Shown here piece after piece: positions 1-57,673 of a stretch of DNA of 57,673 nt (within the stretch, counting starts at the first letter, position 1; each line of letters starts with the position of its first letter). Location: NCBI GenBank assembly GCA_051744325.1, contig JBNJCY010000001.1:1-57673 (forward strand), written 5' to 3'. The notes under the pieces were generated by a model that was not told the DNA's origin, did not search any database, and worked only from the letters and a program-made list of their open reading frames with translations. The position numbers were made by a program, and so were the translations under genes. Source of the stretch: Actinomycetota bacterium (lineage in GTDB: Bacteria > Actinomycetota > Actinomycetes > Actinomycetales > Actinomycetaceae).

Positions 1-267
1 TCCGCGGCGTTCCTACGATTCGGACCGGTCGCGTGGTGGCCACGACCAGGGTCGTGGCACTGGCCAGGACCGTCCCCGCCGGGACGACAGGCCCCGCCGG
101 GACGACAGGCCGCGGCGAGATGACGGTGGTGAGCGCCCGCGTCGGTCTGAGGGCGGTGAGCGTCCGCAGCGGTACGGGGATGACCGTGGGGGGTACCAGC
201 GGCGGGAGGGCGAGGACCGTCCGCGGCGTTCCTACGATCAGGACCGTCCCCGCCGGGACGACAGGCC
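1..267. repeat. Imperfect direct repeat of about 219 nt inside the CDS, encoding reiterated (D/E)RPRR peptide units
   Basis: tccgcggcgttcctacgat occurs at 1-19 and again at 220-238. caggaccgtccccgccgggacgacaggcc occurs at 65-93 and again at 239-267. gccgggacgacaggcc is also tandemly reiterated within 78-110. Confidence 0.6.
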
Positions 268-1222
268 GCGCCGAGACGGCGGCGGTGACCGTCCGCGTCG
301 CCATGACGGCCCACGTGACGAGGTACAGGAGCAGCGGCGTGCCGAGCGTGCTGCCGAGCGGGCGGCGGAGCCCGCACTGGACGCTGCCATCACGCCCCAG
401 ATGTTGGACAAGGCGTCGCGTACGCATCTGAAGTCCTTGAACAAGGAGAATTCCGACCTCGTGGCACGCCACCTCGTGGCGGCCGGGCAGTACCTCGAAA
501 CGGATCCCGAGCTCGCCCACCAGCATGCGCTTGCCGCGCAGCGACGAGCTGGGCGCATCGATGTCGTGCGCGAAGCGGTGGCCATCACGGCCTATCACAC
601 GGGTCGGTACGCGGATGCGCTGCGAGAGGCCCGGACCGTTCGGCGTCTGTCGGGTGACGACACGCTCCGGGCGATCGAGGCGGATTCGGAACGAGGGCTG
701 GGCCGGCCGGAGCGCGCACTGGCCGTGATCGCCGAGGTCGAGTTGGCGCACCAGCCCGCGCACGCACGGACCGAGCTCGCCATCGTTGCGTCGGGGGCAC
801 GGGCGGACCTCGGTGAGGCCGAGGCCGGACTGCTCGTTATCGAGGACGCATTGCGGTTCATCCGAGACGAGGAGTTGCGTGCCCGGTTGCTGAGCGTCAA
901 GGCGGACCGACTCGACGAGTTGGGCAGGACCGAGGAGTCTGAGGAGGTGCGAGCACTGCTCGCGGCCGAACCCTCCGAGGAGTCCGATCCCGTGCTCTAC
1001 ATCGACGACGCATACGATGAGGATCTCGCACTTGCTCTCGAGCTCGAGGAGGCCGCGGCTGCCGCTGAGGTGGAGGCGGAGGCGGAGGCGGAGGGCACGG
1101 GTTCGGGTGAGGCTGCCGCGGCCGAGGAGGACGCTGCCGCGGACTCCGACGCTGGCGAGTCTCCCGAGGACGTCGCACTGGCAGAAGACGCCGCGGCGGA
1201 CGAGGACAGGGAGACCCGATGA
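1..1222 (+). CDS. Conserved actinobacterial TPR-like protein with an Arg/Asp-rich repetitive N-terminal region; the 5' end lies outside the window
   Basis: The frame of listed ORF 401..1222 has no stop back to nt 2. That upstream stretch translates as PRRSYDSDRSRGGHDQGRGTGQDRPRRDDRPRRDDRPRRDDGGERPRRSEGGERPQRYGDDRGG...DRPRRSYDQDRPRRDDRPRRDGGGDRPRR. The downstream part (ITPQMLDKASRTHLKSLNKENSDLVARHLVAAGQYLETDPELAHQHA...CERGLGRPERAL-like) resembles the protein that precedes HAD/tlyA/nadK/recN in other actinobacteria (recognised from memory). The tail is acidic and Ala/Glu-rich. There is an ATGA overlap with the next gene. Confidence 0.7.
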   Translation, partial: PRRSYDSDRSRGGHDQGRGTGQDRPRRDDRPRRDDRPRRDDGGERPRRSEGGERPQRYGDDRGGYQRREGEDRPRRSYDQDRPRRDDRPRRDGGGDRPRRHDGPRDEVQEQRRAERAAERAAEPALDAAITPQMLDKASRTHLKSLNKENSDLVARHLVAAGQYLETDPELAHQHALAAQRRAGRIDVVREAVAITAYHTGRYADALREARTVRRLSGDDTLRAIEADSERGLGRPERALAVIAEVELAHQPAHARTELAIVASGARADLGEAEAGLLVIEDALRFIRDEELRARLLSVKADRLDELGRTEESEEVRALLAAEPSEESDPVLYIDDAYDEDLALALELEEAAAAAEVEAEAEAEGTGSGEAAAAEEDAAADSDAGESPEDVALAEDAAADEDRETR

Positions 1223-2244
1223 GCGGGTTGTTGTCCAGCGAGGTCTCGCTGGCTGTGGCATACGACGTCGCACTGATGGACCTCGACGGTGTGGCTTACG
1301 AGGGAGCCTCGCCGATCGAGCACGCGGCAGAGGGCCTCGCGGCAGCTCGTTCCGCCGGCCTGCGGCTCTTCTACGTGACGAACAACGCCTCTCGGCCGCC
1401 TCAGGACGTGGCTGCGCAGCTGAATTCGCTTGGCATACCAGCGACTCCGGAGGAGGTCTACTCCTCGGCGATGGCCGCCGTCCAGCTCGCGGCGAAGCGG
1501 CACGGCAAGGGTGCGCGAGTGCTCGCAGTGGGAGGCACAGGCCTCATGCAGGCGGTTCGCGAGGGGGGTCTCGAGCTCGTCGAGAGCGCCGATGACCGCC
1601 CCGTCGCCGTCCTTCAGGGCTTCCGCGAGTCCATCTGCTGGGAGGACCTCACCGAGGTGGCCTACGCGATCAACGCCGGGGCCGAGTACATCGCCACCAA
1701 TCTGGACACCACGCTGCCCCGGGAGCGAGGCATGGCGGTGGCCAACGGCTCCCTGGTCGCCGCCGTCGTGAGCGCAACCGGGGTCCACCCTCTGTCAGCG
1801 GGCAAGCCGGAGCCGGAGATCTTCCGCCTTGCTGCAGAGCGGGCCGGCGCCCACAACCCGATCGCCGTCGGCGACCGGCTCAACACCGACATTGCTGGAG
1901 CTGTCGCGTCGCGCGTGCCGTCGCTCCACATCCTCACCGGCGTCTCCGGTGCTCGCGACGTCGTCAGGGCCTTCCCCGCGCAGCGTCCCAGCTATCTCGG
2001 TCTCGACCTGCGTGACCTGGACGCGCCGCACCCGGCCGTGGTGCACCGCGCCGGTTGGTGGGTGTGCCGGGCGGCGCGCGCACGCTCCCACGGTCCCCAC
2101 CTGGAGCTCGGACGGCTGGGCTCGCTCGAGTTCCACGACTCCGTCCACCTCACCCTCGACGAGTACCGGGCGCTGGCGGTCGCGGCCTGGACGGCGGGCG
2201 TCGAGGTGCACTGCCCGCGACTGACGGTCGTGGAGGAACTGTGA
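1219..2244 (+). CDS. HAD-superfamily hydrolase, subfamily IIA (Rv1692-like sugar/glycerol-phosphate phosphatase)
   Basis: 341-aa ORF. It has the LMDLDGV nucleophile motif, FYVTNNASR, and a C-terminal extension. It sits in the conserved position upstream of tlyA. Confidence 0.85.
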   Translation: MSGLLSSEVSLAVAYDVALMDLDGVAYEGASPIEHAAEGLAAARSAGLRLFYVTNNASRPPQDVAAQLNSLGIPATPEEVYSSAMAAVQLAAKRHGKGARVLAVGGTGLMQAVREGGLELVESADDRPVAVLQGFRESICWEDLTEVAYAINAGAEYIATNLDTTLPRERGMAVANGSLVAAVVSATGVHPLSAGKPEPEIFRLAAERAGAHNPIAVGDRLNTDIAGAVASRVPSLHILTGVSGARDVVRAFPAQRPSYLGLDLRDLDAPHPAVVHRAGWWVCRAARARSHGPHLELGRLGSLEFHDSVHLTLDEYRALAVAAWTAGVEVHCPRLTVVEEL

Positions 2245-2393
2245 GCCGGTCCGTCCCGAAGCCCGCTCCACCGCCGGAGCGTGCGATGGAACGACTCGAC
2301 GGGATCTCTGGGCGTCCCCTCCCGGAGCAGGTGACCGTGTACGAGGAGCTCCACGGGGAACTCGAGACACGGCTGCGTGCCAGCGAGACCTGA
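2241..2393 (+). CDS. Small conserved hypothetical protein (about 50 aa; Rv1693-like position)
   Basis: A GTG at 2241 overlaps the HAD stop (GTGA) and is in frame with listed ORF 2055..2393. The stop lies 1 nt before the tlyA ATG. The call rests on position and coupling only. Confidence 0.4.
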   Translation: MSRSVPKPAPPPERAMERLDGISGRPLPEQVTVYEELHGELETRLRASET

Positions 2394-2394
2394 G

Positions 2395-3237
2395 ATGGCG
2401 CGCAGGATCCGTCTGGATACTGAGCTAGTCCGGCGTGGCATCGCTCGGTCGCGCGACGAGGCGAGCGAGCTGATCGAGTCCGGCCGGGTGACGGTGGACG
2501 GCCAGGCCGCGATGAAGCCGGCCCGCCAGGTGGACCCCGCACAGGCAGTCGAGCTGACAGACGCCTCCTCCACCGGATACGTCTCCCGGGGTGCACACAA
2601 GTTGCTCGGGGCGCTCGCGCTGCTCGGCGACCGTGCGCCGTCGATCGCCGGACGGCGTGCCCTCGACGCCGGTGCCTCCACGGGTGGCTTCACGGACGTC
2701 CTGTTGCGAGAGGGAGCGGCGAGCGTGGTCGCCGTGGACGTGGGTTACGGTCAGCTCGCCTGGCGGCTGCGACAGGATCCGCGCGTGACAGTGCTGGACC
2801 GCACGAATGTGCGGACCCTGCGGCCCGAGAACGTGGCACCCGCACCTGGGCTCGTGGTCAGTGACCTCTCGTTCATCTCCCTCACCCTCGTGGTGGACGC
2901 CCTGCGCCGGTGCGCCGCGCCCGATGCCGACTTCCTCCTCATGGTCAAACCGCAGTTCGAGGTCGGCCGCGAACGTCTCGGCGCCGGCGGCGTCGTGCGG
3001 GACACGGTCCTCCACCACGAGTCCGTGATGGGGGTGTGCGAGGCGGCGGCCGGGGTCGGCCTCGACACCTGGGCCGTGGCAGCCAGCCCGTTGCCGGGGC
3101 CCGCGGGCAACGTAGAGTACTTCGTGGCCCTCCGCGCCGGTCACCCCGATGCCATGACGGGCACCCGCCTGGTCGACGCCGTGTGGCAGGCTATCCATGA
3201 CGGCCCGGCCGGTGGGTCGATGACGGGAGAGGGATGA
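2395..3237 (+). CDS. tlyA: TlyA-family rRNA (cytidine-2'-O)-methyltransferase with an S4 RNA-binding domain
   Basis: MARRIRLDTELVRRGIARSRDEASELIESGRVTVDG is an S4 domain. LDAGASTGGFTDVLL is the SAM-binding motif. The internal ATG at 2395 of ORF 2377..3237 was chosen because it follows the upstream stop. Confidence 0.9.
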   Translation: MARRIRLDTELVRRGIARSRDEASELIESGRVTVDGQAAMKPARQVDPAQAVELTDASSTGYVSRGAHKLLGALALLGDRAPSIAGRRALDAGASTGGFTDVLLREGAASVVAVDVGYGQLAWRLRQDPRVTVLDRTNVRTLRPENVAPAPGLVVSDLSFISLTLVVDALRRCAAPDADFLLMVKPQFEVGRERLGAGGVVRDTVLHHESVMGVCEAAAGVGLDTWAVAASPLPGPAGNVEYFVALRAGHPDAMTGTRLVDAVWQAIHDGPAGGSMTGEG

Positions 3238-4070
3238 CGCAGAAGATCGCCCTGGTCCGTCACTCCCGTCCCGGTGTCGCACAACAGGCGGAACTGGTCT
3301 CCGCGGCCGTGGAGGACCTCGGCGGCCAGGTTCTTCCCGAGGAATGCTCACATGAGGCCGACCTCGTGCTCGTCCTCGGCGGTGATGGCACGATCCTCCA
3401 CGCCACCGAACTGGTGCGAGGACGTCCGATTCCGCTGCTCGGTGTGAACTTCGGGCACGTGGGCTTCCTCGCCGAGGCCGATCCGGAATCACTGACGGAC
3501 GTCGTGACCCGAGTCGTCTCCGGGGACTACACCGTGGACGAGCGCATGACGGTCGAACTGGACGTGACCACCCCCGACGGCGTCACCACCTCCGGCTGGG
3601 CGCTCAACGAGGCAGCCCTGCTCAAGATGGACCGGGCCCGCATGATCGAGGTCGCTTTCGGCGTCGACGGGAGGGCCGTGTCCTCCTTCGGCTGCGACGG
3701 CCTCGTGATCGCCACCCCCACCGGCTCGACCGCTTACGCATTCTCCGGTGGCGGACCCATCGTCTGGCCGGACGTCGAGGCACTCCTCGTGGTCCCGATC
3801 GCGGCTCACGCTCTCTTCTCGCGGCCCCTCGTGGTCGGGCCGGAATCGGAGCTCACGGTCCTCCTCGACACCGTCCACCACTCCGACGGCGAAATCTGGT
3901 GCGACGGCCGCCGCCGCATCCCGGCCCCGCACGGCACCGTCACCACGGTGCGCCGCAGCGGGGAGCCCGTCCTCCTCGCGCGGCTGACGGACACGCCTTT
4001 CTCTGGGCGTCTCGTCGCCAAGTTCTCCCTCCCCGTTCACGGTTGGAGGGGCCCCCGCAATCATGATTGA
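3234..4070 (+). CDS. nadK: NAD+ kinase
   Basis: Contains the GGDGTILH and NFGHVGFLAE motifs and TPTGSTAYAFSGGGP. There is an ATGA overlap with tlyA. Confidence 0.92.
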   Translation: MTQKIALVRHSRPGVAQQAELVSAAVEDLGGQVLPEECSHEADLVLVLGGDGTILHATELVRGRPIPLLGVNFGHVGFLAEADPESLTDVVTRVVSGDYTVDERMTVELDVTTPDGVTTSGWALNEAALLKMDRARMIEVAFGVDGRAVSSFGCDGLVIATPTGSTAYAFSGGGPIVWPDVEALLVVPIAAHALFSRPLVVGPESELTVLLDTVHHSDGEIWCDGRRRIPAPHGTVTTVRRSGEPVLLARLTDTPFSGRLVAKFSLPVHGWRGPRNHD

Positions 4071-5730
4071 CGAGCTGCGGCTGCGGAACGTCGGCGTGAT
4101 CGAGGAGGCCGGCCTCGTCCTCGGCCCGGGACTCAGCGTGTTGACCGGCGAGACCGGGGCAGGCAAGACGATGGTGCTCACCGGCCTCGGACTCCTCATG
4201 GGGAGGCGTCCCGATCCACGTCTCGTCCGCCATGGCAGCGAACAGGGTGAGGTCGAGGGAGTCCTCACCGCGCGCGACGAGGCCGCCCTCAGAGCGTGGG
4301 TCGAACCGAATGGCGGCGTACTCGACGACGGCGCCCTCCTCGCCAGCCGCGTCGTGCCCGCAGCAGGGCGGGCACGGGCGTACCTGGGGGGCCGCTCGGT
4401 CCCAGCCGCGACCCTGGCGGAACTCGCCGACCACTTCATCACCGTCCATGGCCAGGCGGACCAGCAGCGGCTGCGCTCTGCCTCGCACCAGCGGGTGGCG
4501 CTCGACGAGTTCGCCGGGCTGGACGGCCTCCTCGAGCGCTACCGTGCCGCGTTCGAGGTGGCGCGGCGGCTCGAGACGGACCTCCGCGACTGGGAGGATT
4601 CGGCTCGGCGCGTCGCCGGGGAGCGCGTGGCCCTCCGGGAGGGCCTGGCTGCGATCGACCAGGTCACCCCGCACCCCGGCGAGGACGACGAGCTGCGGCA
4701 GCGGGCGGAACGCCTGACGAACATCGAGGAGCTGCGGTCCGCCGTCGAGACGGCCTACGGCGTACTCGGGGGAGACGGCGTGGTGCCCGGGGTGCTCGAC
4801 CGCCTCGCCTTCGCCGGCCACGCCCTGGAGGGTGCGGTCCGTCTCGGGCCGGAGCTGCGGGAGTGGGCCCAGCTCGTGGAGGAGGCGAACGGGGTCCTCT
4901 CTCAGGTCGCGACCGAGATCGGGATCCAGCGGGGCGAGCTCGAGGCGGACCCGGGCCTCCTCGACGAGATCCACACGAGGCGCGCCGCCCTGACCGCCCT
5001 GATGCGCCGATTCGGCCCCACGCTCAGCGACGTGATCCGCTGGGCGGATGCCGCGCGCGATCGGCTGGGCGAGCTCGACGAGGGTAGCCGGGACGAGCTC
5101 GAGGAACGGCTCGTCGACGCGCGCGCCACCGCCGACGCGCTCGCCACGGAGCTGACCCAGCGCCGCCGCGTGGCCGCCCATGACCTGGAGCGCCGCGTCA
5201 ACGCCGAACTCGGTCGTCTTGCCATGAAGGACGCCCGGCTCGAGGTGCGCCTCGCCGCGGTCCAGCCCGGAGCGTGGGGCCGGGACGAGGTGTCCATGGT
5301 GCTTGCTCCGCACCGGAACGCGCCCGTTCTGCCCGTGGCCTCCGCTGCCTCCGGGGGTGAGCTGTCCCGCATCATGCTCGCGCTCGAGGTGAGCCTCGCG
5401 GTCCGGCCCGACGACCACACCTTCGTGTTCGACGAGGTGGACGCCGGCATCGGCGGAAGCGCCGCTGTCGAGGTCGGGCGCCGGCTGAAGGAACTCTCCC
5501 GGCACCACCAGGTGATCGTCGTGACCCATCTCGCACAGGTGGCGGCGTTCGCGGACCACCACCTCGTCGTCACCAAGACCGCGGCCGGCGGCACGCCGCG
5601 CACCAGGGTGGAGCGGGTCGTGGGTCCCGCCCGGGAGCGTGAGCTCGCCCGGATGCTGGCCGGGGACACGTCCCCGACCGCCATTCGGCACGCCGCGGAA
5701 CTCCTGCGGCGGGTGGGCGTGGGAACATAG
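4063..5730 (+). CDS. recN: DNA repair protein RecN
   Basis: 555 aa. The N-terminal Walker A is GETGAGKTM. A long coiled-coil middle region is followed by C-terminal SGGELSRIMLAL and FDEVDAGIGG. Confidence 0.93.
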   Translation: MIDELRLRNVGVIEEAGLVLGPGLSVLTGETGAGKTMVLTGLGLLMGRRPDPRLVRHGSEQGEVEGVLTARDEAALRAWVEPNGGVLDDGALLASRVVPAAGRARAYLGGRSVPAATLAELADHFITVHGQADQQRLRSASHQRVALDEFAGLDGLLERYRAAFEVARRLETDLRDWEDSARRVAGERVALREGLAAIDQVTPHPGEDDELRQRAERLTNIEELRSAVETAYGVLGGDGVVPGVLDRLAFAGHALEGAVRLGPELREWAQLVEEANGVLSQVATEIGIQRGELEADPGLLDEIHTRRAALTALMRRFGPTLSDVIRWADAARDRLGELDEGSRDELEERLVDARATADALATELTQRRRVAAHDLERRVNAELGRLAMKDARLEVRLAAVQPGAWGRDEVSMVLAPHRNAPVLPVASAASGGELSRIMLALEVSLAVRPDDHTFVFDEVDAGIGGSAAVEVGRRLKELSRHHQVIVVTHLAQVAAFADHHLVVTKTAAGGTPRTRVERVVGPARERELARMLAGDTSPTAIRHAAELLRRVGVGT

Positions 5731-5734
5731 CAGC

Positions 5735-6940
5735 GTGAACAACCCATTCCAGCGCCGCAGGCAGTCGGTGGCCGCGGACAACGCGCTCGGCGGGGTCGCG
5801 CGGGTCGACTCCCGCACGAAGAACCTCACGAAGCGCCTGCGCTCAGGTGAGATCGCGGTGATCGACCACGCGGACATAGACAGGGTGTCGGCCGAGGCGC
5901 TCGTGGCGTGCGGCCCCTCCGGCGTCCTGAACGCTGCGAAATCGACCACTGGTCGTTACCCCAACCTCGGGCCGCAGATCCTCCTTGATGCGGGCGTCCC
6001 GCTGGTCGACGACCTCGGCCCGGACGTCATGGGGATCCGTGACGGCCACCGCCTCCGGGTGTCCGGCGGGGAGGTGTGGGACGGCGCCAGGCTCGTCGCG
6101 GAGGGCACGGTGCAGGACGTGGAGACCATCGGACGAAGCCTGGAGGAGGCCCAGGAGGGGCTCGCCCTCCAGTTCGAGGCGTTCGCGGCGAACACCGCGG
6201 ACTACATCCTCAAGGAGCGTGAGCTGCTCTTCGACGGCGCGGGAGTCCCGGACGTGCGCACCGATTTCGAGGGGCGCCACGTGCTCGTCGTGGTGCGTGG
6301 GTACCACTACAAGGAGGACCTCGCGATGCTGAAGTCCTACGTCCGCGAGTACCGGCCCATCCTCGTCGGCGTGGACGGTGGCGCGGACGCGATCCTCGAG
6401 GCGGGGATGAAGCTGGACATGATCGTGGGTGACATGGACTCCGTGTCCGACAAGTCACTGACCTCCGGCGCCGAGATCGTGGTGCACGCCTACCGCGACG
6501 GGCGTGCCCCGGGCATCAAGCGCGTCGAGGAGCTGGGCGTCGAGCACGTGGTGTTTCCCGCGACGGGCACGAGCGAGGACGTCGCCATGCTCCTCGCCGA
6601 TGACAAGGGTGCCGAACTCATCGTCGCCGTGGGCACTCACACCACCCTCATAGAGTTCCTGGACAAGGGACGTGCCGGCATGTCCTCAACGTTCCTGACC
6701 CGGTTGCGGGTGGGGACGAAACTCGTTGACGCCAAGGGCGTCTCCCAGCTCGCGCGCCCGCGCATCAGCACCCTCCAGATCCTCCTCCTCGCCGTCGCCG
6801 GCCTGCTCGCCCTCCTCGTGGCGCTGCTCTCCACCAACTTCGGGCAGACACTCTTCGGGCTCTCGGGAGCGTGGTGGGACGACATCATCAGCATCGTGCG
6901 CGGCATCCTTGGCATCACCCCGCCAGCACCGACCACCTGA
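5735..6940 (+). CDS. steA: SteA-like putative cytokinetic ring protein (Rv1697-like, thiamine-pyrophosphokinase-like fold, C-terminal TM)
   Basis: GVARVDSRTKNLTKRLRSGEIAVIDHADIDRVSAEAL and GDMDSVSD are typical of the family. The GTG at 5735 lies 4 nt after the recN stop; the listed ATG at 5639 would overlap recN by 92 nt. Confidence 0.8.
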   Translation: MNNPFQRRRQSVAADNALGGVARVDSRTKNLTKRLRSGEIAVIDHADIDRVSAEALVACGPSGVLNAAKSTTGRYPNLGPQILLDAGVPLVDDLGPDVMGIRDGHRLRVSGGEVWDGARLVAEGTVQDVETIGRSLEEAQEGLALQFEAFAANTADYILKERELLFDGAGVPDVRTDFEGRHVLVVVRGYHYKEDLAMLKSYVREYRPILVGVDGGADAILEAGMKLDMIVGDMDSVSDKSLTSGAEIVVHAYRDGRAPGIKRVEELGVEHVVFPATGTSEDVAMLLADDKGAELIVAVGTHTTLIEFLDKGRAGMSSTFLTRLRVGTKLVDAKGVSQLARPRISTLQILLLAVAGLLALLVALLSTNFGQTLFGLSGAWWDDIISIVRGILGITPPAPTT

Positions 6941-6949
6941 GGACGAACC

Positions 6950-7939
6950 ATGATCGACTTCCGCTACCACCTGGTCTCGCTGATCTCTGTGTTCCTCGCC
7001 CTCGCCGTCGGCATCGTGCTCGGTGCGGGCCCCCTCCAGGAGAGCATCGGGGACACCCTCACCGACCAGATCGACGTGCTGCGCTCCGACCGCGACCAAC
7101 TCCGTCTCGAGCTCGCCGAGCAGACCGTTGCCGTCGCCGACCGCGACGCCTGGATCACCGACGTCGGCGAGAAGCTCGTGGCGGACTCGCTGGCCGGACA
7201 CTCCGTCGCCGTGGTCGCCCTGCCCGGTGCCACCGACGACGACGTCGCGGCCGTTTCGGACCAGCTCGACCTCGCGGGTGCGGCCGTCGTGGTGGAGGCC
7301 CGCCTCACCGAGGCCTGGGTGGAGACCGACCTGAGCTATCGTCAGACCTTCTCGCAGCAGCTCGCCGGCTACCTCGATCCGGTCCCCGCGGATGACGCCA
7401 CCTCCGAGGAGGTGCTGGCCACCGCTGTCGCCCAGATGCTCTCGGGAGCAACTGAGGATGCAGGCGTGCTCGCCGAACTGCTCGCCGGCGGGGAGGACCC
7501 CTTCATCGCGCTCACTGCGGAAGCGGCCGACCCCGCCGGGTCGCTGATCGTCGTGGGACCACGCCCGACCCCGCCGGCGGAGTCCACCGATGCCACGGCC
7601 ACGCCGACACCCGAGGCCGCGCAGCCCGAATGGGCCCGCGTCGTCTCCGGCTTCGCCGCCACCGTGCCGACGGTCACCGTCGGGGCAGCGGAGGAGCTTG
7701 TCCTGTCGATCCGTGAGGCCGGCATCCCCACCTCGACGATTGACTCGATCGGCGAGGTGCCCACAACCGTGACCGTCCCGCTGGCGCTCGCCGCGGAGCT
7801 GACAGGGAGCCACGGCAGGTACGGCTTCGCCCCCAGTGCGCAGGCGCCTGCCCCGCGGCTCGTGGAGGTCCCACCGCCCACCCCCGTGGCCCCGGATCCC
7901 ACGGCCGAGGCGACCGCCACCGAGGGCGCGGACGGATGA
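6950..7939 (+). CDS. mctB: MctB/SteB-family membrane protein (DUF3186, annotated as a copper transporter; Rv1698-like)
   Basis: MIDFRYHLVSLISVFLALAVGIVLGAGPLQ followed by a coiled-coil segment is the family N-terminus. The gene sits immediately after steA, as in mycobacteria and corynebacteria. Confidence 0.75.
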   Translation: MIDFRYHLVSLISVFLALAVGIVLGAGPLQESIGDTLTDQIDVLRSDRDQLRLELAEQTVAVADRDAWITDVGEKLVADSLAGHSVAVVALPGATDDDVAAVSDQLDLAGAAVVVEARLTEAWVETDLSYRQTFSQQLAGYLDPVPADDATSEEVLATAVAQMLSGATEDAGVLAELLAGGEDPFIALTAEAADPAGSLIVVGPRPTPPAESTDATATPTPEAAQPEWARVVSGFAATVPTVTVGAAEELVLSIREAGIPTSTIDSIGEVPTTVTVPLALAAELTGSHGRYGFAPSAQAPAPRLVEVPPPTPVAPDPTAEATATEGADG

Positions 7940-8736
7940 GCCGGGCACTTCCGCTCCTCATCGGCGCAGGGGGCTACCCGGCGAAGCTCGCTGCACTCCG
8001 CGCGCACCCGCCGGGTGGGGCGGCCCGCTGGGAACGGACCAACTTCGTCGGCCGGCAGGTCTCCCTCCTGGGCGGCGTTGCGGCCGCGAGCAGTGCGGTC
8101 GCCGCCGCTCTGTGCACCCCTGCACCTGCCGGGGCGGTGGTCGCGGCGCTGGGTGGCGGAGCCTTCGGGGCCGTGGACGATCTGGCCTCCGACTCGGTCA
8201 CGAGTTCGAAGGGCCTGAAGGGACACCTCGGTGCCCTCGCGCACGGCGAGCTCACCACGGGGTCGCTGAAGATCGCCGGGATCGGAGCGAGCGGCCTCGT
8301 CGCGTCCGCCCTCCTCACGCCGCGCCCCCGCACGCCCCTCGACGTCCTCGTCGGCGCCGGGCTCATCGCGGGCACCGCCAACCTCCTCAACCTGTTCGAC
8401 CTCCGGCCCGGACGCACCCTCAAGGTGGCGACGGCCGCCGCGGCCGTGGGGACGCTCGCGGGATCGGAGCGGGCCGCCGCGGTCCTCGGGGTGGGCCTCG
8501 CCGCCCTGCGGGACGACCTCGGCGAGCGCACGATGCTCGGCGACACGGGTGCGAACGCGCTCGGGGCCCTGCTCGGCACCGCCATGGCGGCCTCGCCGTC
8601 CCGGGCCACCCGGTACGGGGCGCTCGCGGTCGTCGTCGGGCTCACGCTCGCGAGCGAGAAGGTGAGCTTCTCGTCGGTGATCCAGGGCAACGGACTGTTG
8701 CGCCGGATCGACCAGCTGGGCCGCCGGCCCTCATGA
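7936..8736 (+). CDS. Short, divergent polyprenyl-phosphate sugar-1-phosphate transferase-like membrane protein (MraY/WecA superfamily, GT4 family)
   Basis: 266-aa polytopic ORF. NLLNLFDLRPGR occupies the place of the canonical NxxNxxDGxDGL motif. LGDTGANALGALLG resembles MraY MGDTGSLALG. There are ATGA overlaps at both ends. Confidence 0.55.
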   Translation: MSRALPLLIGAGGYPAKLAALRAHPPGGAARWERTNFVGRQVSLLGGVAAASSAVAAALCTPAPAGAVVAALGGGAFGAVDDLASDSVTSSKGLKGHLGALAHGELTTGSLKIAGIGASGLVASALLTPRPRTPLDVLVGAGLIAGTANLLNLFDLRPGRTLKVATAAAAVGTLAGSERAAAVLGVGLAALRDDLGERTMLGDTGANALGALLGTAMAASPSRATRYGALAVVVGLTLASEKVSFSSVIQGNGLLRRIDQLGRRPS

Positions 8737-10349
8737 CCGCACGCGCGGCTGGGGGGATCCTCGGGGCTGCCGGGATGATCGCCGCGCTCACCCTGGCGTC
8801 CCGACTCGTCGGCTTCGTGCGCTGGCTCGTGCACTCGTGGATGCTCGAGGGGGGCTCCGCGACCGCTGGTGCTTACGCCACCGCCAACCAGATCCCCAAC
8901 ATCCTGTTCGAGGTGGCCGCGGGCGGCGCTCTCGCCTCCGTCGTCATCCCGCTGCTCGCGGCGCCACTCGCCCGGTCGTTGCGCCGGGAGGTCGACCGGA
9001 CGGTTTCCGCGCTCCTGACCTGGGCGCTGCTCGCGCTGGTTCCGCTCGGAGTGGCCGTCGCATTCGGGGCGGGCCTCGTGGCGGAACTGTTGCCGGACTC
9101 AGTGTCCCTCAGCGCCGCCGAGGCGGCCGAGGCGGACGCCCTCGTCGCCTACCTGCTCCGAATCTTCGCCCTCCAGATCCCGCTCTACGGCGTGGGTATC
9201 GTGTTGAGCGGCGTCCTGCAGGCACACAAGCGGTTCTTCTGGCCCGCGCTCGCGCCCCTGCTGTCCTCCCTCGTGGTCATCGCCTCATACGTGGTGTTCG
9301 GTGCGCTCGCGGCCGGCAACCGGGGCGACCCCGGCGCCCTCTCCGCCGCCGCGAGGGCGTGGCTCGGTTGGGGGACCACTGCCGGCGTCATGGCGATGAG
9401 CCTTCCCCTCCTCATCCCGGTGCGACGCCTCGGCGTCCGGCTCCGGCCCGCGATCCACTTCCCGGTGGGGGAGGCCCGGCACGCGCTCCGGCTCGCCAGC
9501 GCCGGACTCGGCGCACTGCTCGCCCAGCAGCTCGCGGTCCTCGCCGTCGTGGTGCTCGCGCCGCTCGGCGGCGACCCTGGCACGCTCTCCATCTTCCAGT
9601 ACGCCCAAGCGGTGTACGTGCTGCCCTATGCCATCCTCGCCGTGCCGCTGGCGACCGCCGTGTTCCCGCACCTGTCCGAGCTGGCGGCGAGCCGGTCGGA
9701 TGGGGAGTTCGCCCGCCTCGTGAACTCCTCCACGCGGGTGATCCTCGTCGTCGGGTTCGTCGGCATGGCGGTCCTCGTGGCGGACGCGCCCACCGCAGCG
9801 CCCGTCTTCCGCGTCACCGAGGCGATGGGGGACGCCATCACGTGGCTCGCGCCCGGCATCGTCGGGTTCGCCCTCGTGTTCCATTCCTCGCGCGTGCTGT
9901 ACGCGGTGGATCGGGGCCGCGCCGCGGTGGCCGCGACGGCGGCCGGCTGGCTGGTCGTCGTCGCGGCGTCGGTCGCACTGGTCGCGGTGCTCGCGCCGGC
10001 CGGTGGCGACTCGCCTGCGACGCTGCGGGCGCTGGCGCTGGGCAATTCCGCGGGCATGCTCGTGGCGGGGGCTGGACTCCTGGCCGCCACGCACCGGCTG
10101 ACGGGGACCGGGGCTGCGGCGCTGCTCCGCACACTCGCGGTCGCCCTCGGTGGTGCGATGGCGGGAGGCCTGATCGGGCGGCTCGCCGTCGACGCCGTCC
10201 TGGCGTTCACCGGACCCGGCATCGTCGGCAGCATCGCGGCTGCCGTGCCGGGCGCCGTGCTCGGGGCGGGACTCACCGTCCTCGCCGTCCACCTGTTCGA
10301 CCGCGCGACCCTCGCGCCGGTCCTCGCCCGCTTCGGAGGCAACCCATGA
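8733..10349 (+). CDS. murJ: MurJ/MviN-family lipid II-type flippase
   Basis: From the internal ATG at 8733 of ORF 7836..10349: ILGAAGMIAALTLASRLVGFVRWLV...AYATANQIPNILFEVAAGGALASVVIPLL is the MurJ signature N-terminus. The protein is about 538 aa with about 14 TM segments. The Arg/Pro-rich upstream part of the listed ORF overlaps the previous gene and is not coding. Confidence 0.8.
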   Translation: MTARAAGGILGAAGMIAALTLASRLVGFVRWLVHSWMLEGGSATAGAYATANQIPNILFEVAAGGALASVVIPLLAAPLARSLRREVDRTVSALLTWALLALVPLGVAVAFGAGLVAELLPDSVSLSAAEAAEADALVAYLLRIFALQIPLYGVGIVLSGVLQAHKRFFWPALAPLLSSLVVIASYVVFGALAAGNRGDPGALSAAARAWLGWGTTAGVMAMSLPLLIPVRRLGVRLRPAIHFPVGEARHALRLASAGLGALLAQQLAVLAVVVLAPLGGDPGTLSIFQYAQAVYVLPYAILAVPLATAVFPHLSELAASRSDGEFARLVNSSTRVILVVGFVGMAVLVADAPTAAPVFRVTEAMGDAITWLAPGIVGFALVFHSSRVLYAVDRGRAAVAATAAGWLVVVAASVALVAVLAPAGGDSPATLRALALGNSAGMLVAGAGLLAATHRLTGTGAAALLRTLAVALGGAMAGGLIGRLAVDAVLAFTGPGIVGSIAAAVPGAVLGAGLTVLAVHLFDRATLAPVLARFGGNP

Positions 10350-11437
10350 GGATCCTGATGGTGCTCGGCAAGGCGACGGGGGGGATCGGTGTCCACGTCG
10401 ACACCCTGACGGCGGACCTGCGGGCTCGGGGACACCAGGTCGCAATCGCCACGGACGCCCTGACCGCCGCCACGTTCGGCTGGGACGGCGCGCACCTCGT
10501 CTGGCCCCACGGCCGCGACCCTCGTCGCCTCGCCGCGTCCTGGCGGACGGCGCGCCAGCTCGCCCGTGGCGCGGACGTGGTGCACGCCCATGGCCACCAG
10601 GCGGGCGCCTGGGCCGCGAGCTTCGCGGGAAGGAGGCCGCTCGTGGTGTCGTTGCACAACAACGTGCTGGCAGGTCCGAGCATCGTGTCGGACGGGGCGC
10701 AGCGGTGGGTCGCGTGGCGTGCCGCCCTCGTCACCGGTGCTTCGAGCGACCTCGTCGACGTCGCACGGTCTCAGGGCGCCCGCGCCGCCGAACTCGCTCC
10801 CGTCCCCTCGCCGCGCGTGCCCGCGCTCCTCGAGGCCCCTGCCTTCGACGCCGCCACCCGGCTCGAGGCCGGCCGCGCACTGCTCGCCGGCCTCGGCGTG
10901 GACGCCGGACTCCCGCTGGTCCTCGCGGTCGCCCGGATCGCGCCCCAGAAGCGTATCGACGTGCTGCTCGACGTCGCCCGCGACCTCCGTGGCGAGGCAG
11001 CGGTGGCGGTGGCCGGGTCAGCGGATGAGGAACTCCTGGGGCGAATCCGTGCCCGGGACACCTCCGGCGACCTGCACATCCTCGGGCCCAGGCGGGACCT
11101 GGACACCCTCTACGGCACCGCCTCCGTACTCGTCCTGACCAGCTCTTGGGAGGCCCGTGCCCTCGTGGTGCAGGAGGCCATGGCCGCCGGGCTCCCCGTG
11201 GTCGCAACGGACACGGGTGGGATCCCCGACCTCCTGCGGGTGGGGGGCGACGTCGTCGGCCGGCTCGTCCCGGTCGGCGACGCGGTCGCCACCGCCCGCG
11301 CGGTGCGCGAACTCCTGGCGGACGCGCGGCTCCGTGACGACCTCGCCGCCCGGGGCCGCGAGGTGGCGCGGACCTGGCCGGACCGCGACGCGACCACACG
11401 CTCCTGGGAGGAGAGGTACGCCCGGGTTCTGGGATAG
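10346..11437 (+). CDS. Glycosyltransferase, GT4 family (GT-B fold)
   Basis: MRILMVLGKATGGIGVHVDTL at the N-terminus. The C-terminal part has SSWEARALVVQEAMAAGLPVVATDTGGIPDL (E-x7-E type motif). There is an ATGA overlap with murJ. Confidence 0.8.
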   Translation: MRILMVLGKATGGIGVHVDTLTADLRARGHQVAIATDALTAATFGWDGAHLVWPHGRDPRRLAASWRTARQLARGADVVHAHGHQAGAWAASFAGRRPLVVSLHNNVLAGPSIVSDGAQRWVAWRAALVTGASSDLVDVARSQGARAAELAPVPSPRVPALLEAPAFDAATRLEAGRALLAGLGVDAGLPLVLAVARIAPQKRIDVLLDVARDLRGEAAVAVAGSADEELLGRIRARDTSGDLHILGPRRDLDTLYGTASVLVLTSSWEARALVVQEAMAAGLPVVATDTGGIPDLLRVGGDVVGRLVPVGDAVATARAVRELLADARLRDDLAARGREVARTWPDRDATTRSWEERYARVLG

Positions 11438-11448
11438 AGTGAAATCCC

Positions 11449-13125
11449 GTGGTGAACATTTCCCGGCTCACGGCCGCCCCTGACATCCCACGGCACGTTT
11501 TTGTGACCGGGGGAGTCGCCTCCTCGCTGGGGAAGGGGCTCACTGCCTCCAGCCTCGGCCACCTGCTCCGCGCACGGGGCCTCGCCGTCGCGATGCAGAA
11601 GCTCGACCCGTACAACAACGTCGACCCGGGCACCATGAGCCCCTTCCAGCACGGCGAGGTCTTCGTCACCGCCGACGGGACGGAGACGGACCTCGACATC
11701 GGTCACTACGAGCGTTTCCTCGACGTCGAGCTCTCCGGTGCCGCGAACGCCACCACCGGGCAGGTGTACTCGACCGTGATCGCGAAGGAGCGCCGCGGCG
11801 ACTACCTGGGGGACACGGTGCAGGTCATCCCGCACGTGGTGGACGAGATCAAGGCCCGCATGCGGGCCCAGGCGCACCCCGAGACCGGTCCCGCCCCGGA
11901 CGTGATCATCACGGAGATCGGCGGCACGGTCGGGGACATCGAGTCCCTGCCCTTCCTCGAGGCCGCCCGGCAGGTCCGCCAGGACCTCGGCCGCGAGAAC
12001 GTCTTCTTCCTGCACGTCTCCCTCGTCCCCTACCTCGCCACGTCGGGCGAGCTGAAGACGAAGCCCACCCAGCATTCCGTCGCGGAGCTGCGGTCCATCG
12101 GCATCCAGCCCGACGCCATCGTGTGCCGCTCCGACCGGGACCTCCCCGAAGGTGTGAAGCGAAAGATCGCACTTATGTGCGATGTGGACGCCGAGGCCGT
12201 CATCACCTGCAAGGACGCCCCCTCCATCTACGAGATACCGCGCGTGATCCACCGGGAGGGCCTCGACGCCTACGTGGTGCGCCGCCTCGGCGTCCCGTTC
12301 CGCGACGTGAACTGGACCGAGTGGGACCTCGTGCTGCGGCGGGTCCGTGACCCCAAGCACTTCGTCGAGATCGCGCTGGTGGGCAAGTACGTGGACCTCC
12401 CCGACGCGTATCTCTCCGTGACGGAGGCACTGCGGGCGGGTGGCTTCCACCACGAGACCCGCGTGAAGGTCCGCTGGGTGCCCTCCGACGACTGCACCAC
12501 CCCGGAGGGCGCCGAGCAGGCGCTCGCCGGGGTCGACGGCGTGCTGGTCCCCGGCGGCTTCGGCATCCGCGGCATCGAGGGGAAGCTCGGCGCGCTCCGC
12601 CACGCCAGGGAGCGCCGCATCCCGACGTTGGGGCTCTGCCTCGGCCTGCAGTGCATGGTGATCGAGTTCGCGCGCGACGTCCTCGGCCTGGCGAAGGCGT
12701 CGTCCACCGAGTTCGACCCCGACACCCCGGACCCGGTGGTCGCCACCATGGCCGAGCAGCAGCAGATCGTGGCCGGGGACGGCGACCTGGGTGGCACCAT
12801 GCGGCTGGGGGACTACGAGGCCGTCCTCGACGAGGGATCGCTCGTGGCAGCGGTCCACGGGTCCACGCGGGTGGTCGAGCGGCACCGGCACCGCTACGAG
12901 GTGAACAACGCCTACCGCGACCGCTTCGAGGAGCGGGGCCTGCACCTCTCCGGCGTGTCCCCGGACCACGCGCTCGTCGAGTTCGTGGAACTCGACGGCG
13001 AGCTGCACCCGTACTATGTGGGCACGCAGGCGCACCCCGAGTTCCGGTCCCGACCCACCCGGCCGCACCCCCTGTTCGCGGGCCTCGTCGGCGCCGCCCT
13101 CGAGCACCGGCGCACCCCGCGATGA
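11449..13125 (+). CDS. pyrG: CTP synthase
   Basis: [28 protein letters not shown], and a glutaminase domain with LGLCLGLQC and HRHRYEVN. Confidence 0.95.
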
Positions 13126-13724
13126 TCGAGGACACGCGCAGCGAGCGGCCCGCCGTCTCCCGCGACGAGATCTGGCGGGGCCGCATCGTCGGCATCGTCT
13201 CCGAGCTGGTCGATCTCGGGGAGGAGGAGCCCGCCGTCCGGGAGTGGGTGGACCATCCGGGCGCCGTCGCCGTCGTCGCGCTCGACGACGCCGGACGGGT
13301 CGCGTTCCTGAGCCAGTACCGCCATCCCGTGCGCGCCACCCTCTGGGAGATCCCCGCCGGGCTGCTGGACCAGGAGGGGGAGGACTTCCTCGCCGCCGCC
13401 GAACGGGAGTTGGCGGAGGAGGCCGACCTGGGCGCCGATCGCTGGCACGTCCTCGCCGACATCTTCTGCACCCCCGGCGGTTCGAACGAGTCGCTCCGGG
13501 TCTACCTCGCCCGGGACCTGCACGCGGTCGAGCACTCCTTCGAACGCGTGGAGGAGGAGGCCGAGATGGAACTCCGCTGGGTCCCGCTCGATGACGCAGT
13601 CTCCGCCGTGCTGGAGGGGCGGGTGCACAGCCCGTCCGCGACAGTCGGGATCCTGGCCTGCGCGCAGGCCCGCGCCGCTGGGTACGTGACCCTCCGCCCG
13701 GCGGACGCTCCCTGGTTCCGCTGA
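13122..13724 (+). CDS. NUDIX hydrolase (ADP-ribose pyrophosphatase-like)
   Basis: The Nudix box is [24 protein letters not shown]. There is an ATGA overlap with pyrG. This is the Rv1700-like position. Confidence 0.85.
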
Positions 13725-13733
13725 GGGGGCAGG

Positions 13734-13775
13734 CGCGCTGAGGGCTCACGCGCGCTGAGGGCTCACGCGCGCTGC
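13734..13775. repeat. Tandem duplication of 17 nt (gcgcgctgagggctcac x2 plus a partial third copy) spanning the ctaA stop codon
   Basis: Read directly: the unit occurs at 13734-13750 and 13751-13767, with a partial copy at 13768-13775. A related cgctgaggg sits at about 13720. Confidence 0.6.
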
Positions 13776-14680
13776 GCGGCCGCCTGACGGACCTCCGCGG
13801 GCACGTCGCGCCGCCACAGGGAGGTGATCGCCATGGTGGCCGCAGCCACAATGGCGGCGGCCAGGAACATGTGCGCCACCACGAGCGCCTCCGGGAGACC
13901 GGTGAAGTACTGCGCGTAACCGACCACGCCTTGGATAGCCGTGAGAGCGATGAGCCACTGCCACCGTCGCCAGCCCAGCCCCGCACGCTCCGTGGCGACC
14001 GTCGTGGCGGCGAGGAGGGCGACGAACAGCCACACGAGGGCGGAGTGGGTCCGGGTCACGAGCACGGGGTCGAGCGTGAAGCGGTAGGGCGCGTCCGCGT
14101 CCCCGGAGTGCGGCCCCGTCCCGGTGGTGATCACGCCCGCGACGAGCATGAGCGCCCCCACGACTGCCAGGCCGGCCACCAGCAGCGGCAGCGGGAACGG
14201 TGGCGGCGCGGCGGCGGCGTCGTCCTGCCGGAGCCGGGCGAGCAGGTGCGCGCTCACCGCCACGAGCGCAAGGGAGAAGTACATGTGGGAGCCGACGATC
14301 GCCGGGTGGAGGTCGGCGAGGACGGACAACCCACCGATCACTGCCTGGGCAAGGATGAGGCCGAGGATGACCCGGGCGAGGACGCGGAACACGCGCGGCC
14401 GCCGCCGCATCGCCTCACGGCGGTGGACGGCCCACAGGAGCGCCAGCGCGATCACGACCAGCACGCCGGTCAGGGTGCGGTTCCCGAACTCGATGATCGG
14501 GTGGAACGACATCTCCTCGTGGAACATGGGCGTGAAGCTGCCCGGCTCGCACAGGGGCCACGTCGAGCAGCCGAGCCCGGAACCGGTGACGCGGACGAGC
14601 CCGCCGGTGACGATGATGCCGATCTGGGCGGCCAGGTTCGCGACAGCGAGGCGATGGGTGAGGGCGTCGGTGTGCTTCAC
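13763..14680 (-). CDS. ctaA: Heme A synthase (COX15/CtaA family)
   Basis: GGLVRVTGSGLGCSTWPLC is the N-terminal Cys pair. The protein has 8 TM segments with conserved His residues. It lies 16 nt downstream of the ABC-2 permease. Confidence 0.88.
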   Translation of the reverse strand: MKHTDALTHRLAVANLAAQIGIIVTGGLVRVTGSGLGCSTWPLCEPGSFTPMFHEEMSFHPIIEFGNRTLTGVLVVIALALLWAVHRREAMRRRPRVFRVLARVILGLILAQAVIGGLSVLADLHPAIVGSHMYFSLALVAVSAHLLARLRQDDAAAAPPPFPLPLLVAGLAVVGALMLVAGVITTGTGPHSGDADAPYRFTLDPVLVTRTHSALVWLFVALLAATTVATERAGLGWRRWQWLIALTAIQGVVGYAQYFTGLPEALVVAHMFLAAAIVAAATMAITSLWRRDVPAEVRQAAAQRA

Positions 14681-14696
14681 GGCTCAACGGTACCTG

Positions 14697-15404
14697 TCAG
14701 TCCCATCGCAGGGCACGGCGGGCGACGGCGGCGAGGACACCGTTCCAGAGGAGGAGGACGAGTGCGGAGGCGGTGTCGAAGCCGCCCTGTACCGCGGCCC
14801 GGAGCCCCTCGCCGAGCGCACCGGGAGGCAGGAACCGCAGCGGAGAGCCCACGTCGAGCGGGAGGAGGGCACCGGCCGCGAGCATGACGACCCACAGGAG
14901 ATTGGCGAGTGCGATCACCGCCTCCGCCCGCAACCGACCCCCGAGGACGACCGCGAGCGAGACGAACGTGGAACTCCCCAGCGCGAGGAACAGCGCGAGG
15001 AGCGCGTAGCCGGCCGGGGTGGTGCCTCGCCAGCCGAACGCCGCCGCCAGCAGGCCGAGGAACAGGGCCTGGGCCACCAGGAGGCCCGCCACAGCAATCG
15101 CCTTGCCTCGGACGAGTCCGGCGGGGCCGAGCGGCGTGGTCGACAGCATGCGCAGCACGCCCCACCGCCGGTCGAAGCCGAGCGCGATCGCCTGGGAGGT
15201 GAAGGAGCTGGAGAGGACCGCCATGGCGAGGACCCCGGCGAGGCCGAGGGCGTCCGCCGGCTGGGGGAGAGCGAAGACGCCACGGTGGAGAGCCACGAGC
15301 GCGAGCGCGGGGAGGCCGAAGCTCACGAGGAGCTGCTCCCCGTTGCGCATGATCGTGCGCAGCTCCCACCGGCCCTGGACGAGGGCGGACCGGACGACGT
15401 TCAC
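14697..15404 (-). CDS. ABC-2 type transporter permease
   Basis: 235 aa from an internal GTG (VNVVRSALVQGRWELRTIMRNGEQLL...). This start overlaps the ATPase stop as GTGA. There are 6 hydrophobic segments. The listed longer ORF 14697..15764 runs into the ATPase gene. Confidence 0.8.
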   Translation of the reverse strand: MNVVRSALVQGRWELRTIMRNGEQLLVSFGLPALALVALHRGVFALPQPADALGLAGVLAMAVLSSSFTSQAIALGFDRRWGVLRMLSTTPLGPAGLVRGKAIAVAGLLVAQALFLGLLAAAFGWRGTTPAGYALLALFLALGSSTFVSLAVVLGGRLRAEAVIALANLLWVVMLAAGALLPLDVGSPLRFLPPGALGEGLRAAVQGGFDTASALVLLLWNGVLAAVARRALRWD

Positions 15405-16336
15405 GCGGACTCCCGGACGATGGACAGGTACACGGACTCGAGCGTGCGGCGCGCGAGCGTGAGCGAGGCCGCGCCCTCGCCGGCTGTGTCCAGTGCAGCG
15501 GTGAGTTCCTGGGCGAACCGCACGTCCGAGCGGTCCACGACCGCCGTGACGGCACCGTCCGGCGAGACGGCCGGGGAGCCCCATCGCGCCACGACGGCGG
15601 CCGCCCGCGCCGGGTCGCCGAGCCCGGTGAGCGCCAGACGGGTACCGGACGCCAGTTCGTCCACCGTTCCCGCCGCCACCACCCGGCCCCGGTCCATGAC
15701 GATGACGTGGTCGGCGAGTTCCTCCGCCTCGGCGAGGTGGTGGGTGGTCAGGACGATGGCGCAACCGCGGTCCCGCTGCTCCCGCAGCAGCGCCCAGCTC
15801 TCGCGGCGCGCGTGGGGGTCCACCCCGGAGCTGGGCTCGTCGAGGAAGGCCAGTTCGGGCGTCCCGACGAGGGCACAGGCCACGGCAACACGCTGCCGCT
15901 GTCCACCGGAGAGCCTGCGGATCGACGTGTCCAGGGCGTCTTCGAGCGAGAGCGCCGTCACGAGGTGGTCCCGGTCGGCCGGCGTCCGGTAGAACGCCGC
16001 GACGTGTCCCAGCACCTGGCGAGGGGTGGGGGCCATTGGCAGGCCTCCCTGCTGGACCATGACGCCCACCCGTTCACGGAGCCACTGGTCGTCTGATGGC
16101 GTGCGCCGCGTCCGCCCGAGGACGACGATCTCCCCCGCATCCGGCTCGCGCAGGCCCTCGCAGCACTCCAGCATGGTGGTCTTGCCCGCGCCGTTCGGTC
16201 CGAGGACCGCCGTGATCCTTCCCGCGGCGGCCGAGAACGTCAGCCCATCCACGGCACGGTTCGAACCGTAGGCCTTCCTCAGGCCGGTCACGGAGAGGGC
16301 ATGGTCCACCCCCACATGGTAGTGCGCGTCCATCAT
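15401..16336 (-). CDS. ABC transporter ATP-binding protein (partner of the ABC-2 permease)
   Basis: Walker A GPNGAGKTT, signature LSGGQRQR, Walker B AFLDEPSSGVD. The start is uncertain. I took the ATG pair MMDAHY because the listed TTG start at 16375 lies inside the SufR operator palindrome. Confidence 0.85.
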   Translation of the reverse strand: MMDAHYHVGVDHALSVTGLRKAYGSNRAVDGLTFSAAAGRITAVLGPNGAGKTTMLECCEGLREPDAGEIVVLGRTRRTPSDDQWLRERVGVMVQQGGLPMAPTPRQVLGHVAAFYRTPADRDHLVTALSLEDALDTSIRRLSGGQRQRVAVACALVGTPELAFLDEPSSGVDPHARRESWALLREQRDRGCAIVLTTHHLAEAEELADHVIVMDRGRVVAAGTVDELASGTRLALTGLGDPARAAAVVARWGSPAVSPDGAVTAVVDRSDVRFAQELTAALDTAGEGAASLTLARRTLESVYLSIVRESA

Positions 16337-16363
16337 GTGCCCCGTGCTTGCAGGACGGGAATA

Positions 16364-16383
16364 AAGCAACAACAATGTTGCTT
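16364..16383. promoter_or_regulatory. Candidate SufR operator: palindrome AAGCAACA-ACAA-TGTTGCTT containing CAAC-N6-GTTG
   Basis: A perfect 8+8 nt inverted repeat in an unusually AT-rich patch, 29 nt upstream of the sufR ATG. It lies in the divergent region shared with the ABC/ctaA operon. It matches the CAAC-N6-GTTG SufR site reported for cyanobacteria and Streptomyces. Confidence 0.6.
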
Positions 16384-16411
16384 AATAAGGCGGGACGAGA
16401 GGAGGCCGGTC

Positions 16412-17092
16412 ATGAACGACACCGCGCACGACGCCTCCACGCGTGCCCGGGTCCTCGAACTCATCGTCTCCCTGGGACCGGTCACCTCGGCAGAACTGGC
16501 GCAGCGCCTCGAGCTGACCACTGCCGGGATCCGGCGGCACATCGGCACGCTCGAGCACGAGGGTCTCATCACGGAGCACGAACCCGCCGGGTCATCCGAG
16601 CCGCGGCGGGGGCGCCCTGCCCGGCACCACATCGCCACCACCCTCGGACGCGCACAGCTCTCGAATGGTTATTCCGAACTCGCCTCGGCCGCCCTCGCAT
16701 TCCTGTCCCGGACCGCGGGCGACGACGCCGTCGCCGCCTTCGCACAGAACCGTGTCCACGACCTCGAGGCCCGGTACGCGCAGTTCGTCGAGTCCGCCGG
16801 CGCGGACGCCCGGGACCGGGCGGACGCTCTCGCGGCCGCCCTCACCCGGGACGGCTACGCTGCAACGGTCCGTTCCGTCGGCCAGGGTGATTTCGCGCTG
16901 CAGCTCTGCCAGGGTCACTGTCCCGTCCTGAAGGTGGCCCATGAGTTCCCGCAGCTGTGCGACGCCGAACTGGGCGCGTTCTCCCGGCTGCTCGGCGTGC
17001 ACGTCCAGCGGCTCGCGACACTCGCCCAGGGCGAGCACGTTTGCACGACCCACATCCCCGTCCGATCCAGAATCCCGGAAGGAACCCCATGA
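16412..17092 (+). CDS. sufR: SufR-type [4Fe-4S] transcriptional repressor (winged-helix ArsR/DeoR-like N-terminus)
   Basis: [41 protein letters not shown] is the HTH. The C-terminal Cys pattern is C-X3-C-X12-C ([19 protein letters not shown]). A GAGAGGAGG RBS precedes the ATG at 16412. There is an ATGA overlap with sufB. Confidence 0.85.
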
Positions 17093-18531
17093 CGAGTCCC
17101 ACATCGGTGACGAAGGCTGAGACCCTGTCACAGGAAGACACCATCGCGTCCATCGGCCACTACAGCTATGGCTGGCATGACACGGACTTCGCAGGGGCAT
17201 CCGCCCGCCGCGGCCTGGATGACGGTGTCGTGCGCGGAATCTCGGCGCTGAAGGGCGAGCCGGAGTGGATGCTGAAGCGGCGCCTCAGGGGCCTGAAGCT
17301 GTTCGAGAAGAAGCCCATGCCGCAGTGGGGCGCCGACCTCACCGGCATCGACTTCGACAACATCAAGTACTTCGTGAGGTCCACCGAGCGGCAGGCCACC
17401 AGTTGGGAGGACCTGCCCGAGGACATCAAGCGGACCTACGACCGCCTCGGGATCCCGGAGGCGGAGAAGCAGCGCCTCGTCGCCGGGGTCGCGGCCCAGT
17501 ACGAGTCCGAGGTGGTCTACCACCAGATCCAGGAGGAACTCGAGGCCCAGGGCGTGATCTTCCTGGACACCGACACGGGGCTCAAGGAGCATCCGGAGAT
17601 ATTCGAGGAGTACTTCGGGACCGTCATCCCCGTGGGGGACAACAAGTTCGCGTCCCTGAACACGGCGGTCTGGTCCGGGGGCTCCTTCGTGTACGTCCCC
17701 CCGGGCGTGCACGTGGAGATCCCGCTCCAGGCCTACTTCCGGATCAACACCGAGAACATGGGCCAGTTCGAGCGCACCCTGATCATCGCGGACGAGGGCT
17801 CCTACGTGCACTACGTGGAGGGCTGCACCGCCCCGGTCTACTCGTCGGATTCGCTGCACTCCGCGGTGGTGGAGATCATCGTGAAGAAGGACGCGCGCGT
17901 CCGGTACACGACGATCCAGAACTGGTCGAACAACGTGTACAACCTCGTCACCAAGCGCGCCACCGTCGACGCCGGCGGCACCATGGAGTGGGTGGACGGC
18001 AACATCGGCTCCAAAGCCACCATGAAGTACCCGGCCGTCTACCTCATGGGGGAGCACGCTCGCGGGGAGACCCTGTCCATCGCCTTCGCCGGTGAGGGCC
18101 AGCACCAGGACACCGGGTCCAAGATGGTGCACCTCGCCCCGCACACGTCCTCCTCGATCGTCTCCAAGTCGGTCGCACGAGGAGGAGGCCGCGCCTCATA
18201 CCGCGGCCTCGTGCAGATCATGGAGAACGCCCATCACTCCAGGTCGAACGTGCTGTGCGACGCGCTGCTGGTGGACACGATCTCCCGCTCCGACACCTAC
18301 CCGTACGTGGACGTCCGGGTCGACGACGTCGAGATGGGCCATGAGGCCACCGTCTCGAAGGTGTCCGAGGAACAACTCTTCTACCTCATGAGCCGCGGCA
18401 TGCCGGAGACCGAGGCGATGGCGATGATCGTGCGTGGCTTCGTCGAGCCGATCGCCCGTGAGCTCCCGATGGAGTACGCGCTCGAACTCAACCGCCTGAT
18501 CGAAATGCAGATGGAAGGCTCGGTGGGCTGA
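17089..18531 (+). CDS. sufB: Fe-S cluster assembly protein SufB
   Basis: 480 aa; [28 protein letters not shown] and [16 protein letters not shown] are typical SufB strings. Confidence 0.95.
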
Positions 18532-19703
18532 TGGAGACCACGACCCTCGACCATTCTGCGGCGCGCCTCGTGGGGGATCATTCCCACCTGGTGGTGCCGA
18601 AGAGGGACCGCGCCGAGCGCGTCGCGTCCTTCGACCCCGCCGACTTCCCGATGCCGACCGGCCGTGAGGAGGACTGGCGCTTCACTCCGGTCGACCGCCT
18701 CGCCGCGCTGCTCGCTTCCGGCCCCACCGGCACCCGCCTCACGCTGTCCTCCCGTGTCCCCGACGGCGTGACCCTCACCGAGGTGGACTCCGCCACCGCG
18801 CGGGCGGTAGCACCGTTCGCGCCCGGTGACCGGGCGGCGGCGCTTGCCGTGGCCAACTCGGACGGGGCGCTGCGGCTGGAGGTACCGGCCTCCTTCGCCG
18901 GCGAGCCTGTCGTCCTCAACCTCCACGGTACGGGCGGCGCCGTCTTCGGCCACCTCAGCGTCCATGTGGGTGCCAACGCGGAGGCCATCGTGGTGCTGCG
19001 CCACACCGGCACCGCGGAGTACAGCGCCCGGGTGGACCTCACGGCCGACGAGGGCGCCCACGTCACGTTCGTCTCCCTCCAGGAGTGGGACGAGTACGCC
19101 GTCCACCTCGCTGAGAACGCGGTGGCGGTCGCGAAGGACGCCACCGTGAAGCACGTGGTGGTCACCCTCGGGGGTGAGCTCGCGCGTGTCAACACCTCCG
19201 CCCGGTTCACCGGCATCGGGGGCAACCTGGAACTGCTCGGTCTGTACTACACCGATGCCGGCCAGCACCAGGAGCACCGCCTCTTCGTCGACCACGCCGT
19301 GCCGAACTGCGTCTCTCGCGCCACCTACAAGGGCGCGTTGCAGGGTGAGGGTGCTCACTCGGTGTGGGTGGGCGACGTCCTCATCCGGAAGGCGGCCGAG
19401 GGCACCGACACCTACGAGCTCAACCGCAACCTCGTCCTCACCGAGGGAGCCCGTGCGGACTCCGTCCCCAACCTCGAGATCGAGACCGGGGAGATCGAGG
19501 GGGCCGGCCACGCCTCGGCGACCGGTCGCTTCGACGACGAGCAGCTCTTCTACCTCCGCTCCCGCGGCATCCCCGAACTTCAGGCCAGGCGCCTCGTCGT
19601 CCGGGGCTTCTTCGCCGAGCTCATCTCGCAGATCGGTGTCCCCGAGGTCCAGGGCGAGCTCATGGACGCGATCGAGGCTGAGCTGGGACGGTCGCAGGCA
19701 TGA
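18531..19703 (+). CDS. sufD: Fe-S cluster assembly protein SufD
   Basis: 390 aa. It has the SufB/D beta-helix family C-terminus (ATYKGALQGEGAHSVWVGDVLIRKAAEGTDTYELNRNLVL...FYLRSRGI). Confidence 0.9.
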   Translation: METTTLDHSAARLVGDHSHLVVPKRDRAERVASFDPADFPMPTGREEDWRFTPVDRLAALLASGPTGTRLTLSSRVPDGVTLTEVDSATARAVAPFAPGDRAAALAVANSDGALRLEVPASFAGEPVVLNLHGTGGAVFGHLSVHVGANAEAIVVLRHTGTAEYSARVDLTADEGAHVTFVSLQEWDEYAVHLAENAVAVAKDATVKHVVVTLGGELARVNTSARFTGIGGNLELLGLYYTDAGQHQEHRLFVDHAVPNCVSRATYKGALQGEGAHSVWVGDVLIRKAAEGTDTYELNRNLVLTEGARADSVPNLEIETGEIEGAGHASATGRFDDEQLFYLRSRGIPELQARRLVVRGFFAELISQIGVPEVQGELMDAIEAELGRSQA

Positions 19704-20023
19704 GCGAGCACGTCTGCGCCGTCGGCGACCTCGCCCCGGGCGAGAAGATGCGCACTGAGGTCGACGGCGTCGCCGTCGCCGTCGTTCGGGACGAGGCCGG
19801 CGAGTACCACGCCATCGGCGACGCCTGCACCCACGGCAACGTGAGCCTCTCGGACGGCGAGGTCGAGGGTGCCACCGTCGAGTGCTGGCTGCACGGCTCC
19901 TCGTTCGACCTGCGCACCGGCCGTCCGTTGTCCCTGCCCGCCACCAAGCCCGTCCCGGTGTACCTCGTCACCGTAGAGGGCGAGGACGTCCTCGTGGACG
20001 CCAGCACAGTCACCAACGACTAG
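19700..20023 (+). CDS. Rieske [2Fe-2S] ferredoxin (non-heme iron oxygenase ferredoxin subunit-like) embedded in the suf operon
   Basis: The Rieske ligand pattern is CTHGNVSLSDG...CWLHGSSFDLRTG. There is an ATGA overlap with sufD. Confidence 0.85.
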   Translation: MSEHVCAVGDLAPGEKMRTEVDGVAVAVVRDEAGEYHAIGDACTHGNVSLSDGEVEGATVECWLHGSSFDLRTGRPLSLPATKPVPVYLVTVEGEDVLVDASTVTND

Positions 20024-20035
20024 AAGGAAGAGCGA

Positions 20036-20793
<758 letters not shown>

Positions 20794-20797
<4 letters not shown>

Positions 20798-22074
20798 CCG
20801 TTCTGCACGGCGAGGTGAGCCCACTTGGTGCCGGTGAGCTCGCCTCGCTGCGCGCCGACTTCCCGATCCTCGGCCGGACGGTCCGGGGCAAGTCCCTCGT
20901 GTACCTCGACTCCGCCGCGACCTCGCAGAAACCCCGCAGCGTCATCGAGGCGGAGTCGCGTTTCTACGAGGAGTCGAACGCCGCCGTCCACCGGGGCGCC
21001 CACGCACTGGCGGAGGAGGCCACCGACTTCTACGAGTCGGGCCGTGACCACCTCGCCCGCTTCCTCGGGGCGCGAGCGGATGAGGTCGTCTGGACGAAGA
21101 ACGCCACCGAGTCCCTCAACCTCGTGGCGTACGCCCTCCAGAACGCCACCCTCGACGGCTCCCGTCTCGCCCTGCGGCCCGGCGACGAGATCGTGGTCAC
21201 GGAGGCGGAACACCACTCCAACCTCGTGCCCTGGCAGCAACTCGCCCGCCGGACCGGGGCCCGGTTCCGGTGGCTCGGCGTCGACGACCACGGGCGCATC
21301 GACCCCGCCACGCTGGACGTGATCAACGAGCGCACGCGTGTGGTCGCGTTCACCCACGTGTCGAACGTCACGGGCGCCATCTCGCCGGTGGCCCCGATCG
21401 TCGAGGCGGCGCGCGCCGCCGGCGCGATCACTGTCCTCGACGCGTGCCAGTCGGCGCCCCACCTCCCGCTCGACGTCCGTGCCCTCGGCGTGGACGCCGT
21501 CGCCGTCTCCGGCCACAAGTTGCTGGGCCCCACGGGCGTCGGCGCGCTGTGGGCGCGGACCGAGCTGCTGGAGGCCCTGCCCCCGTTCCTCACCGGTGGG
21601 TCGATGATCGAGGTGGTGACGATGGAGGGAACCACCTTCACGGACCCACCCACGCGCTTCGAGGCCGGCACGCAGATGATCGCCCAGGTGGCGGGCTTCG
21701 ACGCGGCCCTCACCTGGCTCGAGGAGTTCGGGATGGATCGTGTCGAGGCCCACGAGGCCGCCCTCACCGCCCGTCTCGTCGACGGCGTAGCGGCTCTCGA
21801 CGGTGTCCGGATCCTCGGCCCGGACACCGCCGCCGGGCGGGTGGGCCTCGTGTCCTTCACGGTCGACGGGGTCCACCCCCACGACGTCTCCCAGGTGCTG
21901 GACGCCGACGGCATCGCCATCCGGGTGGGCCACCACTGCGCCCAGCCGATCCACCGCCGCCTCGGGGTGCACGCCTCGGCGCGCGCCTCCCTCGGCGTGT
22001 ACAACACGATGGACGAAGTAGACTTCTTCGTCGACAGGCTCGCCCACGTCAGGAAGTTCTTCGGAGTCGCATGA
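20794..22074 (+). CDS. sufS: Cysteine desulfurase SufS (class V aminotransferase, group II)
   Basis: LDSAATSQKP, the SGHKLLGPTG PLP-Lys motif, and RVGHHCAQP containing the catalytic Cys. Confidence 0.93.
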
Positions 22075-22541
22075 TGGCTGAACTCGAACAGCTCTACCAG
22101 CAGGTCATCATGGACCATGCCCGCCTCCGCCACGGCACCGGCCTGCTCGCCGACTTCGACGGCGAGTCGTTCCAGGTGAACCCCACCTGCGGCGACGAGG
22201 TCCGCCTGAGGGTGAAGCTCTCCTACGACGGCGAGCCCACGATTGCCGCGATCGGCTGGGAGGGCCAGGGGTGCTCGATCTCCCAGGCATCGCTCTCCCT
22301 CATGCACGATCTGGCTGCAGGCCACACCCTGGCCGAGGTGGAGGAACTCGGCGAGCTCTTCCGCGAGATGATGCACTCCCGCGGGGACTTCCCGGAGGAG
22401 AAGGCGGACGCGCTCGAGGACGCCTCGGCGCTCGTCGGCGTTTCGAAGTTCCCCGCCCGCGTCAAGTGCGCGCTCCTCGGCTGGATGGCGCTCCGCGGCG
22501 CCCTCGCCCAGGCCCTCGCAGAACCCACGGAGGAATCATGA
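22071..22541 (+). CDS. sufU: SufU/IscU-like sulfur acceptor and scaffold protein
   Basis: LYQQVIMDHARLRHG, NPTCGDEV, GCSISQAS, RVKCALL. There is an ATGA overlap with sufS. Confidence 0.9.
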   Translation: MMAELEQLYQQVIMDHARLRHGTGLLADFDGESFQVNPTCGDEVRLRVKLSYDGEPTIAAIGWEGQGCSISQASLSLMHDLAAGHTLAEVEELGELFREMMHSRGDFPEEKADALEDASALVGVSKFPARVKCALLGWMALRGALAQALAEPTEES

Positions 22542-22855
22542 CCATGCCCACCACCGCGGCCGACGTCGAGGAGGCCATGCGCGACGTCATCGATCCCGAG
22601 CTCGGCATCAACGTCGTCGACCTGGGCCTCGTCTACGGGGTCTCGATCGACCAGAACAACGACGCCGTCATCGACATGACGCTCACGTCCGCGGCCTGCC
22701 CACTGACCGACGTGCTCGAGGACCAGGTCGCGACCGTCCTCGACGGACTCGTCCGCTCGGCACGCATCAACTGGGTCTGGATGCCCCCGTGGGGCCCTGA
22801 CAAGATCACCCCCGACGGGCGTGAGCAGCTCCGCGCGCTCGGCTTCAACGTCTGA
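22538..22855 (+). CDS. sufT: SufT / DUF59 metal-sulfur cluster assembly factor
   Basis: AMRDVIDPELGINVVDLGLVYGV...TLTSAACPLTD is the DUF59 signature. Confidence 0.85.
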   Translation: MTMPTTAADVEEAMRDVIDPELGINVVDLGLVYGVSIDQNNDAVIDMTLTSAACPLTDVLEDQVATVLDGLVRSARINWVWMPPWGPDKITPDGREQLRALGFNV

Positions 22856-24147
22856 TGCCCACGCACTCGCGCACCCCCCAACGGGTGTACCTGGTCCGGC
22901 GGATGGCGGCGCTCGCCCTCGTCCTCCTCGTGGTGGTGCTGGGCACCTGGGCCGTCAACCGTGCGTTCGGCTCGGACCCCGTCTCCGAGGCCCCCACCGC
23001 CGGAGCCACGGTTCCGGCGGTCACGCCGGAACCGATCCCGACCCCGACTCCGGGACCGGAGCCCGACCCCGTCACCTTCACCCTCGTGACCGCCGGGGAC
23101 GTGCTGCCGCACGCCACGGTGAACCGCAACGCGCAGACCGCGGACGGGGGCTACGACTACGCGCCCCTGATGGAGCCGGTGCGGGAGTGGATCGAAGGTG
23201 CGGACATCGCGCTCTGCTCGCTGGAGGTCCCGCTCGCGCCTCCGGGGGAGGCGGTGAGCGCATACCCGGTGTTCGGTGCGCCGGAGGAGCTGATCACCTC
23301 GCTCAAGATGGTCGGGTGGGACGGGTGCGCGACCGCCACCAACCACTCCCTCGACCGGGGCATTCCCGGCCTGGTCCGCACCATCGAGGTCATGGACGAG
23401 GTCGGCATGGGCCGCGCCGGGACCGGCAGGAGCCCCGAGGAGACGACCAGCGCCCAGTTCTATGAGGTGGAGCGGGACGGGGTGTCCTTCACGCTGGCGC
23501 ACCTTTCGGCGACGACGTTCCACAACGACTACACCGATCCCGCGCAGTACGCCGACTCTCTCCACGCCCTCGAAGCGGACAGCATCGTCGAACTCGCGCG
23601 CGAGGCGCGTGCGAACGGCGCCGACATCGTCCTTTTCACGCCCCACTGGGGCCAGGAGTACTGGGACGATCCGGACGGCCTGCAGCAGGACATCGCCGCG
23701 ACCCTGGCGGCCTCCGGGGAGGTCGACGTCATCCTCGGCGGACACTCGCACGTGCCGCAGCCTCTCGTGAAGCTCGACGGCGGTCCGGATGAGGAGGGTA
23801 TGTGGGTGGGGTACTCGATGGGCAACTTCCTGTCCAACCAGGATGAGAAATGCTGCACGATCAACACGGCGACCGGCCTGTTGGTGCGGACCGAGATCAC
23901 GGTCGACGGCGATGACGCCCGCGTCACCGGCGTCAGCTGGTCCGGGGCCACCATCGACACGGACGGGCGGCAGCGGCTCCACCCGATCCAGTCCCTCCTC
24001 GACGGCGCCAGCCATCCGGACCTGACGCTCGACGATGCCCGGGTCCAAGCCCGGTGGGACTCTCTCGCCGCGGTGATGGGACTCGACGCCTACGACCCGG
24101 CCCCGCCGCAGGACGGCGGCGCCGAGGTCACGGTGGTCAGCCGCTGA
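22855..24147 (+). CDS. CapA-family (PGA_cap) membrane-anchored metallophosphatase-like protein
   Basis: N-terminal TM (MAALALVLLVVVLGTWAV), a Pro/Thr-rich linker, then TLVTAGDVLPH...ADIALCSLEVPL...TATNHSLDRG...HWGQEY...GGHSHVPQP. The ATG shares one base with the sufT stop (TGATG). Confidence 0.8.
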   Translation: MPTHSRTPQRVYLVRRMAALALVLLVVVLGTWAVNRAFGSDPVSEAPTAGATVPAVTPEPIPTPTPGPEPDPVTFTLVTAGDVLPHATVNRNAQTADGGYDYAPLMEPVREWIEGADIALCSLEVPLAPPGEAVSAYPVFGAPEELITSLKMVGWDGCATATNHSLDRGIPGLVRTIEVMDEVGMGRAGTGRSPEETTSAQFYEVERDGVSFTLAHLSATTFHNDYTDPAQYADSLHALEADSIVELAREARANGADIVLFTPHWGQEYWDDPDGLQQDIAATLAASGEVDVILGGHSHVPQPLVKLDGGPDEEGMWVGYSMGNFLSNQDEKCCTINTATGLLVRTEITVDGDDARVTGVSWSGATIDTDGRQRLHPIQSLLDGASHPDLTLDDARVQARWDSLAAVMGLDAYDPAPPQDGGAEVTVVSR

Positions 24148-24167
24148 TCAGAGGGCTGATCAGCGGC
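24140..24167. terminator. Bidirectional hairpin between convergent genes (12-bp perfect stem GCCGCTGATCAG / CTGATCAGCGGC, 4-nt loop)
   Basis: Read directly from the sequence. The stem contains the stop codons of both the capA-like gene (24145-24147) and the minus-strand remnant (24160-24162). Confidence 0.55.
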
Positions 24168-24595
24168 CGGCGCCGCTGACGGCGAACGTGTCGCAGGACT
24201 GGACGGTCCCGCCCTGGTCGCTGGTGGCGAACCAGCGCATGCGCTGCTCGGAGGTGCCGTGGGAGAAGGTCTCCGGAATGACGCGTCCCTGGGTCCTGGT
24301 CTGGATCCTGTCGTCACCGACGGCGGCCGCCGCACCCACATGCCCGCGAGGCAGATTCCGCGGTGGCCACCGTGCGGCACTCCACATGCTGGTTGGCCGC
24401 CGCAGCATCAACGCAGAGCAGGATGTCCACCCCAGCGGCGTCGGTCGCGGTCGAGTTGCCTCCGAGGACCCCGGACAGCTCGACCCCCGTGAACATGAAG
24501 ACGAGCAGAGCGATCAGAAGAAGCACAGGACGGCGCCGGGCGGCGTGCCTGCGATAATGGACCGGCCAACCGTCCGAACGGAAGCGAACAGTCAC
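24160..24595 (-). pseudogene. Internally deleted, frameshifted remnant of a YpfJ-family putative neutral zinc metallopeptidase
   Basis: Two overlapping minus-strand ORFs lie in different frames. ORF 24314..24595 gives an N-terminal TM plus GVDILLCVDAAAANQHVECRTVATAES, which resembles the family N-terminus. ORF 24160..24411 gives AAAAVGDDRIQTRTQGRVIPETFSHGTSEQRMRWFATSDQGGTVQSCDTF, which resembles the family C-terminus. The central part of about 150 aa, including the HExxH region, is missing. Confidence 0.45.
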
Positions 24596-24597
24596 GC

Positions 24598-26183
<1,586 letters not shown>

Positions 26184-26211
<28 letters not shown>

Positions 26212-27035
26212 GCCAACTGCGCCTCGACGAGATCGTCCTCCGCCACCTCGTCGGCCCACCGCCGCCGCGGGCGCGGGACGTCGTCCTCGCCCTCCCGCCG
26301 AGCCAGGACCACCGCGCCCACGGGGATCGCGGCGGCGAAGAACCACCACTGGAACGCGTAGCTGAGGTGGGGCCCGAGATCCCGCTCCGGCTCGGGATTC
26401 GGCCGCAGCGGCTCCGACACCTCGACGGCTTGGCCGTAGCCCTGCACGACCGGTACATCCTCGAGGTCGGCGCCCGCCGCGCGGACCACCTGCGCGGTGT
26501 TCAGGGTGTAGACCTGCCCCGGCGGCGGAACCCGGTCCACCGCGCTCTCCTCGACCCTCATGCGCACTTCGACCTCGCGCTCGCCGGGCGGGAGCGGCGG
26601 GATCGCGAAACCGTCGGCCGGGACCCACCCGCGCGAGACCACGACGGCGACGTCTCCGCCGTCGTCCCGCTGGGCGAGCAGCACGCCGAGGACGTGGAGC
26701 GCCGGGGTGGCCGAGACGGGCCGGTTGCGGAGGAGGACGGTCGAGTCCTCGACGTAGCGCCCGGTCAGCCGCACCGTCTGCCACTGGGAATCCGGAGCGA
26801 CCGAGAGCCCCCGGGCGACGAACTGCTCCAGGCCGATCGCGGGGGCGTCCCAGTTCGCCTCCACCTGGGCGACGGCCTCGACCCGCGCCTCGTACCGTCC
26901 CCACTGCCACATCCCGAGGATCACGCAGACCGCGGACGCGACGAGGGCGCCGAGCGCGAGGCCGAGCCACCGCCCGGTCCGCAGGTGGGCGCGGCGCTCA
27001 GCGGGCTCATCCGCCGGTCGGACGCCTCCCGTCAT
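26184..27035 (-). CDS. SURF1-family cytochrome oxidase assembly protein
   Basis: GMWQWGRYEARV..., LLRNRPV, GPHLSYAFQWWFFAA. The internal ATG at 27035 overlaps the DUF3099 stop (ATGA). The listed start at 27188 would overlap that gene. Confidence 0.85.
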
Positions 27036-27352
27036 CGGAGGTACTCCGTCCGCGGGTCGTAGAGCTGCACCGCGCCGCTCTCCTGGAGCCCCACGTCGGG
27101 GACCTGCTCCCCGGCACGCTCCCGTCCGGCATTGGCCATGACGACGGCGACGTACGGCAGCACCACCGCCCCCGCCACGAAGATCCACCGCCAGGGATCC
27201 GGGGTGAACACCGCGAGGAAGAGACAGGCGGTCCGGATGGCCATCGAGACCAGGTAGCGGATGTGGCGGTCGTGGAGGTCCTCGGACAGAGCGCGCCGAG
27301 CCGAGGTGATGGAGTGGACCTCCTCACCCTTCCGGCGGCGATTTGTGCGCAC
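27032..27352 (-). CDS. DUF3099-like small membrane protein
   Basis: 106 aa with two TM helices (RYLVSMAIRTACLFLAVF...WIFVAGAVVLPYVAVVMANAG). It is in the conserved pairing upstream of SURF1. Confidence 0.7.
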   Translation of the reverse strand: MRTNRRRKGEEVHSITSARRALSEDLHDRHIRYLVSMAIRTACLFLAVFTPDPWRWIFVAGAVVLPYVAVVMANAGRERAGEQVPDVGLQESGAVQLYDPRTEYLR

Positions 27353-27365
27353 CAGTGCAGGCTAA

Positions 27366-28145
<780 letters not shown>

Positions 28146-28153
28146 GAGGGCAC

Positions 28154-28924
28154 ATGGGCGGAATCCTCGAAGGCAGGTCGGTGCTGGTCACCGGGGTGCT
28201 GCGCGACAACTCGATTGCTTTCCACGTGGCGCGGCTCGCGATGGAGCAGGGCGCGACAGTGGTGCTGTCGTCGTTCGGCCGGCAGTTGAAGCTCACGGAA
28301 CTCTCGGCGCGCCGGCTGGGGAAGCCGGTCCCGATCGTGCAGCTCGATGTCTCCAGCCAGGAGGACCTCGACGGGCTGGCGGATGCCGTCCGTGAGCACA
28401 CCGATCGCCTCGACGCCGTGGTCCACTCGATCGGCTTCGCGCCGCAGTCGGTGCTCGGTGGCAACTTCCTGTCCGCACCGTGGCCGGACGTCGCCACGGC
28501 GCTCGAGATCTCGGCCTACTCGCTGAAGTCGCTGGCGGTCGCGGCTCGGCCGCTGATGACGGGCGGGGGTGCCGTCGTCGGACTGACCTTCGACGGCTCC
28601 GTCGCCTGGCCCGTCTACGACTGGATGGGGGTGGCCAAGGCCGCCTTCGAGGCCACGGCCCGCTACCTCGCTCGTGACCTCGGGCCGGACGGCATCCGGG
28701 TCAACCTGGTCTCCGCCGGGCCGATCCGCACCACCGCAGCCACCTCGATCCCCGGGTTCGAGGTCATGGAGAGCCGTTGGGACGAGCGCGCCCCGCTAGG
28801 ATGGGACGTCATGGACCCGGAGCCGACCGCTCGGAGCGTGGTGGCCCTGTGCTCCGACTGGTTCCCGGCCACCACGGGCGAGATCGTGCACGTGGACGGC
28901 GGCGTGCACGCGATGGGGCAGTGA
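28154..28924 (+). CDS. fabI: Enoyl-[ACP] reductase, NADH-dependent (FabI/InhA-like)
   Basis: LEGRSVLVTGVLRDNSIAFHVARLAMEQGA, Y...MGVAKAALE-type motif, GPIRT. Confidence 0.9.
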   Translation: MGGILEGRSVLVTGVLRDNSIAFHVARLAMEQGATVVLSSFGRQLKLTELSARRLGKPVPIVQLDVSSQEDLDGLADAVREHTDRLDAVVHSIGFAPQSVLGGNFLSAPWPDVATALEISAYSLKSLAVAARPLMTGGGAVVGLTFDGSVAWPVYDWMGVAKAAFEATARYLARDLGPDGIRVNLVSAGPIRTTAATSIPGFEVMESRWDERAPLGWDVMDPEPTARSVVALCSDWFPATTGEIVHVDGGVHAMGQ

Positions 28925-29430
28925 CCGAGGGCAGGACCCTGGTCCTGATGCGCCACGCCCGGGCGGAGCCTGCCAACCACTTGGGCGACCGTTTGCGTCC
29001 CCTCGCCAAGCACGGCCGCCGGCAGGCGAGCCAGCAGGGCCCACGGCTCGCGGAGCTCGCGGGTCCCTTCGACGTCGCCCTCGTCTCGAGTGCGCTCCGG
29101 GCCGCCGAGACCTACCGGCTCCTCGCCGCTCGCACCACCATGTACCCGACGCCCCGGCTCCTCGACGAGTTCTACGAGGTCGGGGCCCGTCCCCTGCTGG
29201 AGTCCCTGCGCCACCTGCCCGAGTCGGCGCGCCGCGTCATCGTGGTCGGCCACGAGCCGACCATGAGCTCGCTCGCGGGCATGCTGCACGACGTCCGTGA
29301 CGAGCTCGTCCCGCAGCTCGCCGTCGGTATTCCCGTCGCCACGGCCTGCATCGTCGATGTCGGGGTCGGCTGGGGGCAGCTGGACCGCAGGCGTGGACAC
29401 GTCCGCGGGATCATCCGCCCCGAGGAGTGA
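28921..29430 (+). CDS. Histidine phosphatase family protein (SixA-like)
   Basis: A GTG at 28921 (GTGA overlap with fabI). LVLMRHARAE is the RHA/G motif. LVSSALRAAET and VVGHEPTMS are also present. Confidence 0.75.
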   Translation: MTEGRTLVLMRHARAEPANHLGDRLRPLAKHGRRQASQQGPRLAELAGPFDVALVSSALRAAETYRLLAARTTMYPTPRLLDEFYEVGARPLLESLRHLPESARRVIVVGHEPTMSSLAGMLHDVRDELVPQLAVGIPVATACIVDVGVGWGQLDRRRGHVRGIIRPEE

Positions 29431-29445
29431 CGTCAGGACTGGCGT

Positions 29446-30687
29446 TCAGCGCAGGAGGTGGACGAAAAGGCCCGAGCGCAGCTTGGGCTCGAACCAGGTC
29501 GACTTCGGCGGCATGATCATACCGGCGTCGGCGACGGCGAGCAGTTCGTCCATGGAGGTGGGGAAAAGGGCGAAGGCGACCGCTGCGCCACCCCCGTCGA
29601 CGCACTCCTCCAGCTCGACCAGTCCCCGGATGCCCCCGACGAAGTCGATTCGTTGGTCGCGGCGCGGGTCCCCGATGCGCAGGACGGGGGCGAGGAGGTT
29701 CTCCTGGAGGATGGACACGTCGAGGGAGCCGACCGGGTCACCCGGGTCCCACGTCCCCTCCCGAGCGACGAGCCGATACCAGCTGCCGGACAGGTACATC
29801 CCGAACTCGTGGGCGGCGGCGGGTGCCGGATCGCTCTCGGCCGTCGCCACCTCGAAGCGATCCTCGAGCCGGGCCAGGAAGGCCGCGGCGTTCATCCCGG
29901 CGAGGTCGGCGACCACCCGGTTGTAGTCGAGGATGTGGAGCTGGACGTCCGGGAACGCCACAGCCATGAAGTGGTTGAACTCCTCCTCGCCCGTCCACCC
30001 CGGATGCTGTTCCCTCCGCAGCAGCCCTATCCTCGCCGCGGACGCGGTCCGGTGGTGCCCGTCGGCGACGTAGAGGTTCACCATCTCGCCGAAGGCGGCG
30101 CGGAGCGCGTCCACCTCCTCCGCACGTTCCACCCGCCACAGGGTGTGGCCGACCCCGTCCGGGCTCGTGAAGTCGTGGAGCGGGGCGGTCGCCATCACCC
30201 GGGAGGTCACCGCGTCGACGGCGGGGCTGTGGCGGTACGTGAGGAAGACGGGGGAGGGATGGGCGTCGCAGGCGTCCATGTGGCGGACGCGGTCCTCCTC
30301 CTTGTCCGCCCGGGTCAGTTCGTGCCTCCGGATGACATCCGTGAGGTACTCGTCCACGGACGCCAGCCCGACCACGCCCACCTGGGCCCGCCCGTCCATC
30401 ACCTGCCGGTAGACGGAGAAGGTGGGGGCGGCGTCCTGGACCATGTACCCCCGGCTGACGTAGCGGTCGAGGTTGTGCCGTGCGGTCGCGTAGATCCGGG
30501 GGTCGTGCGGGTCGGTCCCCGGGGGCAGGTCCACCTCCGGTTTCTCGACATGGAGGAACGACAGGGGGTGCCGGGCGACCTCTGCGCGGGCCTCGTCGGT
30601 GTCCAGCACGTCGTACGGGAGGGAGGCGATCTCCGCGGCGTGGGCGGGGACGGGTCGCAGGGTTCGGAAGGGGCTGAAGTCCACCAT
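29446..30687 (-). CDS. DUF1015 domain-containing protein
   Basis: MVDFSPFRTLRPVPAHAAEIASLPYDVLDTDEAR...RHELTRADKEEDRVRH...ADGHHRTASA are characteristic DUF1015 strings. The start is at the internal ATG. Confidence 0.85.
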   Translation of the reverse strand: MVDFSPFRTLRPVPAHAAEIASLPYDVLDTDEARAEVARHPLSFLHVEKPEVDLPPGTDPHDPRIYATARHNLDRYVSRGYMVQDAAPTFSVYRQVMDGRAQVGVVGLASVDEYLTDVIRRHELTRADKEEDRVRHMDACDAHPSPVFLTYRHSPAVDAVTSRVMATAPLHDFTSPDGVGHTLWRVERAEEVDALRAAFGEMVNLYVADGHHRTASAARIGLLRREQHPGWTGEEEFNHFMAVAFPDVQLHILDYNRVVADLAGMNAAAFLARLEDRFEVATAESDPAPAAAHEFGMYLSGSWYRLVAREGTWDPGDPVGSLDVSILQENLLAPVLRIGDPRRDQRIDFVGGIRGLVELEECVDGGGAAVAFALFPTSMDELLAVADAGMIMPPKSTWFEPKLRSGLFVHLLR

Positions 30688-30738
30688 CGATGCCTCCTTC
30701 TCGCGGTGCGCCGGGGAGAGCACGCCCGGTCCATCGTG

Positions 30739-30999
30739 TCAGACGGCGGGCACCCCGAGGAGGCTGCCCGCCACGTGGACGGCGTCCCGGGGCCCGCCCG
30801 TGGCACGGACGAAGGCCTGCCTCGCGGTTGGGAGCGTGGCGACGGTCCCGGACAGTGCGCCGTCGATCGAGATCGGGTGCGGCTCGACCACGACACACGC
30901 GATGTCAAGCGCGGCCCAGCCCAAGTGCTTCAGGGCCTGCTCGGTGTCCGCGATCAGGTGCTCGGGGAACTCACGGTCGGCGACCAGTGAGAGTTTCAC
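30739..30999 (-). CDS. Hypothetical 86-aa protein translationally coupled to glgC
   Basis: Its GTG start overlaps the glgC stop (GTGA). Third-position G/C is typical of the genome. I recognise no family. Confidence 0.4.
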
Positions 31000-32240
31000 C
31001 TCGTGATGCGCAACCCCTTCGGGACCACGGTGATGCCACCCTCGGTGACGGTGAAGCCGCGCGCACGGTCGTGTTCATGGTCGATGCCCACCTGGGCGCC
31101 CTCCTCCAACACGACGTTCTTGTCGAGGATGGCCTGGTTGACCACGGTGTTGCGGTTGATGACCGCGTTGTCGAGCACGACTGAGCCGCGAACCGAGGAC
31201 CACGAGTGCATGCGCACGCCGGGGGAGAGTACCGAGTTCACGACCTCGCCTCCGGAGACGATCACACCGGGGGAGACGATCGAGTCGAGCGCGTGGCCGA
31301 TCCGGTCCTGGTGCCCGTAGACGAACTTTGCGGGTGGGAGGCTCGCGTAGCCGGTGTAGAGCGGCCACTCGTAGTTGTAGAGGTTGAACACGGGCTGCAC
31401 GGTGATCAGGTCCATGTTCGCCTCCCAGTAGGCGTCCAGGGTACCGACGTCCCGCCAGTAGTCCTTGTCCCGCGGCGTGGAACCGGGGACGTCGTTCTCG
31501 ATGAAGTCGTACAGCCCGGCGGCGCCCTGGTTCACGAAGTAGGGGACGATGCTCCCGCCCATGTCGTGGGAGGACTCGTCGTCGGCCGCGTCACGGACCA
31601 CGGCCTCCCGCAGCGCGTTGGCGTCGAGGATGTAGTTGCCCATCGAGGCGAGGACCTCGTTCGGCGAGTCCACGAGTCCAGGCGCGTCCTTCGGCTTCTC
31701 GAGGAAGGCGCCGACCTTGCGGGGGTTGTCCTTGTCGGCGTCGATGACGCCGAACTGGTCCGAGAGCGACAGCGGCTGCCGGATGCCCTCGATCGTGAGG
31801 GGGAACCCGCTCTCGATGTGGCTCGCCACCATCTGGGAGAAGTCCATCCGGTAGATGTTGTCCGCGCCCGTGATCACCACGGTCTCGGGCCGCTCGTCGT
31901 CGAGGAGGTTGAGGGACTGGTAGATTGCGTCGGCGCTCCCCTGGAACCATTGCTTCCCGACGCGCTGTTGGGCGGGGACCGGTGTCACATAGTTGTCGAG
32001 CAGGGTGGACATGCGCCACGTCGTGGTCACGTGGCGGTCCAGCGAGTGCGACTTGTACTGCGTGAGGACGACGATCTTGAGGTATCCGGAGTTCACCAGG
32101 TTCGACAGCGCGAAGTCGATGAGGCGGTAGGGACCGCCGAACGGGACGGCTGGCTTCGCCCGGTCCGCGGTGAGGGGCATGAGACGCTTGCCCTCGCCAC
32201 CGGCGAGGACGATTGCGAGCACCTTCGTACGTTTGACCAT
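30996..32240 (-). CDS. glgC: Glucose-1-phosphate adenylyltransferase
   Basis: [46 protein letters not shown], and C-terminal left-handed beta-helix repeats. The start is at the internal ATG (MVKRTK). Confidence 0.93.
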
Positions 32241-32313
32241 GGCCTGACCATAATGCGAAAAGTCGTGGCCCACGCGAGCTTCGGGCGGCGGACTTTTGCG
32301 CCAAGATGGTGAC

Positions 32314-33543
32314 GTGAGCGAAAACCGAATCAGAGTCGACCTGTTGACCCGCGAATACCCCCCGCACATCTACGGAGGTGCGGGAGTCCACGTGGACGAA
32401 CTCGCGCGAGTCCTCCGTAATCTCATCGACGTGCGCGTGCACGCCTTCGACGGACCCCGGGAGCCCGGGACGGTGCCGGAGGGGGTCACGGGGTACTCGG
32501 ACCTCCCGGAACTGGCTGACGCGAACGCAGCGATCCGCACCCTCGGCGTGGACCTGACGATGACGATCGGCACCGCCGGGACGGACCTCGTGCACTCGCA
32601 CACCTGGTACGCCAACATGGCCGGCCACTTCTCGAAGCTGATCCACGGCGTGCCGCACGTGGTCTCCGCGCACTCGCTCGAGCCGCTGCGGCCTTGGAAG
32701 GCCGAGCAGCTCGGCGGCGGCTACCGGGTCTCCAGCTGGGCCGAGAAGACCGCGTACGAGGCCGCCGACGGCATCGTCGCGGTCTCAGAAGGTATGCGGG
32801 ACGACATCCTCCGTTCCTACCCGGCCATCGACCCGGCCAAGGTCGAGGTGATCCACAACGGCATCGACCTCGCCGGGTGGTCCGCCCCGGAGAAGGACGA
32901 CCCGGCGCGACTGGCGACCCTCGCGAAGTGGGGCATCGATGAGTCCCGGCCCATGATCCTGTTCGTCGGGCGCATCACCCGCCAGAAGGGCCTGCCGTAC
33001 TACCTGCGCGCCGCCGAGCAGCTTCCGAAGGACGTCCAGCTCGTGCTCTGCGCCGGTGCGCCGGACACCCCGGAGATCATGAAGGAGGTCACCGACCTCG
33101 TCAAGGGCCTGGCGGCCGAGCGGGACGGCGTCATCTGGATCGAGGAGATGCTGCCCCGCAAGGAACTCGTGGCCATCGAATCCGCTGCCACGACATTTGT
33201 GACGCCCTCGGTGTACGAGCCGCTCGGCATCGTCAACCTGGAGGCCATGGCGGTGGGGATTCCCGTCGTCGGCACCGCGACCGGTGGGATCCCGGACGTC
33301 ATCGTCCACGGGGAGACGGGACTCCTCGTTCCCATCGAGCAGTTGCAGGACGGCACGGGAACGCCGGTCGACCGGGAACGGTTCGAGTCAGATCTGGCCG
33401 GCGCACTGTCCGAGATGGTCTCCGACCCGGACCGCGCCAAGGAGATGGGTGTGGCCTCGCGGAAGCGCGTGGAGGAGCACTTCTCCTGGGACGCCATCGG
33501 AGAGCGCACGGTCGAGTTCTACGAGAAGGTGATCGGCCGCTGA
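32314..33543 (+). CDS. glgA: GT4 glycogen synthase / alpha-maltose-1-phosphate synthase (GlgA, GlgM-type)
   Basis: [45 protein letters not shown], and [22 protein letters not shown] closely resemble mycobacterial GlgM. The gene is divergent from glgC. I prefer the GTG at 32314 over the listed TTG at 32296. Confidence 0.88.
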
Positions 33544-33626
33544 CCGGATGACGCGAACGGGCCCCGGGCGAGCGGGGCGCCTTCGCGTGCCGGTGCTCCG
33601 GTCGCCCAGCAGGATAGGTTGGACGC

Positions 33627-34412
33627 ATGGCCGAAGTCCTCAAGTTCTCCCACGTCTCCGTGCGCCGTGGCAACAAGGTGATCGTCAACGACGTCACCTG
33701 GGAGGTGGGCGACGGCGAAGGCTGGGTCGTGCTCGGACCGAACGGCGCGGGCAAGACAACGATCATCCAGCTCGCGGCCGGACGGATGTTCCCGACCCGG
33801 GGCAACGTCGCCGTGCTCGGCGAACGGCTGGGTGCCGTCGACGTGGCCGAACTGCGGACCCGGGTCGGGTTCGCCTCGGCGGCCCTCGCGGAGCGGATCC
33901 CCGGCACCGAGAAGGTCCTCGACGTCGTCCTGACCGCGGCCTACGGTATGACAGGGCGGTGGCGGGAGGAGTACGACGAGGGCGACGTTCACCGAGCGCG
34001 TGAGCTGCTCTCGGCCTTCGGGGTCGGCTCCCTGACGGACCGGAGGTTCGCGACGCTCTCGGAGGGAGAACGGAAGCGTGTCCAGGTCGCCCGCTCCCTC
34101 ATGAGCGACCCCGAACTGCTCATCCTCGACGAACCGGCCTCCGGGCTGGACCTCGGCGGGCGGGAGGTCCTCCTCGGGGCGTTGGGTGCGCTCGCGGTGG
34201 ACCCGCACGCCCCGATCCTCGTCCTCGTCACCCACCACGTCGAGGAGATTCCCCCGGGCTTCACCCACGGACTGCTCCTGCGGGACGGCCGGGTCGAGGC
34301 CGCGGGTGAGCTGGGCGAGGTGATGACCTCCGACCACCTGTCGCGTACATTTGGAATGCGACTCGTGGTGGAACACCGCAGCGGGCGCTACACCGCCCGC
34401 GCGGATTCCTGA
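33627..34412 (+). CDS. ABC transporter ATP-binding protein with no adjacent permease
   Basis: GPNGAGKTT, LSEGERKRVQVAR, LILDEPASGLD, THHVEE. Confidence 0.85.
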   Translation: MAEVLKFSHVSVRRGNKVIVNDVTWEVGDGEGWVVLGPNGAGKTTIIQLAAGRMFPTRGNVAVLGERLGAVDVAELRTRVGFASAALAERIPGTEKVLDVVLTAAYGMTGRWREEYDEGDVHRARELLSAFGVGSLTDRRFATLSEGERKRVQVARSLMSDPELLILDEPASGLDLGGREVLLGALGALAVDPHAPILVLVTHHVEEIPPGFTHGLLLRDGRVEAAGELGEVMTSDHLSRTFGMRLVVEHRSGRYTARADS

Positions 34413-34423
34413 GAGGAGGGTCC

Positions 34424-34873
34424 ATGGCCTGGATGTGGTGGCTCGGCGGGGCGCTCATCCTCGGGGTGGTCGAGATGCTGACGGTCGACCTCGTCTTCGT
34501 GATGTTCGCCGGCGGCGCTCTTGCCGCGATGGTCGTGGCGCTGCTCGGTCTCCCCGCCTGGGTGCAGGTACTGACCTTCGCCCTCACCTCGTGGGCGTTC
34601 CTCCAGGTTGCGCGTCCCACCGCGAAGGCGTGGATCGAGTCCTCCACGCCGGACACCAAGACCAACGTCGACGCCCTCATCGGCCGTGATGCCCGAGTCA
34701 TCCTCGAGGTGACGGAGGATTCCGGACGGGTGAAGTTCTCCGGCGAGGTCTGGACGGCGAGGAGTGCGAACCGCGGTGAGATCTTCGCCGCCGGGGAGGA
34801 CGTCGTCGTCACCTCGATCAACGGTGCCATCGCCATGGTGGCCCGGCCCGAGCCGCCGAGCGGCAGTTACTGA
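34424..34873 (+). CDS. NfeD-family membrane protein
   Basis: Three N-terminal TM helices plus a C-terminal OB-like segment (GRVKFSGEVWTARS). It lies directly upstream of the SPFH gene. Confidence 0.8.
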   Translation: MAWMWWLGGALILGVVEMLTVDLVFVMFAGGALAAMVVALLGLPAWVQVLTFALTSWAFLQVARPTAKAWIESSTPDTKTNVDALIGRDARVILEVTEDSGRVKFSGEVWTARSANRGEIFAAGEDVVVTSINGAIAMVARPEPPSGSY

Positions 34874-34894
34874 CACCGACGAAGGAGAAAGAAC

Positions 34895-36127
34895 TTGGAC
34901 GCTGGCCAGATAATCCTGTGGATCATCCTCGCCCTCTTCGTGATCTTCGTGATCACCGCCATCTCACGTGCCGTGCGGATCGTCCCCCAGGCGGTCGCCC
35001 TGATCGTCGAACGGCTCGGGAAGTTCCAGACCGTCATGTACGCCGGCCTGCACTTCCTGATCCCGTTCGTGGACCGGGTGCGCGCCGGGGTGGACCTGCG
35101 CGAGCAGGTCGTGTCCTTCCCGCCGCAACCCGTCATCACGTCTGACAACCTCGTCGTCTCCATCGACACGGTCATCTACTTCCAGGTCACCGACCCCAAG
35201 GCTGCCACCTACGAGATCGCCAACTACATCCTCGGCATCGAGCAGCTCACCGTCACCACGCTCCGGAACGTCATCGGCTCGATGGACCTGGAGCAGACCC
35301 TGACATCGCGTGACCAGATCAACGGCCAGCTCCGTGGCGTCCTCGACGAGGCCACCACGAAGTGGGGCATTCGCGTCAACCGCGTCGAGCTCAAGGCGAT
35401 CGACCCGCCCGCCTCGGTCCAGGGCTCCATGGAGCAGCAGATGAAGGCGGAGCGGGACCGCCGGGCGGCGATCCTGACGGCTGAGGGCGTGAAGCAGTCG
35501 GCGATCCTCGAGGCCGAGGGCGAGAAGCAGTCGGCGATCCTCCGGGCCGAGGGCCAGGCGCAGGCCGCGATCCTGCGGGCGCAGGGCGAGTCCCGCGCCA
35601 TCCTCCAGGTCTTCGACGCCATCCACCGCGGCAACGCGGACCCGAAGCTGCTCGCCTACCAGTACCTCCAGACACTGCCCAAGATCGCGAACGGCACCTC
35701 GTCGAAGATGTGGATCGTCCCGACCGAGTTCACCACGGCGCTCGACGCCATCACCAAGGGCTTCGGCGGCGGCGGCACCGGAGGCGAAGGGGCCTCGGTC
35801 GAGCCGGCGGGGCCGGTGGACTTCGGCCCGCACGAAGCCACGATGGTGGACGACCTCGCCAACACCTCCCTCCAGGACCCGTCGGAGGCCCTGCGGGAGG
35901 CGCAGTCCGAGGCTGCCCGCGCCACCGCGGACGCCACGGAGGCGGGTGAAGGTTCGGGGATGCCCTTCTCCAGGTCCGCCGAGGCCGGGATGCGGTCGCA
36001 GGACACGCCCCCGCTCCCGGACCGCCATCCGTGGGATGCCGACCAGGAGCAGCCCCCGGGCGGCCGCCGCGCCGACAAGCCGACCGAGGAGCCGCAGTCA
36101 CCGGAGGAACGCTTCGGGCCCCGGTGA
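34895..36127 (+). CDS. SPFH/Band-7 (stomatin-like) protein with a long disordered C-terminal tail
   Basis: RIVPQAVALIVERLGKFQTV, ITSDNLVVSIDTVIYFQV, and an AEGxKQSAILxAEG coiled-coil repeat. The last 130 aa or so are Gly/Ala/Glu/Pro-rich. The start is the listed TTG. Confidence 0.88.
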   Translation: MDAGQIILWIILALFVIFVITAISRAVRIVPQAVALIVERLGKFQTVMYAGLHFLIPFVDRVRAGVDLREQVVSFPPQPVITSDNLVVSIDTVIYFQVTDPKAATYEIANYILGIEQLTVTTLRNVIGSMDLEQTLTSRDQINGQLRGVLDEATTKWGIRVNRVELKAIDPPASVQGSMEQQMKAERDRRAAILTAEGVKQSAILEAEGEKQSAILRAEGQAQAAILRAQGESRAILQVFDAIHRGNADPKLLAYQYLQTLPKIANGTSSKMWIVPTEFTTALDAITKGFGGGGTGGEGASVEPAGPVDFGPHEATMVDDLANTSLQDPSEALREAQSEAARATADATEAGEGSGMPFSRSAEAGMRSQDTPPLPDRHPWDADQEQPPGGRRADKPTEEPQSPEERFGPR

Positions 36128-36966
36128 TCGTCGAGCTGTCCGAACCGGATGACCCGAGGGTCGTCGAGTACACCAACCTCACCGACGTCGCGCTCCGGAC
36201 CCGTGTGGAACCGGAGTGCGGCGTCTACATCGCCGAGAGTTCCGCAGTCATGCGGCGTGCCGTGGCGGCCGGGCACCGGCCGCGGTCCTTCCTCATGGCC
36301 CCCCGGTGGCTCGAGTCCGTCGCGGACGTCCTCGAGGCTGCCGGTGGAGAGAGCGACGGCGGTGAGCTGCCCGTGTACGTCGCACCTGAGGAGCTGCTGC
36401 GCGGCGTCACGGGCTTCCACCTTCACCGCGGGGCCCTGGCCGCCATGGAACGGCCGGTGCTGCCCGACGTCGCGACCCTGCTGGCGGGCGCCCGTGGCGG
36501 TGCCGGGGCGCGCCGCGTCGTCGTGCTCGAGGACATCGTGGACCACACGAACGTCGGTGCGGCGGTCCGTTCCGCGGCTGCTCTCGGGGTTGACGCCGTC
36601 CTCGTGACGCCCCGCTGTGCGGACCCGCTCTACCGTCGCGCGGTCCGGGTCTCGATGGGCACGATCTTCCAGGTGCCGTGGACGCGGATCGGCCCGTGGC
36701 CCGGCGGGATCGACCTCCTGCGGTCCCTCGGGTTCACGGTGGCGGCCCTCGCTCTCGGGGAGAGTTCGATCCCGCTCGACGAGCTCGCCGACCGCGCCCC
36801 GGAGCGGCTCGCGCTGGTCCTCGGCACCGAGGGTGATGGTCTGGCGGCCCGGACGATCGCCGCGGCGGACCTGAGGGTGACGATCCCCATGGCGGGCGGC
36901 GTGGACTCCCTCAACGTCGCGGCTGCGGGCGCGGTCGCATTCTGGGCCACCAGAGTGCCCGGCTGA
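36124..36966 (+). CDS. TrmH/SpoU-family RNA 2'-O-methyltransferase
   Basis: A GTG at 36124 (GTGA overlap with the SPFH stop). VVVLEDIVDHTNVGAAVRSAAALG, LVLGTEGDGL, IPMAGGVDSLNVAAAGAVA. Confidence 0.85.
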   Translation: MIVELSEPDDPRVVEYTNLTDVALRTRVEPECGVYIAESSAVMRRAVAAGHRPRSFLMAPRWLESVADVLEAAGGESDGGELPVYVAPEELLRGVTGFHLHRGALAAMERPVLPDVATLLAGARGGAGARRVVVLEDIVDHTNVGAAVRSAAALGVDAVLVTPRCADPLYRRAVRVSMGTIFQVPWTRIGPWPGGIDLLRSLGFTVAALALGESSIPLDELADRAPERLALVLGTEGDGLAARTIAAADLRVTIPMAGGVDSLNVAAAGAVAFWATRVPG

Positions 36967-37002
36967 CTGCGCGCCGCTTTCGCGAACAGGCGTCGTGAAC
37001 GC

Positions 37003-37008
37003 TAGATT
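37003..37008 (+). promoter_or_regulatory. Candidate -10 hexamer TAGATT, implying a leaderless heliorhodopsin mRNA
   Basis: TAnnnT-type hexamer ending 6 nt before the ATG at 37015. No Shine-Dalgarno sequence lies in between. Inference only. Confidence 0.3.
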
Positions 37009-37014
37009 GAGTCC

Positions 37015-37779
37015 ATGACCACTCGTACCATCACCCCCGCCGAACAGGGCAGGCTGCGAACCCTCAACCTCGCGGCCGCCGCTCTCCACCTCGCCCAGGC
37101 CATCGCCGTCGTGGTTCTCGCCACCGACTTCGCCCTCCCGATCACCGCGTCCTACATCGCCGGCCCGCCCGGAACCCCCCCGGGTCCCGCCACCAACGTG
37201 GCCGACCTCCCCACCGGCCTCGCGGTCGCGGGCTTCCTGTTCCTGTCCTTCCTCGCGCACCTCATCGTCTCGACGGTGTGGTTCAAGAACTACATCGGGG
37301 ATCTCTCCCGGCAGATCAACCGGGCACGCTGGGTCGAGTACTCCCTGTCCTCGACCCTGATGCTCGTGGTCATCTCCCAACTGGTGGGCATCACGGACGT
37401 CAGCGCCCTCATCGGGATCTCCGGGGCGAACGTCTCGATGATCCTGTTCGGCTGGCTCCAGGAGAAGTACGAGGTGGCCGGGGAAGGTGGCTGGCTCCCG
37501 TTCATCTTCGGCTGCATCGCCGGAATCGTGCCCTGGCTCGCGGTCCTCTTCTACACGATCGCCCCCGGCTCGGACGCCGAGCCCCCCACCTTCGTCTACG
37601 CGATCGTGGTCTCTCTCTTCCTGTTCTTCAACGTCTTCGGCCTCAACCAGTGGCTGCAGTACCGCGCGAAGGGTCGCTGGGCCGACTACCTGGTGGGCGA
37701 GCGTGGCTACATCGTCCTCAGCCTCGTGGCCAAGTCCCTGCTCGCCTGGCAGGTCTTCGGCGGGACCCTGGCGGCCTAG
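37015..37779 (+). CDS. Heliorhodopsin (inverted-topology microbial rhodopsin)
   Basis: 254 aa, 7 TM. NLAAAALHLAQAIAVVVLATDFALPITASYIAGPPG, RWVEYSLSSTLM, ANVSMILFGWLQEKY, LPFIFGCIAGIVPWLAV, FVYAIVVSLFLFFN and GERGYIVLSLVAKSLLAWQVFGGTL are near-identical to strings I recall from prototype heliorhodopsin 48C12. That includes the counterion Glu (WVEYS) and the Schiff-base Lys (SLVAKS). Confidence 0.9.
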   Translation: MTTRTITPAEQGRLRTLNLAAAALHLAQAIAVVVLATDFALPITASYIAGPPGTPPGPATNVADLPTGLAVAGFLFLSFLAHLIVSTVWFKNYIGDLSRQINRARWVEYSLSSTLMLVVISQLVGITDVSALIGISGANVSMILFGWLQEKYEVAGEGGWLPFIFGCIAGIVPWLAVLFYTIAPGSDAEPPTFVYAIVVSLFLFFNVFGLNQWLQYRAKGRWADYLVGERGYIVLSLVAKSLLAWQVFGGTLAA

Positions 37780-38001
37780 ATGCGCTCCTACGGGCGATCG
37801 ATCCTCCTGGCCATCGCACTCGGTGCGCTGGGTGCGGCGATCGGTGCCCTCGTCTACGTGATGCTGAACCCGATGCTGGAGGAGTCCTCAGGATTCCTCC
37901 GCGAACTCCAGGGCCCGCTGTGGAACCTCGTCCCACTGCTGGTGCTCGTTGGTATCGGCCTCGGGTTCTGGCTGGGGCGGCCCCGCGGCCCGAAGGCCTG
38001 A
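37780..38001 (+). CDS. Hypothetical 73-aa two-TM membrane protein abutting the heliorhodopsin stop
   Basis: The ATG immediately follows the TAG at 37777-37779. It has two hydrophobic helices separated by an acidic loop (NPMLEESSGFLRELQG). G/C-rich third positions are consistent with coding. I recognise no family. Confidence 0.45.
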   Translation: MRSYGRSILLAIALGALGAAIGALVYVMLNPMLEESSGFLRELQGPLWNLVPLLVLVGIGLGFWLGRPRGPKA

Positions 38002-38002
38002 C

Positions 38003-38599
38003 TCACAGCGCCAGGCCCTCGACCACCTCGCTGCCCGGCACCTCCCCGAGGAGGGCGCCGGGCAGCAGCAGTTTCGAGCCCCGCACACCGGAGCCGACGA
38101 TTGCCCAGCCGTCCAGCACGCGCGTGTCCACCAGGAGGCGCCACCGTCCCTCGCCCACGGGAAGGCCGAGCGGGGTGATCGCGCCGTACTCCATGCCGGA
38201 GGCCACCACCGCGAGTTCAGTGGCCCAGAAGCTCGCCTTCCGGACGTCGAGGAGGCGCTTGACCCGGTTGTTGACGTCCGCCCGCGTGGTGGCGCGCACC
38301 ACGCACGCGGCCACCCGTTCCTCGCCGCCACGCCGGCCCGCGACGATCACGCAGTTCGCGGAGAGCTCCAGAGGCAGGTCGTAGCGCTCGGACATCGCCG
38401 CGGTGTCGGCGTGGTCCGAGTCGATGGCGGCCACCAGGACGTCGTCGGACGCCGCCGGGACCCGGTCCACGAGCTCGTGGAGGCCTGTCACCACGGGTTC
38501 GCCGAGCAGTTCGGGGGCGTCGACGGCGGGCACCCACGTGAGCGTGCCGAGCCGGGCTGCGCCGTCGCGAAGTCGAGTCGGTTCCATGGTGCTCCTCAC
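38003..38599 (-). CDS. YbaK/EbsC-type aminoacyl-tRNA deacylase (trans-editing domain)
   Basis: SANCVIVAGRRGGEERVAACVVRATTRADVNNRVKRLL...ASGMEYGAITPLGLP...GSGVRGSKLLLP is typical of the YbaK/ProX family. The GTG at 38599 overlaps the trmL stop (GTGA); an alternative ATG is at 38587. Confidence 0.8.
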   Translation of the reverse strand: MRSTMEPTRLRDGAARLGTLTWVPAVDAPELLGEPVVTGLHELVDRVPAASDDVLVAAIDSDHADTAAMSERYDLPLELSANCVIVAGRRGGEERVAACVVRATTRADVNNRVKRLLDVRKASFWATELAVVASGMEYGAITPLGLPVGEGRWRLLVDTRVLDGWAIVGSGVRGSKLLLPGALLGEVPGSEVVEGLAL

Positions 38600-39057
38600 G
38601 TGCCGGCCGCGAAGTCATGCTGCCGCCACGCCTCGTAGGTCGCGATCGCGGCCGAGTTGGACAGGTTCAGGGAACGGATCCCGGGCAGCATCGGGATCCT
38701 GACGAGGTCGGTGACGCGCGGGTCCGCCAGCACCCAGGCCGGCAACCCGTCGGGCTCCGGGCCGAACAGGAGGGCGTCACCCGCCGCGTAGGCGATGTCG
38801 GTGTACCGGGTGGTGGCCCGCCCCGTGAACGCGTACAGGCGCCCGGGCAGGGCGGCGACGGCGGCGTCGAGGTCCGGGTGGACGACGACGCGGGCGAGGT
38901 CGTGGTAGTCGAGCCCGGCGCGGCGCAGGTGGGCGTCCGTCAGCTCGAACCCGAGCGGTTCCACGAGGTGCAGCGTCGCTCCCGTGCAGGCCACCATCCT
39001 GATGGCGTTGCCGGTGTTCGGCGGGATTCGCGGGGAGAAGAACACGACGTGGAACAC
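38596..39057 (-). CDS. trmL: tRNA (cytidine/uridine-2'-O)-methyltransferase TrmL
   Basis: MFHVVFFSPRIPPNTGNAIRMVACTGATLHLVEPLGF...RSLNLSNSAAIATYEAWRQ. Confidence 0.9.
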   Translation of the reverse strand: MFHVVFFSPRIPPNTGNAIRMVACTGATLHLVEPLGFELTDAHLRRAGLDYHDLARVVVHPDLDAAVAALPGRLYAFTGRATTRYTDIAYAAGDALLFGPEPDGLPAWVLADPRVTDLVRIPMLPGIRSLNLSNSAAIATYEAWRQHDFAAGT

Positions 39058-39067
39058 GGCCCCCAGC

Positions 39068-39479
39068 CTACTGGGGCGCCGGGGGAGGGCTGGACCCCAC
39101 CAGGTTCGCGGGGCGCCAGCCGCAGGCTGTTGAGGAAGGCGTCCTCCGAGGCGTGCTCCAGGTCGGACACCTTGAGGTCGGCCTCGCGAAGTCGCCCGTC
39201 CTCGAGCAGTTCCTCCCGCAGCACGCCGGGCAGCAGCCCGACCTCAGCCGGCGGGGTCAGCCACTCGTCCCCGATGCGCAGCGCGAGGTTCCGGTTGTGC
39301 ACTCGGTGAGCGGCCCACCCGGGGGTGTGGGAGATGACGTCGAACACGTCCGCCAGCGGCATCGTCTTGAGGGCCTCCAGCGCCCTCCCGCCGCATCCCA
39401 GGCGTCGCCGCCCTCGTAGCGCACGCCCGCCCACCACCCACGCCCCCGCCCGGGCGAGGGCCTCCGCCCGGGCCACCAC
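39068..39479 (-). pseudogene. Truncated, probably frameshifted remnant of a class IV aminotransferase / aminodeoxychorismate lyase-like gene
   Basis: ORF 38940..39479 contains only the C-terminal third of the fold (NRNLALRIGDEWLTPPAEVGLLPGVLREELL...ADLKVSDLEHASEDAFLNSLR). It then reads 118 nt into trmL. After NSL, a neighbouring frame gives GWRPANLVGSSPPPAPQ-stop, ending at about 39068 just before trmL. There is no room for the N-terminal two-thirds, because the PEBP gene occupies that space. Confidence 0.4.
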
Positions 39480-39538
39480 CCGCGGGCCTTCGGAGACGGA
39501 GGCCGCGAGGAGCGTATCGGCGGGCGGGTCGGTGAAGG

Positions 39539-39598
39539 CGCGCGGTCGCGGGGGTCGGCGGAGTCAGCGCGCGCCCGCGCGGTCGCGGGGGTCGGCGG
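39539..39598. repeat. 23-nt perfect direct repeat (cgcgcggtcgcgggggtcggcgg) x2, period 37 nt
   Basis: Copies at 39539-39561 and 39576-39598, in the non-coding or decayed stretch between the aminotransferase remnant and the PEBP gene. Confidence 0.5.
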
Positions 39599-39607
39599 GG
39601 ATGTCAA

Positions 39608-39631
39608 AGGCGGCCCGGGGAGATGCCGCCT
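39608..39631 (-). terminator. Hairpin just downstream of the PEBP-family gene stop
   Basis: 7-bp stem AGGCGGC/GCCGCCT with a 10-nt loop, 1 nt after the stop. On the minus-strand RNA it is followed by UUUGACAU. Confidence 0.4.
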
Positions 39632-39632
39632 C

Positions 39633-40160
39633 TCAGCGCTGGAAGGTGACCGTGAGGTACGCGCGGGCCAGGGTGTGGAACAGTGCGGTGAAGGAGGCCT
39701 TCGTCGCGGAGGAGTCCTCGTCCAGGTCGAGGGTGTCCACGTCGAGGGCGTGCACCGCGAAGATGTACCGGTGCACGTGGTCGCCCCTCGGCGGGGCGGC
39801 ACCCATGTACGCGTGGTCTCCGCCGTCGTTGCGCAGGTGGAACGCCGCGCCCGCCAGCGCGAGGTCCGATTCGCCGGCACCCTGTGCCAGTTCAGTCCTG
39901 GCGGAGTCGAGGTCCAGGACCGTCCAGTGCCAGAAGCCCGCCGGGGTGGGGGCATCCGGGTCGAAGCAGGTCACCATGAAGCCCTTCGTTCCCTCCGGGA
40001 AGCCGGACCACGAGAGGTGGGGGGAGATGTTGCCGCCCGCGGCGATGTGGAGCTCGGGCATCGGCTGGCTGTCCACCAGGTCATCCGAGCGCAACTCGAA
40101 CGTGGGGGTGGCGGGCAGGTACTCGTAGGGGTTCGGTGCGATGGGTCGGGTCAGGTCCAT
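39633..40160 (-). CDS. YbhB/YbcL-family Raf-kinase-inhibitor-like (PEBP) protein
   Basis: SPHLSWSGFPEGTKGFMVTCFDPDAPTPAGFWHWTV...GDHVHRYIFAVHALD is the PEBP signature. Confidence 0.88.
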   Translation of the reverse strand: MDLTRPIAPNPYEYLPATPTFELRSDDLVDSQPMPELHIAAGGNISPHLSWSGFPEGTKGFMVTCFDPDAPTPAGFWHWTVLDLDSARTELAQGAGESDLALAGAAFHLRNDGGDHAYMGAAPPRGDHVHRYIFAVHALDVDTLDLDEDSSATKASFTALFHTLARAYLTVTFQR

Positions 40161-40247
40161 GTCTACCTCCTTGCCCCTACGCTACTTCGCCGGCGCTCGG
40201 GACGGGTGGCGATGCTCCCCCCTTTCCCCGTGTTCCCCCTTTCCTCG

Positions 40248-40269
40248 TGTCGGTGGCAGGTCGTAGACT
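40248..40269 (+). promoter_or_regulatory. RecA-NDp / PafBC-type DNA-damage promoter motif TGTCGGTG-N8-TAGACT
   Basis: Exact match to the tTGTCRgtg-8nt-TAnnnT motif described for mycobacteria. The -10 element ends 7 nt before the imuA' ATG, which implies a leaderless transcript. Confidence 0.6.
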
Positions 40270-40284
40270 CGAACGCATGTTCGA
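40269..40284. promoter_or_regulatory. LexA SOS box TCGAAC-GCAT-GTTCGA
   Basis: Perfect match to the actinobacterial LexA consensus TCGAAC-N4-GTTCGA. It overlaps the -10/TSS region and the imuA' start codon. Confidence 0.75.
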
Positions 40285-40915
40285 CAATGAGCGGGTGGCC
40301 ACGGCCCGGGCAGCGCTCGCCCGTGCCGAGGTGGCCACGGGAGTGCGCTCTCGGCTGGGCACGGTGGACCTGCCCGCCGGCCTCGGCGCGCTCCTCCCCG
40401 GCGGGTTGGCCCGGGGGAGCGTGCTGGGCGTGCGTGGGTCCACGAGCGTCCTGTTCTCCGTCATGGCCGCGGCCATGGGGACCGACGGGTGGGCGGCGAG
40501 CATCGGAATGTCCGGCCTCGGGTGGCTCGCGGCCAGCGAGGCCGGGGTCGACCTCGCCCGGGTGGCCAGCATCCCCCGGGCCGGCGCCGCGGTGGCGGAC
40601 GTGGTCGCTGCCTGCGTGGACGGGTTCGACGTCGTCGTGCTCGGGGACGGCCTCGATCTCGGCGCCGGCGTCCGGCGCTCCCTGCTGGGACGCATCCGGT
40701 CCCACGGCACGGTGGTGCTCGCCACCTGGCCCGGGGCACCCGTGCTGCACGCCACCGTCCGCGGCGGCGAGGGCTGTGGGGCCGGCACCGGCCACCTGCG
40801 CGACCGCGTGGTCGCCGTACGGCGGGAGGGGGCGCCCACCACCGTCCTGCTTCGGATGGGGTCACGTCCTGAGTCCCTCACCCCCGCCCTCCGGCACCTG
40901 CAGGCGGTGTCCTGA
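40277..40915 (+). CDS. imuA': ImuA'-like RecA-fold protein of the SOS mutasome cassette
   Basis: 212 aa from the internal ATG. LPGGLARGSVLGVRGSTSVLFSVMAAA is a degenerate RecA/KaiC-like P-loop region. The gene sits directly upstream of imuB-dnaE2 and behind a LexA box. Confidence 0.72.
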   Translation: MFDNERVATARAALARAEVATGVRSRLGTVDLPAGLGALLPGGLARGSVLGVRGSTSVLFSVMAAAMGTDGWAASIGMSGLGWLAASEAGVDLARVASIPRAGAAVADVVAACVDGFDVVVLGDGLDLGAGVRRSLLGRIRSHGTVVLATWPGAPVLHATVRGGEGCGAGTGHLRDRVVAVRREGAPTTVLLRMGSRPESLTPALRHLQAVS

Positions 40916-42456
40916 TGCGCCTGGTGGTGGTGTGGATTCCGGACTGGCCAGTCGTCGCGGCTGTGGGTGAGGGACTGGCCGCCCCCGCGACCCCGGTGGC
41001 GGTGCACGACGGCCGCGGACTGGTGGTGGTCTCCGCCGCCGCGCGGGCGCTCGGAGTGCGCACAGGGATGCGGCGCCGCCACGCCCAGCGGGTCTGCCCG
41101 GACCTCGTCCTGCTCGCGAAGGACGAGGCCCGGGACGCGCGGGCCTTCGAGCCGGTGGTGCAGTCCGTGGAGGAGGTGGTCGCCGAGGTGGCGGTCCTGC
41201 GCCCGGGGATGGCGCTGGCCGAGGCGGCCGGCCCCGTCCGGCACGCCGGGTCGGAGGAGGCGCTCGCCGAGGCCGTGGTCGGGGCGGTGGCCCGCCACAG
41301 CGGGGCGGAGGCGTACGTGGGGATCGCGCAGGGGTTGCTCACCGCGATCCTCGCGGCGCGCGCCTCAGCGATCGTGCCCGGGCCGGGGACCTCGGCGTTC
41401 CTGGCCGGACACCCGGTCACCGCGCTGCGGCACGGCGCGATGACCCGGCAGTCCCGTGAGGAGGTGGACGCCCTCCTCGAGGTGTTCGGCCAGCTCGGCC
41501 TCCGCACTCTCGGCGACATCGCCGCCCTGCCCGCCGCGGACATGCTGGCCCGGTTCGGCGAGGCCGGACGGAGGGCGCACGCCCTGGCCCGGGGGGCCTT
41601 CGTCCCCACCGTCCCGGGGGAACGGCTGCAGGGGGCCGTGGTGGTGTCCCGGGAGCTGGACCCGCCCCTGGAGCGGTCCGATGCGGCGGCCTTCGCCGCC
41701 CGCACGCTGGCGGAGGAACTCACCGGCCGCCTGGCCGGGCGGGCCTGCGGCCGGTTGCGGGTGACGGCGCGTACCACCGACGGCGCCGAGCTCTCCCGGC
41801 TCTGGACGGCCGAGTCCGTCCTTGACGCCGCCGAGGCCACCGACCGGGTGCGCTGGCAGCTCGACGGTTGGCTCTCGGGACGCAGCGGGGTTCCCCCCAG
41901 CGCGCCGCTGCACGTCCTGGAACTCGCGGCGGAGGAACTCCGCGGGGCGCTGGCCGGCCAGGAGCAGCTGTGGGGGCGGCCGGGCCGTTCGGCGGCCCAG
42001 GCGCAGCGCACGGTCGTGCGGCTGCAGGGCATGCTCTCCGAGGCCGTGTGGCGGCCGGTACTGCAGGGCGGACGGGATCCCCGGACCCGGGTCCGGCTGG
42101 TCGCCTGGAACGACGACCCGGTGGCGCTGCGCCGCCTCGACGCCCCCTGGCCGGGGCAGCTGCCGTCCCCCGCTCCCAGCACCGTGTTCGACCACCCCCG
42201 CGAGGTGGGGGTGTACGACGACGCCGGCCGGATGGTCGCCGTCGATGCGCGCGGGCAGGTCAGTGCCGTCCCGGTGCGCGTGGCGGCGGACCGGGACCAC
42301 GCCGTCGTCGCGTGGTCCGGGCCGTGGCCGATCAGCGAGACGTGGTGGTCCGCGCCGCGCCGTGGAGCGTGGCTGCAGGTCACCCCCGCCGAGGGGCCGT
42401 CGATGCTGCTGTCCGCCCAGGGCGGCACGTGGCTGCTGGAGGGGCTCTATGACTAG
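40915..42456 (+). CDS. imuB: ImuB, catalytically inactive Y-family polymerase-like mutasome subunit
   Basis: MRLVVVWIPDWPVVAA...ARALGVRTGMRRRHAQRVCPDLVLL is typical of ImuB. It lacks the canonical DxD catalytic start seen in DinB. There is a 1-nt overlap with imuA'. Confidence 0.88.
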   Translation: MRLVVVWIPDWPVVAAVGEGLAAPATPVAVHDGRGLVVVSAAARALGVRTGMRRRHAQRVCPDLVLLAKDEARDARAFEPVVQSVEEVVAEVAVLRPGMALAEAAGPVRHAGSEEALAEAVVGAVARHSGAEAYVGIAQGLLTAILAARASAIVPGPGTSAFLAGHPVTALRHGAMTRQSREEVDALLEVFGQLGLRTLGDIAALPAADMLARFGEAGRRAHALARGAFVPTVPGERLQGAVVVSRELDPPLERSDAAAFAARTLAEELTGRLAGRACGRLRVTARTTDGAELSRLWTAESVLDAAEATDRVRWQLDGWLSGRSGVPPSAPLHVLELAAEELRGALAGQEQLWGRPGRSAAQAQRTVVRLQGMLSEAVWRPVLQGGRDPRTRVRLVAWNDDPVALRRLDAPWPGQLPSPAPSTVFDHPREVGVYDDAGRMVAVDARGQVSAVPVRVAADRDHAVVAWSGPWPISETWWSAPRRGAWLQVTPAEGPSMLLSAQGGTWLLEGLYD

Positions 42457-45400
42457 GTACGCCGAACTGCACGCCCACTCGGCGTTCTCCTTCCTCGACG
42501 GCGCCAGCCAGCCCGAGGAGCTGGTGGCCGAGGCTGCGCGGCTGGGCCTCACCGGGATCGGACTCACCGACCACAACGGGTTGTACGGGGTGGTGCGCCT
42601 GGCTGAGGCGGCCCGAACCGCCGGCATGCCCACGGTGCTGGGGGCGGAGCTAACCCTGGGTGGGGCGGCTCGCACCGGGGGCCGGGCGGTGGACGAGGCC
42701 GCCGCCCACGACCCGTCCGGGCCGCACCTGCTCGTCCTCGCCCGCGGGCCGGAGGGATACCGGCGGCTGTCCCACGCCATCGCCGAGGCCCACCTGCGGA
42801 CCGGGCGCAAGGACGTGGCCGACCACACGGTGGAGGAGCTGGCGGGGGCGGCCGAGGGCAACTGGCTGGTGCTCACCGGGTGCCGCAAGGGCTCGGCACG
42901 CCGCGCGCTGCGGTACGGGGGAGCCGAGTCCGCGCGTGCCGAGCTGGACCGGCTCGTCGCCCTGTTCGGGGCCGGCAACGTGGCGGTCGAGATCACCCAC
43001 CACCAGACCGCCGCGGACGAGGCGCTGCACGACACCCTGGCAGAACTCGCGGACGCGGCCCGCCTCCCGCTCGTGGCGACGGGAGGGGTGCACTGCGCGC
43101 GCCCCTCCGACCAGGACCTCGCCGACGTGCTGGCCGCCACCCGCGCCCGGCGCACCGTGGAGGAGCTGGACGGCTGGCTGCCCGCCCACCCCGCGCACCT
43201 GCGCTCCGCGGCGGAGATGCTCGCGCTGCACCGCCGCCATCCCGGCGCCGTCGCCACCGCCGCGTCCCTCGCCGCCGAGTGCTCCTTCGACCTGAACCTC
43301 ATCGCCCCCCACCTGCCCCCGCACCCGGTGCCGGACGGACACACGGAGGCCACGTGGCTGGCCGAACTCACCCACCGGGGGGCGAGCGAGCGCTACGGGC
43401 CCCGCCACGCCGAGCGCATGCCGGGCGCGTGGGCCACCATCGACAAGGAGCTGGCGATCATCACGGAGCTGGGTTTTCCCGGCTACTTCCTGATCGTCCA
43501 CGAGATCGTCGACTTCTGCCGGCGGCAGGGCATCCTCTGCCAGGGGCGCGGCTCGGCGGCCAACTCGGCGGTGTGCTTCGCGCTCGGGATCACGGCGGTG
43601 GACGCCGTGCGCCACCGGATGCTGTTCGAGCGGTTCCTCTCCCCGGGGCGCTCCGGGCCGCCCGACATCGACATGGACATCGAGTCCGGCCGCCGCGAGG
43701 AGGTCATCCAGTTCGTCTACGACCGCTACGGCCGCCGCCACGCCGCCCAGGTGGCCAACGTGATCTCCTACCGGCCACGCTCCGCGGTGCGGGACGTGGC
43801 CCGCGCGCTGGGGTACGACATCGGGCAGGCCGACGCCTGGTCCAAGCAGATCGAGCGCTGGAAGGATGTGCCGGACGACGTCGGCATCCCCACGCCTGTG
43901 GCGGCCCTCGCCCAGCGCATGCTGCGCCTGCCCCGCCACCTCGGCATCCACTCCGGCGGCATGGTGCTGTGCGACCGGCCCGTCATCGACGTCTGTCCCG
44001 TCGAGTGGGCCACCATGCCGGGGCGCACCGTGCTGCAGTGGGACAAGGACGACTGCGCGGACGCCGGACTGGTCAAGTTCGACCTCCTCGGCCTGGGCAT
44101 GCTCACCGCGTTGCGGATCGCGTTCGCCGAGCTCACCGCGCAGGGGGTGCTCCACGAGGGCCGCCCGATCGGGCTGCACGACCTGCCCCAGGACGACCCA
44201 CCCGTCTACGACCTGATGTGCGCCGCGGACACGGTGGGGATCTTCCAGGTGGAGTCGCGCGCCCAGATGGCCACCCTGCCACGGCTGCGCCCCCGCTGCT
44301 TCTACGACCTCGTGGTGGAGGTCGCCCTCATCCGGCCCGGCCCCATCCAGGGTGGCTCGGTGAACCCCTACCTCCGCCGCCGGCTCGGGACCGAGCCCGC
44401 CACCTATCTCCATCCGCTGCTCAGGCCCGCCCTGGAGAAGACGCTCGGGGTCCCGCTGTTCCAGGAGCAGCTCATGCAGATCGCAGTCGACGTCGCCGGA
44501 TTCACCCCCGCCGAGGCGGACCGGTTGCGGAAGGCGATGGGCTCCAAGCGGTCGCTGGAGAAGATGGAGGCGCTGCGCGGGCGGCTGATGGAGGGGATGG
44601 CAGCCAACGGCATCACCCCGGAGGTGGGGGAGCGGATCTTCGCTAAACTGCAGGCATTCGCGGACTTCGGCTTCCCCGAGTCACACTCCTTCTCCTTCGC
44701 CTACCTCGTGTACGCGTCCGCCTGGCTCAAGGTGCACCACCCCGAGGCGTTCTACGCCGCCCTACTGGCCTCCCAGCCGATGGGGTTCTACTCGCCTCAG
44801 ACCCTCGTCGCGGACGCCCGCCGCCACGGGGTGCGCGTCCTCGCCGCGGACGTCACCGCCTCCGGGGTCCAGCCGGGAGTCGAGCGGGTGGCGGGCGGCG
44901 GCGTCGCCCCTCCCGACGGCGTCCCCCGCACCCCCGACGGCGTCCCCCTCGTCCGCCCCAACCCCCGCCTCGCGGTCCGGCTGGGGCTGGCCCAGGTCCG
45001 CACCATCGGCGGGGACAAGGCGGCCGAGATCGTCGCGGAACGGGAGCGGGAACCGTTCACCTCGCTCGCGGACCTCGCCCGGCGCGTGCCGCTCACCCGA
45101 GAGCAGCTCGAGGCGCTCGCCACCGCCGACGCGCTGCGTGCCTGGGGGAGCCGCCGGGAGAACCTCTGGTCGGCCGGGGCGCTGGCCCAGGAGTACGGCG
45201 TGGTGCACGAGGCGTGGCTCCAGCCCCCGCTGCCGGGTACCGCCGTCGGGGCGCGGCCGCCGGCACTGCCGGCGATGGACGAGGTGGAGGAGGCGGTGGC
45301 GGACGTGTGGGCCACCGGGGTCACCCCGCACACCTTCCCCACCCGGTTCGTCCGGCCTCGGCTGGAGGCATCCGGGGTGGTGGCGGTGGCGGACCTGGAG

Positions 45401-45688
45401 CGCCGCGAGCCGGGGGAGCGGCTCAGGGTGGGAGGAGTGGTCACCCATCGGCAGCGCCCGCACACCGCCTCGGGGATCACGTTCCTATCGTTGGAGGACG
45501 AGACCGGCCTGCTGAACGTGGTGTGCTCGGCGGGCCTGTGGCGGCGGTACCGGAGGCTGGCGCGCACGAGCGCGGCCCTCGTGGTCCGCGGCACGCTGGA
45601 GCGGGCGGACGGCGTCACCAGCCTCGTGGCGGACGGCATGGAGCACCTGTCGCTCGAGGTGCCCTCACGGTCACGGGACTTCCGGTGA
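42449..45688 (+). CDS. dnaE2: Error-prone DNA polymerase DnaE2 (ImuC)
   Basis: From the internal ATG: YAELHAHSAFSFLDGAS (PHP domain), GFPGYFLIV, PDIDMDIES, RHLGIHSGGMVL, QVESRAQM, plus a C-terminal OB domain. It is about 1079 aa and overlaps the imuB stop by 8 nt. Confidence 0.95.
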   Translation: MTRYAELHAHSAFSFLDGASQPEELVAEAARLGLTGIGLTDHNGLYGVVRLAEAARTAGMPTVLGAELTLGGAARTGGRAVDEAAAHDPSGPHLLVLARGPEGYRRLSHAIAEAHLRTGRKDVADHTVEELAGAAEGNWLVLTGCRKGSARRALRYGGAESARAELDRLVALFGAGNVAVEITHHQTAADEALHDTLAELADAARLPLVATGGVHCARPSDQDLADVLAATRARRTVEELDGWLPAHPAHLRSAAEMLALHRRHPGAVATAASLAAECSFDLNLIAPHLPPHPVPDGHTEATWLAELTHRGASERYGPRHAERMPGAWATIDKELAIITELGFPGYFLIVHEIVDFCRRQGILCQGRGSAANSAVCFALGITAVDAVRHRMLFERFLSPGRSGPPDIDMDIESGRREEVIQFVYDRYGRRHAAQVANVISYRPRSAVRDVARALGYDIGQADAWSKQIERWKDVPDDVGIPTPVAALAQRMLRLPRHLGIHSGGMVLCDRPVIDVCPVEWATMPGRTVLQWDKDDCADAGLVKFDLLGLGMLTALRIAFAELTAQGVLHEGRPIGLHDLPQDDPPVYDLMCAADTVGIFQVESRAQMATLPRLRPRCFYDLVVEVALIRPGPIQGGSVNPYLRRRLGTEPATYLHPLLRPALEKTLGVPLFQEQLMQIAVDVAGFTPAEADRLRKAMGSKRSLEKMEALRGRLMEGMAANGITPEVGERIFAKLQAFADFGFPESHSFSFAYLVYASAWLKVHHPEAFYAALLASQPMGFYSPQTLVADARRHGVRVLAADVTASGVQPGVERVAGGGVAPPDGVPRTPDGVPLVRPNPRLAVRLGLAQVRTIGGDKAAEIVAEREREPFTSLADLARRVPLTREQLEALATADALRAWGSRRENLWSAGALAQEYGVVHEAWLQPPLPGTAVGARPPALPAMDEVEEAVADVWATGVTPHTFPTRFVRPRLEASGVVAVADLERREPGERLRVGGVVTHRQRPHTASGITFLSLEDETGLLNVVCSAGLWRRYRRLARTSAALVVRGTLERADGVTSLVADGMEHLSLEVPSRSRDFR

Positions 45689-47065
45689 GCTCTTCCTGTG
45701 CCGCGCCACCGGCGCGAGGTGGGTGCCGCCTCCCGCGACGAGTGAGGCCCGGGTGGTCTCGTGCGGCCGTCGCGGTCGCCCGGTCGATGTGTCCGGGATC
45801 TCGCGTAGCGGGGGATCGCCGGTCCGCAGGGTCGTGAACACCGCCCAGAGGACGGCGAGCAGCGGGATCGCGATGATCGCTCCGAGGAGCCCTACCAGGA
45901 AGGTCCCGGCCGTCACGCCGAGGGCCACGACCACCGGGTGGAGCGAGACCTGCTTGCCCATCACGAACGGCTCGAGGATGTGCCCCTCGATCTGCCCGAT
46001 CATGGCCACGCCGACCGTCACGATGAGCGCCTGGATGAACCCTCCGGTGGCGAGCGCGACCACGGCAGCCACGATCATGGCCAGCGGGGCACCGATGAGG
46101 GGCACGAAGGCGCCCACGAACACGAGAACGGCGAGTGGCGCCGCCAGCGGGACCCCCACCACGAGCAGGAGGATGAACGCCAGAATGCCGTCCACCGTGG
46201 CAACGATCATCGTCCCGCGGGCGTACCCGGAGAACGTGTACCAACCGGCGCTCGCGGCCCGGTGCACCCCCAGTCGGTTGCGCGCGGGCAACTGGTTCAG
46301 AAACCAGAGCCACATCCGCCTCCCGGACAGCAGCAGGAAGATGGTGATGAACAGGCTCAGGGCGAAGATCGTGAACACGATCGCCACCGCCCCGGCGTTG
46401 GAGACCACCTGCCCGGCGAGGTCGCCCGCGTTGCTCTGGACGTAGTCGGTGGCCTCCCGGATCAGGTCGTTGACCCAGTCGTAGACCTCGTCCTGGGTGA
46501 CGTGCCACGGCAGCGGGCCGTTCTCGAGGAAGTCGAGGATGGTGCCGATGCCGTCCTCGAACCGGCGGGCGAGGCTGTCCCACTGTCCCACCACGGAGGA
46601 GACCACATAGTACAGGAGCCCCGCGAAGAACAGGAACGAGGCGAGCAGGGCGAGCACGACCGCGATCGGGCGGGGCATGGCACGCGAGAAGTGGTCCGCC
46701 ACGGGGTTGAGCACCGAGGTGAAGACGAGTGCCACGAACACCGCGATGAAGACCAGCTGGATCCGCGTGGTCGCGAACACCGCCAGTGAGACGACGATGA
46801 TGATCCCGATCAGGTACCAGCTGATCAGCCCGAACTTCGCCAGCCAGGGCGGGACTGTGCTGCGCGCGCCACGGCCGGACCCGCCGTCGGCGACCCTCCG
46901 GACCGAGACGCGGCCGGCCGTTGTGGGGCGGGGCCGCAGCACGGGGACCGGGACGTACCCGGTCTCGGGGACGAGGAGGTCATGCCCGGGGGCCGCGCGG
47001 CCCGACCTTCGGTAGGTCGCTCTGGCCGCGCGGATCGCGGCTGCGGTCCTCGCAAAACGTGGCAT
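45671..47065 (-). CDS. AI-2E family transporter (PerM/UPF0118)
   Basis: 464 aa from the internal ATG at 47065. It is polytopic, with PLIGAPLAMIVAAVVAL...QIEGHILEPFVMGKQVSLHPVVV typical of the family. The listed 869-aa ORF is an artefactual read-through. The gene overlaps the dnaE2 3' end by 18 nt (convergent). Confidence 0.85.
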   Translation of the reverse strand: MPRFARTAAAIRAARATYRRSGRAAPGHDLLVPETGYVPVPVLRPRPTTAGRVSVRRVADGGSGRGARSTVPPWLAKFGLISWYLIGIIIVVSLAVFATTRIQLVFIAVFVALVFTSVLNPVADHFSRAMPRPIAVVLALLASFLFFAGLLYYVVSSVVGQWDSLARRFEDGIGTILDFLENGPLPWHVTQDEVYDWVNDLIREATDYVQSNAGDLAGQVVSNAGAVAIVFTIFALSLFITIFLLLSGRRMWLWFLNQLPARNRLGVHRAASAGWYTFSGYARGTMIVATVDGILAFILLLVVGVPLAAPLAVLVFVGAFVPLIGAPLAMIVAAVVALATGGFIQALIVTVGVAMIGQIEGHILEPFVMGKQVSLHPVVVALGVTAGTFLVGLLGAIIAIPLLAVLWAVFTTLRTGDPPLREIPDTSTGRPRRPHETTRASLVAGGGTHLAPVARHRKSSPEVP

Positions 47066-47118
47066 CACTCCAAGTGTGCCCCAGCGCGGTGTCGTCGTGG
47101 TGACGTGCCGGTCGCGTG

Positions 47119-47760
47119 TCAGCCCAGCAGCAGCCGGCCGACAGCGGCCGGGCTCTCCGCCACGGCCCACGCCCCCTCGGACTCCTCGGGGGCACCGTAG
47201 CCCCATGCGGCGAAGACGGTCCGCAGCCCGTGTTCGGCCGCCCCCTCGACGTCGTGGTGCCGGTCGCCGACGAGGACTGCATCCGACCCGTCCATGCCGG
47301 ATTCGGAGAGCAGTGCCAGCGCCCGGCCGAGCACCCAGGCCTTCCCGGCGTTGTGCTCGGTCCGGTCCGCCCCGGCGACGACGGTGAACGCTTCCCCCAG
47401 GCCCTGGGCGGCGAGGATGCGCACCACGAGGTCCTCCCGCTTCGAGCTGGCGACCCCGAGCACCCACCCGGCCTCCGCCAGAGCGGTGAGCAGCGCCGGG
47501 ATCCCCGGGAACGGCGGCGCCTCGGTCATGCGCTCCACGTAGGTCGCCCGGTAGCGAGTCCGGAACTCCGGCACCAGTTCCGGGGGAAGTCCGAGGACCT
47601 CCGTGATTCCCTGGGGGAGGGGCGGGCCGACGAACCCGCGCAAGCGCTGCGGCGGCGGCACCGGGTACCCGAAGTGCCTCAGGGTGGCGGAGGCCGCCGC
47701 CATGATGGTCGGACCGGAGTCGGCGATGGTGCCGTCGAAGTCGAAGAGGGCGATGTGCAC
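47119..47760 (-). CDS. HAD-family hydrolase (phosphoglycolate phosphatase-like)
   Basis: ALFDFDGTIADS, GVASSK, LVGDRHHDVEGA. Confidence 0.85.
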   Translation of the reverse strand: MHIALFDFDGTIADSGPTIMAAASATLRHFGYPVPPPQRLRGFVGPPLPQGITEVLGLPPELVPEFRTRYRATYVERMTEAPPFPGIPALLTALAEAGWVLGVASSKREDLVVRILAAQGLGEAFTVVAGADRTEHNAGKAWVLGRALALLSESGMDGSDAVLVGDRHHDVEGAAEHGLRTVFAAWGYGAPEESEGAWAVAESPAAVGRLLLG

Positions 47761-47825
47761 CGCTCCAGACTAGGCTCCGGCGAAACCGCGGCACGGTGCG
47801 ACGGCGGATTGTTACCCTCACGAGG

Positions 47826-48668
47826 ATGAGCGACCTTCCCCCCAGTGTGTCCCTGTCCATCGGTGAAGGCGGACTCCCTGTCGTCGGGGTGTCCTCCGCC
47901 AAGGGCACCGCGACCGTGCACCTGAACGGCGCGAACGTCACCTCCTGGATCCCGGCGGGCCACGACCCCGTGTTGTGGCTCTCGCCCGGCTCCGACTTCA
48001 CCCCCGGCCGGCCCATCCGCGGCGGAATCCCGCTCTGCCTGCCCTGGTTCTCGAAGGGACCGGACGGGGACAAGGAGCCGATGCACGGTACCGCGCGGCT
48101 GGCCCGCTGGGAGTTGCGCGACGCCGTCGACGACGAGGGCACGGTCACGCTGAACCTCGCCCTCACCCAGCCTGGCTGGGAGGCCGCACTGGCCGTCACC
48201 GTGGGAGATGCGCTCGTCCTCGAACTGACCACCCGCAACACGGGGGAGACTGACCTCACCGTCGAGGAGGCGCTGCACACCTACTTCGCGGTCAAGGACG
48301 TGTCCGGCATCGAGGTGCGTGGCCTGGACGGAGCGCGCTACTTCGACAAGGTGATCGGGGTGCAGGCCACGCAAGAGGGGGACCTGGTCCTGGCCGACCG
48401 CACCGACCGCGTCTACGAGAACACGGGCCGGGTCGAGATCGTGGATCCGGGACTGGGCCGGACGATCTCGATCGCGAAGGAGGACTCCGCGAACACGGTC
48501 GTCTGGAACCCGTGGGCTGAGACCGTGAAGGGGTTGGCGGACGTGCCGGACGATGCCTGGCCGTCCTTCGTCTGCGTCGAGACCGCCAACGTGGGCTCCA
48601 ACGCCACAGTCCTCGCTCCCGGCGAGAGCCACGTGATCGCCACGGAGTACGTCGTCACCCTTCACTGA
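47826..48668 (+). CDS. D-hexose-6-phosphate mutarotase (aldose 1-epimerase family, YeaD-like)
   Basis: IRGGIPLCLPWF, HGTARLARWEL, EEALHTYF, VVWNPW. The start is at the internal ATG (MSDLPPS). Confidence 0.85.
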   Translation: MSDLPPSVSLSIGEGGLPVVGVSSAKGTATVHLNGANVTSWIPAGHDPVLWLSPGSDFTPGRPIRGGIPLCLPWFSKGPDGDKEPMHGTARLARWELRDAVDDEGTVTLNLALTQPGWEAALAVTVGDALVLELTTRNTGETDLTVEEALHTYFAVKDVSGIEVRGLDGARYFDKVIGVQATQEGDLVLADRTDRVYENTGRVEIVDPGLGRTISIAKEDSANTVVWNPWAETVKGLADVPDDAWPSFVCVETANVGSNATVLAPGESHVIATEYVVTLH

Positions 48669-48751
48669 GCGCGAACAGGGCCGCGGGGGGGCGGACCAGC
48701 GCCCGTTTTGACGACGCCGCGTCAGGTACGCTGAGCCCGACCGTCCGGCCG

Positions 48752-50509
48752 ATGTCCATCCGGAAAGGCACCTGCGTGCTCCTCAAGTTGTCCCTGCGCC
48801 ACCTGCGCCCGTACATGCGGTCGGTGTACGCGGTGATCGTGCTGCAGGTGCTGCAGACCATTGCCGCGCTGGCACTGCCCACCCTCAACGCCGACCTCAT
48901 CGACCGGGGAGTCGTGCAGGCCGACATCCCGTTCATCTGGAACACGGGCGCGGTCATGCTCGCCATCTCCGCCGTGCAGGTGTTGTGCGCGATCGGGGCG
49001 GCGTACCTCGGGGCGCGCACGGCGATGTCCGTGGGCCGCGACATCCGCCGGGAAGTCTTCGGCACGGTCCAGGGGTTCGGCTCGATCGAGCTCACCAGGT
49101 TCGGGCCACCTTCGCTGATCACGAGGTCGACCAACGACGTGCAGCAGATCCAGACCGTCCTCATGATCACGTTCACGATCATGGTCCAGGTGCCGATCAT
49201 GCTGTTCGGCGGGGTGTTCATGGCGATGCGGCAGGACGCGCAGCTCTCGTGGCTGCTCGTCGCGATCGTGCCGGTCCTCGCACTGGTGGTCGGACTCGCA
49301 ATGTTGCGCATGGGGCCGCTCTTCAAGCTGATGCAGGCGCGCATCGACGCGATCAACATGGTGCTGCGCGAGCAACTGGCTGGCGTGAGTGTGATCCGGG
49401 CCTTCGTCCGCCAGGACGCCGAGCGTGCCCGCTTCCACCGGGTCAACACCGACCTGTTCGACACCTCGCTCAAGGTCGGGCTCTGGATGGCCTTCCTCTT
49501 CCCCGCAGTGCAGGTGATCGTGTTCTCCGCCCAGGTCGGGGTGATCTGGTTCGGTGGCCTGCGGATCGACTCGGGCGGCATGGAGGTGGGCTCGCTCATC
49601 GCCTTCATCAACTACCTCATGCAGATCTTCATGTCCGTGATGATGGCGACGATGATGTTCATGATCGTGCCTCGCGGCGAGGTGTCCGCGGACCGCGTGC
49701 AGGAGGTGCTCGGCTCCGAGGTGGCAATCGCCAGTCCAACCCTGGCGGCGGCCCTCCCCGACGAGCCGCTCGAATTCGCGTTCCGGTCCGTGGCGTTCCG
49801 GTACCCGGGTGCCGAGCATGACGTCCTCACCGACATCACCGTCACCCTGAGGCGCGGCACCACCACCGCCGTCGTCGGGTCCACCGGTGCGGGCAAGACC
49901 ACGCTGGTGAACCTGCTGCCGCGGCTCATCGACCCGACGAACGGCACGGTCGAGGCCGGGGGGGTGCCCCTGAATGCCCTGGACCTCGGGGAGTTGCGCC
50001 GCCGCATCGCCCTCGTGCCCCAGCGGACCTTTCTGTTCTCGGGGACGATCGCGTCCAACCTGCGGCTCGGCAGGCCCGACGCCACCGAGGACGAGATGTG
50101 GGCCGCGCTGGACGCGGCCCAGGCGAGCGAGTTCGTCCGGCGGCTTCCGGAAGGGCTGGAAGCCCAGGTCGAACAGGGCGGCAAGAACTTCTCCGGGGGA
50201 CAGCGTCAGCGCCTGACGATCGCCCGGGCGCTGGTGCGGAAGGCGGACCTCACCGTGTTCGACGACTCCTTCTCCGCACTCGACTACTCCACCGACCTGC
50301 GGCTCCGCACCGCGCTCCGCACGGTCCTTGCGGACCGGGCGGTCCTGATCGTGGCGCAGCGCGTGGCGACCATCCGCGGCGCCGACGCGATCATGGTCCT
50401 CGACGACGGCCGCGTCGCCGCCGTCGGCACGCACGCCCAGCTGATGGAGTGTTGTGAAACGTACCGGGAGATCGTCCTCTCCCAGCTCTCCGCGGAGGAG
50501 GCGGCGTGA
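48752..50509 (+). CDS. ABC exporter, fused permease/ATPase (heterodimer subunit 1)
   Basis: Six N-terminal TM segments (type I exporter), GSTGAGKTT, FSGGQRQRLTIARAL, TVFDDSFSALD. The start may instead be the GTG at 48776 (VLLKLSLRHLRPY). Confidence 0.9.
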   Translation: MSIRKGTCVLLKLSLRHLRPYMRSVYAVIVLQVLQTIAALALPTLNADLIDRGVVQADIPFIWNTGAVMLAISAVQVLCAIGAAYLGARTAMSVGRDIRREVFGTVQGFGSIELTRFGPPSLITRSTNDVQQIQTVLMITFTIMVQVPIMLFGGVFMAMRQDAQLSWLLVAIVPVLALVVGLAMLRMGPLFKLMQARIDAINMVLREQLAGVSVIRAFVRQDAERARFHRVNTDLFDTSLKVGLWMAFLFPAVQVIVFSAQVGVIWFGGLRIDSGGMEVGSLIAFINYLMQIFMSVMMATMMFMIVPRGEVSADRVQEVLGSEVAIASPTLAAALPDEPLEFAFRSVAFRYPGAEHDVLTDITVTLRRGTTTAVVGSTGAGKTTLVNLLPRLIDPTNGTVEAGGVPLNALDLGELRRRIALVPQRTFLFSGTIASNLRLGRPDATEDEMWAALDAAQASEFVRRLPEGLEAQVEQGGKNFSGGQRQRLTIARALVRKADLTVFDDSFSALDYSTDLRLRTALRTVLADRAVLIVAQRVATIRGADAIMVLDDGRVAAVGTHAQLMECCETYREIVLSQLSAEEAA

Positions 50510-52443
50510 GCGGGCCACACGGGCCGCGCGGCGGACCCGGCGTCGGACCGGGCGGCCGGGTCGTCGACCCGACGCGGAAGGTGAAGGACTTCAGCGCCGT
50601 GTTCACCCGCCTGCTCGGCACCCTCCACCCCCAACGCTTCCGCCTGGCTGCCGTCGTGCTGGCCACGGGCCTCTCCGTGTTCCTCAACGTGCTCGGCCCG
50701 AAGGTCCTCGGGGACGCCACCAACGTCATCTTCGCCGGCGTCGTCGGACGGATGGTTCCCGCCGGCGTCACCAAGGAGGAGGCGGTGGCCGGACTCCGGG
50801 CGGCGGGGGATTCCGAGCTCGCCGACCTGATGTCCGCCGTCGACTTCGTTCCCGGTCAGGGCATCGACCTGGCGCTGCTCGGGCAGACCGTCCTCACCGT
50901 CCTTGGCCTGTACGTGGGTGCGGCGCTCGCGGCGCTGGTCGCCGCTCGCATCCTCACCCGGGTGGTCCAGGAGACGGGGTTCGCGCTGCGGCGCACGGTC
51001 CAGGAGAAGATCGACCGGCTGCCGCTGGGCTACCTCTCCGGGCATGCCCGCGGCGACGTCCTCTCCCGCGTCACCAACGACATCGACAACATCACGCAGA
51101 CGCTGCAGCAGACGCTGTCCCAGGTGGTCACCGCGGTCCTCACCGTTCTCGGCGTCCTGGGCATGATGGTCTGGCTCTCGTGGCAGCTCTCCCTCATCGC
51201 CCTCGTGGTGGTGCCACTCTCCGCGTACGTCACCGTGACCATCGCGAAGAGGGCGCAGCCCAACTTCGTGAAGCAGTGGAGGGCGACGGGCGACGTCGGC
51301 GGAGTCGTCGAGGAGGCCTTCACCGGTCACGAGGTGATCGCGGCCTTCGGCGGCGAGGCGCGGTTCGCAAGTGACTTCGCCACCTCGAACGATGAACTGT
51401 ACGACGCGTCGTGGCGCGCGCAGTTCATCTCCAGCACGATGATGCCCACGATGATGTTCCTGTCGAACATCTCCTACGTGGCCGTCGCCGTGGTCGGTGG
51501 CCTCAAGGTCCTGAACGGCACGATCACGCTCGGCGAGGTGCAGGCCTTCATCCAGTACTCGCGGCAGTTCAACCAGCCGCTCGCCCAGCTCGCATCGATG
51601 GCGAACCTGCTGCAGTCGGGCCTCGCGTCCGCCGAACGCGTGTTCGAGCTCCTCGACGAGGAGGAGGAGCGCCCCGACAAGGTCACCGACGCGCTGCCGG
51701 CCCAGGTGGGCGAGGTCGTGTTCGACGACGTCGGGTTCTCCTACGTGCCCGGCACCCCCGTCATCACCAATCTCTCGCTCCGCGCGGCACCCGGCCAGAC
51801 GGTCGCCATCGTCGGTCCCACCGGGGCCGGCAAGACCACGCTCGTGAACCTGCTGATGCGGTTCTACGAGGTGGACTCGGGCCGCATCCTCATCGACGGC
51901 GTGGACACCGCCGCCGTCTCCCGGGACGACGTCCGCTCCCGTATCGGCATGGTGCTGCAGGACACGTGGCTGCTCGAGGCCTCCATCGCGGACAACATCG
52001 CCTATGCCCGGCCAGAGGCCACCGAGGAGGAGATGCTGGCGGCCGCCGTGGCGACCAACGTGGACAGGCTGGTACGCACGCTGCCCGAAGGTTACGAGAC
52101 GGTGGTCACCGACGAGTCGATCTCCGCAGGCGAGAAGCAGCTCATCACCATCGCACGCGCGTTCCTCGCCGACCCGCAGATCCTCGTCCTGGATGAGGCG
52201 ACCTCTTCGGTGGACACCCGCACGGAGGTGCTCGTGCAGCACGCGATGCACGCTCTGCGCCAAGGGCGCACATCGTTCGTCATCGCGCACCGGCTCTCCA
52301 CGATCCGCGATGCCGACCTGATCGTCGTGATGGAGCACGGCGACGTGGTCGAGCAGGGCACCCACGAGTCGCTGATCGCGGCCGGCGGCGCCTATGCCCG
52401 GCTCTACCGGGCCCAGTTCGAGAGTGCGATGACAGAGGAGTGA
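50506..52443 (+). CDS. ABC exporter, fused permease/ATPase (heterodimer subunit 2)
   Basis: GTGA overlap with the previous gene. GPTGAGKTT, ISAGEKQLITIARAF, LVLDEATSSVD, IAHRLSTI. Confidence 0.9.
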   Translation: MSGPHGPRGGPGVGPGGRVVDPTRKVKDFSAVFTRLLGTLHPQRFRLAAVVLATGLSVFLNVLGPKVLGDATNVIFAGVVGRMVPAGVTKEEAVAGLRAAGDSELADLMSAVDFVPGQGIDLALLGQTVLTVLGLYVGAALAALVAARILTRVVQETGFALRRTVQEKIDRLPLGYLSGHARGDVLSRVTNDIDNITQTLQQTLSQVVTAVLTVLGVLGMMVWLSWQLSLIALVVVPLSAYVTVTIAKRAQPNFVKQWRATGDVGGVVEEAFTGHEVIAAFGGEARFASDFATSNDELYDASWRAQFISSTMMPTMMFLSNISYVAVAVVGGLKVLNGTITLGEVQAFIQYSRQFNQPLAQLASMANLLQSGLASAERVFELLDEEEERPDKVTDALPAQVGEVVFDDVGFSYVPGTPVITNLSLRAAPGQTVAIVGPTGAGKTTLVNLLMRFYEVDSGRILIDGVDTAAVSRDDVRSRIGMVLQDTWLLEASIADNIAYARPEATEEEMLAAAVATNVDRLVRTLPEGYETVVTDESISAGEKQLITIARAFLADPQILVLDEATSSVDTRTEVLVQHAMHALRQGRTSFVIAHRLSTIRDADLIVVMEHGDVVEQGTHESLIAAGGAYARLYRAQFESAMTEE

Positions 52444-52447
52444 GCGG

Positions 52448-54520
52448 TCAGTCCTCCGTCAGTCCCCGGCGGCGCAGCAGTGGGCCGATCTCGGCGTCGC
52501 GGCCGCGGAACGCCCTGAAGGACTCCAAGGGGTCACGCGAGTTGCCGCGGGAGAGGACCTCGTCGCGGAAGCGCTGCCCGGCCACCCTGTTCAGCCCGCC
52601 GTCCCCGTCGTTCGCGCCCTCGTCCTTGAACCACTCCACGGCATCGGCATCCAGGACCTCGGCCCACACGTAGGAGTAGTAGTTGGCGTCGTAGCCGCCG
52701 CCGAACGCGTGGTTGAAGTAGGTGGAACGGTACCGGGGTGGAACGAGGTCGTACGCCAGCCCGGCCGCCTCGAGCGCCGACTCCTCGAACCGGGCGACCG
52801 CGGCGACGTCGTCAGGCACCTCGTCCGGCAACAGGCGGTGCCATGCCTGGTCGAGGAGGGCGGCAGCGAGGTACTCGCTCGTGCGGAAGCCCTGACCATG
52901 GGAACCCATGGAGAGCAGCCTGTCCAGGAGCTCGTCCGGCAGGATCTCGCCGGTGCGGTGGTGGCGGGCGAAGTTCGCGACGACGGTGCGGTTCGCCATC
53001 CACATCTCGTTCACCTGGGAGGGGAACTCAACGAAGTCGCGCGGCACGTCGGTCCCTGACAGGGAGGGGTACGTCACGTCCGAGAGGAGCCCGTGGAGGG
53101 CGTGGCCGAACTCGTGGAAGCAGGTGGTGACCTCGTCCCAGGTGAGGAGGGTGGGCTCGCCGTCGGCCGGCTTCGTGATGTTCAGGGTGTTCATCACCAC
53201 AGGCGCCCGGCCGAGCAGGTGCGACTGGTCCACCAGGTTGTGCATCCACGCACCACCGCGCTTGCCCTTCCGCGCGTAGTGGTCGCCGAGGAACAGGGCG
53301 AGCGTGCTGCCGTCCTCCTCCTGCACCTCCCACACGCGGACGTCCGGCGAGAACGTGTGCAGGTCGGGCCGCTCGTGGAACGTGATGCCATACAGCTTCT
53401 CAGCTGCCCAGAAGACGCCGTCGGTGAGCACCGAGTCCAGCTCGAGGTAGGGGCGCAGCACGTCGTCGTCGACCGAGAAGCGCCGCTTGCGCAGCCGTTC
53501 GGAGGCGTACGCCCAGTCCGCCGCCGTGAACGGGCCGGTCTCCGCGGTGACCTCAGCCAGCTGCTCGCCCTCACGGCGGGCGTTGCGGGCCGCCGGCGGT
53601 GGGAGGGCGGCGAGTCGCTCGGCGACGGCCTCGGCGGACTTCGCCGTTCCCTCCTCGGCGACGGCGGCGGCGTGGGTCTCGTGGCCCAGCAGCCGGGCCC
53701 GCTCGGCGCGGAGCCGGGCGAGGGTGAGGATCAGCTCCCGCGTGTCCGAGGCGGGATCGTGGCCGTCACCGCGGGCGAGGGATGCGCGCATGAGCCGTTC
53801 CCGGGTGGCCGGGCTCTCCAGCCGGGGCACCAACGGCTGCTGCGTGGGGGAGAGGAGCGTGATGAGCCAGCCGTCGCGTCCGCGGTCCTGCGCTGCCTGC
53901 GCGAGAGCGTCGAGGGTCTCGGGATCGAGCCCCGTCAGGTCCTCGGCGTCGGTGAAGAGCTGCGCGGCCTCCTCGAGCGCCTTCGTGGCACGCTGCGAGA
54001 ACTCGGTCTCAGCGGCGGCGATGCGTTGGTTGAGTTCCTTCAGCGTCTCCTGGTCCTCATCGGCCAGGCCGATGCCGGCACGGCGGAAGTCCCGCAGGTA
54101 CTCCTCGAGCAGCCAAGCGGTCTCGGCGTCCAGGCCGAGCAGGTCCCTGCCACGCTCGAGGGACTCGAGCCGGCGGACGATGCCGGCATCGAGGTGCAGG
54201 GCGTCGGCGTGGGCGGAGAGCCTGGGCATGAACTCGGCCTCGAGGGCGTCCCACTCGACCCCGCCCACGGATTCCATGAGCGTGAACCCCACCGGCAGCA
54301 CCCGGGAGAGGAGCTGGCCGGAACGCTCCAGCGCCACCAGGGTGTTCTCGACCGTGGCGATCTCCTCGTCCGCTGCGATCGCGTCCCACTCGGCACGCTG
54401 CGCGGCGAGCCCGGCGTCCAACGCTTCTCGGACGGCCTCGGGGGTGGCGGCGGCGAAGTCGGGGAGTTCGAGGGGGAGCGAGGAGGGCGCAGCGAACGGG
54501 TTCGCAGGATTCAGTGACAT
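52448..54520 (-). CDS. dcp: M3-family peptidyl-dipeptidase (Dcp-like)
   Basis: HEFGHALHGLL is the zinc motif, with FVEFPSQVNEMW and YYSYVWAEVLDADA. The protein is about 690 aa from the internal ATG (MSLNPANPF). Confidence 0.9.
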   Translation of the reverse strand: MSLNPANPFAAPSSLPLELPDFAAATPEAVREALDAGLAAQRAEWDAIAADEEIATVENTLVALERSGQLLSRVLPVGFTLMESVGGVEWDALEAEFMPRLSAHADALHLDAGIVRRLESLERGRDLLGLDAETAWLLEEYLRDFRRAGIGLADEDQETLKELNQRIAAAETEFSQRATKALEEAAQLFTDAEDLTGLDPETLDALAQAAQDRGRDGWLITLLSPTQQPLVPRLESPATRERLMRASLARGDGHDPASDTRELILTLARLRAERARLLGHETHAAAVAEEGTAKSAEAVAERLAALPPPAARNARREGEQLAEVTAETGPFTAADWAYASERLRKRRFSVDDDVLRPYLELDSVLTDGVFWAAEKLYGITFHERPDLHTFSPDVRVWEVQEEDGSTLALFLGDHYARKGKRGGAWMHNLVDQSHLLGRAPVVMNTLNITKPADGEPTLLTWDEVTTCFHEFGHALHGLLSDVTYPSLSGTDVPRDFVEFPSQVNEMWMANRTVVANFARHHRTGEILPDELLDRLLSMGSHGQGFRTSEYLAAALLDQAWHRLLPDEVPDDVAAVARFEESALEAAGLAYDLVPPRYRSTYFNHAFGGGYDANYYSYVWAEVLDADAVEWFKDEGANDGDGGLNRVAGQRFRDEVLSRGNSRDPLESFRAFRGRDAEIGPLLRRRGLTED

Positions 54521-54611
54521 GGGTACCATTCTGCCGCGCCGACCGACACCGTGCGCGCCCGGCACGCGCACACGCTACCGGGACGGCCCGTGGTCGCGCC
54601 GCCGCGCTCGG

Positions 54612-55661
54612 TCAGTCCGCCGTGAGGCGGGTGGTGGCGAGGACCTCGGCGATCTTCGGCTCGAAGAACCCGGGGCCCTTCAGCACCTTGCCGTCCGCGC
54701 GGTGGATGGGCCTGCCGTTCTCGCCGAGCTTCGACATGTTCGAGCGCTGCACGGCGTGGAGGACGGCGTCCAACGGGATCCCGGTCTCCAGGGCCATGCC
54801 GTAGATGACATAGATGAGGTCCGCGAGGGCGTCGGCGGCGGCGACCGTGTCCCGGTGGTGCGTGTCGGAGGCCACGGCCTCGGTGACGGCCGCGAGGACG
54901 TGCTGCTCGGCGTCGTCGCCGTAGACGGCGCCCATGAGCTCGGCGAACTCCTCGGCGATGAGGGCCATGCGCATGTGCACCCGCTCGGTGTCGACGCTCG
55001 CCGGCCCGGTCGAGACCGGCAGGCCGAACGTGGCGTGGAACTGGCGGACGAGTGCCTCCGGATCCCGCGGGTCGGGGATCGCCGGATGGATCCCGTCCGG
55101 GCCGGTCCACGGCGCGGCAGGGCTGCGCAGGTCGGTGGCGAGCAGTGCGCCCACCCACAGGTCGCGCGAGGGGGCGTGAGGGTCGAGGTCGTGCGGCAGG
55201 GCGGCGCGGCGGAGGCCCTCCATGCGGAAGCCGTGCCGCCACACAGCCCTCCACGCGGGCCAGTTCCCGGCGTCGGCGGACCAGCGGACCCGGGTGAGTC
55301 CGAGGGTGTCGAAGGCGAAGTCGAGCGCGAGTCCCAGCGACTCGTGGAGGATGCCACGGCCGCGGAACGGTTCTGCCAGCCAGAAGCCGATGCCGCGGCT
55401 GGTGAACGAGCGGCCGATCAGGGTGAGGACGCCGGCGAGTTCGCCGTCGGCGCGGATGGTCCAGGCAGCGCCGTTGTCGTCCCAGAGGCGTGGGGCGTGC
55501 TCGATGACCCACCATCGGGCACTGTCCCTGGTGTACGGCGACGGGACGCTGGTCCAGCGGGCGATCTCGGGATCCTGGCACGCCACCGTGATCGCCGGGA
55601 CATCGGCGAGAGAGGGGATCGAGAGGGTGACTCGAGGGCCGCGCAGCTCGATGGGTTGCAT
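54612..55661 (-). CDS. Fusion protein: N-terminal RimJ/RimL-type GNAT acetyltransferase and C-terminal MazG-like all-alpha NTP pyrophosphohydrolase
   Basis: From the internal ATG at 55661. The GNAT core is GFWLAEPFRGRGILHESLGLALDFAFDTLGLTRVRWSADAGNWPAWRAVWRHGFRMEG. After a Pro-rich linker comes MRMALIAEEFAELMGAV...AADALADLIYVIYGMALETGIPLD...NMSKLGENGRPIHRADGKVLKGPGFFEP (EExxE and DxxD metal motifs). The listed longer ORF overlaps the tRNA gene. Confidence 0.75.
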   Translation of the reverse strand: MQPIELRGPRVTLSIPSLADVPAITVACQDPEIARWTSVPSPYTRDSARWWVIEHAPRLWDDNGAAWTIRADGELAGVLTLIGRSFTSRGIGFWLAEPFRGRGILHESLGLALDFAFDTLGLTRVRWSADAGNWPAWRAVWRHGFRMEGLRRAALPHDLDPHAPSRDLWVGALLATDLRSPAAPWTGPDGIHPAIPDPRDPEALVRQFHATFGLPVSTGPASVDTERVHMRMALIAEEFAELMGAVYGDDAEQHVLAAVTEAVASDTHHRDTVAAADALADLIYVIYGMALETGIPLDAVLHAVQRSNMSKLGENGRPIHRADGKVLKGPGFFEPKIAEVLATTRLTAD

Positions 55662-55781
55662 GGGGAGAAGCCTAACGCGGCCTGTGACGAGGGCCGCTCG
55701 CCAGCGATTTCGCCTGCGCCCCGAGGCCCGTGCTAGAGTCTTGTTCGCCTGATCACCGGCTCGCCGCGTGGGAGGGACCAC

Positions 55782-55867
55782 GCGCAAGTGGCGGAATAGG
55801 CAGACGCGCTAGCTTGAGGTGCTAGTGCCCGTATTAGGGCGTGGGGGTTCAAGTCCCCCCTTGCGCA
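55782..55867 (+). tRNA. tRNA-Leu (anticodon GAG), class II with a long variable arm; no encoded CCA
   Basis: Folded by hand. Acceptor stem GCGCAAG/CTTGCGC. D arm GCG-GAATAGGCAGA-CGC. Anticodon stem CTAGC/GCTAG with loop TTGAGGT. Variable arm of about 17 nt. T arm GGGGG-TTCAAGT-CCCCC. Discriminator A. Confidence 0.9.
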
Positions 55868-55876
55868 CATTTCGGG

Positions 55877-55895
55877 CCCCGGCCCACGGCCGGGG
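55877..55895 (+). terminator. Hairpin downstream of tRNA-Leu (CCCCGGCC-CAC-GGCCGGGG)
   Basis: 8-bp perfect G/C stem with a 3-nt loop, followed by tgttcgtcgtct. It starts 10 nt after the tRNA 3' end. Confidence 0.45.
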
Positions 55896-56006
55896 TGTTC
55901 GTCGTCTCCCGGTGGCAGAGCGCCTGACTCATTTCCCAACAGGCGCCGCCTCGCCCTCGGTACTGTGACACAATCCGCGGATCGGAAGCACGGGGAGGGA
56001 CAGCCG

Positions 56007-57455
56007 ATGACGGCAAACCAGGTCGGGTTCGCACTGCTGATCCTGGGGGCCTTCCTGCTGGTCGGCAAGATCGTCCGGGTGAGGGTCGGCTGGGTCCAGC
56101 GACTCTTCCTCCCCAGCTCCATCATCGGAGGGGCGCTGATCCTGCTGCTCGGCCCGCACGTGCTGGGCCAGCTGATCGGGGGTGGCTTCAGCGAGGCAGG
56201 GCTCTTCACGCCGTGGATGCGCGACACCTGGCGTGTCCTCCCGGGACTGCTGATCAGCGTGGTCTTCGCGACCATGTTCCTGGGCCAGGAGATGCCGTCG
56301 CCGAGGCGGGCCGTCACCCTGGTCGGCCCGCAACTCGCGCTCGGCGTTGCGTTGGGCTCCGGGCAGTACGTCGTGGGCCTGCTGCTCACCGCGCTCGTCC
56401 TCGTGCCGGTGTTCGCCGCGGAACCCATGGTGGGGGCGTTGATCGAGATCGGATTCGAGGGTGGTCACGGGACGGCAGCCGGGATGCGGCCCGTGTTCGA
56501 GAAGCTGGGCTTCGAGACCGGTGCCGACCTCGCGGTGGGGATCGCGACCGTCGGGATCGTGGGCGGAGTCGTGCTCGGCATCGTGCTCATCAACTGGGGC
56601 GTCCGGACCGGCCGGACCGAGATCCTCAGGGGCAACGTCGAGGCGTCGATCGAGGAGCAGCAGGGACTCTTCCGCCGGGACGAGTACTACCCCGCCGGCA
56701 CCATGACGAGCAGACCCGCCTCAGTCGAGCCGCTGTCGCTCCACATGGCGATGGTGGCGGTGGCCATCCTCATCGGGTGGGTCATCCTCGAGGCGCTGCG
56801 CTGGGTGGAGGCGCAGACCTACGCGTCGGTGATGCTCGACGACGAGACACCGCTCGAGATCTTCGCCTATGTCCCGCTCTTCCCCCTCGCCCTGCTCGGT
56901 GGGGTGATCCTGCAGGCCATCGCGACGGCGGTCGGAGTGGCCCACCTCATCGACCACCAGATGATGCTCCGCATCCAAGGATGGGCCCTGGACTTCCTCA
57001 TCATCGCGGCCATCGGAACCCTGTCGCTGGAGGCGATCGGGGAGAACCTGGGAACCTTCCTCATCCTGTCCGTCGCTGGTATTGCCTTCAACGTCGTGGT
57101 CTTTCTTCTCCTCGCCCCTCGCATCATCGGTCGGTACTGGTTCGAGCGAGGCATCGGGGATTTCGGCCAGTCGATGGGCGTGACGGCAACCGGGCTCATC
57201 CTCATGCGGATCACCGACCCCGAGGCGAAGAGCCCGGCGCTCGAGGCTTTCAGCTACAAGCAACTCCTGTTCGAGCCCTTCTTCGGTGGTGGCCTCGTCA
57301 CGGCGCTCTCCGTCCCGATCATCGCCCTGACGGGGCCGTGGCCGCTCTTCAGCGCGATGCTGGTCGTGTTCCTCGTGGCGACCGTCGGTGGGTTGCTCTA
57401 CTTCGGGCCGCGGGCACGCGTGGAGCGCCTGCCGGCCACCGTCGGTGCGGACTGA
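56007..57455 (+). CDS. gltS: Sodium/glutamate symporter GltS family
   Basis: FALLILGAFLLVGKIVRVRVGWVQRLFLPSSIIGGALILLLGP plus a polytopic repeat architecture typical of GltS. A GGGGAGGGA RBS lies about 6 nt upstream of the internal ATG at 56007. Confidence 0.85.
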   Translation: MTANQVGFALLILGAFLLVGKIVRVRVGWVQRLFLPSSIIGGALILLLGPHVLGQLIGGGFSEAGLFTPWMRDTWRVLPGLLISVVFATMFLGQEMPSPRRAVTLVGPQLALGVALGSGQYVVGLLLTALVLVPVFAAEPMVGALIEIGFEGGHGTAAGMRPVFEKLGFETGADLAVGIATVGIVGGVVLGIVLINWGVRTGRTEILRGNVEASIEEQQGLFRRDEYYPAGTMTSRPASVEPLSLHMAMVAVAILIGWVILEALRWVEAQTYASVMLDDETPLEIFAYVPLFPLALLGGVILQAIATAVGVAHLIDHQMMLRIQGWALDFLIIAAIGTLSLEAIGENLGTFLILSVAGIAFNVVVFLLLAPRIIGRYWFERGIGDFGQSMGVTATGLILMRITDPEAKSPALEAFSYKQLLFEPFFGGGLVTALSVPIIALTGPWPLFSAMLVVFLVATVGGLLYFGPRARVERLPATVGAD

Positions 57456-57541
57456 TCGGGCCACACTCGACGCCATGCGAGTCAGGCAGGCGTCCGTGAG
57501 ACATCCGTCACCGTGCGGTGCCGGCTCCAAGCGCGTGGGGG

Positions 57542-57673
57542 TCAGGTCACCTGTCCGAGGATGTCGACGACGGCGGCCATGGCGGGGGCCGACCCGTCCG
57601 GTGCGGGGAACTCCAGGAGCACCCGGCTGCCGACCGGCACCCCGATGAGAGGATCGAAGTCGCCGCCGCTGCC
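57542..57673 (-). CDS. 3' end of an unidentified CDS; the start lies outside the window
   Basis: The minus-strand frame is open from the window edge to a TGA at 57542-57544 (...GSGGDFDPLIGVPVGSRVLLEFPAPDGSAPAMAAVVDILGQVT-stop). Third positions are G/C-rich. It is not in the ORF track because no start is present. Confidence 0.3.
   Translation of the reverse strand, partial: GSGGDFDPLIGVPVGSRVLLEFPAPDGSAPAMAAVVDILGQVT

Follow-up and report, generated by a model that had tools for sequence, protein, structure and literature searches.

A heliorhodopsin gene abutted by a small hairpin-protein gene in an actinobacterial genome: a probable lineage-specific juxtaposition

The window, by which we mean the whole 57,673-nt stretch of DNA that was analysed, encodes an ordinary new member of the known heliorhodopsin (HeR) family, and the HeR gene is followed without a gap by a gene for a 73-aa membrane hairpin. 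We consider it likely that the locus is a co-transcribed unit made up of an ordinary HeR and a lineage-specific small neighbour, rather than one that encodes a dedicated HeR transducer. The initial annotation had proposed a photoreceptor–partner unit, a reading that the comparative evidence does not uphold: the pair occurs only within a clade of at least 96% HeR identity, the family of the small protein is found elsewhere without HeR, and a syntenic sister lineage lacks the gene, so the small gene is most likely a lineage-specific neighbour. The features of the locus and its surroundings are the following.

36031..36966, forward strand: SpoU/TrmH-type RNA methyltransferase gene, the upstream flank (PF00588, E=9e-34)
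36979..36995, forward strand: conserved intergenic block TTCGCGAACAGGCGTCG, candidate −35 region or operator (clade-A alignment)
36979–36986, forward strand: 8-bp palindrome TTCGCGAA inside that block (sequence)
37003..37008, forward strand: −10-like hexamer TAGATT (TANNNT), ending 6 nt before the HeR ATG at 37015
37015..37779, forward strand: heliorhodopsin gene, 254 aa (PF18761 and alignment to 48C12)
37336–37338, forward strand: codon of the counterion Glu E108 (aligned to E107 of 48C12)
37732–37734, forward strand: codon of the Schiff-base Lys K240 (aligned to K241 of 48C12)
37780..38001, forward strand: small gene, product a 73-aa membrane protein modelled as a helical hairpin, from an actinobacterial family without a name (dN/dS, profile search, AF2)
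38003..38599, reverse strand: YbaK/EbsC-type aminoacyl-tRNA editing gene, the convergent downstream flank (PF04073, YbaK/tRNA_edit, E=4.5e-10)
48752–52443: two half-transporter ABC genes (ABC_membrane and ABC_tran, Pfam), a heterodimeric exporter pair 11 kb downstream of HeR

The HeR ORF matched PF18761 with E=1e-99 (333.2 bits against a cut-off of 26.7) across profile positions 1–242 of 242, a full-length match, and its residues 11–252 aligned almost without gaps to residues 9–253 of the PF18761 prototype 48C12 (PDB 6su3, 6su4 and 6uh3; E=8e-84 for 6su3). In this alignment H23, H80, E107, S237 and K241 of 48C12 correspond to H25, H82, E108, S236 and K240 in the window HeR, which therefore keeps both histidines, the counterion Glu and the Lys of the SxxxK motif (S236/K240), in agreement with the initial identification of a heliorhodopsin carrying the Schiff-base Lys and the counterion Glu. 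All peptide motifs quoted in that annotation were found in the ORF, and RWVEYSLSS, SMILFGWLQEKY, FGCIAGIVPW and YIVLSLVAKS are among the stretches identical in the two proteins; the description of the protein as near-identical to 48C12 holds for such motifs but not overall, where identity is only 58% over 245 aligned columns, and the genomic setting is another one. With the whole solved 48C12 chain aligned, seven transmembrane helices are predicted, and the sequence identifies the gene as a genuine, full-length and ordinary 48C12-type actinobacterial heliorhodopsin. The gene is under purifying selection, with a dN/dS of 0.04 between the window and its relative L081. By homology, the protein would bind all-trans-retinal at K240 with E108 as the counterion, would absorb green light without pumping ions, and would act through contact with another protein, which it modulates in the course of a slow photocycle. 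As a family member it would also be expected to have an inverted topology, its N-terminus in the cytoplasm, and a pigment near 550 nm.

Transcription of HeR is probably driven by a conserved −10 element of its own and gives a leaderless mRNA. The hexamer that had been reported 6 nt before the HeR ATG is indeed there, and a TANNNT sequence is kept at −12 to −7 of this ATG in seven relatives while the intervening 6 nt vary; five clade-A relatives have the hexamer TAGGTT, and the sister clade L115 has TAGGGT. No Shine-Dalgarno sequence precedes the HeR start, and a TANNNT hexamer about 6–7 nt upstream of a start that has none is the arrangement of a leaderless unit. The placement of TAGATT fits that expected of a leaderless actinobacterial transcript, and the retention of the hexamer beside a variable spacer makes the previously suggested own promoter and leaderless mRNA plausible. 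The intergenic block further upstream is identical in six aligned clade-A sequences despite their mutual dS of ~0.3–0.5 and is not retained in the sister clade L115; it is a candidate −35 region or operator. A sigma-70 consensus scan, which is of little use for GC-rich actinobacterial DNA, returned no full promoter, for want of a good −35.

The spacer bearing this putative promoter sets HeR apart from the SpoU methylase gene, which is syntenic in L081, L115 and L118 and whose true start probably lies further downstream, near 36124, because its relatives are called at 278–280 aa. At the other end, a single nucleotide separates the ybaK stop from that of the small gene. The closest named matches of YbaK are in Georgenia species (~68% identity), in keeping with a Micrococcales-like host. 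The Pfam matches of the two flanking genes agree with the initial placement of the HeR unit between an RNA methyltransferase gene and a convergent ybaK. Its statement that crt, blh, kinase and glutamine synthetase genes are absent is in line with Pfam scans of 47 window ORFs, covering all but a few gaps and short ORFs, in which neither crt or blh genes nor a glutamine synthetase or histidine kinase turned up. An Rfam scan of the window detected one tRNA only.

The HeR stop codon TAG (37777–37779) is directly followed by the ATG of the small ORF at 37780, the zero gap described at the outset, and at least eight of ten independent assemblies have the two genes 0–1 nt apart. Some relatives have a 1-nt spacer at the junction (TGA-G-GTG), in spite of which the frame of the small ORF is preserved; the ATG start is peculiar to the window, with GTG in relatives. 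The co-transcription that had been predicted for the pair is very probable because of this spacing and because no terminator-like site was found between the genes, the only such sites lying inside the HeR coding sequence. The start of the small gene at the HeR stop codon likewise points to co-transcription. The locus would thus form a two-gene transcription unit, HeR and then the small gene, with the latter probably translated by termination–reinitiation at the HeR stop codon.

The small ORF is a real gene, coding and constrained by purifying selection. Its dN/dS was 0.20–0.32 for pairs of relatives with dS above 0.25, against more than 0.9 in the other two forward frames, its variable sites were distributed 16/9/32 over the three codon positions, and its antisense shadow frame contains stop codons. 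GC by codon position (0.73/0.45/0.84) follows the pattern of the neighbouring genes, which bears out the genome-typical G/C third positions first reported. In the comparison with L081 that gave the HeR value above, YbaK had a dN/dS of 0.14 and SpoU of 0.09–0.13, and the value of the small gene is ~6 times that of HeR. An AF2 model of the protein is a hairpin of helices 3–35 and 40–66 (pLDDT 92.9), consistent with the two membrane helices originally assigned, and the protein is hairpin throughout, with termini of only 7–8 residues. A glycine-zipper-like G15-x2-G18-x3-G22 lies in TM1, and around the hairpin tip the helix ends read N30-P-x-L-E-E-S-x-G-F-L-R-E-L-Q-G-P-L-W-N-L-V-P52. The charge distribution indicates an N-in/C-in topology, in which the acidic tip would lie on the outer side. 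The small protein matched no Pfam or NCBIfam family at its cut-off, and no signalling domain was found by Pfam scan or in the AF2 model. A Foldseek search of the hairpin model against the PDB gave nothing below E=1, and the structures that did match were hairpins of a generic kind, ATP-synthase c subunits for instance, so we drew no functional inference from them.

A word-indexed search returned five near-identical matches and had suggested an orphan or de novo ORF; a full HMMER profile search showed a wider family, with 63 cluster representatives at E≤1e-3, of which 13 reached E≤1e-10. Profile E-values reached 5e-17, and 1e-24 or better in a further search. The members are unnamed actinobacterial proteins of 45–130 aa, including the "hypothetical proteins" HUH07054.1 (Egibacteraceae) and WP_325237308.1 (Egicoccus), which have the same two-helix layout. 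They share the family-wide motif Y-L-x-L-x-P-x-L-E...R-E-x-Q-G-x-x-W-N-x-V-P, which is sharply conserved (alignment A2), and Q44, G45, N49 and G58 are invariant across the family alignment. The window protein belongs to this family by its profile match, its two helices and the invariant Q-G...N...G, all of which it contains; other members often differ from it in a longer N-terminus rich in Arg and Pro. When 34 members were scanned against Pfam and NCBIfam, all that appeared was noise below threshold, of glycine-zipper, FtsX and ClcA-like type, which explains the spurious JGI names "ClcA" and "FtsX" on some of them.

This small family is scattered through Actinomycetota in contexts without heliorhodopsin, among them moeA-GNAT-GlpR, adenine glycosylase, Tad pilus and phosphoribosyltransferase genes. 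All-against-all BLAST of the family flanks found no recurrent general partner gene; a few soil contigs share tandem universal-stress-like proteins and an SDR, and two long contigs have moeA-GNAT in common. As a reverse test, we screened 28 family loci by tblastn (24 metagenomic loci, from a metagenome scan by a single peptide pattern, and L111–L114) and detected HeR at one, L087, which belongs to the same clade as the window and was also the only one with SpoU, YbaK or Band_7 neighbours. L118 is another clade member with the HeR–small gene pair, and HeR is absent from the gene tables of the family loci L120 and L121, so that among 31 family loci examined HeR was present in the clade members L087 and L118 only. 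About 15 distinct non-clade family loci with at least 800 nt of upstream DNA had no HeR there.

The distribution seen from the HeR side was similarly narrow. Tabulation of the small ORF beside related HeRs had been named beforehand as a test that could refute the partner reading; tblastn and family HMM searches of 80 HeR loci, the best 80 of at least 483 and 58–96% identical in HeR, found it at a single locus, L001 (96% HeR identity), within the near-identical clade. No comparable two-TM ORF abuts HeR at the other loci among these 80. Because the small gene is not conserved beside the HeRs of relatives, the partner-unit reading is not supported. Within the clade, the small gene is kept under purifying selection with a junction of 0–1 nt across a dS of ~0.5 in ten independent assemblies. 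In Tessaracoccus sp. SD287, an 85% identical HeR is flanked by genes for an amino-acid permease and an Fe-ADH, without the small gene, and the genes downstream of related HeRs are diverse (SOUL, DUF1801, DUF554, DAGK, PMT_2, SRPBCC). This diversity fits published surveys in which many HeRs have idiosyncratic operon neighbours: 173 of 448 HeRs had operon neighbours, and only 79 of these fell into recurrent groups (PMC11109279).

The sister lineage L115–L117 (samples SRR31593240, SRR31593248 and SRR31593249) has an HeR 89% identical and a YbaK 82% identical to those of the window, in the same gene order as the window clade: NfeD-Band7-SpoU-HeR-YbaK(−)-SpoU(−). No member of the small family was detectable at this locus, where the stop codons of HeR and ybaK run into each other within CTAG. 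The juxtaposition may have arisen by local insertion between HeR and ybaK in the window lineage or by deletion there in the sister lineage.

In haloarchaeal phototaxis, sensory rhodopsin II (SRII) is consistently paired with the two-helix transducer HtrII, a protein with HAMP and methyl-accepting signalling domains. The window resembles this system in that a gene for a seven-helix retinal photoreceptor adjoins one for a protein with two TM helices. The small protein differs from HtrII in being only a hairpin, its 73 residues leaving no cytoplasmic signalling module, and in a pairing that is not conserved across receptor relatives, as the single occurrence among 80 HeR loci and the sister lineage attest. 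Further comparisons are the HeRs that regulate proteins encoded in their own operons: AbHeR with glutamine synthetase (PMC9529153), TfHeR with photolyase (PMC9769723) and OcHeR with the OmrDE ABC transporter (PMC11109279). These also have HeR co-transcribed with its neighbour, and the working idea for them is regulation by protein–protein contact, but their partners are enzymes or transporters from families that recur beside HeR in many genomes, whereas the window neighbour is a domainless hairpin paired with HeR in one narrow clade only. The small gene, with no Pfam match above cut-off, falls in none of the ten recurrent HeR operon groups defined in PMC11109279.

Could the hairpin nevertheless be a lineage-specific physical partner of HeR, one that joined the HeR operon as a modulator, stabiliser or transducer, is made with HeR in fixed proportion and works beside it in the membrane? 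Start and stop codons no more than 1 nt apart in at least eight of ten assemblies, with the start kept as ATG or GTG, would suit such a role, as would the purifying selection on the small gene, its move from contexts such as moeA-GNAT-GlpR to directly behind HeR, the membrane location of both products and the published cases of HeRs regulating operon-encoded proteins (PMC9529153, PMC9769723, PMC11109279). We consider this unlikely, given that the sister lineage retains HeR in this position and has no small gene there, that the family is otherwise never near HeR (80 HeR loci, 28 family loci), that the clade member L086 has a 62-nt frameshifting deletion in the small gene that removes TM1, that the small protein has no signalling domain and that its gene evolves under a dN/dS several-fold that of HeR. 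The constant junction and the purifying selection within the clade are also what a functional operon would show, and non-adjacency elsewhere is no proof against interaction, as our tests covered adjacency at loci. A single-sequence AF2 model made without alignment, in which the small protein was fused to the HeR N-terminus so as to respect the predicted topology, was of low confidence, with a pLDDT of 54 and a pTM of 0.31; a paired alignment is out of reach, as the genomes that have both genes are near-identical. That a free-standing hairpin was captured into the HeR operon and is now a membrane-embedded partner, for example with its glycine-zipper helix and conserved acidic outer tip as docking surfaces, is in our judgement quite improbable; if true, this would make it the first small protein reported to partner a heliorhodopsin, and the sister lineage would offer a natural with/without comparison.

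It is very unlikely that HeR works alone, for instance as a light-gated proton or ion path as reported for viral HeRs, or with a partner elsewhere such as the ABC exporter pair, leaving the small gene irrelevant. Pfam scans found no known partner class in the operon, and an Ornithinimicrobium HeR regulates a pair like the two half-transporters in the window, OmrDE (PMC11109279), but OmrDE lies in the same operon as its HeR, while the window pair is 11 kb away behind several unrelated operons; where the small gene is concerned, this explanation overlaps with that of a mere neighbour. The chance that the 73-codon ORF is no gene at all but a random open frame in the GC-rich spacer between the convergent HeR and ybaK is negligible. 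Spurious ORFs are common at such G+C and many overlapping ORFs are listed in the region, and the ORF has no Pfam match and just five close homologues in the word-indexed search; this reading is effectively refuted by the frame-specific dN/dS with stops in the antisense shadow frame, the HMMER family with its sharply conserved motif, the confident AF2 hairpin and the frame kept across the junction indel. We thus return to the lineage-specific neighbour: the two genes probably came to be neighbours by local chance rather than as a dedicated sensor–partner system, and a functional partnership between HeR and the small protein is probably absent. The small protein would most probably be a co-expressed neighbour with its own membrane role and not a dedicated HeR transducer, perhaps acting as an accessory subunit or oligomer through its glycine-zipper helix.

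The analysis defines a previously unnamed, sharply conserved actinobacterial hairpin family of 63 cluster representatives for which Pfam and NCBIfam hold no model. The outputs of most heliorhodopsins are unknown, so any conserved operon partner is a useful lead; the comparative evidence that the small gene is not a conserved HeR partner saves effort on a false one. Sister lineages that share the locus with and without the small gene would provide a cheap natural test of whether the pairing matters.

The heliorhodopsin gene and the small gene that abuts it were found in the following arrangement:

37015..37779, + strand: heliorhodopsin gene, 254 aa, PF18761
37780..38001, + strand: small two-helix gene, 73 aa, with zero gap to the heliorhodopsin gene (TAG/ATG junction)
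Upstream of the heliorhodopsin gene, across a 48-nt spacer: SpoU-type RNA methyltransferase gene
1 nt downstream of the small gene, convergent: YbaK/tRNA_edit gene

By sequence, ORF 37015..37779 encodes a heliorhodopsin of full length: it matches the entire PF18761 profile in Pfam (E=1e-99; 333 bits, the cut-off being 26.7), and its nearest solved structures are chains of the prototype heliorhodopsin 48C12 (6su3, 6uh3, and 9ljj, E ~1e-83). Residues H25, H82, E108, S236, and K240 align to 48C12 H23, H80, E107, S237, and K241, placing the key Lys, Glu, and His in the expected columns and bearing out the initial annotation of this gene as a heliorhodopsin. Its description there as near-identical to 48C12 holds for the motifs and not for the whole protein, which is 58% identical over 245 columns and adds one more member to a well-known family. 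The longest SpoU ORF overlaps the Band_7 gene by 97 nt (window 36031-36127), and its true start is probably near 36124, given that the gene calls in relatives give 278-280 aa and a 4-nt overlap.

Scanning 47 window ORFs against Pfam showed that the surroundings are an ordinary chromosomal core region, with genes for NAD kinase, MurJ, CTP synthase, Suf, SURF1, SDRs, a GlgC-like protein, a GT4 glycosyltransferase, an ABC ATPase, NfeD, and Band_7, and, beyond the heliorhodopsin unit, PEBP, imuA'-imuB-dnaE2, a HAD hydrolase, aldose epimerase, two half-ABC exporters, an M3 peptidase, and one tRNA. No carotenoid or retinal enzyme, glutamine synthetase, photolyase, or histidine kinase was detected among these 47 ORFs, as had been proposed for all but the photolyase. 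The mutagenesis cassette downstream of the PEBP gene (window 40136-45688, + strand) comprises an imuA'-like gene (MT3502_N in relatives), imuB (IMS), and dnaE2. A pabB/pabC fusion gene (Chorismate_bind + Aminotran_4), 582-584 aa in L081 and L082 and 543 aa in L118, is reduced in the window to a remnant at 39058-39632 with a deletion junction at ~39353-39389; ~1,245 bp present in L081 (7573-8817) and L082 (1748-2993) are missing, and the ORF at 38943-39479 (- strand) matches Aminotran_4 profile positions 150-215 only. Either pseudogenization or a collapse in the assembly could account for the remnant. About 11 kb from the heliorhodopsin gene, two half-size ABC exporter genes (each ABC_membrane + ABC_tran; 48752-52443, + strand) stand side by side. 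OmrDE, a comparable heterodimeric ABC pair, is light-regulated by an Ornithinimicrobium heliorhodopsin when encoded in the same operon (PMC11109279), whereas the pair in the window lies outside the heliorhodopsin operon.

The 73-codon ORF is a real gene. Ten independent assemblies of close relatives (L001, L081-L087, L118) yielded homologous DNA, and when six of these were aligned, the variable sites fell at codon positions 1/2/3 in the numbers 16/9/32. Pairwise dN/dS was 0.20-0.32 in the small-ORF frame (pairs whose dS exceeded 0.25), against 0.9-6 in the two remaining + frames, and the antisense "shadow" frame, which has third positions in common with the small ORF, contains 2-3 stop codons. 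The junction is TAG/ATG or TAG/GTG without a spacer in the window, L081, and L082, and TGA-G-GTG in L001 and L083-L085, the frame remaining intact despite this 1-nt indel. Against L081, dN/dS was 0.25 for the small gene, 0.04 for heliorhodopsin, 0.14 for YbaK, and 0.09-0.13 for the two SpoU genes, so the small gene is under constraint, looser than that of its neighbours. In the clade member L086 the small gene has lost 62 nt (about 1046-1070, corresponding to window ~37791-37852); this loss removes TM1, shifts the frame, and leaves a 47-aa ORF, and may be gene decay or an assembly error.

A TAGATT hexamer (37003-37008) ends 6 nt before the heliorhodopsin ATG; at this position five clade members have TAGGTT and the sister lineage (L115-L117) has TAGGGT, so that the TANNNT pattern is retained, while the six bases that follow vary among relatives and include no usable Shine-Dalgarno sequence. 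TANNNT just before ATG is the architecture of leaderless actinobacterial genes in mycobacterial TSS maps, and the heliorhodopsin mRNA, which matches it, would be leaderless. Upstream of this putative -10 element, a 17-nt block, TTCGCGAACAGGCGTCG (36979-36995), contains the perfect palindrome TTCGCGAA; the block, a possible operator or -35 region, does not vary within the clade and is changed in the sister lineage. A generic sigma-70 scan of the region returned no promoter, and no terminator-like sites were detected between the two genes or before ybaK. Both genes of the proposed zero-gap unit are real, and the unit is probably expressed as a leaderless bicistronic transcript. Translation of the small gene by termination-reinitiation seems most plausible because the gap is 0-1 nt and there is no Shine-Dalgarno sequence at the proper distance.

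The small protein belongs to an unnamed but genuine family. A word-indexed search found just five close homologues; more came from a HMMER profile search over 1.84 billion cluster representatives, in which 63 proteins reached E<=1e-3 and 13 reached E<=1e-10, their lengths being 45-130 aa with one exception. The family core is sharply conserved and reads Y-L-x-L-x-P-v-L-E-x-S-x-G-x-l-R-E-l-Q-G-l-l-W-N-l-V-P-l-l-T, with Q44, G45, N49, and G58 invariant. AlphaFold2, given the family alignment, confidently modelled a helical hairpin (H3-35, turn 36-39, H40-66; mean pLDDT 92.9), and because Lys/Arg cluster at the two ends of the chain and acidic residues at its tip, the positive-inside rule predicts an N-in/C-in protein whose conserved tip faces outward. 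In none of 34 family members did a Pfam or NCBIfam model reach its cut-off, and Foldseek against the PDB gave no match below E=1. Named members come only from Egibacteraceae and Egicoccus and are annotated "hypothetical protein". The automatic JGI names "H+/Cl- antiporter ClcA" and "cell division protein FtsX" (family proteins P0069, P0038, P0086, P0101, P0111) are unsupported, as the matches to those families are all sub-threshold. Weak glycine-zipper matches, likewise sub-threshold, are explained by the zipper-like G15-x2-G18-x3-G22 of TM1.

Among the best 80 of at least 483 heliorhodopsin loci in species-representative genomes (58-96% heliorhodopsin identity), tblastn with the small protein and the family HMM over six-frame ORFs matched only in L001, whose heliorhodopsin is 96% identical to that of the window. 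Scanning the same loci for any ORF starting -25 to +200 nt from the heliorhodopsin stop revealed no other abutting small two-helix ORF, the nearest case being a 103-aa 2-TM ORF of no Pfam family at +81 (L080). Downstream genes were mixed, including DAGK, PMT_2, and SRPBCC; DUF554 followed in four Nanopelagicales-type loci and DUF1801 immediately in four, with a weak fifth match upstream in L059. A SOUL heme-binding protein gene lay directly 3' on the same strand in 11 of the 80 (L004, L007, L009, L016, L024, L026, L029, L030, L032, L039, L048), with gaps of -4 to about +50 nt in the five measured; this neighbour is absent from the ten recurrent groups of PMC11109279. The closest named genome, Tessaracoccus sp. 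SD287 (L066, 4001-4765), encodes an 85%-identical heliorhodopsin between amino-acid permease and Fe-ADH genes, an unlike context, and the window YbaK is closest to Georgenia (68% identity), which suggests movement of heliorhodopsin genes from one actinobacterial order to another.

From the small-protein side we compared 24 metagenome loci plus L111-L114, L120, and L121. In the first 28, tblastn of the flanks found heliorhodopsin only in L087, of the same clade as the window (96% identical), which was also the only one with SpoU, YbaK, or Band_7 neighbours; gene tables of L120 and L121 listed no heliorhodopsin. In ~15 distinct other loci with at least 800 nt upstream, none was encoded there. 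Contexts varied (moeA-GNAT-GlpR; adenine glycosylase; Tad pilus and phosphoribosyltransferase genes; tandem USP-like genes). In two long contigs, L111 (1-5258) and L120 (1-4225, with GlpR), a moeA-GNAT acetyltransferase block stands upstream of the family gene, and L113, L120, and L121 share nearby GAF-ANTAR and phosphoribosyltransferase genes; the moeA-GNAT/GAF-ANTAR surroundings may be the family's ancestral neighbourhood. Outside one narrow clade, the family is not adjacent to heliorhodopsin in any locus examined.

The most telling result on pairing came from the sister lineage, found in three samples by YbaK protein search (YbaK 82%, heliorhodopsin 89% identical to the window). Its gene order is that of the window, NfeD-Band7-SpoU-HeR-YbaK(-)-SpoU(-), and it lacks the 225 nt that contain the small gene in the clade of the window, so the small gene is present or absent between close relatives at an otherwise fixed locus. 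The convergent heliorhodopsin and ybaK stops overlap by 4 nt in a palindromic CTAG (e.g., L115 1570-1573), and the family HMM found nothing over the 5.6-6.6-kb loci. An 89%-identical heliorhodopsin is therefore maintained at the same locus without the small gene. The ybaK locus of Georgenia yuyongxinii (YbaK 68% identical) has neither gene.

The initial annotation had also proposed a photoreceptor-partner unit. Conservation of the small ORF beside heliorhodopsin in relatives was the criterion set beforehand, and with one of 80 loci positive and the sister lineage lacking it, the proposal fails that test. Recurrent operon neighbours have been tabulated in two surveys, which also show idiosyncratic neighbours to be common (PMC8612252; PMC11109279); in PMC11109279, 173 of 448 heliorhodopsins have operon neighbours and only 79 of the 173 fall into ten recurrent groups. 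The small protein belongs to none of these groups, and the literature searched describes no small protein with two helices as a partner of heliorhodopsin. The likeness to SRII-HtrII extends to seven helices beside two and nothing more, as the small protein has no signalling domain and its pairing is not conserved. A lineage-specific juxtaposition without dedicated partnership is thus the best reading, and we regard it as probable. The model of the pair as a pseudo-complex was of too low confidence to weigh either way. A partnership restricted to the clade seems unlikely, and it would be cheap to test because a natural "minus" lineage exists.
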